This document shows, piece after piece, positions 1-64,000 of a DNA stretch of 64,000 nucleotides. This DNA comes from Macrostomum lignano (taxonomy: Eukaryota). The notes beneath the pieces are model-generated. The model was not told the DNA's origin. It saw only the letters and a list, made by a program, of their open reading frames with translations, and searched no databases. The DNA lies in contig NIVC01000082.1 in the NCBI GenBank assembly GCA_002269645.1, positions 477,199 to 541,198 on the forward strand. The letters run 5' to 3'. The stretch's first letter is position 1. Each line of letters starts with the position of its first letter. The position numbers were made by a program, and so were the translations under genes.

Positions 1-156
1 AGCAGAAAATTATTCCCACGGTACCGTTGGAATAATACAGAAATTATTCCTACGGTACCGTGGGGATAAGCACTGCCAAAAAGAAAAGAAAATTGTTGAT
101 TTTGTGCTACTGACGTTTTTTATTGATTCAACTTTCCCTTCCTCGCGGCAGCCAAG

Positions 157-847
157 GACGACTTAAGTAGAAGGACGGGAAACCTCGTTTCTTAGAAAAG
201 TTTTGAAGGCACTTTTTCCCGAAAAAATACACTACGGAGATAGGAAGTTTTCATTTTTTCAGCACAAAAATTGTTATTGCGTTTGATAGGAGGCAGATCC
301 AGTGTTCATCTTTTGATATGTTGTGCCTTTTTTATTGCTCTATCGATATTTATAAAGCTTTTCGTTCAGAAAATTAGGATTCTATGTTAATTTTTTATTC
401 CACGTATATTTTCGCGTGTCTTGTGCTTGAAATACATTAGAATGCCACGGCTCGGCTCTTTAGCTTCGTGAGTCTATTTTATCATTCTTACCCGACTGTG
501 TAGCAAATATTTGTAACAGAGATGATAAAATAGGTTCATAAAACCAAATATTGGAGCTGTGTCATGCATTTTTGTGATTTTTAGATACAGGAAATATACG
601 TAGAATAAAAAATTAACATAGAATCCTAATTTTCTGAACGAAAAGCTTTATAAATATCGATAGAGCAATAAAAAAGGCACAACATATCAAAAGATGAACA
701 CTGGATCTGCCTCCTATCAAACGCAATAACAATTTTTTGTGCTGAAAAAATGAAAACTTCCTATCTCCGTAGTGTATTTTTTCGGGAAAAAGTGCCTTCA
801 AAACTTTTCTAAGAAACGAGGTTTCCCGTCCTTCTACTTAAGTCGTC
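157..847. mobile_element. Foldback/MITE-like element with ~255-bp inverted arms
   Basis: 157-411 is a near-perfect reverse complement of 591-847 (gacgacttaagtagaagg... / ...ccttctacttaagtcgtc), with a ~180-bp spacer and no ORF. A diverged arm copy lies at ~36105-36295. Confidence 0.75.
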
Positions 848-1788
848 TGTGGCAGGCGGATGCCACTATTGATTTGAAGTTTGAAACGGTGACAAATTTT
901 GCCTGTCGGAACTGCCCGTGTGGTGTTCCCTTGTTTGCCCTCCAGAGTCTGGATTTGCGTCCATTGCAATTTCCATTATATTTTCCACGCGGTGCGCGTT
1001 CGTTCCCAGGTGCTGATTCGTTTGTTGGAATGCGCTTCCCACGGTTTAATTTTGCTCGATCCAGCGCTGGTGCAGTGCGCATCCATTGCTTAGTCCCGTC
1101 ACTGCTCCAGCGGGAGAGCTACTTTTTTCTTTTATATAAACCCTACCTTTTGGTGCGATAATGTATGTGTTTTTCGTGTTCTTGTGTTTTCCCCTCTGCT
1201 CGACTCTGGCTCTGTTTTAGACATTTTCCTCGCGCATTTTCTCTCGTTTAACCAGTTATAATTATCCGGCGCCGCCGACGAATCACACTCGCTCGTAGTC
1301 CTTAATATTTTAATAATAATTAGTAAGCCTGCTCAATTCCCTCTTAAGGAACATTTAATAAACGATAAACCCCTTTTATTCATTAAACTATAAGCCATAG
1401 TATTTATTTGAGTCATTTGCCCGTGGGACGTAAAACAACCAAGTTCTCATCTCAAAGATAGCTCTGGGACTTATCCGTTCCGTAATACGTAAATTACGGT
1501 GGTGGCAGCAACTACCCTACTGAAAGTAACAAACTCAGCTATTCGACGCATTATTTTACGGAGTCAGGAATCTCCGATTACAGTGTTTCATCGATTTGAA
1601 CGACCTCGCCGCTACACGACCGCTCCGCTACGATTACGACTACCCTCCCCCCGGAACTTGAGGACCACGGCTGTCGGAGTAAATCAGGAGAAGAATTTTG
1701 TTGAGATTCGTCTGCGCGATTTTTCCGGTTTTATTCGTGCGAACTCAACATTCGGCGGCAATTCAAACGAGGAATCCGCCCCACCTCA
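848..1788 (+). mobile_element. Probable LTR followed by a degenerate PBS
   Basis: Starts TGTGG, ends CA at 1788, then 1 nt and TGGTGTTAG (tRNA-Leu PBS-like). TATATAAA at ~1133. Shares the motif gtggcagc(a)actacc..ctactga.agt with the LTR at 18390-19372. Confidence 0.45.
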
Positions 1789-2901
1789 CTGGTGTTAGTA
1801 AATTCTCAAAACCGACCAATCTTCCGAGAGGAGGAAAAACTTCTCCACCCCCACCTCACGTCCTTGGCGGCAGCTTTGTTGCGTAACTTGAGGGTTGAAT
1901 TGTGAGTAAGAAGTTGTCGCAATAGTTGAGAAAATTTTCGTCTCGCTTGGAGGGTAAAACTTTTGTCTTTTGCTGAGTATATTTAAGACTATCAATTCCT
2001 ACTGCCATGAGCACACTTTGAACATCTTAGAGGCAATGTACATCAAAGATCAAAACCCAATTGGCCAAGCCTAAACTGCTAGCTAGCTATGGGGGGTGCC
2101 AGCCACCAACTTAGCATGTTTTAGCTTAGAGTATATGCTATTGCATTATGTGTTAGAACTTGTTTCAATTGAAAACTAGATATATTACTTTATACTGTGT
2201 ATTTAACTTATTAGCTACAGGTAGGCCTATATTTATTCAATTTTCTATTAAAATTTTCAGTTTCATTATTACCCTAATGATGACCCACAAGGGTTGAAAT
2301 GCAATGGCAATTAAATTAAAATAAATAAAGACAAGTTAATGTTTGTTCTCTCATTTATTTTATTACTATAATATTATATTTGTTTGATTGGCTAGGTTGA
2401 ATAATAGTTATATATGCCATTTTTTAATTTGCACATTGTCACTATTTTATTAGTATTTTATAATTCATTTCAAAATGCTTAATAAATATTTTTATAATTG
2501 TGGGTTTTAAAGACTTTTTAAGACCTTTCTATCTATTTTTAATTTTGAATAATTTGTATATAATTGTGAAGTTTTTACACTTACAGAAACTTTTGTTGTT
2601 CACATAAACTTATAGCAATATAGGCCCTAAAGGATAAAATGGTAATATTGAAAATTTATTAGATTTTTTATTTTTATAGATGCCAGCTAATATCCTAGTT
2701 TCTACTTTGGTATTCTAAGTTTAGATCTTGAAATAACATCCACTTTTTAAAAAAATATATGAATTTTCTGCTTCTACTTAATAATGATCCTAGTTTATAC
2801 TTGTCATTTCAATCATTGCATTATTTTGTGATAGAACCTATTGTAAATATAAAGCCTATAATCTCTTTTCAGATTTGAGCTTTGGTATTTAATGCAGCAG
2901 C

Positions 2902-5900
2902 ATGAACTATATAGTGGCACGCTGCACTTCGCCTAGTTCTGACTGCGACTTGAACAGTACAGATGCTTCTATTAGTATTGATCATGAGAATGGAAGATCT
3001 CAGACTAGACTTATGCCATCATTTTGCTCACGTCAACAGCTTGTACAAGAATTGAAGTTTACCAGATTACGATGGGATTTAAATGATATTAACTACTTTC
3101 TCTATTCACAGGTAAATGTTGTAATATTATATATTTTACTTGCAGAGCCATTTTTTGCAGAGCCATTTTATTTGCACAGCCATTTTTTGCAGAGCCATTT
3201 TTTTGCAGAGCCATTTTATTTGTAGAGCCATTTTATTTGCAGAGCCATTTTATTTGCACAGCCATTTTTTGCAGAGCCATTTTTTTGCAGAGCGATTTTA
3301 TTTGCAGAGCCATTTTATTTGCACAGCCATTTTTTGCAGAGCCATTTTATTTGCAGAGCCATTTTATTTGCACACCTGTGCAAATAGTGCTGACACCTCC
3401 TGGCATCACAGCCAGATCATGAGGCTGTGGATGACCTCGGTTGGCTTGGACTGTTGGACAGCCGCACTTTGGCTGTGGCAGCAAAGTTCAGCACAGCAGG
3501 GACTCGCAGAGGTCAGTGCAGCGCGCAACGCCGCACTGAGCGGCGGCGCGAGTGCAACTGGCGAGGGCGATTCCATAGCGCGGCCAGGCGCCTGTTGTCC
3601 CCAGTCCCTGCTACCTCAACTATGGATCCGCCGGGTGGCGCCAGGGACCATCTGGCCCCAGCTGTACCAGGTGGCCGCTTCAGGCTCGGCACGATGAACT
3701 GCCGAACTCTGAAGGCCCCCTGGTGTCGCACCATCCTTGTCCAGCTGGCCCACGACCTACAGCTGGACCTCGTCTCGCTGCAGGAGGTTTCTATCGTGGC
3801 TGAGCCGGGGCTCCACTATGAGAACCTCGGAGCCGGCTGGAGCCTCCTGTACACGTCGGCAGACAACTGCGGCCGGGGCGGTGTCGGCGTGCTGATCGGA
3901 CCGCGCCTCCAGCAGAGCGTGCACTGCATCTCGCTGTCCCCGCGACTGATGCGGGTCGAACAGCATCCGGCTGTTCTGCGCGTATGCACCCACCGCTGCT
4001 CACCCCGAGGAGGCTCGTGCCTTCTTCGACTTCCTGGCTGGGCAGCTGGAAGAGGTGCCAAACCGCGACACGCTGGCAGTGCTCGGAGACCTGAACGCAG
4101 TCCCGCGGAGGTCCGAGCGCTCGCCCTTTGTCGCGGGACGCGAGAACGCCAACACCGATGCGCTGGAGGACCTGCTTGACCGGCTGGACCTGGTGTCCGC
4201 GAACACCCAGTTCCGCAAGCCCCCTGCCCGCCTGGTCACCTTTGCGGGCTGCAAGAGAAGGCGGAGGAACGCACGCGGGCGGAATGCCACGAGGAGACTG
4301 ACGCAACTCGATCATGCGCTGGTTCGCACTCGCGAGCACCGTCGCGTCACCAGCTGCGACACCATGGCTCCGCTGGCTCTCCGGTCAGACCACCGACTCC
4401 TGATCTGCGACTTGCGGCTCCGCGACCAGCTCTACCGACCGCCAAAGCAGCGGCCACGGTGCTACTATCGCGCACTGTTGGACACCCGCGTGAAGCGTCA
4501 ATTCGCGGGTGCCTTCGTCGGCGCGCTTGGAGACCAGCGCGAGGCGGAGTATTCCGACATCAGCACCGCCGTTAGAGCCGCTGCAGAGCAGACGGTCCCG
4601 CTGATGCGGCCAGCGCAGAAATCGCTGCCTGTCTGGCAGAGCGACCCCACCATCAGGCAGGCGCGGCTCAACATCGAGCGACTCCGCAGAAACCGGAGGC
4701 CCACAGGCGACGCCGAAGACGCATTTGAGCGCCTTCTTGACGAGCAGCAGCAGGCCGCTGTCGACGACGCCATTAGGTCCATCACTGCAGCCGGCCCCGA
4801 TGTGAAGAGCCGCGCAGTGTGGACGGCCTTCCAGACTCTGACGGAGCGCAAAAAGCGCGTGGCGCTGAACCTGGCCAGCGACACCCCGGAGGAGCGCAGG
4901 AATGAATTGCGCGACTTCTTCGCCGGCATTGTGAACGCGCCAGCGTCGCCGCTGCCCGCTAGCTTTGCGCTCCCACTGGACACGCCGCTCCCAGCTGAGG
5001 AGGACTTCTGCACCAGACCAGTCGCCACGGAAGACGTTGTGCTGTACGTTCGGAAAACATCAGGCGGCAAGGCGCTCGGCCCCGGTGAAGTCCCGGTCGA
5101 AGCGCTGCGGCTCCGCTGTGTGGCCTCCCAGGTCACAGGCGTCATGAACCGCGTGCTCGCCGGCGCTTCTGCGCCTACTGAGTGGACCGTCGCGCACATC
5201 GTGCCGATCCCAAAGAAGGCAGGGACAACGCGGAAGGAAGACCACCGCGGGATCTCGCTGATGTCCTGCACCGCGAAGCTCTTCAACCGGCTGCTGCTCG
5301 ATCGCCTGCAGTCGGTGCTGGACCCGTACCTGCGGTACGAGCAGAACGGATTCCGGCCGCAACGCGGTACAGTGACACAGATCCTCGCACTCCGCCGTGT
5401 CATCGAGGAGGCGCGCATCCGCCAGTCTACGCTGATCATTGTCTTCGTTGACTTTCGAAAGGCGTTTGACTCGGTGTTGAGAGCCGCGCTTCCCTTTGTC
5501 ATTCGAGCCTACCGGGTACCCCGGCAGCTAATCGACGCTGTCATGGCGCTGGACGGCCTGTCTGACCTGTTCGATACTTCAGGGTGACACGCTAGCGCCG
5601 TTCCTCTTCGTGCTGCTGCTGGACTGGGTGCTTCGGACCGCACTCCCCTCGGCTAATGACGGCTTCCTGCTGCGCAGACGCATCGGTCGCCGCCACGGCG
5701 AAAAGCGCCTAAGCGTGCTTGGCTACGCCGACGACCTCGCCCTCCTGTCCTCGTCCGTTGAAGGCGCCCAGCGCCACATCGACAGGCTGGTCGAGGTGGC
5801 ATCGAGCGTCGGTCTGATCGTCAACACGCTGAAGACCGAGGTGCTGACTGTGCCGGCCGACATCCCAGCGGACCTGACGTGCTGCGGCGCAGACGGGCAG

Positions 5901-8900
5901 ACGACCAGGCTCGCACGCTGCCAGCGGTTCACCTACCTCGGCGGTCTGGTGTCCCACGTGGAAGAGGACCTCCGGCGGCGCAGAGGACTTGCCTGGACGG
6001 CCTTTCGTTCGATCCGAGCCTCCAGTCCTCCAGTCCGAAGCGCTGCCCGAACGCCAGAGGGCTCGGCTGCGATAGGCGGTGGTCGAAACCGTCCTGCTCT
6101 ACAACGCCGAGACGTGGACGCTGACGGCTACGCTAGAGCGGCAGCTGGACTCGGCGCACTCAGGGCTGCTCCGTGCGGCCTTTCGAGCTGACGAGAGCGT
6201 CGGGACCGAGGCCCTGTACGATCGGGCCAAGCTGCAGCGCCCGTCCATCATTCTGCGCCGGCGGCGACTTCAACTGGCGGGTCACGTGATCCGGGCCGAG
6301 GGCTACTGCCCCCAACCTGTTCAGGACGTCCTGCTGCTCACCTTGCAGGGTCCGTTCAGGCGGGGTCAGGCCCGAACCCGTCGATACGTGGACTGCCTGC
6401 TGTGCGACGCTGGGGCGCCCGACACTGCCAACGGAGCGGACTTCGTTCGCTCCAAGGCTCTGCGGCGCGCCATTTGACGCGCCCTGCTCTAACTGTGACT
6501 GTGCAGTGTGCATGCGGGGTCGCGTATTTTGTTGTTGTTGTTGTTGTATTATACAACTATGTCATATTCCACCAGATAAGTAAATGGGATGCAGAATCAA
6601 ACAATGAGTGAGTGCAATATAGTATTGGGCGATTAGAGAATCGCAGTGAAAAGATCTAGGAACAAGATAAAATAAGAGATTCGATGGACTGAGTGAGCAG
6701 ACTGGCAGATTCGATAGACTCAGTGAGCAGACTGGCAGATTCGATATAGACTGATTGAGCAGACTGGCAGATTCGATAGACTCAGTGAGCAGACTGGCAG
6801 ATTCGATATAGACTCAGTGAGCAGATTGGCAGATTCGATATAGACTCAGTGAGCAGACTGGCAGATTCGATATAGACTCAGTGAGCAGACTAGCAGATTC
6901 GATATAGACTCAGTGAGCAGACTGGCAGATTCGATATAGACTCAGTGAGCAGACTGGCAGATTCGATATAGACTCAGTGAGCAGACTGGCAGATTCGATA
7001 GACTCAGTGAGCAGACTGGCAGATTTTATAGACTCAGTGAGCAGACTGGCAGATTTTATAGACTCAGTGAGCAGACTGGCAGATTCAATAGACTCAGTGA
7101 GCAGACTGGCAGATTCGATATAGACTCAGTGAGCAGATTGGCAGATTCGATATAGACTGATTGAGCAGACTGGCAGATTCGATAGACTCAGTGAGCAGAC
7201 TGGCAGATTCGATATAGACTCAGTGAGCAGACTGGCAGATTCGATATAGACTCAGTGAGCAGATTGGCAGATTCGATATAGACTCAGTGAGCAGACTGGC
7301 AGATTTTATAGACTCAGTGAGCAGACTGGCAGATTTTATAGACTCAGTGAGCAGACTGGCAGATTCAATAGACTCAGTGAGCAGACTGGCAGATTCGATA
7401 GACTCAATGAGCAGACTGGCAGATTCGATATAGACTCAGTGAGCAGATTGGCAGATTCGATATAGCTCAGTGAGCAGACTGGCAGATTCGATATAGACTG
7501 ATTGAGCAGACTGGCAGATTCGATAGACTCAGTGAGCAGACTGGCAGATTCGATATAGACTCAGTGAGCAGATTGGCAGATTCGATATAGACTCAGTGAG
7601 CAGACTGGCAGATTCGATATAGACTCAGTGAGCAAACTGGCAGATTCGATATAGACTCAGTGAGCAGACTGGCAGATTCGATATAGACTCAGTGAGCAAA
7701 CTGGCAGATTCGATATAGACTCAGTGAGCAAACTGGCAGATTCGATATAGACTCAGTGAGCAGACTGGCAGATTCGATATAGACTCAGTGAGCAGACTGG
7801 CAGATTCGATATAGACTCAGTGAGCAGACTGGCAGATTCGATATAGACTCAGTGAGCAAACTGGCAGATTCGATATAGACTCAGTGAGCAAACTGGCAGA
7901 TTCGATATAGACTCAATCAGCAGACTGGCAGACTTAAATAATTCTGCTTCCCCACCCACCCCACCCGCTGGAAATCGCAGCTGTGCTCAGTGTGGACTCT
8001 GTGGCTGGTCCGCCTCGGCCTCACAACCGCCTACGCTTTCACTCTAATCTACGTATGCGTCACCTCGGCATCCGTTGCCATCGAAGCGGAATACGACGAA
8101 GTGCCAAATCCGTTTGAAGATTGGACAGCGGATGGGGAGAGTTCGCCAGCTGATGGCGCCGGAAATGCCAGCCTTGCCAGCAGAGGTGCGACAGAGGCTG
8201 AGACCCAACAAAAGCAACAGCCGTTTATCGTGTACTTGACTTATTGGAATTTTTTAGTGACCTGCATCTATCTGATTGGCTCCAGTGCTATTATGCTGAT
8301 AGTGAAGCTGACTGATGGAGATGCCTATAGGCTTAATGATGGGCCATATCTGGTTGCTTGGGATCATAAGGTACGTAATTATGCTTTCATTACCTTAAGT
8401 TTATATCAAGTTTTTAAAAACGATTAATGTATATGTTCTACCGAAGACGAAAGCAAAGAAATTGGCTTTGCAAAGTATTTATATACATATCGGTAATAAC
8501 ATTTTATTAAGCTGATTTTTTGTGTGGATTCGAGGACTGGGGGAGTAGAATGGCAGATTCTGGGACTAAAAAAGGATGCAATGGCAGATTCTGGGACTAA
8601 AAGGGATAGAATGGCAGATTCTGGGACTAAAAAGGGATAGAATGGCAGATTCGGAGACTAAAAGGAGGTAGAATGGCAGATTCGGAGACTAAAAGGAGGT
8701 AGAATGGCAGATTCGGAGACTAAAAGGAGGTAGAATGGCAGATTCATGTACTAAGGGAGTTCAATAAACCAACCAATCAATCAACTAAAGAATAGCAAAT
8801 TCTAATATTGAGGGAATGGAATGGCAGATTAGATTGAATAATGGAGTAAAATGGCACATTTAGAATGAGTGAGTGGAAGGGCAGTTCGAGAACTGAGAGG

Positions 8901-9610
8901 TAAAAGACAGACCTAAAAATAGCAACAAATGCTACTTTTTCTACTGTAAGTAGTTAACTTAAGGCATCATTTAAGTTTCATTAAAAAGCATTAATAAATT
9001 GCTAGCGTTAATTTCATATCCACTTACATGTAAATCTCTCCCCTCTCAGATGAAGCGTCGACCAATCAGCAGCCTGCCAGTGTGGTTCGCGGCCCACTGT
9101 ATCTGGCTGGCTATGCACACCAGCTACACCGGCTCCCTGTTAGTAACCTGCATCGGCCTATGGCACTCGTTAATTCGGCCAACCTATGCCCGACTGTTTA
9201 TGCACGGCTGCAATAGTTTTTTAATGCTAGCCGATGCTTTCACAACCGGTTTACCATTTCGGCTGGCTTATTTAATCTATGTTGAATTAGCCGGTTGGTT
9301 GTATTTGGCTTTCTCAGCCGTGTACTGGAGCTTCGATCCGTTTGGCAACGTGCTTTATCCGGGCCTGTTGGACTGGAATTCGCCCAGCTGGTCAGTAGCC
9401 GTGGCCTGTATTGTATCGCTAGTTTGTACTCCAACTCTGCACTGTCTCAGCTGGCTGTTTGCTGGGCGTTGGCGCGACTGGCTGGCCCGGCGAAGGCGCT
9501 TAACCCGACAGCTGAATGATCCTAGCAGGCGGCAGTGTCTGATTGCACCGCCTGCGGCTGGGGAGACCGCTGCTGCTAAAATGACGGCGAATGCTGAAGA
9601 TGTTTGTTGA
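2902..9610 (+). CDS. rost: Rolling stone / FAR-17a-AIG1-like multipass membrane protein
   Basis: Exons 2902-3111, 7981-8370, 9050-9610, all GT-AG phase 0. Motifs FIVYLTYWNF, HGCNS..LADAF..LPFRL, YPGLLDW match the rolling stone family. Confidence 0.8.
3140..3375. repeat. 17-18-bp tandem repeat (tgcagagccattttatt) in rost intron 1
   Basis: Directly visible; explains ORFs 3140..3697 and 3237..3422. Confidence 0.95.
3385..6548 (+). mobile_element. Near full-length decayed non-LTR retrotransposon (RTE-like, APE endonuclease + RT)
   Basis: APE motifs GTMNCRTL, SLQE, LGDLNA, TQLDHALV, SDHRLL. RT motifs GFRPQRGT, FVDFRKAFDSV, QGDTLAPFLF, GYADDLAL. No separate ORF1, (TTG)n tail at ~6529-6548. Several frameshifts and small internal deletions (~3960, ~5550, ~5580, ~6020). 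Confidence 0.92.
6677..7933. repeat. 30-32-bp minisatellite (gactcagtgagcagactggcagattcgatata)
   Basis: About 40 visible units in rost intron 1. Confidence 0.97.
8547..8750. repeat. 31-bp minisatellite (tagaatggcagattcggagactaaaaggagg)
   Basis: About 6-7 units in rost intron 2. Confidence 0.9.
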
Positions 9611-10499
9611 TTTGTTTGGGGGGGGGTTGTCTAGCAATGGTTGTTAAGAGGTCGCTAAAAACTGAATCCTACTTACTATCCAGGAAACCAAAATCGCAGG
9701 TGCCAAATCTGCATATCCCAGATTTTATATTCAGAGATCCCAAATCCCCAGATCATGTCAAAGATCCCATGCCAATTTGACAATCCCAGACACTGGCTTC
9801 TGTGATCCCATGTTTTCAAGGCTCCTATAGAACTCCCGAGAGTTTCAATACTCCAGTTGCACATCATCAAATGCATATCATCAGGTCTCAAAGAAGTCCC
9901 AAGGTCTATCTATTGATTCAAGTTTATATCCTTAGTGTTTGTTTTCTTCTCACAAAAATCTTGTTTCACAGACTGCAATATGCTTTCAATGCTTAGGTAA
10001 TAAATATTGTGAGCTGTAATCTCACTGTTGTTGCACTTTGTTGCGTATTTGTTAAAATTCGTAATTTTTACGCATATCTTTACTGTCATTTTTTTCCACG
10101 CGTGTGCATACTACTTGTTTGTCAGTAGTTCGGTGTTTTTATCTACAGCTCAGTATTGGTTTTAAACGTAAACGTTTACTTTTTTAGCATGTATATACAT
10201 GAAGGGTTCCAGGTTATTGGCGCAATTGACACTCGAGTCAATTTTCTATTTGTATATTTATAAAGGACCTCGTTTAATTCATGCCAATTGCAATTTGATT
10301 GATCTATCATTTTCAAATTATATATACACTGCATATATATAATTTTTGTGTATTTATCATTGTGATAAAGTACATTGTAGTCTTGAATTATTAACGGTGC
10401 AATTTTTGTTGTATTCATAAAAACGTTCGTTCGATACTTTATTTATACTAGCACTTAAACATGAACAAACATCTGAAAAGGCATAGAAATGACATTCCC

Positions 10500-11075
10500 T
10501 AATTAACCGCACCTGAACAGCCACCTCATACTCAAACTAATTAAAGCACACACCCACCCCAATTATCCGCACCTGCACAGCCACCTCCTACTCAAACTAA
10601 TTAAAGCACACTCCAATAATCCGCACCTGAACAGCCACCTCATACTCAAACTAATTAAATCAAGCACCCCAATTATCCACTCACCTGAACAGCCACCTCA
10701 TACTCAAACTAATTAAATAAAGCACCCCAATTATCCTCACCTGAACAGCCACCTCATACTACTCAAACTAATTAAATAAAGCACACTCCAATTATCCTCA
10801 CCTGAGCAGCCACCTCATACTCAAACTAATTAAAGCACACTCCAATTATCCTCACCTGAACAGCCACCTCATACTCAAACTGATTAAATAAAGCACCCCC
10901 AATAATCCGCACCTGAACAGCCACCTCAAACTCAATGTAATTAAATCAAGAACCCCAATTATCCGCACCTGAACAGCCACCTCAAACTCAATCTAATTAA
11001 ATCAAGCACCCTAATTATCCGCACCTGAACAGCCACCTCATACTCAAACTAATTAAATGACACACCCAAATTATA
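10500..11075. repeat. ~55-60-bp minisatellite (ccgcacctgaacagccacctcatactcaaactaattaaa...)
   Basis: About 10 units upstream of the MARCH-like acceptor. Confidence 0.92.
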
Positions 11076-11136
11076 TTTATTTGCACAGATACTCAACCTG
11101 GGCCACGCTAGTTAATATCATCTGCTCTGTTTCCAG

Positions 11137-13119
11137 GCTACAGCTGCGGCAACAGCGGCCGCTGCGGCGGCGAGAAACGGCCGCCTTCATATTGGTCGCC
11201 ATCTTCAGCGCAGTCTGCAGCCGTCGTGGCCTCAGGCCTCAGTAGCTTCCTCTAACGAGTCAATCGACGAAAACGCCGCGGAAGCCGGTGACGGATCCAT
11301 CTCGGCCTCGCCGCCAGAATGTCGAATCTGTCGCTGCTCGGCTGAGGAGCTGCGCGAACGAGCTATTAGCGACCGGCTCTATAGGGTGAAGTGCGCCTGC
11401 GCCGGCAGTCTGGGCTCCCTGTGCGGCAACTGCTACCGGATGTTTTATCTGGAGCGACAGCTGGACAGGTGACTGCCTGCATCATCCTCACCTGCACCAT
11501 TCTCACTTGTACCCGCCTCACCTCCACCATCCTTATCTGCACCTGGCCTCATCACCTGCACCCACCTCACCTGCACCATCCTCACGTGCACCCAACTCAC
11601 CTGAACCCTCCTCACCTGCACCCTCCTCACCTGCACCCTCCTCACCTGAACCCTCCTCATCTGCACCATCCTCACCTGAACCCTCCTCACCTGCACCATC
11701 CTCATCTGCACCCTCATCACCTGCACCCTCCCCACCTGCACCATCCTCAGCTGCACCATCCTCATCTGCACCATCCTCACCTGAACCCTCCTCACCTGCA
11801 CCCACCTTACATCTTTGTTTTACCTGTTATAAAACCCTAATAGCAGTAAAAACCCTAGAATCATGAAATTACATCTCAGGCTTTACTATTCGCAGATGCG
11901 AGCTCTGCCAACAGCAGATCGGTATCAACGACGCCTCCACTCTGCTCCGGCTTCGCCGCTGGTGGCAGCAATGCAAACAATCGATGCCGTTTTTGAACTT
12001 CCGTCCGCCTAGTAGTACCTGCCGCGCCGGCGTCTTCCTGTGCTCAGTGCTGTTTGTATTGTTCCTGCTCGGCGTGTTGGTTGGCTTCACGATGCAAATT
12101 GTGAGTCAACTTCAGGCTATAGTCAGGCTGTAGTTAAGCTGCGCTTCAAGCTATAATCAGACTGTAGTTAGCTGCGCTTCAGGCTATAATCAGACTGTAG
12201 TTAAGCTGCGCTTCAGGCTATAATCAGACTGTAGTTAAGCTGCGCTTCAGGCTATAATCAGACTGTAGTTAGCTGCGCTTCAGGCTATAATCAGACTGTA
12301 GTTAAGCTGCGCTTCAGGCTATAATCAGACTGTAGTTAAGCTGCGCTTCAAGCTATAATCAGGCTGTAGTTAAGCTGCGCTTTAGGCTGTAATCAGACTG
12401 TAGTTAAGCTGCGCTTCAGGCTATAATCAGACTGTAGTTAAGCTGCGCTTCAGGCTATAATCAGACTGTAGTTAAGCTGCGCTTTAGGCTGTAATCAGAC
12501 TGTAGTTAGCTGCGCTTCAGGCTATAATCAGACTGTAGTTAAGCTGCGCTTCAGGCTATAATCAGGCTGTAGTTAAGCTGCGCTTCAAGCTATAATCAGG
12601 CTGTAGTTAAGCTGCGCTTTAGGCTGTAATCAGACTGTAGTTAAGCTGCGCTTCAGGCTATAATCAGACTGTAGTTAAGCTGCGCTTCAGGCTATAACTA
12701 GGCTAAACTCCGGCTATACTTGAGATATTAAGAATACCTGGCTTCATGACCTATAAGTAGATTATATCTACTTTTAATCCAATCCAAATCTTTCGTCTGA
12801 TTTGCAGGGTCACGAGCATTGTCGCTGTCGTTGGTTGACGCAAAATCAGACCTCATTGGTTTATCCGCTTACAACTCCTGAGACAGCTGTGCTCAATTCG
12901 TCGAATTCGCAGAAATCCAGCACCGCCTCTAGTAGTAGCGCTGCTGCCGGCTACGAGCCGCTGTTTCACGGTCCCGTATTGCCCGTATTGTCGGCCATGT
13001 GCGCTATGCTGCTCCTGCTAGTTGCTTACAGTCTGCGTCGATGCCTCACCCTAAGAGTTCGTAGGATGCAGCAGCGAGCAGATATTGAAGCTGCAATTGG
13101 CGGCGATCTGGGCGATTAA
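11137..13119 (+). CDS. RINGv (MARCH-like) E3 ubiquitin ligase with two TM segments; no own start codon
   Basis: Exons 11137-11468, 11896-12100, 12808-13119 join in frame (GT-AG). ECRIC...[15 protein letters not shown]...RCELC followed by hydrophobic segments. Missed by the ORF track because there is no ATG. Confidence 0.8.
11470..11810. repeat. 15-bp tandem repeat (cctcacctgcaccat) in MARCH-like intron 1
   Basis: Directly visible; source of spurious His-rich and G/E-rich ORFs. Confidence 0.95.
12111..12700. repeat. 34-bp minisatellite (tcaggctataatcagactgtagttaagctgcgct) in MARCH-like intron 2
   Basis: About 17 visible units. Confidence 0.97.
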
Positions 13120-13354
13120 TTCAACGCTTGGGTTGCGTCATCATTAAACTAAATATCAATGCATTCGCTGATATTTTAACTTTCAAACCGATAATGAGAA
13201 TTAACAAATAAAAGAAAAATTCTCAAATTTTTATAGTCGCTTGCCATTGAACTCTTTAAGTCCTTAACCTGTATCTGTCTGTCTGTCCTATTCGATGTAC
13301 TTTTTGGCGGCAGTAACTTTGCAGATTTTTCCGTAAATATGGATGATTATTTCT

Positions 13355-13905
13355 CGTAGCCCTCATGCCGTATCTCTGAGTCTCATCACTCCCTATCTGC
13401 CCCTGTTAACCTCTGCCCCAATGTACACACGTAACAAACCCCCTATCTGTTCCTGCTATCCTCTGTCCCAATGTACACACCCCCTATCTGTTCCTGCTAT
13501 CCTCTGCCCCAATGTACACACTTCCTATCTGCCCCTGCTATCCTCTGCCCCAATGTACACACCCCCTATCTGCCCCTGCTATCCTCTGCCCCTGTATCCT
13601 CTGCCCCAATGTACACACTCCCTATCTGTCCCTGTTAACCCCCGCCCCAATGTACACACTCCCTATCTGTCCCTGTTAACCCCCGCCCCAATGTACACAC
13701 TCCCTATCTGTCCCTGTTAACCCCCGCCCCAATGTACACACTCCCTATCTGTCCCTGTTAACCCCCGCCCCAATGTACACACTCCCTATCTGCCCCTGTT
13801 AAATCCCGCCCTAATGTACACACTCCCTATCTGCCCCTGTTAACCTCTGTCCCAATATACACACTCCCTATCTGCCCCTGTTAACCTCTGTCCCAATATA
13901 CACAC
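13355..13905. repeat. 41-bp minisatellite (cctatctgcccctgttaacc..gccccaatgtacacactc)
   Basis: Directly visible. Confidence 0.93.
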
Positions 13906-14529
13906 TCCATCGTATTTTATTGGTTGATAATTTCCGTCTATCATTTTTGTTTTGATCAGGATTAAGTTTTTTATGAATAAATATACTCATAATATTCTCT
14001 TTTTAGTAGAAATTTCACGTCGTCGCTTGCGGATAGAAGTATGCAGTTTCTAATCGTATAGTAGTGTATTTTTGTAAGGCCTCCTATTTTTTTGTTTCCT
14101 TTGTTTTTTGGTTTCCGGATTCGAACCCATGTGCACACTTAACTATTTTGTTCAATATACATATTACAATAGTTTTCTGAATGAATTTTTTAAACTTTAC
14201 TTTTTAGTCTAGTTACCTTAAATGTTTATTAGAGGACCTGTGTATTTTATAGAGATGCAAACATCATGGTTTGAATTTCAAGATTTAAGGTAAAAAAATA
14301 ACATTTTCTTGTTGGCAAATTCTGTTTAAGGCAATCTTCAAGCAGCCGCTTAAATAACCAGTGGAGTAAGTACAGTAAAGAATAATTTGTGTTGCAATCT
14401 AAATTACAGTTTAAATTAAAACGCTGCTTGCTCGATTAACCACAAAGATAATGTGCGTACACACTCATAGGTCCGTTTGTTTTCGTTTTAGTCTTCTTTT
14501 CCATTGTTTACCACTCCACACCCCTCCTT

Positions 14530-15125
14530 ACCCCCTGCTCCCCCAGTTAATGTACACTCTTCAATGGCCAACCCCCTGCTCCCCTAGTTAATGTATATTC
14601 TTCTGTGACCAACCCCCTGCTCCCTCAGTTAATGTACACTCTTCAATGGCCAACCCCCTGCTCCCCTAGTTAATGTATATTCTTCTGTGACCAACCCCCT
14701 GCTCCCTTAGTTATTGTATATTCTTCTGTGACCAACCCCCTGCTCCCCTAGTTAATGTACATTCTTCTGTGACCAACCCCTGCTCCAATAGTTAATGTAC
14801 ACTCTTCAATGGCCAACCCCCTGCTCCCCTAGTTAATGTACACTCTTCTGTGACCAACCTCCTGCTCCCTCAGTTAATGTACACTCTTCAATGGCCAATC
14901 CCCTGCTCCCCTAGTTAATGTACATTCTTCTATGGCCAACCTCCTGCTCCCTCAGTTAATGTACACTCTTCAATGGCCAATCCCCTGCTCCCCTAGTTAA
15001 TGTATATTCTTCTGTGACCAACCCCCTGCTCCCCTAGTTAATGTATATTCTTCTGTGACCAACCCCCTGCTCCCCTAGTTAATGTATATTCTTCTGTGAC
15101 CAACCCCCTGCTCCCCAGTTAATGT
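14530..15125. repeat. 41-bp minisatellite (cccctgctcccctagttaatgtacattcttctgtgaccaac)
   Basis: Directly visible. Confidence 0.93.
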
Positions 15126-15610
15126 CACGATCTTCTCTCACCAACCCCAAGTATTGCTATCAGTACGTTGTGCATTGACTCCAAAAAATGTGAAACCTTT
15201 CTCACAATTAAGAAATGATACTATGAGAAGATTTTGGCGATGGCAAAACAAAGACATTTATTTGGCTGTGCTGTCACACTATCTGCTGCTACAACTTGCT
15301 TTAAGAAGCATGAACCATTGATATATAAATTATCCAATACGAGTAAGTGCTTAATTTTAGAAAATATTTAGTTATCAGGATTAATTAAAATTTACATTTT
15401 CTAATAAAGCTCAGCAAAGAACAAAATCTAGAAAATCGAAAGTCTTAAACGGGTTAAAAAATACTTCAAGTTTGTGTACACAGTTATTAGTACAAGCATA
15501 TGCTATGAAGAAATACACTGTTCATACACGCCACTTAAACGACTCTATTTCTGGTGTGTGAAGCATTTTTGTGAAAAACGAAATTTGACGTTTCGTTTGT
15601 GGGAGTGTTT

Positions 15611-15834
15611 ACCGGGTGCACTCTTGCACAGGTGACTGGTGGCGGCCGCGCCTCTGGTGTGTATACCTCTAAACAACTCGGGGGGCCCCTCTCTACTAGA
15701 TAAAGGGATCTTAATCACAACGTCAGCTACCGCACCATCCAGAGGCAGACAAAGTCTAGGGGACGAGGCCTGGTGGCTGTACCTTTCAGCACTAAAGCCC
15801 AGGGGTTGCACAGGCGTTTTCATGCAGCCCGGGT
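15611..15834. repeat. Dispersed ~210-bp repeat, copy 1 (accgggtgca...tgcagcccgggt)
   Basis: Homologous to 23570-23772, with conserved blocks separated by divergent spacers. Confidence 0.85.
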
Positions 15835-15872
15835 TTACATGTACGTCACTATCTCATCCCTCGGTGACCCGA

Positions 15873-17549
15873 TTAAGAAGAGCCTGAATCAAGAGCATCA
15901 GATAGTCTATTTTCAGGACGCGTCATGACCTTCATTTCCTCAGCTTCATCTTCAGATTCTCCGGCTGCATTTGAGCGTCTTGCTTTGGATTTTCGCTGGA
16001 GCAAGATTAGCGTTAGCACACAGTGATGAAAGATTTCGATCAGCTCGAACAAGGTGAGCACACTGCAGCCAATGTACAGGCCCAGCAGGCCGCCCGTGTC
16101 AGCCAGGAAATTCGACTTGATCGATGCTACGGATATCTTGACATTGAGCGTGGACTCAGCCACGTAGGTGCGAAAGACGCCTTCCAGCAGGTGAGCGGAG
16201 TGACTGCCGCTATCGACCTGCTTTGCAGTGTCAATCAGCTGGTGAAGCGCAGGCGCCAAGTCCTTGCTAACTTGGGTGAAACCGGTCAAGTATTCGTGAT
16301 TTTCGAAATCTGCAAAGAATTTTGCGGTTGAGCTGCCGAGCCCGGGCCACTTGCTGAATAAGAAGCTGGCGCTGTGCTCCGGACCGTAGACCGTACGGTA
16401 TTCTCGCAGACCGTAGCTTCCAGTGAGGAACTTTTCATAGCCAGCTTTAGTCATTTCTGAGGCGTTCTCACATCGGGGAGCGTCCCGGTATCGCCATGGC
16501 AACGGGTGCGGCATATTGGCGTGGCAGCTGCGAGCCTGTCAATCAAAACGCTGTTAATTTGTTCGTAGAGGCAGGCGGCGGTGCTGTAGTTGAATTCTTC
16601 TCGCCTTCGAGTCAGTGGGTTGGCAAAGACCACTGGCGATCGGTCGCTACGGCAGTGCGTGTTGTAAAGGTCTTCACTGCAGGAGTTCTCCAGCATGCTC
16701 AGCTTCACTATATACTCGTTGCCAGGTGCCATGTGGAAATTATTCTCGTATCTTAGCGACGGATAAGCACCTGGAGGGACGATTAGCATGGAGAAGCCGG
16801 AAGCTTTTAACTGGTTAATTATCTTAACTGGGTGCCAGTCCAGGAAGGAATAAGATTTGTTCTGCTCGTCAGAAATCGGCCGCACAGAGTAGCCAGAAAA
16901 GTTAAAATCTGGGAAATACGGGTCCGTCATTAGATGGATCTCAAGTACGTCACTGCAGTTGACCAACATCTGTTTGTGCTCGGCACTCAGAATCGGCTGA
17001 AAGCATATCACGTTCTTGGGGCTGTCGACTGTCTTCATTTCAACGTTTTTACCGCGAGTGCCTTGGCATACTGTGGCTCCCAGAATCGCTTGCTGCTTTT
17101 TCACCAGAAGATACCTTTCAGCAGGTGATGAGGAAATGCCAACTGCACACCGTATGTCAAGAGAAATGCCCGCACAGGTGCGAATTTGGGTTTTGATTTG
17201 TAGCCAAAAAGCCTATCAACAACATCGATAAGCCGCTGCACTTCAGCATCTAGCAGGTCGGCCTCTGATTTTGTCAGCGTGAACGGGAAGCTGCCAGAGA
17301 AGGGGCTGCTCGGGCAGAAGTACAGGTCCGGAAACACAAACGGTACCTGATCCAAGTGGTACTCTTTCGTCAGCTTGTTCTGTCTGAGTTTGAGCACCAG
17401 AACTAATGCCGCTGTTGAAAAACATGCCCATGCAGATGACGAACAGCAGAATCCACATCACGCGGACTGTTTTGCAGCGGGTGGCAGCCGCTCGGCTGAA
17501 TGCCGTGCGCTGTACTGGAGGTGATGGCCTCCACTAGAACACCCGCCAT
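15873..17549 (-). pseudogene. DEG/ENaC (amiloride-sensitive channel family) gene broken by four single-base frameshifts
   Basis: ATG 17549 MAGVLVEAITSSTAHG (HG motif), TM1 WILLFVICMGMFF, FPDLYFC, Cys-rich ectodomain, TM2 LADTGGLLGLYIGCSVLTLFEL. Frame switches near 17495, 17400, 17105, 16530. A 5'UTR intron 17576-18087 is likely. Confidence 0.85.
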
Positions 17550-17610
17550 TGATAGCCTTTGACTAAGACTACCGCCTGCGTGAGATTGAACATATATTAA
17601 CTGATACTAT

Positions 17611-18063
<453 letters not shown>

Positions 18064-18389
18064 CAAACTATCTGCAGATAAACTTACTACTTTGCCGCTG
18101 AAGAGAGCTGCTCTTTCTTGCAAACGCTAAAATGACAACTGAATTTCAAACAGAAGCAAGGGTCGAGCTATTATATACGTCTACAGCGGGGCTGTCTCGC
18201 GGGGGTAGGTGCTAGTCTCAACGTTTTTAAAGAGTCGAAGAAGCAGTCAGGCTTATCCTAATTTGTATTGTGCTTTTGTCAAACCAACTATACGACCACG
18301 AGATAGCTGCCCCAGACATGGAAAGCTACAGATAGCATACGCTCGTACTGGAACCTCTGCATTGCTTTTGTAGTGAGCCGCTAGTTTAA

Positions 18390-19372
18390 TGTTAGGCGTC
18401 ACCATTGTCAGCAGTTTCCCCGCCCGCGCCCTCCCCCTGGGTTGCTGTCTGCCGCTGGTCAGCTTCCCGCCTCCCCTTGTCCGTCTGTTTGCCGCCCTCT
18501 CCCCTTTTGCTGCTCGTTTTCTGTGCTCCGGTTCTCAGCCCTCAGCTTCTCTGCTGTGGGCTGTCCTTGCTTCGCTCCCGTCCCCTTTTCCCTTGTCATG
18601 TGAGCAAGTCACATGACAAGCCTTGTTTTCTTGGAGTCATAAAGTGCGGTAAACATGTTTACTGCACTCACTGGTCCTGTTTACGGGTGAATCACGTGCT
18701 CAGGGGTCTTGCCTTCTCTAAGGTAAAGGGTGACTTATGTTTCTAAAAATAGATACTGAGTCATGAGGCACTTTGCCCGCGGACCCTGCCTTCTGTAAGG
18801 CAGAGGGTGACGTCAGTTCTAAAAATAGATACTGAGTTACAGCCTGGCGCACTCTACCCGGAGACCTCAAGTGACGTCAGTTCTAAAAATAGAACAAGTC
18901 ACGAGGTCTGGTGAGCGCGGCTATAAATAGGACCCCTCTCCCCTTGTTTCCGTCAAGGATCCTTGTCAGAGTGTTTGTTGGCGCTGTTCGCTGTTAACCG
19001 TTTCCGAGTTCTGAGTCTGAGTTTGAACGTCCGTTCTCTGTCTGAATACATTGAGTTCCCTACTGACTGACACTCTACTAAAGCCAACCCCGAGCCTACG
19101 AGAGGCTATCACAGCCCTACCATCCGCCAACCAAGCCCAGCAGGTGCTGCTGACGAGACACCCTGTACGTTGAGCTGCAAATTTGCACGTTGTGCTGAGT
19201 TCGTTGAGTTTGTTATTTCGTTCCGACGGGAAGCTCACCTCATCGAAGCCTGAGACCTGAAGGAACTAGTGGCAGCACTACCTACGCTACTGAGAGTTAA
19301 GAAGGCTTCCGAGTGAGAAGACGGCGAGCCCAAAACACTGTGCTGGACAGCAGGAGAAGCACAGGTATAACA
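18390..19372 (+). mobile_element. 5' LTR of an LTR retrotransposon
   Basis: Inverted termini TGTTA...TAACA, two TGACGTCA sites, CTATAAATAG TATA box at ~18921, immediately followed by a PBS. No second LTR in the window. Confidence 0.8.
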
Positions 19373-19373
19373 C

Positions 19374-19393
19374 TGGTGGCAGCGGTGGGATTC
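19374..19393 (+). promoter_or_regulatory. Primer binding site, tRNA-Leu
   Basis: TGGTGGCAGCGGTGGGATTC is complementary to the 3' end (GAATCCCACCGCTGCCA-CCA) of standard eukaryotic tRNA-Leu(AAG/TAG). Confidence 0.85.
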
Positions 19394-20932
19394 AAAGACC
19401 TACCAGGTCACCCGAGACAACCCTAAGTACTTCAATTTCTTAAAAGTACTAACGTTCTTGGACAGTAGAACTACCGAGAGGGGAAGCAGGTAGAATTCCC
19501 CCACCCCTCCGCTTTCCAGTTGTACGGGCAGAAAAATGGCTTGTTATTTTTATTCCTACTGTTAATCAAATTGTTTGGCAGAAGTTTCGGGACAGGTTTG
19601 AAAAAAAACAAAGGAGCCAAGTCTCTGTAGCGATCGGACTTTATTTTTTTGTAGCGCTAATATAGAGTACTGAGGGAATTGCTAATTAAACTGCGCTTGA
19701 CTGCTTTGCCACCTCACAGAAGCACGAACGTGCAAAATGGGGTAGTGTAATATATGGTGTACAATTACGTAAATAATTGAGGCGTGAAACGCGGTGGTTC
19801 GTTTGCTTTAATTTTCTTTGATTGTTTTCCGTGTGGAAAAGAATAGAGAGACTTAAGTAACTGCGTGTTAGGGTGCTGTATATTTATATACGTGTTGATA
19901 GAACATTCCGGAATCCGAAAAGTTCGAGAAGCGGTTTTTAGAAAGGGGTGCGCGGGAGTTCAAAATACCAAAATATAGAAAGTGCGTGTTTACGCGGAAG
20001 TTTCTAGAATATAAGTAATTGTATACTTACTGTACGCCATCTTATACCGTATACGCGCGTTGTTTAGTTGAAGAAGCATGTTATAGAATATTATAGAAAA
20101 TAGAAATACGCTACAATACTTATAATATAGTGAATACACTACAATGGTCTAAAACAATAGAGATTGTCTCTTTTTAAATAGAGATTGCGTCTTTTAGATG
20201 AGGACTACACTGTTGTTGTCGAAGGAGAGAAACGTTGTTGTGCTTTGGAATCATGGCCAGTCTCCTAACTCACGAATTCCTGGTGCTTATATTTTTTGGA
20301 GTCAATTCTTTCTTCTCTTTCATATCTAAGTTATATCAATAATTGGATTGCTCGGGAGAATGCAAAAATACGGAACTTTCAAAGTAGCTAGTTCATGTAC
20401 GAGCGTACGTCGAAATATTGTAGGACTTTACCCATGCAACATTTCGATGCGCACCACATTTCGGACTGCTGTACAGGATAGGGACACCAAAAATGAACTT
20501 AAATACCTCAGGGATGCCTTATATTGTTAAGCCATACGACCATTGCTACTTTTAAGTAGGCATGGCAAGATAATTTTGTTGAGTGGACTAGCTTATCACT
20601 CAATTTTTTGCCAATTGGGTTACTCTAACTCATAGGAAAGCATTTCGTATGTCTGTAACCCGATTTCAAGGACTGCGAAGTAAAATCACTTTAGTGCTTG
20701 TAATGGCATAGGCTTGAATTCATTAAGAGTGTTTGGTATATCCCTAGAACATTGGGAATATCAACGGAAGTCCGCTGCAGATTTAGGGCCTCTTAACCAT
20801 AGACAATCATCGACGGTAGTTTCACGTAATTCCGAGATCGCCGGAATACCAAGGACCAATACAAGAATATAACAGCTACGCTTGGTAGGAAACCTACTGA
20901 AGCTTAAGTAAAGAGATAAAGTACAAAGCAGC

Positions 20933-21520
20933 ATGGCCGCAACAGGGAGGCGACCGACGGCATCTGAGATTCTCGGCTCAAATTTCTCTGGCCTCACCAA
21001 ACCGACGCTGCAAGTTTCGGCTCCGGAGTGCCCCGGTGGCTGGGAGCGTCTCGGCGAACTGTCCATCGTTGTAGAGTCGCCCCCGTTGCGAGTGGGACCG
21101 CCCGGTCACGAGTCCTTTGTCAGGCTGGCCGATGTCGAGGACGACCCCAACCAGGAGCTGATCAGCTGCGAGGAGGAGTACAGCCAGGAGCGACGGGCCA
21201 ACCTTAGGAGCAGGGAGGCCGCCGCCGCTGGCGTTGCCGAAGCCGACGCTCCGGGTGCCGAGACAACTGTCGCAGACGATGATGTCACAACCATTGATCC
21301 GAATGAAGCCTTACTTGACGAACTAGTAAAAGAAGTCGACTTGCAGCGTCTGATTACTAAATGCTTGCGCACTTCGGTTCGGCACACCAAGACAGCGGAT
21401 CGGACAGTGCGCCTGTCCAGCCTGAAGGCGCTGCGCGGACAGCACGCCGGCTTGACTGTCGCCGCCAGCAGCAACCTGGAGTCGGACGATGAAGACGAGG
21501 ACGACCTACCGGATGATTGA
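20933..21520 (+). CDS. 195-aa acidic ORF inside the LTR element internal region (gag-like or accessory)
   Basis: Intact ATG-to-stop GC-rich ORF in otherwise AT-rich internal sequence. No recognisable motif. Confidence 0.45.
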   Translation: MAATGRRPTASEILGSNFSGLTKPTLQVSAPECPGGWERLGELSIVVESPPLRVGPPGHESFVRLADVEDDPNQELISCEEEYSQERRANLRSREAAAAGVAEADAPGAETTVADDDVTTIDPNEALLDELVKEVDLQRLITKCLRTSVRHTKTADRTVRLSSLKALRGQHAGLTVAASSNLESDDEDEDDLPDD

Positions 21521-21719
21521 CCGTGGGACCCATGCTGCAGACTACTGACTGACCGACTAACTTTGACAATAGATAAATCCTCTTCCTCTCTCCTTAATTT
21601 TCGTTTTCGGAACAGACGGCTAGAGATGGGCTGTTGTTAATACATCGGGACCAAAATAATTTCCCTTACGCATTGTAATCCTTGTAAACCAAAGTACCTA
21701 GACTTGGTTTTTTAAGATT

Positions 21720-22280
21720 TTGCCAAGATGCGGCTTGCCAGCTAGATCGAGGCACCGACGGTGCAACAGGTTGTTTGGACGGATCTGACTAGCGCGGCGA
21801 TACAGGTGCCACGTTGCTGCCCCGATTCTCGCTCGTCGCCAGGCCAGCGTGCGTGCACCGCTTGTCAACTTGCTGTTCGAGCAAGTCTGTCAGTGCTCTG
21901 GGCTTGCGCTGTAAAACAGGACGGTCTCAATCACTTTCTGGAACAACGCCGCCCTCTGGAGGTCAGGTAGGACCTCGGACTGTAAGAGCGCCCTCACAGA
22001 ACGATAAGCAGCCCAGCGGAAAACCCATGGCGATACTGCAGATCCTGGCGGACGCCGGGAACCAGACAGCCCGAGGTTCCGGAAGTTCCGTTGCATGTCC
22101 GTCAGCGCAATCGCAGCCTCGATGTCGACTGGCTCGCAGAGCACGATGGTCTTCTACATGTTGACCATCAGACCGACACTCGCCGTAAGAACATACGGCT
22201 TTGGCCGGCGGTGCAGGCGCTTTCGTTCCTGTTCAAGCCCTGAGACGCCCCTAAAACAAAGACCTGACAGTGTACACTGT
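21720..22280 (-). mobile_element. Old RTE-like LINE fragment (RT C-terminal part)
   Basis: WAAYRSVRALLQSEVLP..QKVIETVLFY aligns by eye with WTAFRSIRA..VVETVLLYNAETW of the 3385-6548 element; DNA similarity extends on both sides. Confidence 0.8.
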
Positions 22281-22302
22281 ATTTTCTTGCTGATCTTGAA
22301 CA

Positions 22303-22450
22303 GGGTTGTAGCCTAGTGGTTAGAGCGTCGAACTCGCAATTGAAAGGACTCTGACTCGGAACAATTTGTGTCCTTGAACAAGACACTTCACTCTGCATTG
22401 GCTTCAGTTCACCCAGCTGTAAGATGTGTGCCAGCCAGCATTAGCTGGGA
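22303..22450 (+). mobile_element. Degenerate tRNA-derived SINE
   Basis: A-box-like tagcctagtggttagagc, followed by gtgtccttgaacaagacact and cacccagctgta segments typical of central-domain SINEs. B box decayed. Confidence 0.6.
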
Positions 22451-22952
22451 TAATTGAGGGTGTGTGTGGCGACGCTCCGGTCCTTGGACTGAACAGCCGT
22501 ACGCAGCCTTCAGATGCACCGCGTAATAGCTGCCGACGGCGCAGTTAGGTCGCCTGAACAGGTCAGAGCGCCGTGATGGAATGCCGCGGAGTCCTGTGTC
22601 AATGCAGCTTTATTTTGCGACGTGTAAATGTGCAAAAACTTTACGTGGCATAAATACGCAGGTTGAGAAGCCATAACAGACTTTGGTAGCGAGATGTTGA
22701 AAAATGCGACGAAAGTCTACAAAGTCCCGGCATTGATTTTTTGAAGAGGCTTCAGCCTACCTGTGCCTCATATCATGACCCTATCATGAATATGAATATA
22801 ATAATGATGACCCATCATAACCCATCATGAATACAATGACCCTCTATCTCACCAAGCTTTTTCCTGCCTGTTACGTAGTCCCTCCTCATAAATATTTGTT
22901 CTCCGTTGCGCCCCACCCCGATTTCTTGCCCAATCGCAGCGCTGCTGGCGGG

Positions 22953-23004
22953 TGACGTCATCGGGGTTGCTTGGTAACAGAGGACAAGGACAGGCCATGG
23001 TAAC
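22953..23004. promoter_or_regulatory. CRE plus two RFX X-box-like motifs
   Basis: TGACGTCA 22953-60, GTTGCTTGGTAAC 22966-78, GCCATGGTAAC 22994-23004. Confidence 0.35.
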
Positions 23005-23569
23005 CGAGCGTTTAAGGACAAGCTTAGGGCCAGTAATTCAGGGAATTAAAGCTATTCAACTCGTTTGCTTCTGTCTGTTTACTTATTTACCGAGTCGTGA
23101 TTTGAAATGTGAGTAGTACATGTAACTGCGCCGGTCGCAGGGCATGGAATAGAAGCTGAGGATCAGAGTGGAAGATCACCGAGTATGAGCCGAATTTTAC
23201 CAAATAATCATAGCAGTAACACTGCTTCTAAATAAGTCCCCGTAGAATGTGCACCACGAGAGAGCTCTGTGACCTGTACTTCCTCATCCCCTGCTGCATC
23301 GAACCCATCTGGGAGGAGACATTAAGATGGCGTTACCTATTATCCACCCTAGGGATCCTGAGGCTTACGCGGATATTTTAGTATAGAATTATCGCTCACC
23401 AGCTAGAAGATCCCCCATGCAAAAGTGACCCTCGTTTCCAGCACTGACTAGACTGTCCCTTGTATGCCTCACATAGAGTCCCTCAATCGGCCATCTCTAG
23501 CACAGTTGGGTCAAGAACCTTCGTCTGTTATACAGACCGGGAGTCCCCATCTCGCTTAGTGGGATTTTT

Positions 23570-23772
23570 ACCGGGTGCACTTCTGCACAGGTGACTGGTG
23601 GCGGCCAGACGAAGAACCCGGGCCTGCGCTGTATGGATAATGGGATCTTAGCCTCAACGTCAGCTACCGCACCATCCAGAGGTGAACAAATTCTGGGGAC
23701 GTGGCCTGGTGGCTGAGCCTTGACAGCGCCAGAACGCAGGGGTTGTCACAGGTTTTTCCATGCAGCCCGGGT
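23570..23772. repeat. Dispersed ~210-bp repeat, copy 2
   Basis: Homologous to 15611-15834. Confidence 0.85.
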
Positions 23773-24239
23773 TACGTCAGAAGCTTTAACTACCGGTAGT
23801 CGAAGAAGACTCTTCGAAATTTAGAAATTTGCATGTAACAGGTAGCGAAGCACTTTTCCTGCAATAATTCAAGTGTAGGGTGTCAAGAAAATACTAATAT
23901 AAAATTGCCTTAACTAAGGTTTTTCAACTTAATTGTGTACAATTTGGCGTGCGTGCATTGACAACTACAGTTTATATCAATATTACACGTTATACAGTTG
24001 GGTTCGCGAGGAAAGGCTCAAATCTCGCGAGATCTCGCGAGGGGTCTCGCGAGAATCTGTGTGTAACTCGTTCGTCATTGGCTGAGCCATTAACTGGGGA
24101 GAGTAAGATTGAGCGCTGTTTGAGGTGGGTTGTTTATTGAGGTTGCCCGCTTTTTCGGCGTCCACCTTAACAGTTTCTCATAGTTTTTTATGGCAAACCC
24201 TTTCTTGTTTTTCCCCATCGAAAATACATTGTCTGACAC

Positions 24240-24414
24240 CAGGGGCGGATCCAGAGGGGGGCCAAGGGCCAAGGGGGCCATGGCCGCGGCCAAAGAAATT
24301 TTGATCATACTTTTTTGGCCTGCTACTATGCCAGGTCTACTTTCCAATATGGGGTTGTAGTGTTTGGTATATCTATAGTTGCCCCCCCTCAAAAATTTTC
24401 TGGATCCGCGCCTG
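24240..24414. mobile_element. hAT-family MITE nested in the Tc1 element
   Basis: TIRs CAGGGGCGGATCCAG / CTGGATCCGCGCCTG and a perfect 8-bp TSD TCTGACAC (24232-39, 24415-22). Confidence 0.9.
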
Positions 24415-25789
24415 TCTGACACAGCTAATAGGAAGACTAACAGCAATTTCACGAAGCTTGCAAATGGAGATTGGACGTCGCCTGACGGACAAGCAACGTA
24501 TTGATCTCCTGTCAAAGTTTTACTTAGAGAAAAGAAGTGTAGCTGAAATTAGTAGCGAAATTCAGGTCTCCCGGCGTGCCATCAGGCGCCATCCTACTCT
24601 GTCAAGGACAAAAATTAGCAAGGATAAATCTCTGCCCCGAAAATGGGGGCTTCATCGATGCGCTGCTTGACGCCACTAATGGCCAAGTTTCAGCTCAAGA
24701 CTTGTGCAATAGGGTGAGATTAAAGTTTGGTTTGCGCCTTTCTATCTGCACAATGAAGAGAATTCGGCGACTGCTGGGTTGGGTTCGAACAACAACACAG
24801 TATTGCCAGATGATCAAGTTGAAAAGCAACCCATTCGGCTATTCTGTGGAGCCACCTCAAGGATCATCTGGAAAAGAAGATCAAGCCAAAGACGGAACAA
24901 GCACTGGCCGATGGAATTGAAGAATTCTGGAAGCTACTGGCTGTTCAGATGTGCAACAAATCTATAGATAATATTTTTCCGTACTGCCCTCTGTCATGTT
25001 ACAGTCAGGACTTCCCTCAGGATTTTAAGCTTGTTTGCCTGCTTCTTGTTTGTAACACGGGGACTCTCAGCTACGCTCGTAGTTTGCTCGGTGCGGGGCC
25101 ATGGGGTGGGTGTTCTCGGAGCTAAGGCACCCTCTTGTTGGTGTATACCGACAGGCAGTTTTACTACCCAGTCCTATTAGCCGGTTTGAGGCAAAGCAAG
25201 CTATGATGCTCGCCCTTCTCCATTTCAATCCTTCACCAGGGTGAGTCATTTATTTGTCCACAGAGCCTCTATTTTACGATAGTCCGAATAAAGTATTCTA
25301 ATAGTCCGAAGTCAGCCAAGCCTCTTATTCTCTGAACAAATGGGGAATGGGGATCAAACTATAACAGTCTACTGCAAATACCGTGCTCCATGGTTCAGAC
25401 TTTGGGACTTCGAAAAGGTGGGCGGGGTGGCTGTCAATTCAAGCTTGAATGAGCAGAGTTAATTTATGGTCACTGTCGTCAAGCCCCTTTTCTCCTTATG
25501 CGCATTGATTGTGACTAGTTGTGGATCGTTACACACAAGCCAACCCTATAGAGTAACTTTTTTTTCAATTTAGGCCTACTGGTACGATTGAAAAGCAGAC
25601 TATAGTCTAAATAACTGACTGGCTTGCATCGTGATAAAAATATATTTATAACAGCTCACCTTAAAAGTCACATATCGTCATCTTTTGTCAGTCTTTTTCA
25701 GTTCCAACTTTTGGCCTATTGTTTCGGTTTGTATAGCGATAAAAACAGCACGCAAAGAACTCACTATAATGACTTAGCTTGCAAATAAC

Positions 25790-26772
25790 TTCAATCACTC
25801 ACTCACTCACTCACACTCACCCACTCACTCACACTCACTCACTCGCTCACACTCACCCACTCGCTCACACTCACCCACTCGCTCACACTCACTCACTCGC
25901 TCACACTCACTCACTCACACTCACTCACTCACTCACACTCACCCACTCGCTCACACTCACTCACTCGCTCACACTCACTCACTCACACTCACCCACTCAC
26001 TCACACTCACCCACTCGCTCACACTCACTCACTCGCTCACACTCACTCACTCGCGCTCACACTCACCCACTCGCTCACACTCACTCACTCACACTCACTC
26101 AGTCGCTCACAATCACCCACTCGCTCACACTCACTCACTCACACTCACTCACTCGCTCACACTCACCCACTCGCTCACACTCACCCACTCGCTCACACTC
26201 ACTCACTCGCGCTCACACTCACCCACTCGCTCACACTCACTCACTCACACTCACTCAGTCGCTCACAATCACCCACTCGCTCACACTCACTCACTCACAC
26301 TCACTCACTCGCTCACACTCACCCACTCGCTCACACTCACCCACTCGCTCACACTCACTCACTCGCTCACACTCACTCACTCACACTCACTCACTCACTC
26401 ACACTCACCCACTCGCTCACACTCACTCACTCGCTCACACTCACTCACTCACACTCACCCACTCACTCACACTCACCCACTCGCTCACACTCACTCACTC
26501 GCTCACACTCACTCACTCGCGCTCACACTCACCCACTCGCTCACACTCACTCACTCACACTCACTCAGTCGCTCACAATCACCCACTCGCTCACACTCAC
26601 TCACTCACACTCACTCACTCGCTCACAATCACCCACTCGCTCGCACTCACTCACTCACACTCACTCAGTCGCTCACAGTCATTCACTCGCTCACACTTAC
26701 TCTCTCACTCGCTCACACTCACTCACAGTCACTCACTCGCTCACACTCACTCTCTCACTCGCTCACACTCAC
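25790..26772. repeat. Compound (CACT/CACA/CGCT)n microsatellite
   Basis: Directly visible; produces the spurious 361-aa T/H/S/L ORF. Confidence 0.97.
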
Positions 26773-27431
26773 GAAGTTCGAGATTGGGTTTTAAGTTAAG
26801 CTTTCTTATTTTAGGTGTATATTGTAAAACATTTTGTTTTACAAGACGAACTGTCGGCAGATGAATGAACTGGAAACCCTTGACGGTGCACACTATATTA
26901 TCCCTCCATTGTCATGTTGCTCACTACTTATTTTGTAATTAACATTGTAAACTGCATAAAAAACGCAAATTTTTCACTTCGCTGGAATTAATGAATTTTT
27001 ACATTAATGTTAACATCAAAGTACTCATTGCTGTTATTCAACAAAAATCTCAAAATTCTAATTTAAAATTAATTGTATAACGATTACGAGAATCTTAGTA
27101 TGCAACTTTCTAGGCAACAATTTTCACTGCTTTGAGACGATTTATATAACTACACTCCGAAATATATCAAGCAAATCTCTGTGAGCTCGTACGAGCCCTG
27201 GACCCCCCATTTCGCACACCATGCATGCACCAACCCCAATTATCCCCATGGGGTTTTCTCTCTCGATTCAGCCTACAAGCTCAATAAACGCTCAGCCAAT
27301 GGAGAGAGAGTTACACACAGATTCTCGCGAAATCTCGCGAGGGTCTCGCGAGATTTGAGCCTTTCCTCGCGAACCAAACTGTATATACGTTACGTAAAAA
27401 ATATTATGTCCTCGCTTAAGTAATTTAACTG

Positions 27432-28045
27432 CAGGGGCATCGCCATCTCCATGGATTTTATGGTGGGGGGGGGTTAAAGCCAAGAATTCAACATGTACAT
27501 GGCTAAATTCCTACATTTTCATTATTTTGAGAATCGTGTCGACAGAGCTCCTTTTGGCGCCGCAGGCACTCCTTTTGGCGCCGTAGGGTGCACTCCTTTT
27601 GGCGCCGCAGGCACTCGTTCTGGCGCCGCAGGCACTCCTTTTAGCACTTCAGGCACTCATTTTGGCACCGCAGGCTGCACTTCTTCTGGCGCCGCAGGCA
27701 CTCCTATTAGCGCCGCAGGCACTCCTTTTAGCACCGCAGGCACTCCTTTTAGATCCGTAGGCAGTCCTTTTAGTGCTTCAGGCACTCATCCTGGCGTCGC
27801 AGGCACTCATTCTGGCGCCGTAGGCACTCATTCTGGCGCCGCAGGCATTCATTCTGGCGCCGCAGGCACTCATTCTAGCGCCGCAAGAACTTATTTTGGA
27901 GCCGAAGGCCCTTTGGTGCCCTCAAGAAAATAAAGATTACCACAACGGGTCACAAGGTGGGGTGGGGACAAAGCATTGGTGTGTCCCCCATAGCTTTACT
28001 GGAGGGGACATGTCCCCCCCTGTGCCCCTGGTGGCGACGCGCCTG
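27432..28045. mobile_element. hAT-like MITE carrying a 21-bp tandem array (27549-27900)
   Basis: Imperfect TIRs CAGGGGCATCGCCA / TGGCGACGCGCCTG, unit ggcgccgcaggcactcctttt. No TSD found. Confidence 0.55.
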
Positions 28046-28575
28046 TATCTGTGCGTGTACTTGTAAATGGGCTAAAGTCTCTCTACCAGCAAATTTCGTG
28101 TCAGTGCAGTCCACAGAGACAATGTAATATCTGTTATATAGTACCTGTGGCGCAGTCTACTACTTCTTAGGGCGGGCAAAATTCTCGGCAAGCATTTAGC
28201 GTGCCCGCTTTCAGTTTTAATAATATATTTTATGTAGTTGAGCTAAAAAAATAGTAAAAAAACAAACAGTACAGTAAATAACTAGCTGTATATTGCCTTT
28301 TGCCAAGTGACGTATTTGTATCCCCATAGCTACCAATGGGAGCTACCAATGGGAAGCTACCAATCCTTGCTAAGGCATGGATTCCCGTAGTATACGTACT
28401 ACAGTAACAACGTATATAGCGATCGTAGTAGCTATACCGTTTGCTCCAGTCATGGCAGTCTATGGCTAGAAAGTCATCGGCCACGTCTCGGCACAATTAA
28501 AGAAGGTAAGTTTTTTAATAATAATTAAATAACTCATTGCCGTAAGTTTCATACAAAAATTGAATTTATAATAAA

Positions 28576-30273
28576 ATGACTCGCAAGTCTAAAACGCTCG
28601 ACTGCCGGGAGACACTGCAACGAAAACGATGTGAGTAATTTGATTAACGATCGAGTATGTAGCTTTCTTTAAAAATTATCAATTACTCCTAAACATAAAC
28701 TTGTAATTTTTGACGAGACAGCAGGTAACAGTCCAGAGAGTCTGCGGCCGAGTAGAGATGCGTCTAATGTCGACCACTGGCTTAATCAGAATGTTGAGCA
28801 GCGGTCTACTGACTCGGAAGAGAATAGAAATGCCTTTATGTGGGATCAGCTGTCTCAAGTGCCGCAGTTGCTGCACTCTAGTAAGTGATTTTTTATGTCT
28901 ACATATATTTACATGTAAATAAAGCTGCAATATTTTTATGTTACACTGAAGCTGAAACACAATTTTAGCTGCAGTGTAACATACTCTATTAAAATCAAAG
29001 CTGAGTGACTCAATGTACACTGACTGAAGCCGCAACAACCACCCCAATCTTATCTCCATTCTATTCAAATCAAAGCTGGGTGACTCAATACACTAACTGA
29101 AGCCGCAACAACCAACCCAATCTTATCTCCATTCTATTCAAACCAAAGCTGAGTTAGTCAATGTGCACTGACTGAAGCCGCAACAACCATCCCAATCTTA
29201 TCTCCATTCTATTCAAATCAAAGCTGGGTGACTCAATAAACTGACTGAAGCCGCAACAACCACCCCAATCTTATCTCCATTCTATTCAAATCAAAGCTGG
29301 GTGACTCAATACACTAACTGAAGCCGCAACAACCAACCCAATCTTATCTCCATTCTATTCAAACCAAAGCTGAGTTAGTCAATGTGCACTGACTGAAGCC
29401 GCAACAACCACCCCAATCTTATCTCCATTCTATTAAAACCAAAGCTAAGTTAGTCAATGTGCACTGACTGAAGCCGCAACAACCACCCCAATCTTATCTC
29501 CATTCTATTAAAACCAAAGCTAAGTTAGTCAATGTGCACTGACTGAAGCCGCAACAACCACCCCAATCTTATCTCCATTCTATTAAAACCAAAGCTAAGT
29601 TAGTCAATGTGCACTGACTGAAGCCGCAACAACCACCCCAATCTTATCTCCATTCTATTAAAATCAAAGCTGGGTGACTCAATACACTGACTGAAGCCGC
29701 AACAACCACTCCAATATTTTCTTTATCTTATTAAAAATTAAAAATCAAGGCTAAGTGAGTCAATGTACACTGGAGCCGCAATAACCCCACAATCAGTCAT
29801 TGAAAACTACATGCATTATTTCAGTCTCACTGTTGCGCTTGATCCGCCGAATAAACTGGCTGGGCAGCATAATTCTTGTAGTCTACGGTTATCTTTACCG
29901 ACTGCTCGCTAGCACGGATCCAACCGGCACTAAATACGAGTTCTATGATTTTCTAGTCGATTACGGCATGTCGAATTTAATCATCGCCGAAGCGACAATC
30001 TTGGCTAGGACTTACTTTCTAATGCTTCGCTTCCATCGTGTAATGCATCATGTGAAAACCTTCAACGCTAAGTACAGAGAACTCAAAACGTACACATGCC
30101 TTTTTCAAGAGCAAAAGACGGAAGATAAAACCAAAAAATCTGTACTAGTGCACAATACCGACTTTGGCGACTCAAATCTGCACTCAGAGATGCAAAGAGC
30201 GTTGTTGCGATCGGACAAGTATAGAAGCTACATGTACGAAAATAGGGCGGACATTCCTAGCGACGATGATTAA
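28576..30273 (+). CDS. Unknown ~220-aa membrane protein
   Basis: Exons 28576-28630, 28722(or 28725)-28880, 29825-30273, both introns GT-AG phase 1 and frame-consistent. Two hydrophobic segments. No family recognised. Confidence 0.6.
28995..29790. repeat. 73-75-bp minisatellite in intron of the unknown gene
   Basis: About 10 units (actgactgaagccgcaacaaccaccccaatcttatctccattctatt...). Confidence 0.93.
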
Positions 30274-30356
30274 TGGCGTATTACAGCTTACATTTTCATG
30301 TGAAAACTCTCAGGGTTTGGAACTGAAAACAAAAATTATTAGTTAGTTTGGGTCCT

Positions 30357-30810
30357 GAAGAGAGCCCCAGACTAGCCAATAAGAACGAAGCAAACAATCC
30401 GAGTGAGGTGGGTGTCGGAGAGAGCCCCAGACTAGCCAATAAGAATGAAGCAAACAATCCGAGTGAGGTGGGTGTCGGAGAGAGCCCCAGACTAGCCAAT
30501 AAGAATGAAGCAAACAATCCGAGTGAGGTGGGTGTCGGAGAGAGCCCCAGACTAGCCAATAAGAATGAAGCAAACAATCCGAGTGAGGTGGGTGTCGGAG
30601 AGAGCCCCAGACTAGCCAATAAGAATGAAGCAAACAATCCGAGTGAAGTGGGTGTCGGAGAGAGCCCCAGACTAGCCAATAAGAATGAAGCAAACAATAA
30701 GAGTGAGGTGGGTGTCGGAGAGAGCCCCAGACAAGCCAATAGGAACGAAGCAAACAATCCGAGTGAGGTGGGTGTCGGAGAGAGCCCCAGACTAGCCAAT
30801 AGGAACGAAG
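30357..30810. repeat. 60-bp near-perfect minisatellite
   Basis: About 7.5 units gagagccccagactagccaataagaatgaagcaaacaatccgagtgaggtgggtgtcgga. Confidence 0.97.
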
Positions 30811-31364
30811 CTAGCTCGTACGTAACAATCTGAGTGAGAAAGGATGATAAAAAGCAAAGCTCTATCTGTTAAAGACTCTTGTTTAACTTTTCATGTTGAA
30901 GTTCGCGTATTCCGTCAATAGGAAAAATGCGAAAATGTATTGAATTAACTAAAATCATTACTTTAATTATATTTAATGAAAGTCCAATCTCCGAAATCAA
31001 TTCCACAGCAATCCAGTAGTAATCTTTAATTAGTAGCACCAAAGCGCGTCAATACAAAAATCAACACGAGTATGTAAATGCGTACGAACGTCATCATATA
31101 AAGGACAAAAAAATATAACTTGAAAAAATTCGTTCGTAAATTACATATTTTATGCTACACTTAGCTAAAATGTCTCTAAAGTTAACTTTATCATTGAATA
31201 ATTTAAAAAAATAACATTGGCGCATAACAAAGAACCCAAAAATCACATGATCTTAATGTACTACCTCTGGCCAATCAAATGACACTACTAACACTTTTAT
31301 CTCCCCTCAGCTAATCACAATATACTAAACCTCTAAGGTATGTCTGTCTTCAGATAATACTAAA

Positions 31365-32025
31365 CCTCTTCTCTCTCCCCAGCCAATCAAATGACACTAA
31401 ACCTCTTCTCTCTCTCCCCAGCCAATCAAATGACACTAAACCTCTTCTCTCTCTCCCAGCCAATCAAATGACACTAAACCTCTTCTCTCTCTTCCCAGCC
31501 AATCAAATGACACTAAACCTCTTCTCTCTCCCCAGCCAATCAAATGACACTAAACCTCTTCTCTCTCTCCCCAGCCAATCAAATGACACTAAACCTCTTC
31601 TCTCTCTCCCCAGCCAATCAAATGACACTAAACCTCTTCTCTCTCTCCCCAGCCAATCAAATGACACTAAACCTCTTCTCTCTCTCCCCAGCCAATCAAA
31701 TGACACTAAACCTCTTCTCTCTCTCCCCAGCCAATCAAATGACACTAAACCTCTTCTCTCTCCCCAGCCAATCAAATGACACTAAACCTCTTCTCTCTCT
31801 CCCCAGCCAATCAAATGACACTAAACCTCTTCTCTCTCTCCCCAGCCAATCAAATGACACTAAACCTCTTCTCTCTCTCCCCAGCCAATCAAATGACACT
31901 AAACCTCTTCTCTCTCTCCCCAGCCAATCAAATGACACTAAACCTCTTCTCTCTCTCCCCAGCCAATCAAATGACACTAAACCTCTTCTCTCTCTCCCCA
32001 GCCAATCAAATGACACTAAACCTCG
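31365..32025. repeat. 38-40-bp minisatellite (cagccaatcaaatgacactaaacctcttctctctctccc)
   Basis: About 16 units. Confidence 0.97.
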
Positions 32026-32146
32026 TCTATCTCGTCTAGATAACAACAAGCTCTTATGCCCTTTAACAGACTATTAAGTAACGCATTAAAAGAAGTAAAT
32101 ATTCGAGAAATTCGCCATACGCACAGTGCAGACACCAGGTATTCCA

Positions 32147-34204
32147 TCAAAGTTTGTTCGTCCTAGCTAATCGCCAGACATCGCCGTCCAGACATTCAAC
32201 GATGCCTTCGTCGGCTAGAAACTTTAACGCCTGACCAAGATTGCGCAGGGCGCCCATTCGCAGAGCGGGGTCCGTGACCTCCGGGTACACAGTGTCCACC
32301 AGAGCCTCCGGCGTGGCGCCTGAAGGTCCAGCTTTGGCTACAGCGGTTTGCACCTGGGAGAGGCGTTAGAGTTTGAAGACGATAGGTATCAAAAAACATC
32401 ACGGTGTAGTTTATAGGTCGAGCTACGTCGTTTAAAGGATCAGTTTGATAAATCAAGTGGCGCACCTGATTAATTCTCTGCATCCTGTGCTCAACGTATT
32501 CGTTCAGCTTATCAGCTGGTTGCTCAATGACGTCACCGTGAGCCGAGTACATGACTCGAATGTCAGGCAGGGTCTGCATGAGACGCAGGGAGCGCATGTA
32601 GCCGGTGAGGTCCTCGAATACGCCGCTGCCATGACCGAGGACAGAGTCGCCACAGAACAGTGCGGACTCGGTCGGATAGAGCAGGCACAGGTGATCGTCT
32701 GTGTGTCCCGGCGTGTGCAGCACCTGCGTGGTCACGGGTGCGAGTGTACTTTTAGCTGAGTGGCCCAGCAACTGATCTGGGAGGCTGTCCCATCAACTGA
32801 CAGTCTGGAAGGCTGGCCCAGCAACTGAGGATCTGAGAGAATGGCCCAGCAACTGAGGATCTGAGAGAGTGGCCTAGCAACTGAGGATCTGAGAGAGTGG
32901 CCTAGCAACTGAGGATCTGAGAGAGTGGCCTAGCAACTGAGGATCTGGGAGAGTGGCCCAGCAACTGAGAATTTGGGAGAGTGGCCCAGCAACTGAGAAT
33001 TTGGGAGAGTGGCCCAGCAACTGAGGATCTGAGAGAGTGGCCCAGCAACTGAGGATCTGAGAAAGTGGCCCTAGACATCGCAAGTTCACCAAGCAGCCGC
33101 ACCTTCAGCTGCACTTCGCCGCACTGCAGCAGGTCACCATCTCGCAGGTTGTGAAACACCAGGCCGTCAGTGTGGGGCGGCTGCGGATGCGTCAGCGAGG
33201 GAAACTTGTGCACAGTGGCGTAGGCGGCGCTTTCAGTCCACAGCATCTGCTGAAGCGCCACAGCGCTGCCACCGTGATCGGGGTGCCAGTGAGTGAGCAC
33301 CAACTTATCCACGGTGCAGCGCTCTTCCCGCAGCACCTTATTTTGATTGGGAAAATAAAATGTAAGTGCGATTTAGTGCCGAATATTGAGAGTCCTATTT
33401 TAGTCCCGAGTATTGAGAGTCCCATTCTAGTCTTGAGTATTGAGAGTCCCATTCTAGTCCCGAGTATTGAGATTCCCATTCTAGTCCCGAGTATTGAGAG
33501 TCCCATTTTAGTCCCGAGTATTGAGAGTCCCATTCTAGTCCCGAATATTAGAGTCCCATTCTAGTCCCAAATATAAAGAGTCCCATTCTAGTCCCGAATA
33601 TTTAGAGTCCCATTCCAGTACCAAATATTAAGGGTCCCATTCTAGTCCCGAGTATTGAGAGTCACATTATAGTTCCGAATATTGAGAGTCCCGTTCTAGT
33701 CCCGAGTATTGAGAGTCCCATTCTAGTCTCGAATATTGAGAGTCCCGTTCTAGTCCCGAGTATTGAGAGTTCCATTCTAGTCTCGAATATTGAGAGTCCC
33801 ATTCTAGTCCCGAGTATTGAGAGTCCCATTCTAGTCTCGAATATTGAGAGTCCCATTCTAGTCTCGAATATTGAGAGTCCCATTCTAGTCCCGAATGTTG
33901 AGAATCCTATTTTAGTCCTAGATAAGAGTCCCATTCTAGTCCCGAATATTGAGAGTCCCATTCTAGTCCCAAATATTGAGAGTCCCATTCAAGTCCCGCC
34001 ACTCTAACATACCTGGCGCACTAAGTCAATATACTCTGGCTTATCTGGACTGCTGGTGTCAATCATTAAGCGCTTGGCTCCAGTGCCAATTAAATAACAA
34101 TTAGTACCTTGTAGAGTAAATGGGCTTGGATTTTGGCCAAGAATGCGGATTATTGAACTTGATAGGCGCTGTATGTCAGCTAGCTTAGGTAGCATTGCTG
34201 CCAT
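32147..34204 (-). CDS. LACTB2: Endoribonuclease LACTB2 (metallo-beta-lactamase fold), 296 aa
   Basis: Exons 34204-34013, 33336-33103, 32723-32466, 32353-32147, all phase 0 GT-AG. Motifs LGQNPSPFTLQGTNCYL, THWHPDHGG, TPGHTDDH, FCGDSVLG, AHG. Confidence 0.93.
32812..33062. repeat. 28-bp minisatellite in LACTB2 intron 2
   Basis: gagagagtggcccagcaactgaggatct units. Confidence 0.95.
33385..33990. repeat. 27-bp minisatellite in LACTB2 intron 1
   Basis: gagagtcccattctagtcccgagtatt units. Confidence 0.95.
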
Positions 34205-37200
34205 TGTCTTGGGTGGTGATTCTGGATTAAATGCACATGAAAGATTAATTACAGGATAGGCTGTTTGTTATTTAGTCTATATATAGTTAGGATACTCATT
34301 AGGACTTCTAGTATCAAAGCAATCAAGACATCCTAGGAAAGTACAGTATAGTTATAGTTGATAAATTTTAAATAAATAAAAGTGTTTAGCTTTATATTTG
34401 TTATGACATATTTGTACTCTACTATCATTATATTCTATGCATTTTGCCTTTTTTATTGAAATATATCTTGAGCTTCCTTGAATTTTGCTATTTTATAGTT
34501 CTGGTCCTTCTTAAAATCAAGGTATAAAGTGACATGTGCACTAAAAATTTGCTATTGTTATGAGTTATAATAACATATTTTTATTAGGCATTTAAATAGT
34601 GCTAAATAAATATTGAAATAAAGGAAAAAAGTTAAGGGAATTTGTAAGTAGAAATATCTATAAATAAATAAATAGACCAACCTACCATACATGTTTATTT
34701 AATGGAAAGATCATTACCAAATAAATAACAAGCACAAAAATATAAAAAGTTATAACCTACTCTAGAAGGCACAGTAGAAGCTGCTACTACTCAATTTATA
34801 TATTAGATCTTTTGAAAAATATTTGAAGTCATTAAAATTCAAAATAATAGAAGAGACCTAAATTATAAATAGTATTAGGTTTTATTTATTTATATTTTAT
34901 GTCCATTTACATGATTTACTCCATTAGAAACCAGTTGTTTATGGTATATAGGCTTGGTACCTACATAGTGTTAAGCGAAAATAAACATTATAAGCAAAAG
35001 GGAACGTAAAATTATTATTAACTTTAAGTTAAATGATTGTTTTTTTACTTTAAAAGCTAGATTAGGGTGAGCTTATAAGTTATCTGTTACAAATTAAAGC
35101 CTCTAATTAAAACAAGTTTGAATACGAAACGTCGCAATTGTAAATATGATGAACACGCTTTACGTGCTCTTTACTTTATTTAACTAAAATAAAAACTATA
35201 CTATTCTAAATTTTCACAAAAACCTGTTAATATTTAAATCACGTAATGTTTTATCTGGTTAATTGTTATAATGGTTTGTTTCTTAAAATATAGTAAACAA
35301 CTATTTGAATTACTTTCCCGTGACCTGTTACTAGTAATAGCACTTCAAGAGCAGCAGCAGATTGGTGTTAGAAATAATTCCAGTTGCGCTTTTTGTTTTG
35401 TATAAAATTTAGTTTCTTTAATACCATTTTTAAGAGACAATAATAAAGTAAGCAGGGCGACTTGGCCTAAGACTATAAAAGTCAAGTGAACTTTTTTTCA
35501 GGACAATAGGCCCTACATTAACAATTGAATTTCAAAAAAAGTAAATTCAAATCATGTTTTGCGTCTTTTGGCCTACTAAGTACTAAATCTAATTTTTTTG
35601 AAATAGCTGTTTAATTTTGTTAATAATTTAAACTACTGGGTAGCATCCTTCAACTAAAGTTAACAAAGACTAGGCTTAGCTACCTCCTGCACCTGCAATG
35701 GATGAATACTTACCAGTAAGTTTTGTTAAGAAACTAAATTGTCCATTTTTGTTACAAAATATTCTTGAATGGAAGTATCCTTGGTATCTGGTTGATTCTT
35801 CTAATGCCTTTTTGTCTAATCCTTAGATGAAGGGGCTACAGGTCAAAAGGGCAATAGATCATAAAGTCAACAGTCAAAGGGTAACAACAATCATAATATA
35901 TTTATTACAATTACAAGTTCACATGTATTAGACTTCTATGTGTTCAAAATATATTTGTTAAAATGTATGAGTAATTAAAATTAGGCCTAGACTTATATAT
36001 GCATATTTGTTAACTTTGTTAAAATTTATTTTATGAGTAGTAGTTATATGAATTTGCAGTCTACTTTATAATTATTTGCTAAATATAGAAAAGTTTTATG
36101 AATATCAATATCAATAGACCTATAAAAAAGGCAAAACATATCAAAAGATGAGCATTGGCTCATTGAGTCTAGACTAAGAGCAATAACAACTTTCTGTGCT
36201 AAGAATGAAAACTTGCTATGTTTAATATATATTTTTTGGAAAAAAACTACCTCAAAATGTTCCAACAGGGTTTCCTGTCCTTCAATACTTGAGTAGGCCT
36301 TGGTACATTACTATACATGCATGTACTCTAAGCATGCTTAGGCGCAACCTTGGGACCAGGATGGAATTTTTGCTCAAAAGTTGTTACACGTTTGTGCACG
36401 CTTGTCAAATTTGTATGCGCTTGCACGCTAAAAAGGAGCCTACTTGTGGGCTCTTAAAGAAGGTGTGTGCGCGCTCCATTGTATGCGCTTGCACAAGAAG
36501 CTGTTTGCCACAGAATCACAGACAGGATTTGACTTTTACATGCATTCAACAAGGTTATATGCCATGTGGCATATGCGCGCTTAAGTTCTCTTCTTTTTCA
36601 TAGTCTGGAAGGTTGCATGACCAAGATGGCCACACACCAAAATGGCCACAGCTCTGAATGGCTGCTTGGATAGGAGTAGGTCTATATATTTCCTCATTTC
36701 CTATTGGCTATGATTGGGATGGGGTATGACGTAGCTTCAAGTCTCAGAGAAAACAGATTTCGTTAGTGAAATTAGACTAAGTAAAACAAAAAACACTTCC
36801 CTTTACAGCAGGTATTACTACCTACTAAAGCTAGTAGCACTACTAGCACAAGACATTTGATTTTTGTATCATGGATAATAGTTTCAAACCTATCTCAATA
36901 TACTAAAACTGACGTGTTGTTTGTATATGTTAAAAGTTAAAGGTAGAAGGTAAAGGTATTAGTTATGATAGAAGTTAGCAAAAATTGGAGTGCCCTCTTG
37001 TCTCTCATCTTTTTTCTCATCTCTGCACTCTTGTCTCTTATCTTTTCTCTGTCATCTCTGCCCTCTCGTCTCTAATCTTTTCTCTCTCTCTCTCTCATCT
37101 CTATTCTCTCCTTTCTCATCTCTTGCCCTTTCCTCTCTTATCTATTCTCTCTCTCATGTCTGCCCTTTTCTCTCATCTTTTTTCTCTCATGTCTGCCCTC

Positions 37201-38289
37201 TCCTCTTATCTTTTCTCTCTCTCATCTCTGCACTTTCCTCTCTCCTCTCCTCTCCTCTCTCCTCTCCTCTCTCCTCTCCTCTCTCCTCACCTCTTTGCTC
37301 TCATCTTCCTTTTCCTCTTCATTCTCTTCTCCCTTTCCTCCTTTCTCCTCTCCATTAATCTCCCTTCTCTTCTCTCTCCGCTCGTATTTAATCTCTCCTC
37401 TCATCAACTCTCTTCTCCTTTATTCCTTCGCCTCTCCTTTATCCTATGCTTGTATTTCTCTTCTCTATTCCTTACCCTCTCTCCTCACCTCTGGCCCGCT
37501 CTGTCATCAAGACTCCTCACTTCACTTTGGGGGCCAATGAAGCGGACTAGAAGGGCAGTCATGAGCTGGGTTCTCAATCGAGGTAAAAAGTTTGCCAACC
37601 CCTGCACTAAAAGCACCTGGCTTAGTCACATTAGATAAAAACTACATGTATAGTGGAATGGATTGAGAACAACGTGAACTAGCCTCTCTACTCTCAACCT
37701 CTCTACTCTCAACCTCTATCTACTCTCAACCCCTCTATTCTCAGCCTCTCCACTCTCAGCCTCTCTCTACTCTCAGCCTCTATCCACTCTCAACCTCTAT
37801 CCCCAGCCCCTCTCTACTCTCAGCCCCTCTCTGCTCTTAGCCCCTCTCTGCTCTCAGCCTTTCTCTACTCTCAGCCTCTACTTTCATCTTCTCTCTCAGC
37901 TCAGCTTATATCTAGTTCTAAAATCTGAAGTCATACTCAAACAAAAACTTGTCTTTCAAAAACATGTATTGGCAAAATCTCTGGCCTGCTGTCTCTCTCT
38001 ATGCCCCTCGGATCCTTTGAAACTTCTATCTTCTCTTTTGTTTCCTCTCTCTCTCTTCTCTTCTCTTCTTTTCTATCTCCTCTCTCCCATCTTCTCTCGT
38101 CAATCTTCCCTCACCTCTCTTCTCTTTCATCTTTGCTCTCTCTTCTCATTTATCTCTGGTCTCCACTCTCTCCCCTTAGGAAAGAAGGAAAGATAGGAAA
38201 GATAGATAGCAAACATAGGAAAGAAGCCTATGTTTGAAAAAGTGCCCGACTTGTACCAGCTGAGGCCAGCTAGAAGGCAATGCGGGATA

Positions 38290-38450
38290 GATATTGTTGT
38301 AGAATATCCAATCGAGAATGTGCCCACCCACCTTCTGGTGGATGGGGGCAGTGCGCTGTCTTTGCTAAGAGCCTAAGATTATTCTAAAAAAATCACTGGA
38401 AGGAGCCTGGAGGCCTTGGAGCCCCCATGTGTGAAGGCCATGTCATGCCA
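38290..38450 (+). pseudogene. Degenerate retropepsin (retrotransposon aspartic protease) fragment
   Basis: Manual translation DIVVEYPIENVPTHLLVDGGSALSLLRA*; LVDxGS catalytic-type motif at 38335-38352. Confidence 0.4.
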
Positions 38451-38786
38451 TTAAAGATTATAGGACTGAGAAAATGTATTTATTAGGAGTTAGTCTCCCA
38501 TTCAACCCCCGCTGAGTGGCAGAATGGTAGTCAGCCCGTGATTGCTTAATCCCCTCCCAATTAGCATATTGAAAGTTTGCTCGTGTTGCCCCATTGGATA
38601 CCGCTTTTTGCTTATTTACATGCACTTTCCATTATATTCAAACTATGTTGTGACTCCGTGCTCATGTGGCAATGTTTAAACATTTAGGATTTGAGCTCAA
38701 ATTTGAGCTCGTACGGTATGTGTTTATTCCCTATAAGTCAATATTATCTTGGAAACTGGAAAAATTGCTATGGGTCTGCCCTGCAG

Positions 38787-39420
38787 GGGTTGCTTTCACA
38801 AACGCAAAATTTCACAACCGCTAAATCATTTACTTTCACAACTGCAAAACTTCATAACCGCGAAACTTCACAACCGCTAAATCACCTACTTTCACAACCG
38901 CGAAACTTCACAACTGCTATTTTTTTGCAGTCACTTTCATAAACGCGAAACTTCACAAACGCGAAACTTTACAACCGCTAAATCACCGCACTTTCATAAG
39001 CGCAAAACTTCACAAACGTGAAACTTCACAACCGCTAAATGTTATCTACTTTCACAACCGCAAAACTTCATAACCACGAAACTTCACAACCGCTAAAAAG
39101 ACTGCAATATATGAAAGTATGTGCAAAATTTTTAGCAGTTGTGAAGTTTCGCGGTTATGAAGTTTCGCGGTTGTGAAAGTAGATGACATTTAGCGGTTGT
39201 GAAGTTTTGCGTTTGTGAAGTTTTGCGGTTGTGAAGTTTCGCGTTTGTTAAAGTGACAGCAAAAAATTTAGCGGTTGTGAAGTTTCGTGTTTATGAAATT
39301 TAGCGCTTATGAAAGTAGGTGATTTAGCGGTTGTGAAGTTTCGCATTTGTGAAGTTTCGCGTTTATGAAAGCAAGTGCTTTTAGCGGTTATGAAATTTCG
39401 CGTTTGTGAAACCCACCCCC
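38787..39420. mobile_element. Foldback element whose arms are tandem arrays
   Basis: (tttcacaaccgcgaaact)-type repeats on + at 38795-39095 and their reverse complement at 39135-39410. GGGG/CCCC ends, flanked on both sides by ccctgca. Confidence 0.75.
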
Positions 39421-41329
39421 CCCCTGCAGGAGGTCCTGCCCCGCTGTTTAAAAATTTGTAGGAACAATGGAAGTCTGGGACTGTTAAAATTAGCACATTT
39501 CAGTTTGATTTCTTGTGTTTGTTCGCACCTCGTAGGTCAGTGCAAAATTCTCTATTCTCTCTCCTCTATCATCTCGACCCTCTCTCCTATCATTTATTTC
39601 CTGTCTTATCTCCTCTCTCTCATCTCTTATCTGTACTCTCCTTTAACATCTCTCCTCTTTTTTCCCAACTCTCCCAACTCTTCTCTGAACTTTCTCCCCT
39701 TTACTCTTTCACCTCCCCTCTCTACTCTCTCCTCCCTCTCATCTCTTATCTCTCTTGCTTTCCCATATCTCTTCTCCTTTCTACTCTCTCCCTTCTTCAT
39801 TCTTATATTTCCTCTCATCTCTCTTCTCTCCCTTCCCCTCTTCCTGTCCTCTTGATTCTCCCCCTTTATTCTCCTTTCTCCTTCACTCCACTTCTCTTCC
39901 ATTGTCTTTCATGTCTGCTCTCACATATTTCTCTTCTCTCTCCACTCGTCTCTATAATCTCTTCCCTCTCCTCTCTCCTCTGTTCTAGCTCTACTGTCTC
40001 ATTTCTCATCTCTTCTTTCTCATCTCTCCTTTCTCCTCTTTCATCTCTCCTATCTGATCTCTTCTCTTTTCTGTTTGTATCAGACTTGTATCTGTACATA
40101 TGTGTATCTGTACATTTAGAGGTTCGGCTTATTTTGACGAGATTTCAGAATTGTCACACTTTGATTGAAGCCTTGCGTCTCTTGGGTATCAGTACTTGCT
40201 GAAAAATACATGCATCTCATATCTGTGCAAATTTGCCGCAGTGCATAAAGAGTACAAATGATATTTACATAAATAAATCTGAGGCTTCATGCTAAGTGCT
40301 GCATGCAAAATCACTATATTGAGTTATTTATTTATGAGCCAAATTGTTATCATGGTTACCAACCATAGCAGTTGGCTAAAATGTTAAAACTGAAAAAAAT
40401 TGCAATGAAAAATAACGATATGGCTGATTTGAGGTGAGCTGTTTTATATAGATAGATTTTTATCTCCACGCAAGCCAGTCAGTTATTGAGACTGTATTTA
40501 TATGACTTCCAATCGTATCGTATCAGTACAGGCCAAGATTGAAAAAATGTTGCTCTAGGGTTGGCTTGAGTGTAACGATCCGTGAGGCATCACCACCACT
40601 AGGGGAGCAGTGTGAGGAATGTTTGACCATAAATTAACTCTTTGCTCATTCAAGCTTGAATTGATAGCAACCCCGCCTACCTTTTGTATTCAACTCAAAC
40701 AACAGAATATGGCTCATATGTGAACTCAATAGAAGTGGAAATCAAAAATAAAAAACTGCATCAGTTGCCACCCATTCACGATATTTCATATTATTTCTTG
40801 ATACCAACAGATTGACAACAGTTTGTAGCAATGAATAAATTGTTTTTCTATGAAATCTTTCATCAGGCCTAGCTGTTCTGCGAATGTGGGTGCAAAAGGT
40901 ATCTCATATCTGCATTTTAATAGCTCGTATACGTAGCTCATATAATATCATGCATAATGATGGGGATGATGGGATGATGATGAATTACGGAGGCAGAAGT
41001 GCACTGAGTCACACATACATGCAGTGACTAGCCCAAATAAAGGCTGCTTGCTCTGTAAGTGCGACGCAATGAACCCCCCATCCCAAATTTGAACATAAAA
41101 CAAAGTGTAATATCTGGCAAGAAATGTGCACAGTGATTCTTAAATATGCTCCAGGGCTATATTGGGTGCAGCAACTAAGTAAGTGTGGATTTTTTGGCTT
41201 TTTTAACTCGTTATGATCTGAAATGGCAATAAGGTACGGGTGGCATGGATAGATGACAACATGCGCTTTGCTCTCTCCTTTACCTCCTTTGCTGCCTTTC
41301 TCTTCTGAAGCTGGCCGATCAACTGGATC

Positions 41330-41491
41330 GCATGTGTGCGGAGCAAGAGCTTCTATGGTTCCATCAGCATGGCGGACTGCGGAGCCATGACAGTGCAGTG
41401 ATAAACGCTTAGTGCAGCGATAGTATGTGTTGCCATTTTGGCGCGTTTTTTCATCCATCAGATGGCCAAGGTCTCGTTGGGCATACTGCAC
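41330..41491 (-). pseudogene. FLYWCH/WRKY-like zinc-finger fragment
   Basis: TYYRCTKRLSLHCHGS....APHTC shows the C..C..H pattern of FLYWCH domains associated with Mutator elements. Confidence 0.55.
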
Positions 41492-42127
41492 TAGAAGGTC
41501 TTTTCCGTGACTGCATCCTGCACCTGTAAGAATCTCAAAGGGCTGGGGAGTTGGGCTGTGGGGCGGTGCAAGCTCTGCTGGAGGAATTTGAATGGATTCT
41601 TCCAGAGCTGGATCAGGGTCATTGAAATCTGGATACTGGTAAAACTAAACCCCCCATTGCAACCCCACATCTCCCCACCCGAAGCTATCCAATAGTAAAC
41701 CAGCTGTCATTTTCCGTGACCCCCACCCCAGCTGTGGCCATCTTGGTGTGTGGCCATCTTGGTCTTACACCGTTTTTATGCTGGAAAATTTCAAAACAAA
41801 AGTAAAACAAAGAATAATAGTTTTAAGCAAAAGCAGTTACTTTAAAGTTTAATAAAACTCTTATAATTTTTAAAGAATATTTTCTTAAAAGAAATGTAGT
41901 GTTTAAGCTGCTTTAAACTTCAAGTACAATTTTTTTATTTGTGTCGGCATAGAATTGAAAAACTAGAAAAATGAAATTTCATTTTTTGTGTATGGGCTGC
42001 CATGATCCGCATTATGACTTATTTTTATAGCTGGCATGCACATTTGCATGTTGCTCTAAAACTGTGTGTGCACATTTTCCTACCCCCGAGCAAGAATTTC
42101 ATCCTGGCCTTGCGATTCACTCAGCCA

Positions 42128-42231
42128 TTTCTATTGGCAACATACACGTGTAAGTTTCTATTGGATTAAATAGTAATCATGTGACTGCTCTCAGCCAATA
42201 GCAACTTACATGTATATGTTGCCAATAGAAA
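42128..42231. repeat. Short hairpin, ~29-bp imperfect inverted repeat
   Basis: tttctattggcaacatacacgtgtaagtt / aacttacatgtatatgttgccaatagaaa. Confidence 0.75.
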
Positions 42232-44419
42232 CAGCTGGGTGATTCCCAAAGTTGCACATGTATGACTCTTAAGTTTTCTAAGATGTACATTTTAACTATT
42301 TGTACATTTTTCACTTAATTCATTTTTTAAAAATGTAATTTTTGACAATATATGCAAGTCTAATACATATGCACTTGTAACTGTTATGACTGTCGCCTAC
42401 TTGACTGTCACTTTTTTGACTATCATTTTTTCAACTGTTGCCCTTTTAATTGTTATCTTTTTGATCTGTCATCCTTTTGATTTGTTCCCAATAAAAGGAT
42501 TCAAAACTCAGTAAAAGAAAAAAGGTCTTAAGGTCTTTAAAAAAAGGTCCAAGCTAATAAACCTATTGAACTAATTTACATTGTCATGATAATAATATAA
42601 TATAATTGCACTATTTGCAATTAGGTTTATTAAAATCAAGTTTCTTGGCATGAAGATAACATTTTAAATGTTATGAAGGTCACTAAATTTAGTGGATCTA
42701 GCTAGAAGCTAGTATATTTTTTAGTATACTTCTTATCATATTTATTATTTATTTATCATATTTTATCATTCTTTGTGGCTATGATACCACACTTTACACA
42801 GTAACATCAACTTCCTTTCAATGAAATATCATAAATATCAGGCTTGCCAACTCTTGGTTGCCCATTTCAACAAAATTGTAAAAACTTTTTTTACCAAAAT
42901 AAATGCAGATTTCAAGTTATAGCATATACACCATATCTCACTGAGAAATAGTCTATAAATTTGTTAGACAAAATGACTCAAAAAATCTCTTAGATAAAAT
43001 GGCATTAAAAGTAAAGTCATTAGACAAAACAACCTGGAATCATATCATTTTGACTATCCTCTAGTCATTTATTATATCAAACTATTTGATATAGCTTGGT
43101 GCAATAATTTTTTGAAAGAAAGTAGCAAAGATAAAATTTTATTTTGTGTATAGTGTTAAGGCCTATACAATTCATTTAATACAGTGCTAAATCATAAATA
43201 GTTGCAGACAAAAGGAAATGCAGTACAATTGAAAATATAAGAGATATAAAATTGAAGAAATTTTAAGGAAAAGTGGGAAAAAGTAATTATAAACAAATAA
43301 AACTGAAAATAAAATAGTCCATAAATAACAATAGTTTATAATGTTAATAGTATATTCTAATTTCTTACCAAATTAGGCATAGTAAAAAATTACTTTCCTT
43401 AATTTTGTTTTATATAGCTATTTTGTTGTTTGACCATTCTGCATATAGTCATTTTGATGGTACCCCACTTGTGGCAAATATATGCATTGGTATTTATGCA
43501 TCTTTTTAATCCTTATTTAGGAATGTATCAAAGATTGTGCAGTTGAAAAATGGTCAAAAAATGTCACTTATCTGAAAGACACTAAAAATGTTTTTATGCC
43601 ATAACATATGCTGAGCAAAATATGCCTAGACAAATACATACTAGAAAATTCTGGCATATAGGCCACCCTCTTTAGCATGGTTTAAAGAACTAAAAAAGTA
43701 CCTAAGTGTTTTTTTGAGCTGATATGATTGCTTTGATCTTGAGAAGTATTTTATTTGAATAATAAGAATATATTTGCTATTTTTAGAATATAGAAAATAA
43801 GAATATTGATGTAACTGCCCTTGGTGTCCATCCACTCTGCGGGGAGGTGAACGTATGACCATAGGGGGGGGGGTCAATGACTGTAGGCTGCCTATGACTG
43901 GGCAATGACCTGACAGACCTGCAGCACCAGACTGTCCCGTCCACATGATTTATAGCTTTGATAGCGCTTTCGTGACCAGAGGGCCAAGTACCCACATGGA
44001 CCCCACCTGTAGCCAAGGTGCAATAGTTGGTCACTCGGTTGCCACCACTCTATGTGACCTGGCGCACCTAGATCTCACTACCAGACCTCTCGAGGCTAGA
44101 GCCCCGCCTGGATTGGTTACCAGGGGATTTAGGCTAACAGGGGAGACGCATGCAGCCGAGTACAGGGACTCTGCTTGGGGCATGATCGGGAACTCTGGGC
44201 TCAATCTGGAGGATTTCTCAGCAGGGGATCCTTTGTGGCTGTGAACGAGGCGGACTTGCGGTTTCAATTACTGAGAGTAGTGTGAGGCGAACATGTACTA
44301 GCTATAGTTTAGATTGCTCAGGGCGAAGGGACGCGTAAGCATGGGTTGCAACCTTTCTGCTGCCATTCTGCGCCGAGACCCGCTACTTCCCTCTACTGCT
44401 CCCTCTACTTCGTCCAAGT

Positions 44420-44590
44420 GAACTGCTGCGACTTCGGCGACTCCAGCTGGCAGGCCACATCATCCGCGCCGAGTCGCACTGCCCGCAGCTGGTGCAGGAG
44501 GTGCTGCTGCTAGCGCTGCAGGCCTGCTGGCCGATTCTGGCGCCCCGGACTCTGGTGCCAGACAGCATACTTTGTTGTTGTTGTTGTTTC
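44420..44590 (+). mobile_element. 5'-truncated 3' end of an RTE-like LINE
   Basis: RRLQLAGHIIRAESHCPQLVQEVLLL matches RRLQLAGHVIRAEGYCPQPVQDVLLL of the full element; ends in (TTG)n. Confidence 0.8.
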
Positions 44591-44699
44591 CCACACACGA
44601 ACCCGCAGCAGGCACACACAGGCGAGCTTTGCACGGGGAGAGGCCATCAGCTTATCCAAACTTCCTTATGCTTTGCCACCCAGGGAGAAAGGCTTAGCA

Positions 44700-45950
44700 A
44701 GCCATGAATGAAATGATAGTGAAAGTGTGAATAATGAGGAGTTAAGTAATTGTTAATAATTAGGCCCTTAGACATAATAAACAGGCAATTAGGCGGCTTC
44801 ACTATTGAGTAAAATACAGCAAAGATACAATAACGCAATTGGCTCAGCTCTCTAATCAAGCAATGGGAAATAAGCAAACCCCGGATAAGCAAAGGCAATT
44901 GGAGCACAAATCAGTACAGGAATTTACCAGCAGCACAGAGAGAGAGAGAGCGACGGAGTGACCGAGGACGGCTGTTGACTGCGGACAGGCAGGACGTGAA
45001 GCAGCGATGCGCTGAAGCGACGAGGCGCTGATCTAGCTCAGGCTGAGGATGCTGGGCGGTATCAGACCGCGGCCCGGCGGATGAGCTCGCTTGGGGAGCT
45101 AAAGGAACTTGGCGGTATCAGACCGCGGACCGGCAGAGGTTCGTTCTATAGACGATTGGGTCAGATCAACGTCTGACAGCAAGTCCAAAGAAGCACCACT
45201 TCGGAACAAGTGCGTATAGTCGAAGCGTCTGAGGGTTCTCACGCCGAAAACCGCTCCCTTAAATAGCCTTCCCAGCCGCCGCTCCGAGGTCGTTTCCATG
45301 ACTCTCTCTCTCTCTGATTGGCTGCCGGAGAAATGACGTCAGAATGAGTCATGATAAGAAGCATGAGAACGCCATAGCAACATAAGAAATGGGGAAATTA
45401 CGCAATCCGGAGGTGGAGTGGGAGGATAATTGGCGCAGCAGGATGTCGAAGAAGTGTTGCGCAAGCAAACATTGAGAACAATGAGGCGCAGGCCGAGAAC
45501 AAAGGTAATGGAAATCCGGGATAATTGGGGAAAACAGAACAATAGAAAAGAGAAAATCTGGGAAAATGTGATGATTAGGTGCGAAAACGAGAACAAAAGA
45601 ATCAAAAACGAGAACAATAGAAGCGGAGGCGGGGTGGGTGTCGTATGAAAAATCTTGAGAAGAGAACAATAGCATGAGAAACGGTTGCGCAAGAGGGCGT
45701 GATGAGTCATCGGGTGAAGGAGGGGTCAGAAGGCTTGCGTCACCGCTTGGGATTCTAAAAGGAGATGGGGCGACGGTGAGCACAAGAAGTACTGTAATTA
45801 AGCACGGGATGAGAAGGGGACAGTGCAAGAAAAACATGCTAAAACAGGAGGAGAAAAGGTGAGAAAAACATGAGAAGTACATGAGAAAAGGGGAGGAGCG
45901 CATGAGAAGTGGGGAGGCGGGCGAGGGGCACGTAGGGCTCCGGAAAGGCA
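44700..45950 (-). mobile_element. Possible solo LTR
   Basis: On the minus strand: pyrimidine-rich U3-like segment, TGACTCA and TGACGTCA, CCAAT, CTATTTAAG, then an AT-rich U5-like tract, the same layout as 18390-19372. Ends not resolved. Confidence 0.4.
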
Positions 45951-46510
45951 AGTGTGGCTGAGTGGGAGACGGAACAGAGACAGCAGGGGCGCAACAGAGC
46001 GGGAGTCAGTCAGCCTGGTCAGGGACCCGGCCCAGTCTCGACAGCTCTGCCCAGTAGGTGCACAGGGATCGGGGATGCTTCAAAAAATTTCCCTCACGAT
46101 CCCGCGACCAGAGCGTGGTTACATCAATATATTCTATAGAATAAGATTTAATATTCATTTCAAGAGTTGTAACTATAGGATAAATACATTTTTTAGTTAT
46201 ATTATAAAGCATCTATTTTCTAGGTTTCCATATATTGTTAATGAAGGCTTAACTAATAAATATGATGAAAAAAGATAATAAATAACAAGCCTTTTAAAAA
46301 AAGGTATATTTAAAAGTTACTTTAATAGCATATAAAGCAAGGCTTATAAAAACTATTTTCTACAATTTTTTCTTATGGTCTAATTCTAGTTCCCTTGACA
46401 TACGTTCAACTATTTCTTGACTTTCTACTATTTGTGTCTTCTGACTTATATTAGAAATATTGTTTATCAATATTGTCTTATTTTTATAAAGATTTGAAAC
46501 TGATTTTTAG

Positions 46511-49500
46511 CCATTAGAAGAATCCGCCGCTTTCATCCAAGAGATTGATCCTTCAAAGCCTCTACCTGTTGATATTGAAGCTTTGCAAGCATTAAAATTT
46601 GAATCTGAGGATCCAGATGGTAAGAATTTTATTTTTTTTCTAGTAGTTTTCTACTACAGACAGAGACAGAGACAGAACATTTTTTAATCGGGCGTTTATG
46701 CACACACTGTGCTTTTGGGGTTGGTTGGTGCCATAATATTTGACAAACGGGTCAATAATTGCCACGGTCATCAAATTTACCAAAGCTGACATAAACTTGC
46801 GCATTGCAGAATCCGCTCGCAGCTATAAAGAGGAGGGCAATTATCATTTCAAGCGTCGAGAATTTCAGTCGGCCAAGGAGAACTACACTGAAGGCCTGAA
46901 ATCTGGCTGCAAACATTCCGAAATGTTGGCAGTCTTGTACACCAACAGGGCTGCCGCCGACTTCCATCTGAAGAATTATGGTAGCTGTTATAAAGATTGC
47001 GCCAAGGCGAAGCAGCTTAAGCCTGATCATTACCGGTGAGAAACTGATTTTCTATTTATGTTCTGTTCTGCTAAGTCTATGATATGTTCACTTTATCTAT
47101 TCCGCATCTATCAACAATCTATCCCGCATCTATCAACAATCTATCGACCATCTATCAATAGTCTATATCTACAATCTATTAACAATCTGCATCTCGCATC
47201 TATCAACAATATATCCCGCATCTATCAACAATCTATCCCGCATCTATCAACAATCTATCCCGCATCTTCAACAATCTATCCCGCATCTATCAACAATCTA
47301 TCGACCATCTATCAATAGTCTATATCTACAATCTATCAACAATCTATCTCGCATCTATCAACAATATATCCCGCATCTATCAACAATCTATCCCGCATCT
47401 TCAACAATCTATCGACCATCTATCAATAGTCTATATCTACAATCTATCAACAATCTATCTCGCATCTATCAACAATCTATCCCGCATCTATCAACAATCT
47501 ATCCCGCATCTATCAACAATCCATCCCGCACCTATTAAAAGTCTATCCTGCATCTATCAACAATCTATCTCGCATCTATCAACAATCCATCCCGCATCTA
47601 TCAACAATCTATCCCGCATCAATCAACAATCCATCCCGCACCTATTAAAAATCTATCCTGCATCTATCAACAATATATCCCGCATCTATCAACAATCCAT
47701 CCCGCATCTATCAACAATCCATCCCGCATCTATCAACAATCTATCCCGCATCTATCAACAATCCATCCCGCATCTATCAACAATCCATCCCGCATCTATC
47801 AACAATCCATCCCGCATCTATCAACAATCCATCCCGCATCTATCAACAATCCATCCCGCATCTATCAACAATCCATCCCGCATCTATCAACAATCCATCC
47901 CGCATCTATCAACAATCCATCCCGCATCTATCAACAATCCATCCCGCATCTATCAACAATCCATCCCGCATCTATCAACAATCCATCCCCCATCTATCCA
48001 GAGCTCACGAGCGCGGCGCCCGAGCCCTACTGTCGTTGGAACGCCACGCCGACTGCGCCGCCTGGTGCGACGAAGCCCTCAACCGGTGGGTCGCCGACCC
48101 GGAGCTTCTGCGCCTGTCCAGCCAGGCCCGCGCCGTCGCCGAGGCCAGCGCCGCCAAAGCGCGCCGCGAAGCCGCCGTTGGCAGGCGTGCCGAGCGCCAA
48201 CTCGCCGGCGTGGCGGCCGCCCTCGCTCGCCGAGGCGTCCAAATCCGGCCGGGCACCGGGCGGCTGGAGATGCCCGACGATGCCAAAGTGGAGTTCGCGG
48301 CTGGCGACGCCGATGGCAACGGCGTGCTGCGCTATCCTGTGCTGCTGCTGTATCCTGAGTTCGGCCAGACTGATTTCCTGCGCGGAGTTGACGAGACAGC
48401 TAGCCTGGCTGAGGTTCGTGTTTCGATGGCTATTGTGTTGTTTACACCCATCAGCCCGTTGAAAACGATACCGTGACAAGAGTCGCTAAGAGTCATTTCA
48501 AACAGCTCACTAGTGACTCTTGTAAGTCTGGGGCGACTCTTGTGACTTTTTAACAACTCAATCGCGTCACATGAGTTTTAGAATGGCCAGAGTCGCGAAA
48601 AAGCCGTCCAAGAATGCTGGCGCTTAACTTTCTACTAACTTAGTAGGCTATTTAGAGTGCAATTAAAGTTCAGTAGGCTAAAACTGAGTGTTCATTACAT
48701 AATGAAAAGTCCAATAGAGTCGTTTCAGACGCGTTGCAGATGACACAGGTCAAATTAGAAAGAAGTGATTCTAAACGACTCTTAAAACGACGAGATGTCC
48801 CAGTACAAGTCGCCAAAAAGTTCGCAGAAGAGGCGCTTTAGCGTCACTGTAAAATCGTTAGTGCATCACTTTTGAGTCGATGAGCATGCATTTTCTATTC
48901 GCCCAGAAATGTCGATCCAGCAGTCTGTTTAAGGCCGATAGTAACGACTCTGTAACGCGTCCAGAACGCCTCAGAAGTAACGCACTAACGATTCTACAGT
49001 GACGCGAAAGCTCTTTAGAGTTTCAATTTACAGTGGAATCCCGCCTGCCACACATGTTAAACTGCAAAAACAAAGCTTTTAAAATCAAATTTGTTTATAA
49101 AAACAATTTTCATTTATTTAATTCAACCGCTTAGTGGATGCACAATTAGTTCTTATGCTACACATATTGTCTTTTTGCTTTGGTCTTCGAATTAACAGGC
49201 ACTACGCCTTCAGCTTGTCTTAAAGAGCTTTCCTAGTAAATGCGCAGTAATTAAGTTTTGCCGATGTGCACATGCAGTATGTCACTGCTGTTTTACTTAG
49301 GTTCTGAGACAGTGAAAAATACCTAAGTAAAATACTGCTATTCTACTGCAGTTTGATAAGAATATTTTTGATGGAGATAGAGATGTTGATGGTTGGTACG
49401 CTCGTAGATGTGGATTGAGATGGTTATCATTTTAAATTCAATGTTTCCAATTAGCGCATAATTAAATCATCTCAAGGTGGCGGCAACCGTGTTTGATCCT

Positions 49501-49758
49501 AGTCAGCCACCGGCAGCCTGGAACTCAGCTAAAGCCTACAATCCAGACAGTGCTCTCTTCTACCTAGACTGCAGCAGCATCTCCGATTCAGCGGCAACAT
49601 CAAAGGCAAAACCTGAGACGCTTGATAAACGCCTAACCTTGGCCCAGGTGTTAAAACGACCAGAGGCTGCTCTGACTGGCTCTGTACTGCTGTTGACTGT
49701 ACTGCGGGCGGGACCTTATCACGACCGCTGGCTTAAGGAGTGGTGGGATTCGCAGTGA
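46511..49758 (+). CDS. TTC4: Tetratricopeptide repeat protein 4 (Cns1-like Hsp70/90 co-chaperone); start unresolved
   Basis: Exons 46511-46619, 46810-47035, 48002-48413, 49477-49758 are frame-consistent GT-AG. EALQALKF, YKEEGNYHFK, LYTNRAAA, YPVLLLYPEFGQTDF. Confidence 0.88.
47095..48000. repeat. 22-bp minisatellite filling TTC4 intron
   Basis: tatcaacaatccatcccgcatc units running to the acceptor. Confidence 0.97.
48840..49005. mobile_element. Small inverted-repeat element within a larger gagtcg/cgactc-rich repeat in a TTC4 intron
   Basis: gcgtcactgtaaaatcgttagtgc / gcactaacgattctacagtgacgc. Confidence 0.5.
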
Positions 49759-49974
49759 CTGGGAAATCTGACTAATTTTATGATCATTTATGATGAATTT
49801 TGATATCTTGTAAACTGGAGTTGTTACCAATTTGTAAGCGGTGATTGTCTGTCTGTTTGTCTGCAAGTCGGCGCACGTTTGTTAATAAAATATTATTTTT
49901 TCGATGAACTTGTTTATTTTCTTTATTCATTTGAATAAGGTCATCTTTATATATCTATATATCTTAGCTATCTT

Positions 49975-50069
49975 TATAACTAAGATAGGAGTAAGGTCAG
50001 ATTCCCTTGTGCTGAGGGTGTATATACCTGAGGATTTATAGTCAGGGACCGCTGTACACCTTAGTTATA
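49975..50069. mobile_element. 95-bp element with 10-bp TIRs (TATAACTAAG)
   Basis: TIRs visible. The internal motif ggaccgctgtacacc recurs inverted at ~57683-57750. Confidence 0.4.
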
Positions 50070-50141
50070 GACAGGCTAGCATGTCTCTGATAGTAACTTT
50101 TGGTTAACAAAGACACAGTCACCATGACTGATTGATACCTA

Positions 50142-50682
50142 CGAGGGGTGTCCAAAAGTAGTGGGAATTTTCAACATAACTCATTGTTGGATTCAGATAG
50201 ATGAACAGCGCTGAGGTTAAATGAAAGTGGCTTTATCTATCTATAACATACTTTTTGAATTTTGTAAATACCTACTGGCATTCAGAAGTTATGTCCAATC
50301 TAGTACCGTGCCCAAATTCCAAAATTCCAAAACAACAAAACATTGACTATCGATCTGTAAGAGCATATCTATTGAAGTTCTTAACACGATAGTCAGTCAC
50401 ACTCAAATATCCTTGTCGTTAGGGATGGAGACCTTTACGTTCGTAGTCACCGTTGCAGTTGACGTTCTTCTGCCAGCCAAGTCAGACAAGTATGGTCGGT
50501 AAGGCAGAAGTTCAAACTTCATGCTTTGAATTGCCTCTACTGTCCTTGAAACCGTGTGTGGTTGTGAATTGTCTTGGTGGAGCATCGGTGGATTGATCAC
50601 GGTACTAGATTGGTATTCAAAAAGTATGTTATAGATACTATGAGTTAGGTTGAAAATTCCCACTACTTTTGGACACCCCTCG
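50142..50682. mobile_element. Mariner-type MITE
   Basis: TIRs CGAGGGGTGTCCAAAAGTAGTGGGAATTTTCAAC, with TA on the left only. Confidence 0.88.
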
Positions 50683-50723
50683 AAAATTGTTAACAAAGAC
50701 ACAGTCACCTGACTGATTGATTC

Positions 50724-51284
50724 ATGGATTGGCCATCCATCCGTCGCTTATTATTCTACCCAGCTGTCACCAAGTCGCTGACGTGGCGACTGCTTGGCCT
50801 GTCTGACTGGTACAACCGCATCGATGAGCATCTCGTGCTGGGCGCGCTGCCATTGGCTAGAGAATTCCAGTCTGTAGCAAAATCTGAGAACATCAAAGCT
50901 GTACTGAGTATAAACGAACCGCACGAGGTTAAGCCGGCTTGGGTTGCCGGGGAGAAAGAGTGCCGCAGGCTGGGCCTAGCTCGGATGCAAATATCTGTAC
51001 CAGATTTTGGCGGTCATTCGCCAAGCGCTAGACAGTTGCAGAAATGCTGCGACTTTATCGAATCAACGGTTGTTAAGGGCGGCAGCGTGTACTTGCACTG
51101 CAGAGCTGGTAGGACTCGAAGCGGCACAGTGGCCGCGGCTTATCTAATGCGGCGCCATCGGTCCCTGGCGCCAGTGGATGCATGCGATAGATTGCGCGCC
51201 AAACGGCCCAGTTTACTGTTGAATCGGCCTCAGCTGGATGCGCTGCATGAATTCTGGAGATTAGAGCAGGCTAGAGAAAGATGA
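50724..51284 (+). CDS. PTPMT1: Phosphatidylglycerophosphatase / mitochondrial dual-specificity phosphatase, single exon
   Basis: RLLFYP..WYNRIDEHLVLGALP and VYLHCRAGRTRS P-loop. Confidence 0.92.
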   Translation: MDWPSIRRLLFYPAVTKSLTWRLLGLSDWYNRIDEHLVLGALPLAREFQSVAKSENIKAVLSINEPHEVKPAWVAGEKECRRLGLARMQISVPDFGGHSPSARQLQKCCDFIESTVVKGGSVYLHCRAGRTRSGTVAAAYLMRRHRSLAPVDACDRLRAKRPSLLLNRPQLDALHEFWRLEQARER

Positions 51285-51702
51285 ATTCGATTTTTTACTG
51301 CGCTTGTAAAATCCCTAGATATTTGCTAGCATTTGAGTTTCCTAGTTTAACAGATTAATCCATAATGAAGTTGTCTGTAAAGTTTTTGGTCTCGTCGTTT
51401 TTCAATAATTTCTTTAATTTTTTACCGTTTTAAATGCTTTACACTACTAAAATAGTAATCTGTAGGGTAGGCGCGCCTCACTTCCTTGAAGAATCTCCAC
51501 CAATTCCCCTGAAGATCTCTAAAAATTCCCCTGAAGTATATCCACCAATTCCTCTAAAGAATCTCCACCCGTTCCCCTGAAGAATCTTCACCAATTCCTT
51601 TAAAATATATATATATATCTTACATTTAATTTAGGTTTCGCAGCAGATAATGTAATTCATTGTAATTGCTACGTAATTATTTTGTACTTTAATTTATTTC
51701 AG

Positions 51703-54700
51703 GAGAACTCAAAGCCGTATACAGCCTTGCTGCTGTTTCGTTTCTTTTTTATATTTTTGCCACAAACTGGCTATCTGCATCCGGATGAGTTTATGCAGTC
51801 AATTGAGATTTCTGCGGGTAAGAAATATATTTGTTTTCTTCCCTCCCACTAGCGCACGAACCGCCCCCTCAATTTATTTCCCTGCCCGCTTGCACACTAA
51901 CCACCCCCTCAATTTATTTCCCTGCCCGCTGGCACGCTAACCACCCCCTCAATTTATTTCTCTGCCCGCTAGCACACTAACCACCCCCTCAATTTATTTC
52001 CCTGCCCGCTAGCACACTAACCACCCCCTCAATTTATTTCCCTGCCCGCTTGCACACTAACCACCCCCCTCAATTTATTTCCCTGCCCGCTAGCGCACTA
52101 ACCACCCCCCTCAATTTATTTCCCTGCCCGCTAGCACACTAACCACCCCCTCAATTTATTTCCCTGCCCGCTAGCACACTAACCACCCCCTCAATTTGTT
52201 TCCCTGCCCGCTAGCACACTAACTACCCCCCTCCATTTATTTCTCTGGCCGCTAGCGCACGATTACGAACCAACCCCTTTATTTATTTCTCTGACCGCTT
52301 GCGCACCAACCAACCCATCGATTAACTTCTCTGACCCGCTAGCACTTCAACCTAACTTCAATTTTATGACCAACCGACCAGCTATCAAGCTAGCAAGCTG
52401 TGTAACCGTATGTATTTTTATCTTTGAAAATCGCAGGCGACCTCCTCGGTGTCCGAACCAGCCCGCCACCCTGGGAGTTCACCGTTGATCGTCCAATCCG
52501 TAGCGCCGCCATACTCCATCTGTTCTATCACGGCCCGCTACTATTATTTAAACATCTGCTAGTGGACGGTTTCTCTTGGTACGTTGACGCCTACTTTGTT
52601 GTGATAGTCACCCGGCTGTCTATAGCAGTTTTGTCGCTAGCAAATGACGCTATGGTAGCTTTACTGGCTAGAGAGCTCGGTCTGGACACGTTTCGCTGCC
52701 TGTTCCTCTACTCTTCATCGTACATAGTCATGGTGCACGGTACTAGAACTCTGAGCAATGCCATTGAGTCGAGTCTTCTAGCTATTGTTTTTATCTGCCT
52801 ACTGTTTGCCTTCAATGCCTATTCCGCGCCTGGCAATAGTCGTCATACACTAGTAAAGGTGCTCCTATCAACAGCCGGAATTGTCACCGCTATCGGGGTT
52901 ATGAATCGGCCAACTTTTGTCGCCTTCGCCGCTGTGCCCTATCTCTACACAGCCTGGCGTTGCGCCCGCTCGCTAGTCGATCCTATTGGCGCCTGTTTCA
53001 ATTTTGGCGCCACAATTCTGGCCGCATTTAGCGCCGCATTTGTCTCGTTAGTGTTGTACGATACGCTGACTTTTAATCCGACATTTGCTAGCAGATTCGC
53101 CTCGTTGGGTATGGACGAATTTCTAACCGTGAATGGCGCTTTCGATTTCCTGTCAGATTTTGCGCGATCGGCTGTTGTAACACCCTGGAACTTTGTTAGG
53201 TAGGCTGTGCCTGTTTTCCAATGATATTTATGCAGTTCACAATATCCTAGGAACCTATCACACTCCGCTTTCCTACCCCTTATACAGCCACCTCACTCCG
53301 CTTTCCTACCCCTTATGCAGCCACCTCACTCCGCTTTCCTACCCTTTATGCACCCACCTCACTCCGCTTTCATACCCTTTATGCACCCACCTCACTCCGC
53401 TTTCCTACCCTTTATGCACCCACCTCAGTCCGCTTTCCTACCCCCTTATGCACCCACTTCACTCTGCTTTCCTACCCCCTTATGCACCCACCTCAGTCCG
53501 CTTTCCTACCCCCTTATGCACCCACCTCACTCCGCTTTACCTCACTCCGCTTTCCTACCCTTATGCACCCACCTCACTCCGCTTTCCTAACCCCCTGTCG
53601 TAACCCGGGTCGGTTCGGGTGCCCAGCCCAAGTACAGTACGTTGGTACCTGCAGGCGTTGTGACGCTCTGCCAAGATGGTATTACTGCTGACAGGCGTTA
53701 TGACGCTCTGAGTACCAGGTTGCTCGTTCTGGTGTGATGACGCTCAGAACTAGCGTTGCCCCCAGAGGTGTTGCGACACTCTCTAGTGCTTATACAGTGG
53801 GTATACAGTATAAGTAAAAATAAAGTATGATATACAGGGTCCGCTCTCCTGGCGTTATGACGCTTTGGCGAGAATTTACTGTAATCTCTCAAGCTTCCCA
53901 GGAAAGACTGAGTTAAAACAGGCGGCTTACCGGTAGCCGAGTTATGAGATGCGCGTTTGCCCTGTGGCCGAGCTATCAGATGCACGTGTACCCTTTTTGG
54001 GTCGTTGATTTTATTTCAGCAAGAAAATGCCGAAGAAAAAAGGCGAGTCAGAAAAACCTGGAGCGCAAATTAATAAATACCACCACAGGCTTAGGTTTAA
54101 GGGGGGGGGGCAGACGGCTTCACCGGCTGAGCCCACAAAAATTAGAGCAAAATAACAAACGCGCACTGGTCAGCCAATCAAAACCCCGCCTAGGGGGGGG
54201 GGGCGCTCCCACGCTAAAGCCGGCCCGGCCGCAGCCAACCAGCCCTGAGCACGGGGCAGGGGACACGGCTGGGGAGGGGCACGCGCAAAGCCCGGCTGCC
54301 AGCCAGACCCTGCCACGCCCGCCAACCCCCTTGCCAGCCCCAAAGTGCATCGCGCCCTGCAAACCGACAAGGGCACATGCACTACACCCTTATGCACCCA
54401 CCTCACTCCGCTTTCCTACCCCTTATGCAGCCACCCCATCCTGCTTTCCTACCCCCTTATGCACCCACCTCACTCCGCTTTCCTACCCCCTTATGCAGCC
54501 ACCTCAGTCCGCTTTCCTACCCCTTATGCACCCACTTCAGTCCGCTTTCCTACCCCCTTATGCACCCACTTCACTCTGCTTTCCTACCCCCTTATGCACC
54601 CACCTCAGTCCGCTTTCCTACCCCCTTATGCACCCACCTCACTCCGCTTTACTACCCCCTTATGCACCCACCTCACTTCGCTTTATTTCCACCCTTACCT

Positions 54701-55572
54701 CACCATTTCTTTTTCCTCAGCTACAACTCTCAATCGGAGAACCTGGCTCAACACGGTACACACCCTCGCTGGCTTCACCTGATCAATCTGGCTTTGTTGC
54801 TAGGCCCAGCTGCCCCAGTATTCGTCCGTCACGCCTGGGCTACTCTACGACAGTCGGCTCAGCAGCAGCAGCAACAGCAGCAGCAGCTCAGTAAAGCTAT
54901 TGTTCTCGCCTGTCTAGTACCTTTAGCCGCTCTATCACTGTTTCCGCATCAGGAGCTTCGCTTCCTAGTCCCGCTGTTGCCTTAGCAACCGTATGCGTCG
55001 CTCAACGACTCCGCTGTCGCCTGCCAATATTTAGCTTCGCCTTGCCCTGGATCGCTTTCAACGCTATCGCCGTGATTGGCTTGGGATTTCTGCACCAGGG
55101 CGGCGTCCTCCCCATGACCGCTCATGTTGGCGAGCTGATTCGCTCGACCAATAGTCGACTGCAGCCGCAGCAGGAGCCTCTCTGCCATCGGTTGCTGTTC
55201 CTAGGCACTTATCCGCCGCCGCAGCACACCCTGCTACTGCCGCAGTCTACCTGTGTACAACTCGAAGATCTCATGGGCAACCGGACTGCGCTGGAGTCCC
55301 GGGCTGCCCAGCTTCGATCGGATCGAGTCGCCTCAGTCTATGCCGTGTTCTCCGCAGTTCACGCCGATCCCGTTAGAGCCGCATTCGCTAAATCTCGCTA
55401 CGGTTTAAAGTACGCAGCCAGGGTGTACGGCCACCTGTCCGCTGAGAGCCTACCCCCGGCCAGGAGAGTGTTGGCGCGCCTGTCCGAGTCTTCTTCGCCA
55501 GTTGTCGAAGCCGGACGATCGCTGTCCGAGGCTCTGTCCATTATGGTGTTTCATCTTGTGTTAACCGCCTAA
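51703..55572 (+). CDS. PIGZ: GPI mannosyltransferase 4 (Smp3/PIG-Z), with one apparent frameshift
   Basis: Exons 51703-51817, 52437-53199, 54721-55572. QTGYLHPDEF, PWEF..IRS, TRTLSNAIES, NLAQHGTHPRWLH, PHQELRFL, FLHQGGV. A -1 frame switch near 54980. Start unresolved. Confidence 0.88.
51840..52330. repeat. 40-41-bp minisatellite in PIGZ intron
   Basis: ccctgcccgctagcacactaaccaccccctcaatttattt units. Confidence 0.95.
53225..54700. repeat. 32-33-bp minisatellite in PIGZ intron, split by an insertion
   Basis: tatgcacccacctcactccgctttcctacccct units at 53225-53595 and 54387-54700. Confidence 0.95.
53596..54386. mobile_element. ~790-bp insertion, probable solo LTR
   Basis: Unique sequence with TG...CA ends interrupting the array at a cccc run; contains CCAAT and AATAAA. 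Confidence 0.55.
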
Positions 55573-55619
55573 CTTGCTGGTTCTTCTGTCATAGAGCTCT
55601 GGAGGTAGGGAAATTTCTA

Positions 55620-55860
55620 TCTCACTCCATTTTCCTGTCCCTAGACACCCACCTCACTCCACTTTCTAGCCCCTAGACACCCACCTCACTCCACCTTCTA
55701 GCCCCTAGACACCCACCTCACTCCCCTTTCTAGCCCCTAGACACCCACCTCACTCCATTTTCTAGCGCTAGACACCCACCTCACTCCACTTTCTAGCCCC
55801 TAGACACCCACCTCACTCCATTTTCTAGCGCTAGACACCCACCTCACTCCATTTTCTACC
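55620..55860. repeat. 32-bp minisatellite (agacacccacctcactccactttctagcccct)
   Basis: About 7 units just after PIGZ. Confidence 0.93.
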
Positions 55861-56444
55861 CAAAAACTCCTATTTCACTCTATTGTCTCAACCAAATGCT
55901 GCAATAATGTCTTATATTCATTTTGCAATTTATAGATTTATCCATTCTATAAACGCACCTTGATCTGTCAGTGAATTTGCATGTTTGTTTCAATTTTTTC
56001 TACTTTTTAATCTTATAATTTTGTGCTATCCGAATTTTCAATAGAAAATCAGTATTTATCGATATTACTTAATGCTTAGTTTTGTACAATAAATCGATTA
56101 TTTAACATCTGTAGTTTTTAATTACTATTACTTCATGCTTATATTTAGTTTTGCTCACACGGAATTATGCAGCTCATATAAAGTTAATGCACATTCACTA
56201 GTATTGCTACTCTAAGTACCAATTAACAGCTTTTTTCTTTGATTTTTTGCATAAAAATGCATTATTAATTCCGTCTTGTCTACGTTGTCAAGCACATGAA
56301 TTTTATTCTCCATATTATTACACAATATATTAAGGACAGGTGCAATAAATACGGTTTTTCCTATTTCATTCTTGTAACAATAAGCTACCAAATCAGATGA
56401 CTTTGCTTGGTTTAAGTTTTTTTATAATCGACCCCATCCAAATC

Positions 56445-57150
56445 TCTACCCAAGCTCATCGACCCCATTCGATCTCTACCCCAAGCTCATCCACCCCATT
56501 CCGATCTCTACCCCAAGCTCATCCACCCCATTCCGATCTCTACCAAGCTCATCCACCCCATTCCGATCTCTACCCCAAGCTCATCCACCCCATTCCAATC
56601 TCTACCCCAAGTTCATCCACCCATTCCAATCTCTACCCAAGCTCATCCACCCCATTCCAATCTCTACCCCAAGTTCATCCACCCCATTCCAATCTCTACC
56701 CCAAGTTCATCCACCCCATTCCGATCTCTACCCCAAGCTCATCCACCCCATTCCAATCTCTACCCCAAGCTCATCCACCCCATTCCAATCTCTACCCCAA
56801 GTTCATCCACCCCATTCCAATCTCTACCCCAAGTTCATCCACCCCTTCCGGATCTCTACCCCAAGCTCATCCACCCCATTCGATCTCTACCCCAAGCTCA
56901 TCCACTCCATTCCGATCTCTACCCCAAGCTCATCCACCCCATTCCGATCTCTACCCCAAGCTCACCCACCCCATCCCCATCTCTACTCCAAGCTCACCCA
57001 CCCTACCCGATCTTTACTCCAAGCTCACCCACCCCATCCCCATCTCTACTCCAAGCTCACCCACCCATCCCCATCTCTACTCCAAGCTCACCCACCCTAC
57101 CCCGATCTTTACCCCAAGCTCACCCACCCCACCCCATTCTCTACCCCAAG
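56445..57150. repeat. 32-bp minisatellite (caccccattccgatctctaccccaagctcatc)
   Basis: About 22 units. Confidence 0.95.
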
Positions 57151-57419
57151 CTTACGGTCGTTCATCGCAAAGACGCAACATTTCTTGATTACACCGTCTG
57201 AGTGTTTTTAGATGCGTTTTTTGAAGAAAAAATCTACATTAACCTCAGTCTTCAGTTTCCTTAGCCAATCGCGTGGCTTACTGTGTTGGAAGAACCGCAT
57301 TGGCTAGCAGAAACGAATTTATGCATAAAAATTTCTTAGTAAAAATGTATCAATGGACTGCAAAAATATACATAAAAATACTCATTAATTGACACTTCTT
57401 ATTGAAAAACAAGAAAGGC

Positions 57420-58090
57420 ATGCAGTCTGGAAACAGTCGGAATCCACTGTTGCAGCAGCAGCAACAACACAGTTTAATGCCGCAGCAGTTGCAGCAACAA
57501 CGGCAGCAGCAGCGGCGGTCTGCCAGTTTTCGCGGTTGTCCACCAGCTGGCGGGCGACGCCCTCTGCTGTCCGATTCGAGCTCCCTGCAGCAGCCGCAGC
57601 GGCCTGAGAGTCCTATGGGTGAGGCATGCAAGCACGCCAATACTGTACATGTACTTAGGCAAGCATTTGTACACCACGCTCACATAGGGTGTACAGCGGT
57701 CCTTGACTTTCTAATCGTCAGGCATTATAAGAGCCGTACACTCAGTCTGGACAAATTTTCGTGCAGAAGCGCGAGATTCGGACCTTGTCTGACCTACCCC
57801 GAGGCACAAATTTTTGCTTTGCTAACTAACGATCCAAAACAATCCTTGCTATAAGCCCCAGTAATCAATACAGTGCACTTACATACCGCACTCAGCCATC
57901 GACCCGTCCAAGCTGGCGCCAAAACGGTCGAGCTTCTCCGACGCCGTCAGCCTCTCCCCAGCGCGCCGTAGAAAATTTGCCACCCCAGCCCCGGGAGAAT
58001 CCGAAGTGTTCGACCGGCGACTGGAGGACTCGTTGCGTGATTTGCGAATCATGCAGACAAGACAGCTGGCTCGTCAGCAGGGTGCCAGCG
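57420..58090 (+). CDS. 5' exons of an unidentified Q/S-rich protein; probably continues at 63973 and beyond the window
   Basis: Exon 57420-57618 (MQSGNSRNPLLQQQQ..PESPM), phase-1 splice to 57896-58090 (AIDPSKLAPKRSSFSDAVSLSPARRRKF..), and a phase-1 compatible acceptor at 63972 (GLTATSSSS). Confidence 0.65.
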
Positions 58091-58139
58091 GTGAGAGCCA
58101 TTCTCTGTAGAAATGTACGCCTTAGCCATATTCCTTCCT

Positions 58140-58480
58140 TACTCACTGCGCAACCCTCACCACCCCATTCCTTCTCTCTGTCCTGCGAACCCCCTCGCCA
58201 CCTCCCCATTCCTTCTCTGTCCTGCGCAACCCCACCTCCCAATTCCTTCCCTCTGTCCCGCGAACCCCTTCCGCCTCCTCCCCATTCCTTCTCTGTCCTG
58301 CGCAGCCCCACCTCCCAATTCCTTCCCTCTGTCCTGCGAACCCCCTCCCCACCTCCCAATTCCTTCCCTCTGTCCTGCGAACCTCTTCTCCCCCACCCCA
58401 TTCCTTCTCTCTGTCCTGCAAACCCGCTCTCCACCACCCCATTCCTTCTCTGTTCTGCAAACCTCCTCCACATTACCAAA
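58140..58480. repeat. ~41-bp C/T-rich minisatellite
   Basis: ccccattccttctctctgtcctgcgaacccc units. Confidence 0.9.
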
Positions 58481-59404
58481 TTTCTCTGTCGTGCGTACAA
58501 CCCCCCACCACCCATTATTTCTGTCTGTACACCCCACCCAAGGACAGCTTAAGACGACTGGTATCCTTAAAGCGTCCTTGCAACCCACCAACCATATTGC
58601 TTTCCCAGCAATATTCAGACCCAAAAATCGTTCTTTTTTGGCTTAAGTCGTCAATACGGAACACAATTAGTGACCTGCAGAGAGTCCCAGCACGTGCCAG
58701 CATTCGTGACGATTGACATTGAAATTGCATGGCGATTAATAAAAATGGTCACAGACAGGCCTCACAATACATCAATTAAAGAGACACGCCTATTTCGTGT
58801 GATTCCGATTTTGCTTAGATTAATACTTCCCTCACCTGACCAACAGCCAATTAGTCAGAAAAATCTGGCCGCCCCTGCCAATCGAAGGGAAATTAAAAAT
58901 CTAAAAGTATAGGGTATTCGAAAATCAGTAGGTAAATGCATCGAATGAAAGTACAAAATGGAGCACCGAATTGTCTCATTTTCTAGCAAGTTTTAGCGCT
59001 GTATGGGGGGGGCTTTACTTTTCGAGCCAGGCTGGGACAGGGAAATTTTCAAGTGGCGCACCCAAACCAATTTCGATAGCTCGAACTGCTTAGAAGTCTC
59101 TCTCTCTCGCTCTCTCTCTCTCTCGCTCTCACTGAAATCGATTCCATCTCCTGGACGCTTGCGCGAGCAAATCTGTAATGGAACTCTGCTTTTTCAGAAA
59201 AGAAAGTTGCTCTCAGCTGCTTTCCGCGCCGTTATTTCCTAGTCTTCATTTAGTTTCAAGCCGATGAAATGCTGAAACTTTCTAAATCGAACTTTTTTAT
59301 CTTTAGTGATGGACCCCCCCCTCTCTCCCTTTCTCAATAATCCCTGACTGTTACTGCATGACTTTAGAAAATAGTTATTTGGAATTGCATACTTTGTATG
59401 ATGC

Positions 59405-60366
59405 AGACAGGAGAGGCAGAGATACGACAGGAGAGGCAGAGATACAGACAGGAGAGGGAGAGATACAGAAATTATAGGGAGAGATACAGACATTAGAGGA
59501 GAGATACGAGCTACAGACATTAGAGGAGAGATACAGACAGGAGAGGCAGAGATACAGACAGGAGAGGGAGAGATACAGACAGGAGAGGGAGAGATACAGA
59601 CAGGAGAGGGAGAGATACAGACAGGAGAGGGAGAGATACAGAAATTATAGGGAGAGATACAGACATTAGAGGAGAGATACGAGCTACAGACATTAGAGGA
59701 GAGATACAGACATTAGAGGAAGAGATACAGACAGGAGAGGGAGAGATACAAACAGGAGAGGGAGAGATACAGACATTAGAGGGAGAGATACAGACATTAG
59801 AGGAAGAGATACAGACAGGAGAGGGAGAGATACAAACAGGAGAGGGAGAGATACAGACAGGAGAGGGAGAGAGAGAGGGAGAGATACAGACAGGAGAGGG
59901 AGAGACACAGACAGGAGAGGGAGAGATACAAACAGGAGAGGGAGAGATACAGACAGGAGAGGGAGAGGGAGAGGGAGAGGGAGAGGGAGAGATACAGACA
60001 GGAGAGGAGAGATACAAACAGGAGAGGGAGAGATACAGACAGGAGAGGGAGAGATACAAACAGGAGAGGGAGAGATACAGACAGGAGAGGGAGAGATACA
60101 AACAGGAGAGGGAGAGATACAGACAGGAGAGGGAGAGGGAGAGGGAGAGATACAGACAGGAGAGGGAGAGATACAGACAGGAGAGGGAGAGATACAGACA
60201 GGAGAGGCAGAGATACAGACAGGAGAGGGAGAGATACAGACAGGAGAGGGAGAGATACAGACAGGAGAGGAGAGATACAGACAGGAGAGGAAGAGATACA
60301 GACAGGAGAGGGAGAGATACAGACAGGAGAGGAAGAGATACAGACAGGAGAGGGAGAGATACAGAC
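59405..60366. repeat. 21-bp purine-rich minisatellite (gagagggagagatacagacag)
   Basis: Directly visible. Confidence 0.96.
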
Positions 60367-60869
60367 TAAAAAGAAGACACAATGCGGTGCAAGACAGTTG
60401 GCGCAGAGACGGATGACTGCAGCCCTCTTAGACAGTGTTGGCTGCCGCTGACAGCGAAGGGTCAGCATTCGGGCTTCCTCATTGAGTCAGCGCAGGAGTG
60501 AGGGGCATTAATTACGGTTTCACGGTTTCATAATTAATACAGCGGTCGAGCCCTTCACGGCCGACATAAACTCAATTAGCTACTTCTGTGACGGCGGACG
60601 CTTACCCATTCTCCTCACAAGACTTTGGGGCTTTTTATCCCATTTCCTTTGGTCGGACATCCTTACGGCGTTGAGGCAAAAAGGAATAGCAAAAGATGCA
60701 AGATCGCTTTTATTTTGCTTTCAGAGTTGCTCTATTAGTCCTGAAATAGGTCGCACTTCTTCGACTGGTAATTATTAATCCGGTTTGCTCTTTTGCGAAT
60801 TAGCAGCGCCTTAATTGATTTATTTTATTTTACACCAATTCTCTTTCTTCTTTACTTTCCCACTGCAGT

Positions 60870-61515
60870 CCCGCCTCATATCTCCCTCTGTGCTCTCCCT
60901 GAGGTTCCATCTGTCTCCTTCTGTGCTCTCCCTGAGGTTCCACCTGTCTCCCTCTGTGCTCTCCCTGAGGTTCCATCTGTCTCCTTCTGTGCTCTCCCTG
61001 AGGTTCCATCTGTCTCCTTCTGTGCTCTCCCTGAGGTTCCATCTGTCTCCTTCTGTGCTCTCCCTGAGGTTCCATCTGTCTCCTTCTGTGCTCTCCCTGA
61101 GGTTCCATCTGTCTCCTTCTGTACTCTCCCTGAGGTTCCACCTGTCTCCCTCTGTGCTCTCCCTGAGGTTCCATCTGTCTCCTTCTGTGCTCTCCCTGAG
61201 GTTCCATCTGTCTCCTTCTGTACTCTCCCTGAGGTTCCACCTGTCTCCCTCTGTGCTCTCCCTGAAGTTCTACCTGTCTCCCTCTGTGCTCTCCCTGAGG
61301 TTCCACCTGTCTCCCTCTGTGCTCTCCCTGAGGTTCCATCTGTCTCCTTCTGTGCTCTCCCTGAGGTTCCATCTGTCTCCTTCTGTGCTCTCCCTGAGGT
61401 TCCACTTGTCTCCTTCTGTACTCTCCCTGAGGTTCCACTTGTCTCTTTCTGTACTCTCCCTGAGGTTCCACCTGTCTCCTTCTGTACTCTCCCTGAGGTT
61501 TCACCTGTCTCCTTC
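60870..61515. repeat. 33-bp minisatellite (ccatctgtctccttctgtgctctccctgaggtt)
   Basis: About 19 units. Confidence 0.97.
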
Positions 61516-61967
61516 ACTCGCTCCCTATATACCCTTCCCTTCGATGTATCTGCTTCTCAAGATGTCTCATTTGTTTGTCGACTTATTTTTCCGTTGAATA
61601 TTCTATCTACCTCGAAAAATTCCAAAATAATAATTTCCTGAAGCCAGTCAGTGTGCGCGGGACTCGAAGCTCAGATGCTGGCGGTCGATTTCACAATCAC
61701 AAAGAATGCTTTTTGATTTGCTTTTTGATTAATTTGCCTATCTAGAATTTTATGGTTATGGCATAATGAGAATTCTTTCTTATTGACAAATCAACCGCGA
61801 TGTATTTTAATTGCGGCAGCGGAACGAAGAGATTATGGGTTGGACTATTTAGCTCGTGAGATTCCCAATATCTGTTCGATCCGGCGAATGCCGGCTAAAT
61901 TATTATGCTACGGAGTTTCTTAGAAAATCACAAAATTCTTAGGTGACCTACGTTGGTGAGGAGGGTG

Positions 61968-62300
61968 AGGGAGAAGGGAGTGAGGGAGACAGAGGTGAGT
62001 GAGGGAGACAGAAGTGAGTGAGGGAGACAGAGGTGATCGAGTGAGGGAGACAGGTGATCGAGTGAGGGAGACAGAGGTGAGTGGGGAGACAGAGGTGAGT
62101 GAGGGAGACAGAGGTGAGTGAGGGAGACAGAGGTGAGTGAGGGAGACAGAGGTGAGTGAGGGAGACAGAGGTGAGTGAGGGAGACAGAGGTGAGTGAGGG
62201 AGACAGAGGTGAGTGAGGGAGACAGAGGTGAGTGAGGGAGACAAAAGTGAGTGAGGGAGACAGAGGTGAGTGACGGAGACAGAGGTGAGTGAGGAAGGCA
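61968..62300. repeat. 19-bp minisatellite (gagtgagggagacagaggt)
   Basis: Directly visible. Confidence 0.95.
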
Positions 62301-62779
62301 GAAGGTAGAGCTGCATTGTACAGTTTGATGAAGTGAGTAGAGATGCTGGTATAAGAAGAGAAGCGAGTGCTTCTCCTTCCCCAAAATGAAGAGAATATCG
62401 TATATTTATTAAAGCTGCATTTAATTTGCAAACACTATGCAAAAAGAATAATGGATTTGTCATTCTGGAATAGTACAAGTCATTGGGATGATGCCATAAT
62501 TGAAGGAAAATCTCATAGGGGATGAGGTATTGGAGGAAAAGCACTCAATACCTCATCCCCTCAGTCAATCAGTTGCGCCTGATCCTCGAGAACGCGCCCT
62601 CACTGTTTTATGCTATTACTTTTCTTGCAGCTGGCAGGAATAAATAACGAGGGCCTGTTGCGGAGCCAAAATTCTAGTCTGATATTTCGCGTCACAAAGG
62701 ATTCTAATTTTAAAACCTATGCAGTCTGCAAAAATCTGCTTGGAGAGGACACGCCAACGTTTTTAACGTATTTCAAAAT

Positions 62780-63390
62780 CATAATTCAACATGCTCCCTT
62801 TTGTCTCCCTCACTCTCTCCCTCACTCTCTCCGTCACTCCCTTCTGTCTCCCTCACTCTCTCCCTCACTGTCTCCGTTACTCCCTTCTGTCTCCCTCACT
62901 CTCTCCCTCACTCTCTCCCTCACTCTCTCCCTCACTCTCTCCCTCACTCTCTCCCTCACTCTCTCCGTTACTCCCTTCTGTCTCCCTCACTCTCTCCCTC
63001 ACTCTCTCCTCACTCTCTCCGTTACTCCCTTCTGTCTCCCTCACTCTCTCCCTCACTCTCTCCCTCACTGTCTCCGTTACTCCCTTCTGTCTCCCTCACT
63101 CTCTCCCTCACTGTCTCCGTCACTCTCTCCGTTACTCCCTTCTGTCTCCCTCACTCTCTCCGTTACTCCCTTCTGTCTCCCTCACTCTCTCCGTTACTCC
63201 CTTCTGTCTCCCTCACTCTCTCCGTACTCCCTTCTGTCTCCCTCACTCTCTCCCTTAATCACTTCCGTCTCCCTCACTCACTTCTGTCTCCCTCACTCAC
63301 TTATATCTCCCTCACTCACTTCTATCTCCCTCACTCACTTTTATCTCCCTCACTCACTTCTATCTCCCTCACTCTCACTCAATGCCTCTC
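62780..63390. repeat. Compound CT-rich minisatellite ending in 19-bp units
   Basis: cctcactctctccgttactcccttctgtctc units, then cttctatctccctcactca units. Confidence 0.93.
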
Positions 63391-64000
63391 TCTACCGCAT
63401 TCACACCCATGACGGCCAACTCTTCCAAGGTGTGAAATTGTTGAGACTCAGGCCCCTTATACACTTTGTTTTTTAGCATGTGTCTGCGTAAAAACTCAAA
63501 TAAATAAGCCATATCTATATGACTGCCGATATGTATCGAAAAATAACTTTCCACATTGCTAAAACAAACTACGAAATAAGAAAAAGTTTGATAAGCCGGA
63601 TTTGAGAGGGAAAAGTGCTAAGGAATTAACTCTATCTAGGAAAGTGTTCAGCCAGTGCAGAAGTTGACTCTCTTTATTGTGTGTACTAAGATAATTTGAA
63701 GGCATAAGTCTGTCACCTGTCAATTATTTAATAGGTGATTGCGTGACTGGGGCAAACAGGGGCTCCTACTAAGCCACTAAGACGCTAAGCCACAAACACA
63801 GACTTCGGCTTCCAATCTGGCCGACTAATTAGGGATGACATTTTCGATCAAATGAAGCACACTATGTATCTGTCGGTTGTTTCACATTTCTCTACAAATT
63901 CCGCTATTATTTTCCTTATATTCCTACTCCTACTAAGTAAGTAGTATGATTCATACATATTTTTCATTTTAGGCCTTACTGCGACCAGCAGCAGCAGCAG

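What the first reader, a model, noticed from the sequence alone, without database searches (positions are those of the whole stretch)
11089..11468. MARCH-like gene has no start codon: candidate for spliced-leader-donated AUG
Seen: the RING exon starts in phase 0 right after a strong acceptor (ctctgtttccAG|gct aca gct). An in-frame TAA lies 24 nt upstream, and the first in-frame ATG (11440) falls after six of the eight RING ligands. Adding a single Met gives [16 protein letters not shown], a very natural N-terminus. The only upstream mini-exon I found (9972-9996) splices into the wrong frame. Established: flatworm spliced leaders end in AUG, and in Schistosoma that AUG can act as initiator Met. 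Inference: this gene depends on trans-splicing for its start codon.
Basis: partly seen in the sequence, partly recalled or inferred. Interest (0 to 1): 0.8.

Follow-up and report, generated by a model that had tools for sequence, protein, structure and literature searches.

The report
Flatworm RING gene without own ATG
A membrane RING-finger gene of the flatworm Macrostomum lignano really has no usable start codon in the genome and most likely gets its AUG from the trans-spliced leader, a mechanism already documented in flatworms; no RNA read confirming this could be obtained here.

Summary
The window is Macrostomum lignano (Mlig_3_7 scaffold NIVC01000082.1). A 3-exon gene (11137-11468, 11896-12100, 12808-13119) encodes a 282-aa RING-CH-like protein with two TM helices. 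An in-frame TAA sits at 11113-15. The first in-frame ATG (11440) lies after six of eight zinc ligands.

All six public models of this gene are 5'-partial and none starts with Met. The single M. lignano SL ends in ATG. The acceptor TTCCAG|G matches the published trans-splice motif YTNCAG. SL plus exon 1 would give a first AUG in frame and a 283-aa ORF. The Mlig_3_7 annotation trimmed the SL before ORF calling, which would make such genes look "partial".

No SL-junction read was obtainable, so trans-splicing at 11137 is inferred, not shown. Rivals remain:
- a 1-nt A-run variant seen in older ML2 models that would connect a genomic ATG at 11057;
- non-AUG initiation;
- a decaying gene copy.

SL-donated initiator AUGs are known from Schistosoma (Cheng 2006) and are already noted for Macrostomum. 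This is a likely new member of a known kind. It matters mostly for annotation.

The parts
9050..9610 (+). Last coding exon and stop codon (9608-10) of the upstream same-strand gene, which is Rolling-stone (Rost)-like
   Evidence: ORF and sequence. Pfam Rost 24.9 bits, E 1.6e-5, just under the gathering score. Annotated as a 386-aa product in GenBank.
9999..10004 (+). AATAAA, likely poly(A) signal of the upstream gene.
10189..10212 (+). Rival candidate: ATG mini-exon (MYIHEGFQ) in phase 0 with acceptor 11137.
   Evidence: Enumeration. The donor does not fit the M. lignano consensus GT[G/A]AG (PMC8629364).
10497..11074 (+). 56-bp tandem repeat, 10.2 copies, filling half of the space between the upstream gene and the acceptor (the presumed outron)
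11057..11059 (+). Rival: genomic ATG in frame +1, inside the last repeat unit. It would be contiguous with the RING frame only if the A-run 11175-77 had four A's.
11113..11115 (+). In-frame TAA, 24 nt upstream of the exon
11122..11136 (+). Pyrimidine tract (12/15 Y) ending in TTCCAG, the presumed SL trans-splice acceptor
   Evidence: It matches [T/C]TNCAG (PMC8629364). It is the only site of this strength between 9 and 14 kb, and one of 15 in the 64 kb.
11137..11468 (+). Coding exon 1: Ala/Thr tract, a region predicted to be disordered, and RING ligands 1-6. No usable ATG.
   Evidence: 100% identical to the public protein models.
11137..11175 (+). Imperfect (GCN)12-AGA tract encoding [13 protein letters not shown]. 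Both GenBank partial CDSs start immediately after it (11176, 11179).
11175..11177 (+). AAA run. The ML2-derived UniProt model A0A1I8GVM6 (4 entries) implies AAAA here, which shifts the upstream frame.
11319..11321 (+). First genomic ATG of the exon, out of frame (MSNLSLLG*)
11440..11442 (+). First in-frame genomic ATG, after six of eight RING ligands
11469..11895 (+). Intron 1 (GT..AG), mostly a 15-bp tandem repeat (11476-11807)
11896..12100 (+). Coding exon 2: RING ligands 7-8 (CELC) and TM helix 1
12101..12807 (+). Intron 2 (GTGAGT..AG), with a 34-bp tandem repeat at 12110-12697
12808..13119 (+). Coding exon 3: TM helix 2 and stop TAA at 13117-19. An AATAAA follows at 13207.

Best explanation
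This is a Macrostomum lignano gene (GenBank Mlig032966.g2, with a duplicate Mlig015662.g3) for a divergent RING-CH-type protein with two TM helices. Its genomic copy has no initiator codon.

Proposed mechanism: the pre-mRNA is made either from its own promoter or as the downstream cistron of the Rost-like gene that ends about 1.1 kb upstream. It is trans-spliced at TTCCAG|G (11136/11137) to the 35-nt spliced leader CGGTCTCTTACTGCGAAGACTCAATTTATTGCATG. The 3'-terminal AUG of the leader then becomes the first AUG of the mRNA, in frame and with G at +4. It initiates a 283-aa protein, [16 protein letters not shown]....

Shown: the absence of a genomic start, the frame relations, the motif match, the SL sequence, and the 5'-partial state of all public models.
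Inferred: that trans-splicing happens at this site, and that the SL AUG is used.
For: 1. Organism and SL. The window is 100% identical to NIVC01000082.1. The SL ends in ATG and the trans-acceptor motif is [T/C]TNCAG (PMC8629364).
2. Acceptor. 11131-36 is TTCCAG with 12/15 pyrimidines upstream. It is the only such site between 9 and 14 kb. GC content jumps from 0.43 to 0.67 at 11137.
3. Frame. SL plus exons gives a first AUG at SL positions 33-35 and a 283-aa ORF. The genomic in-frame region 11116-11439 has no ATG, yet it encodes six RING ligands. These are conserved at 60% identity over 60 aa in a homologue from another run (tblastn E 5e-15). Translation must therefore start upstream of 11320.
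4. Public models. All six are Met-less and 5'-partial. Mlig_3_7 ORFs were called after the SL was trimmed (PMC5730564), which would produce exactly this artefact.
5. ML2 model starts. Both kinds of ML2 model start at 11126. A cDNA carrying the SL joined at 11137 would extend by local alignment (+5/-4) exactly 11 nt, to 11126. Only 1.1% of AG sites in the window give 11 nt. The rival mini-exon cDNAs predict a start at 11129 or later.
6. Precedent. The SL AUG is in frame in 28% of S. mansoni trans-spliced mRNAs and is required by more than 40 cDNAs (Cheng 2006, as cited in PMC9851317). The Macrostomum SL ATG is labelled a translation start codon in PMC10468722.
7. Context. There is a same-strand upstream gene with an AATAAA at 9999. 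The repeat-adjusted distance is about 540 nt, within the <1 kb operon criterion of PMC8629364.
Against: - No read, EST or transcript contig showing the SL/11137 junction was obtainable.
- The GenBank CDSs begin at 11176 and 11179, not 11137. The TBONE pipeline therefore apparently had no SL peak at 11137. I attribute this to low expression and poor end-to-end mapping across the GC-rich GCN tract, but that is an assumption.
- Item 5 above rests on an assumption about the aligner used for ML2, which I could not verify.
- Codon-usage scoring of the Ala tract does not favour the RING frame (weak test).
- Other in-frame AG sites (11209, 11221, 11236, 11260) could be the real junction, so the exact N-terminus is uncertain.
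- The paralogue uses a short cis-spliced ATG exon in phase 0. This raises the prior for a missed cis exon here.
Confidence: 0.62

Rival explanations
1. An ordinary cis-spliced 5' mini-exon supplies the ATG. The candidates are 10189-10212 (MYIHEGFQ, CAG|GTTATT), 9637-9699 (CAG|GTGCCA) and 9871-9903 (AAG|GTCTAT). All are in phase 0 with acceptor 11137.
For: The candidates exist and are intact in the duplicate locus L002. The M. lignano paralogue Mlig021305.g2 has exactly this design: a 57-nt ATG exon, a phase-0 donor and a 1.25-kb repeat-filled intron. Short first exons are easily missed by transcript assemblers.
Against: None of the donors fits GT[G/A]AG (PMC8629364). 9637-9699 lies 27 nt after the upstream gene's stop, inside its 3'UTR. 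Neither the ML2 nor the Mlig_3_7 transcript-based annotation includes an upstream exon. A cDNA carrying these exons would be expected to align from 11129 or later, not 11126.
Confidence: 0.12
2. The reference has a 1-nt error, or a variant exists. With AAAA at 11175-77, the genomic ATG at 11057 is contiguous and in frame with the RING ([44 protein letters not shown]...). The reader's 9980 mini-exon joined to acceptor 11089 would also be in frame. No SL AUG would then be needed.
For: UniProt A0A1I8GVM6 (four identical ML2 entries) reads ...RRRE|NGRL, which requires the extra A. ATG 11057 is in that frame and is preceded by a stop.
Against: Both Mlig_3_7 copies have AAA. Mlig_3_7 was Pilon-polished with Illumina DNA and RNA reads and keeps more intact ORFs than ML2, which was built from the same PacBio data (PMC5730564). 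The AAAA models themselves start at 11126, not at the Met of 11057, so their transcript evidence did not reach it. ATG 11057 lies in the last unit of an AT-rich tandem repeat.
Confidence: 0.06
3. The mRNA is not trans-spliced. Translation starts at a near-cognate codon (for example in-frame CTG at 11122 or 11215), or at Met 11440, which would give a RING-less two-TM protein.
For: The GenBank transcripts appear to begin near 11175 without an SL-defined boundary. In-frame CTG codons exist.
Against: The RING region upstream of 11440 is conserved as protein, so it is translated. Neither CTG combines a purine at -3 with G at +4. The first AUG of such an mRNA would be the out-of-frame 11319.
Confidence: 0.07
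4. The locus is a decaying duplicate that lost its start codon in this hidden polyploid and is no longer translated.
For: There is no start codon in any copy. The family is lineage-restricted, with only four hits among 1.8 billion representatives. A paralogue with an intact ATG exists.
Against: The rest of the gene is intact: three exons with canonical GT-AG, a 282-codon ORF, all eight ligands and both TM helices. The models were built from transcripts, so the gene is expressed.
Confidence: 0.07
5. The RING exons are an alternative 3' part of the upstream Rost-like gene. Its phase-0 donor at 8370|8371 could splice in frame to 11137.
For: The phases match (...AWDHK|ATAAAT), and the genes are on the same strand.
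Against: Both annotations keep the genes separate. The Rost-like gene has its own terminal exon, stop and AATAAA. A phase match has a 1/3 chance of arising by itself.
Confidence: 0.02

Closest known systems
Schistosoma mansoni mRNAs that use the SL 3'-terminal AUG as initiator Met (Cheng, Cohen, Ndegwa & Davis, J Biol Chem 2006; 'slORFs' in PMC9851317)
   Same: Flatworm SL ending in AUG. The acceptor is placed so that the SL AUG is in frame. There is no genomic AUG upstream of the essential part of the ORF.
   Different: In Schistosoma, cDNAs carrying the SL were sequenced and translation from the SL AUG was tested. Here the junction and the initiation are inferred. The species differs (a free-living macrostomorph) and the SL sequence differs.
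M. lignano paralogue Mlig021305.g2 (P0014, locus L005)
   Same: Same lineage-specific family: a RING-CH-like domain with Cys in place of the family His, two TM helices and an AYS/FSY-RR motif after TM2.
   Different: It has its own ATG (AG|ATGATGGAG) on a 57-nt first coding exon that is cis-spliced in phase 0. It has two coding exons rather than three. It is only about 27% identical overall.
MARCH / c-MIR family of membrane RING-CH E3 ubiquitin ligases
   Same: An N-terminal C-x2-C...C-x-C-x7-[ligand]-x2-C...C-x2-C zinc-finger spacing followed by two TM helices. The best PDB sequence hit is the c-MIR (MARCH8) RING-CH domain, 2d8s. UniProt names it 'RING-CH-type domain-containing'.
   Different: The fifth ligand is Cys, not His. 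Pfam RINGv scores 16.4 bits against a cut-off of 21.6, the PDB hit has E 0.42, and Foldseek gives no significant match. Ligase activity is untested.
Downstream genes of M. lignano operons (Ustyantsev & Berezikov 2021, PMC8629364)
   Same: A same-strand upstream gene, a repeat-rich spacer shorter than 1 kb after subtracting repeats, and a YTNCAG acceptor at the 5' end of the downstream gene.
   Different: Polycistronic transcription and SL addition are not shown for this pair.

Membership tests
SL-AUG-initiated flatworm mRNAs (slORFs) | The organism has an SL whose 3' end is AUG | tested here: met
   Organism identified as M. lignano. The SL is CGGTCTCTTACTGCGAAGACTCAATTTATTGCATG (PMC8629364). 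There is no SL RNA gene in the window itself.
SL-AUG-initiated flatworm mRNAs (slORFs) | The mRNA is trans-spliced at the acceptor that starts the ORF | tested here: inconclusive
   For: motif and pyrimidine tract fit, and the ML2 model start at 11126 fits an SL-bearing cDNA. Against: no junction read was available, and the GenBank models start at 11176 and 11179.
SL-AUG-initiated flatworm mRNAs (slORFs) | The SL AUG is in frame with the main ORF with no intervening stop | tested here: met
   SL plus exons translates to 283 aa from the SL AUG.
SL-AUG-initiated flatworm mRNAs (slORFs) | No genomic in-frame AUG that could yield the functional protein | tested here: met
   TAA at 11113-15. The first in-frame ATG, 11440, comes after six ligands. 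This holds for the AAA sequence present in both Mlig_3_7 copies.
SL-AUG-initiated flatworm mRNAs (slORFs) | Translation actually initiates at the SL AUG | not testable with these tools
   Needs ribosome profiling, N-terminal proteomics or a reporter.
MARCH / RING-CH membrane E3 ligases | RING-CH (C4HC3) domain recognised by the family model | tested here: not met
   Pfam RINGv scores 16.4 bits, below the gathering score of 21.6. Ligand 5 is Cys (CGNC), not His, in this protein and in both homologues. The spacing is otherwise RING-CH-like.
MARCH / RING-CH membrane E3 ligases | Two or more TM helices C-terminal to the RING | tested here: met
   Hydropathy peaks at residues ~150-181 and ~231-255. 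AF2 helices at 138-177 and 223-264 of P0004, with pLDDT 72-85 in their hydrophobic cores.
MARCH / RING-CH membrane E3 ligases | RING cross-brace fold / E3 activity | tested here: inconclusive
   The AF2 model has mean pLDDT 55.8. The top Foldseek hits are RING domains (including 2d8s), but all have E of at least 0.075. Activity is not testable.
M. lignano operon, downstream gene | Same-strand neighbour less than 1 kb away after subtracting repeats | tested here: met
   AATAAA at 9999 to acceptor 11137 is about 1.1 kb. Subtracting the 578-nt tandem repeat leaves about 0.54 kb. The criterion is from PMC8629364.
M. lignano operon, downstream gene | Polycistronic precursor and SL on the downstream gene | not testable with these tools
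   No RNA data were reachable.

The most novel reading that the evidence does not exclude
After duplication of a Macrostomum-specific family of RING-CH-like two-TM genes, one paralogue (Mlig021305.g2) kept its own AUG. This one has none and depends entirely on SL trans-splicing for its first codon. By extension, a sizeable share of the '5'-partial' gene models in M. lignano (GenBank and UniProt) would be complete SL-initiated ORFs, truncated only because annotation pipelines trim the leader together with its ATG.
Probability: 0.45. Interest if true: 0.4.

Novelty: new member of a known kind. Interest (0 to 1): 0.3.

Why it matters
If confirmed, this is a concrete, checkable case in a transgenic model flatworm of a protein whose first codon is not encoded at its locus. 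For such a gene, trans-splicing is required for coding, not only for 5'-end maturation.

Practical consequences:
- Met-less "partial" M. lignano models may be repairable by restoring the SL ATG.
- Reporter or rescue constructs for such genes need an artificial ATG.
- SL-trimming steps in annotation pipelines should keep the terminal ATG.

The mechanism itself has been known since 2006, so the conceptual gain is small.

Tried and rejected
- Duplicate locus L002. It is 100% identical from 11000 to 13178 and nearly so upstream, so it says nothing about constraint or about the mini-exons.
- Third copy L003. Everything upstream of intron 2 is a scaffold gap of N's.
- Codon-usage log-odds for the Ala tract. 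The training set is tiny and the result does not discriminate.
- Protein searches.
  - The full-length query was swamped by low-complexity words and missed the real homologues.
  - A fragment query found nothing at all.
  - Homologues came only from the exhaustive representative search and a search with P0008.
- Look-ups.
  - The UniProt models are not on record on any contig, so the ML2 DNA (AAA versus AAAA) could not be read.
  - A JGI metagenome scan for the exact SL/exon-1 junction gave 0 hits.
- Literature.
  - The gene IDs appear in no searchable main text, nor in the one supplement set checked (PMC5816591).
  - Wasik et al. 2015 is not held, so the ML2 annotation method is unverified.
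- Rfam on the window gave no hits. The SL sequence is not in the window.
- N-terminal resemblance to the paralogue (MMESAASDAVEETAAF versus [17 protein letters not shown]). BLASTP aligns only the CRIC region, so I rejected it as evidence.
- AG at 11173-74 as the trans-splice site. It would explain the 11176 start of one GenBank model. It has no pyrimidine tract, puts the SL AUG out of frame (a 28-codon ORF, by hand translation), and does not explain the 11179 start of the identical copy.
- Structure prediction and fold search. Confidence was too low to add more than "RING-like plus two long helices".
Full report
**Origin of the window.** The window is eukaryotic, with spliced genes and introns full of tandem repeats. 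A protein search with the spliced translation of the finding returned only Macrostomum lignano entries. The GenBank locus of one of them (NIVC01000082.1, assembly GCA_002269645.1 = Mlig_3_7) is 100% identical to window 7176-17119.

**Observation.** All the stated features are present.
- The acceptor is ctctgtttccAG|GCT, with the exon starting at 11137.
- The in-frame TAA is at 11113-15.
- The reading frame is open to the donor CAG|GTGACT (exon end 11468).
- Exon 1 contains only two ATGs. One at 11319 is out of frame and opens a 9-codon ORF. The other at 11440 is in frame.
- Six zinc-ligand cysteine codons (11320, 11329, 11392, 11398, 11422, 11431) precede 11440. The last two ligands (CELC) are in exon 2.
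Its 'donor' GTAATA overlaps an AATAAA at 9999-10004, which is more simply the poly(A) signal of the upstream gene.

**Gene and protein.** The gene has three coding exons (11137-11468, 11896-12100, 12808-13119) with canonical GT-AG introns. They give 282 codons plus a stop, identical to the public models.

The protein has an Ala/Thr tract and then a region predicted to be disordered. A C-x2-C...C-x-C-x7-C-x2-C...C-x2-C finger follows, then two hydrophobic helices.

It is only loosely a MARCH protein.
- Pfam RINGv scores 16.4 bits against a cut-off of 21.6.
- The best PDB sequence hit is the c-MIR (MARCH8) RING-CH domain, at E 0.42.
- The AlphaFold model is of low confidence, and Foldseek gives only non-significant RING hits.
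- The family histidine is replaced by cysteine, and both homologues share this replacement.

An exhaustive search of 1.8 billion representatives found just four hits: a near-identical M. lignano model, a low-complexity match to an unrelated 1803-aa protein, one transcript-derived homologue, and a tick RING-CH protein.

**Public annotation.** No public model of this gene has a Met.
- UniProt A0A1I8H642 and A0A1I8GJG5 start CFQATAAAT..., that is, at 11128, inside the pyrimidine tract.
- A0A1I8GVM6 (four entries) starts [17 protein letters not shown]|NGRL..., at 11126 in another frame.
- GenBank PAA91674.1 and PAA91597.1 are labelled 'partial' and start at NGRL (11176) and GRL (11179).

Two independent, transcript-based annotation efforts therefore found neither a start codon nor an upstream coding exon.

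**What is established about the leader.**
- M. lignano has one 35-nt SL, CGGTCTCTTACTGCGAAGACTCAATTTATTGCATG.
- About 30% of its genes are trans-spliced, and 15% lie in operons.
- The top motif at trans-acceptors is [T/C]TNCAG (PMC8629364).
- All reported flatworm SLs end in ATG (PMC12582326).
- In S. mansoni the SL AUG is in frame in 28% of trans-spliced mRNAs, and more than 40 cDNAs need it (Cheng et al. 2006, as cited in PMC9851317).
- For Macrostomum, the SL ATG has already been labelled a translation start codon (PMC10468722).
- The Mlig_3_7 pipeline trimmed the SL from reads and transcripts before running TransDecoder (PMC5730564). A gene that relies on the SL AUG would therefore come out as a 5'-partial ORF.

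**Fit of this locus.**
- The acceptor TTCCAG matches the motif and has 12 pyrimidines in the 15 nt upstream.
- Only 15 sites of that strength occur on this strand in 64 kb, and this is the only one between 9 and 14 kb.
- GC content jumps from 0.43 to 0.67 at 11137.
- Joining the SL to 11137 makes the SL AUG the first AUG of the mRNA, in frame, with G at +4. It opens a 283-aa ORF.
- Translation must begin upstream of 11320. The RING region before the first genomic ATG is conserved as protein in a homologue from another sequencing run (60% identity over 60 aa, tblastn E 5e-15).

**A coincidence that supports the model.** Both kinds of ML2 model begin at 11126. A cDNA carrying the SL at 11137, aligned locally with +5/-4 scoring, would over-extend by exactly 11 nt to 11126. 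Only 1.1% of the AG sites in the window give that extension. cDNAs carrying the rival mini-exons would over-extend only to 11129 or later. I could not verify which aligner was used for ML2, so I count this as suggestive only.

**Rivals.**
None has a GT[G/A]AG donor, and none appears in any annotation. The paralogue Mlig021305.g2 does use a 57-nt ATG exon spliced in phase 0 across a 1.25-kb repeat-filled intron, so a missed cis exon cannot be dismissed.
- *A-run variant.* The four-entry ML2 model implies AAAA instead of AAA at 11175-77. With that extra base, a genomic ATG at 11057 would be contiguous with the RING frame. Several points argue against it:
  - Both Mlig_3_7 copies have AAA.
  - Mlig_3_7 was Pilon-polished with Illumina DNA and RNA reads. 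It is reported to keep more intact ORFs than ML2, which was built from the same PacBio data.
  - The AAAA models themselves do not reach 11057.
- *Other rivals.* Non-AUG initiation, a start at Met 11440, a decaying duplicate, and an in-frame chimera from the upstream gene's phase-0 donor at 8370 are each possible but less economical.

**Against the favoured model.**
- The GenBank CDSs start at 11176 and 11179 rather than at 11137. The pipeline therefore probably had no SL-read peak here.
- Both starts fall immediately after the GC-rich (GCN)12 tract. The two identical copies also differ by 3 nt, which looks like coverage-limited assembly rather than an SL-defined boundary. That reading is my assumption.
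- Other in-frame AG sites (11209, 11221, 11236, 11260) could be the true junction. They would leave the SL-AUG idea intact but change the N-terminus.

**Context.** The upstream same-strand gene is Rolling-stone-like. It ends at 9610 and has an AATAAA at 9999. The spacer to 11137 is about 1.1 kb, of which 578 nt is a 56-bp tandem repeat. After subtracting the repeat, the distance meets the published <1 kb operon criterion. Whether the two genes are co-transcribed is unknown.

**Limits.** No RNA reads or M. lignano transcript contigs for this gene were reachable. The duplicate loci are identical or gapped.

**Verdict.** SL-donated initiator codons are a known flatworm mechanism already noted for this genus. 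This is therefore a probable new member of a known kind, with practical value mainly for annotation and construct design.

Noticed in passing
window 11422-11433; P0008 and P0014: The fifth zinc ligand of the RING-CH pattern, His in MARCH proteins, is Cys (C-G-N-C) in this protein, in its M. lignano paralogue and in the Logan homologue. This defines a lineage-restricted C4-C-C3 variant family with very few relatives in 1.8 billion representatives.
   Followed up: partly
window 11175-11177: UniProt A0A1I8GVM6 (four identical ML2-derived entries) implies AAAA where Mlig_3_7 has AAA, which shifts the upstream frame. It is probably an unpolished PacBio insertion, but the same change in four models is not fully explained.
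   Followed up: partly
window 10207-10213 vs 11131-11137: The heptamer TTCCAG|G at the end of the candidate mini-exon 10189-10212 is identical to the acceptor heptamer at 11131-37. The 10212 'donor' therefore itself looks like a YTNCAG acceptor.
   Followed up: no
L005 5995-6006 (NIVC01000720.1): The paralogue's CDS starts directly after an AG (ttaatAG|ATGATGGAG). If that AG were a trans-splice site, the SL AUG would also be in frame there (M-M-M-E). The site does not match YTNCAG.
   Followed up: no
window 8370/8371 and 11137: The penultimate coding exon of the upstream Rost-like gene ends in phase 0. Skipping its last exon would therefore join in frame to the RING exon (...AWDHK|ATAAAT).
   Followed up: partly
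window 10497-11074, 11476-11807, 12110-12697, 13387-13908, 14530-15148 and many more: Almost every intron and spacer is filled with tandem repeats of 15-82 bp periods. These also create many long spurious ORFs across the window.
   Followed up: no
window ~3400-6500 (+): A LINE-like retroelement ORF with endonuclease (Exo_endo_phos, weak) and reverse transcriptase (RVT_1) domains in a 65% GC island. It lies upstream of, or within an intron of, the Rost-like gene.
   Followed up: no
window 15873-17104 (-), 32196-33336 (-), 50724-51284 (+), 52424-53203 (+): Other genes in the window: an amiloride-sensitive sodium channel (ASC) exon, a metallo-beta-lactamase-fold gene, a dual-specificity phosphatase with its own ATG, and an Alg9-like mannosyltransferase exon.
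   Followed up: no
L003 1-4511 (NIVC01000827.1): A third copy of the gene is annotated only as a 102-aa exon-3 fragment, because everything upstream is a scaffold gap of N's.
   Followed up: yes
L004 1-80 (Logan SRR31628394 contig): The homologous transcript from an unidentified species has four in-frame ATGs (positions 16, 55, 64, 79) before the RING. Its frame is open to the contig's 5' end, and no Macrostomum-type SL is visible. The gene caller chose the last ATG.
   Followed up: partly
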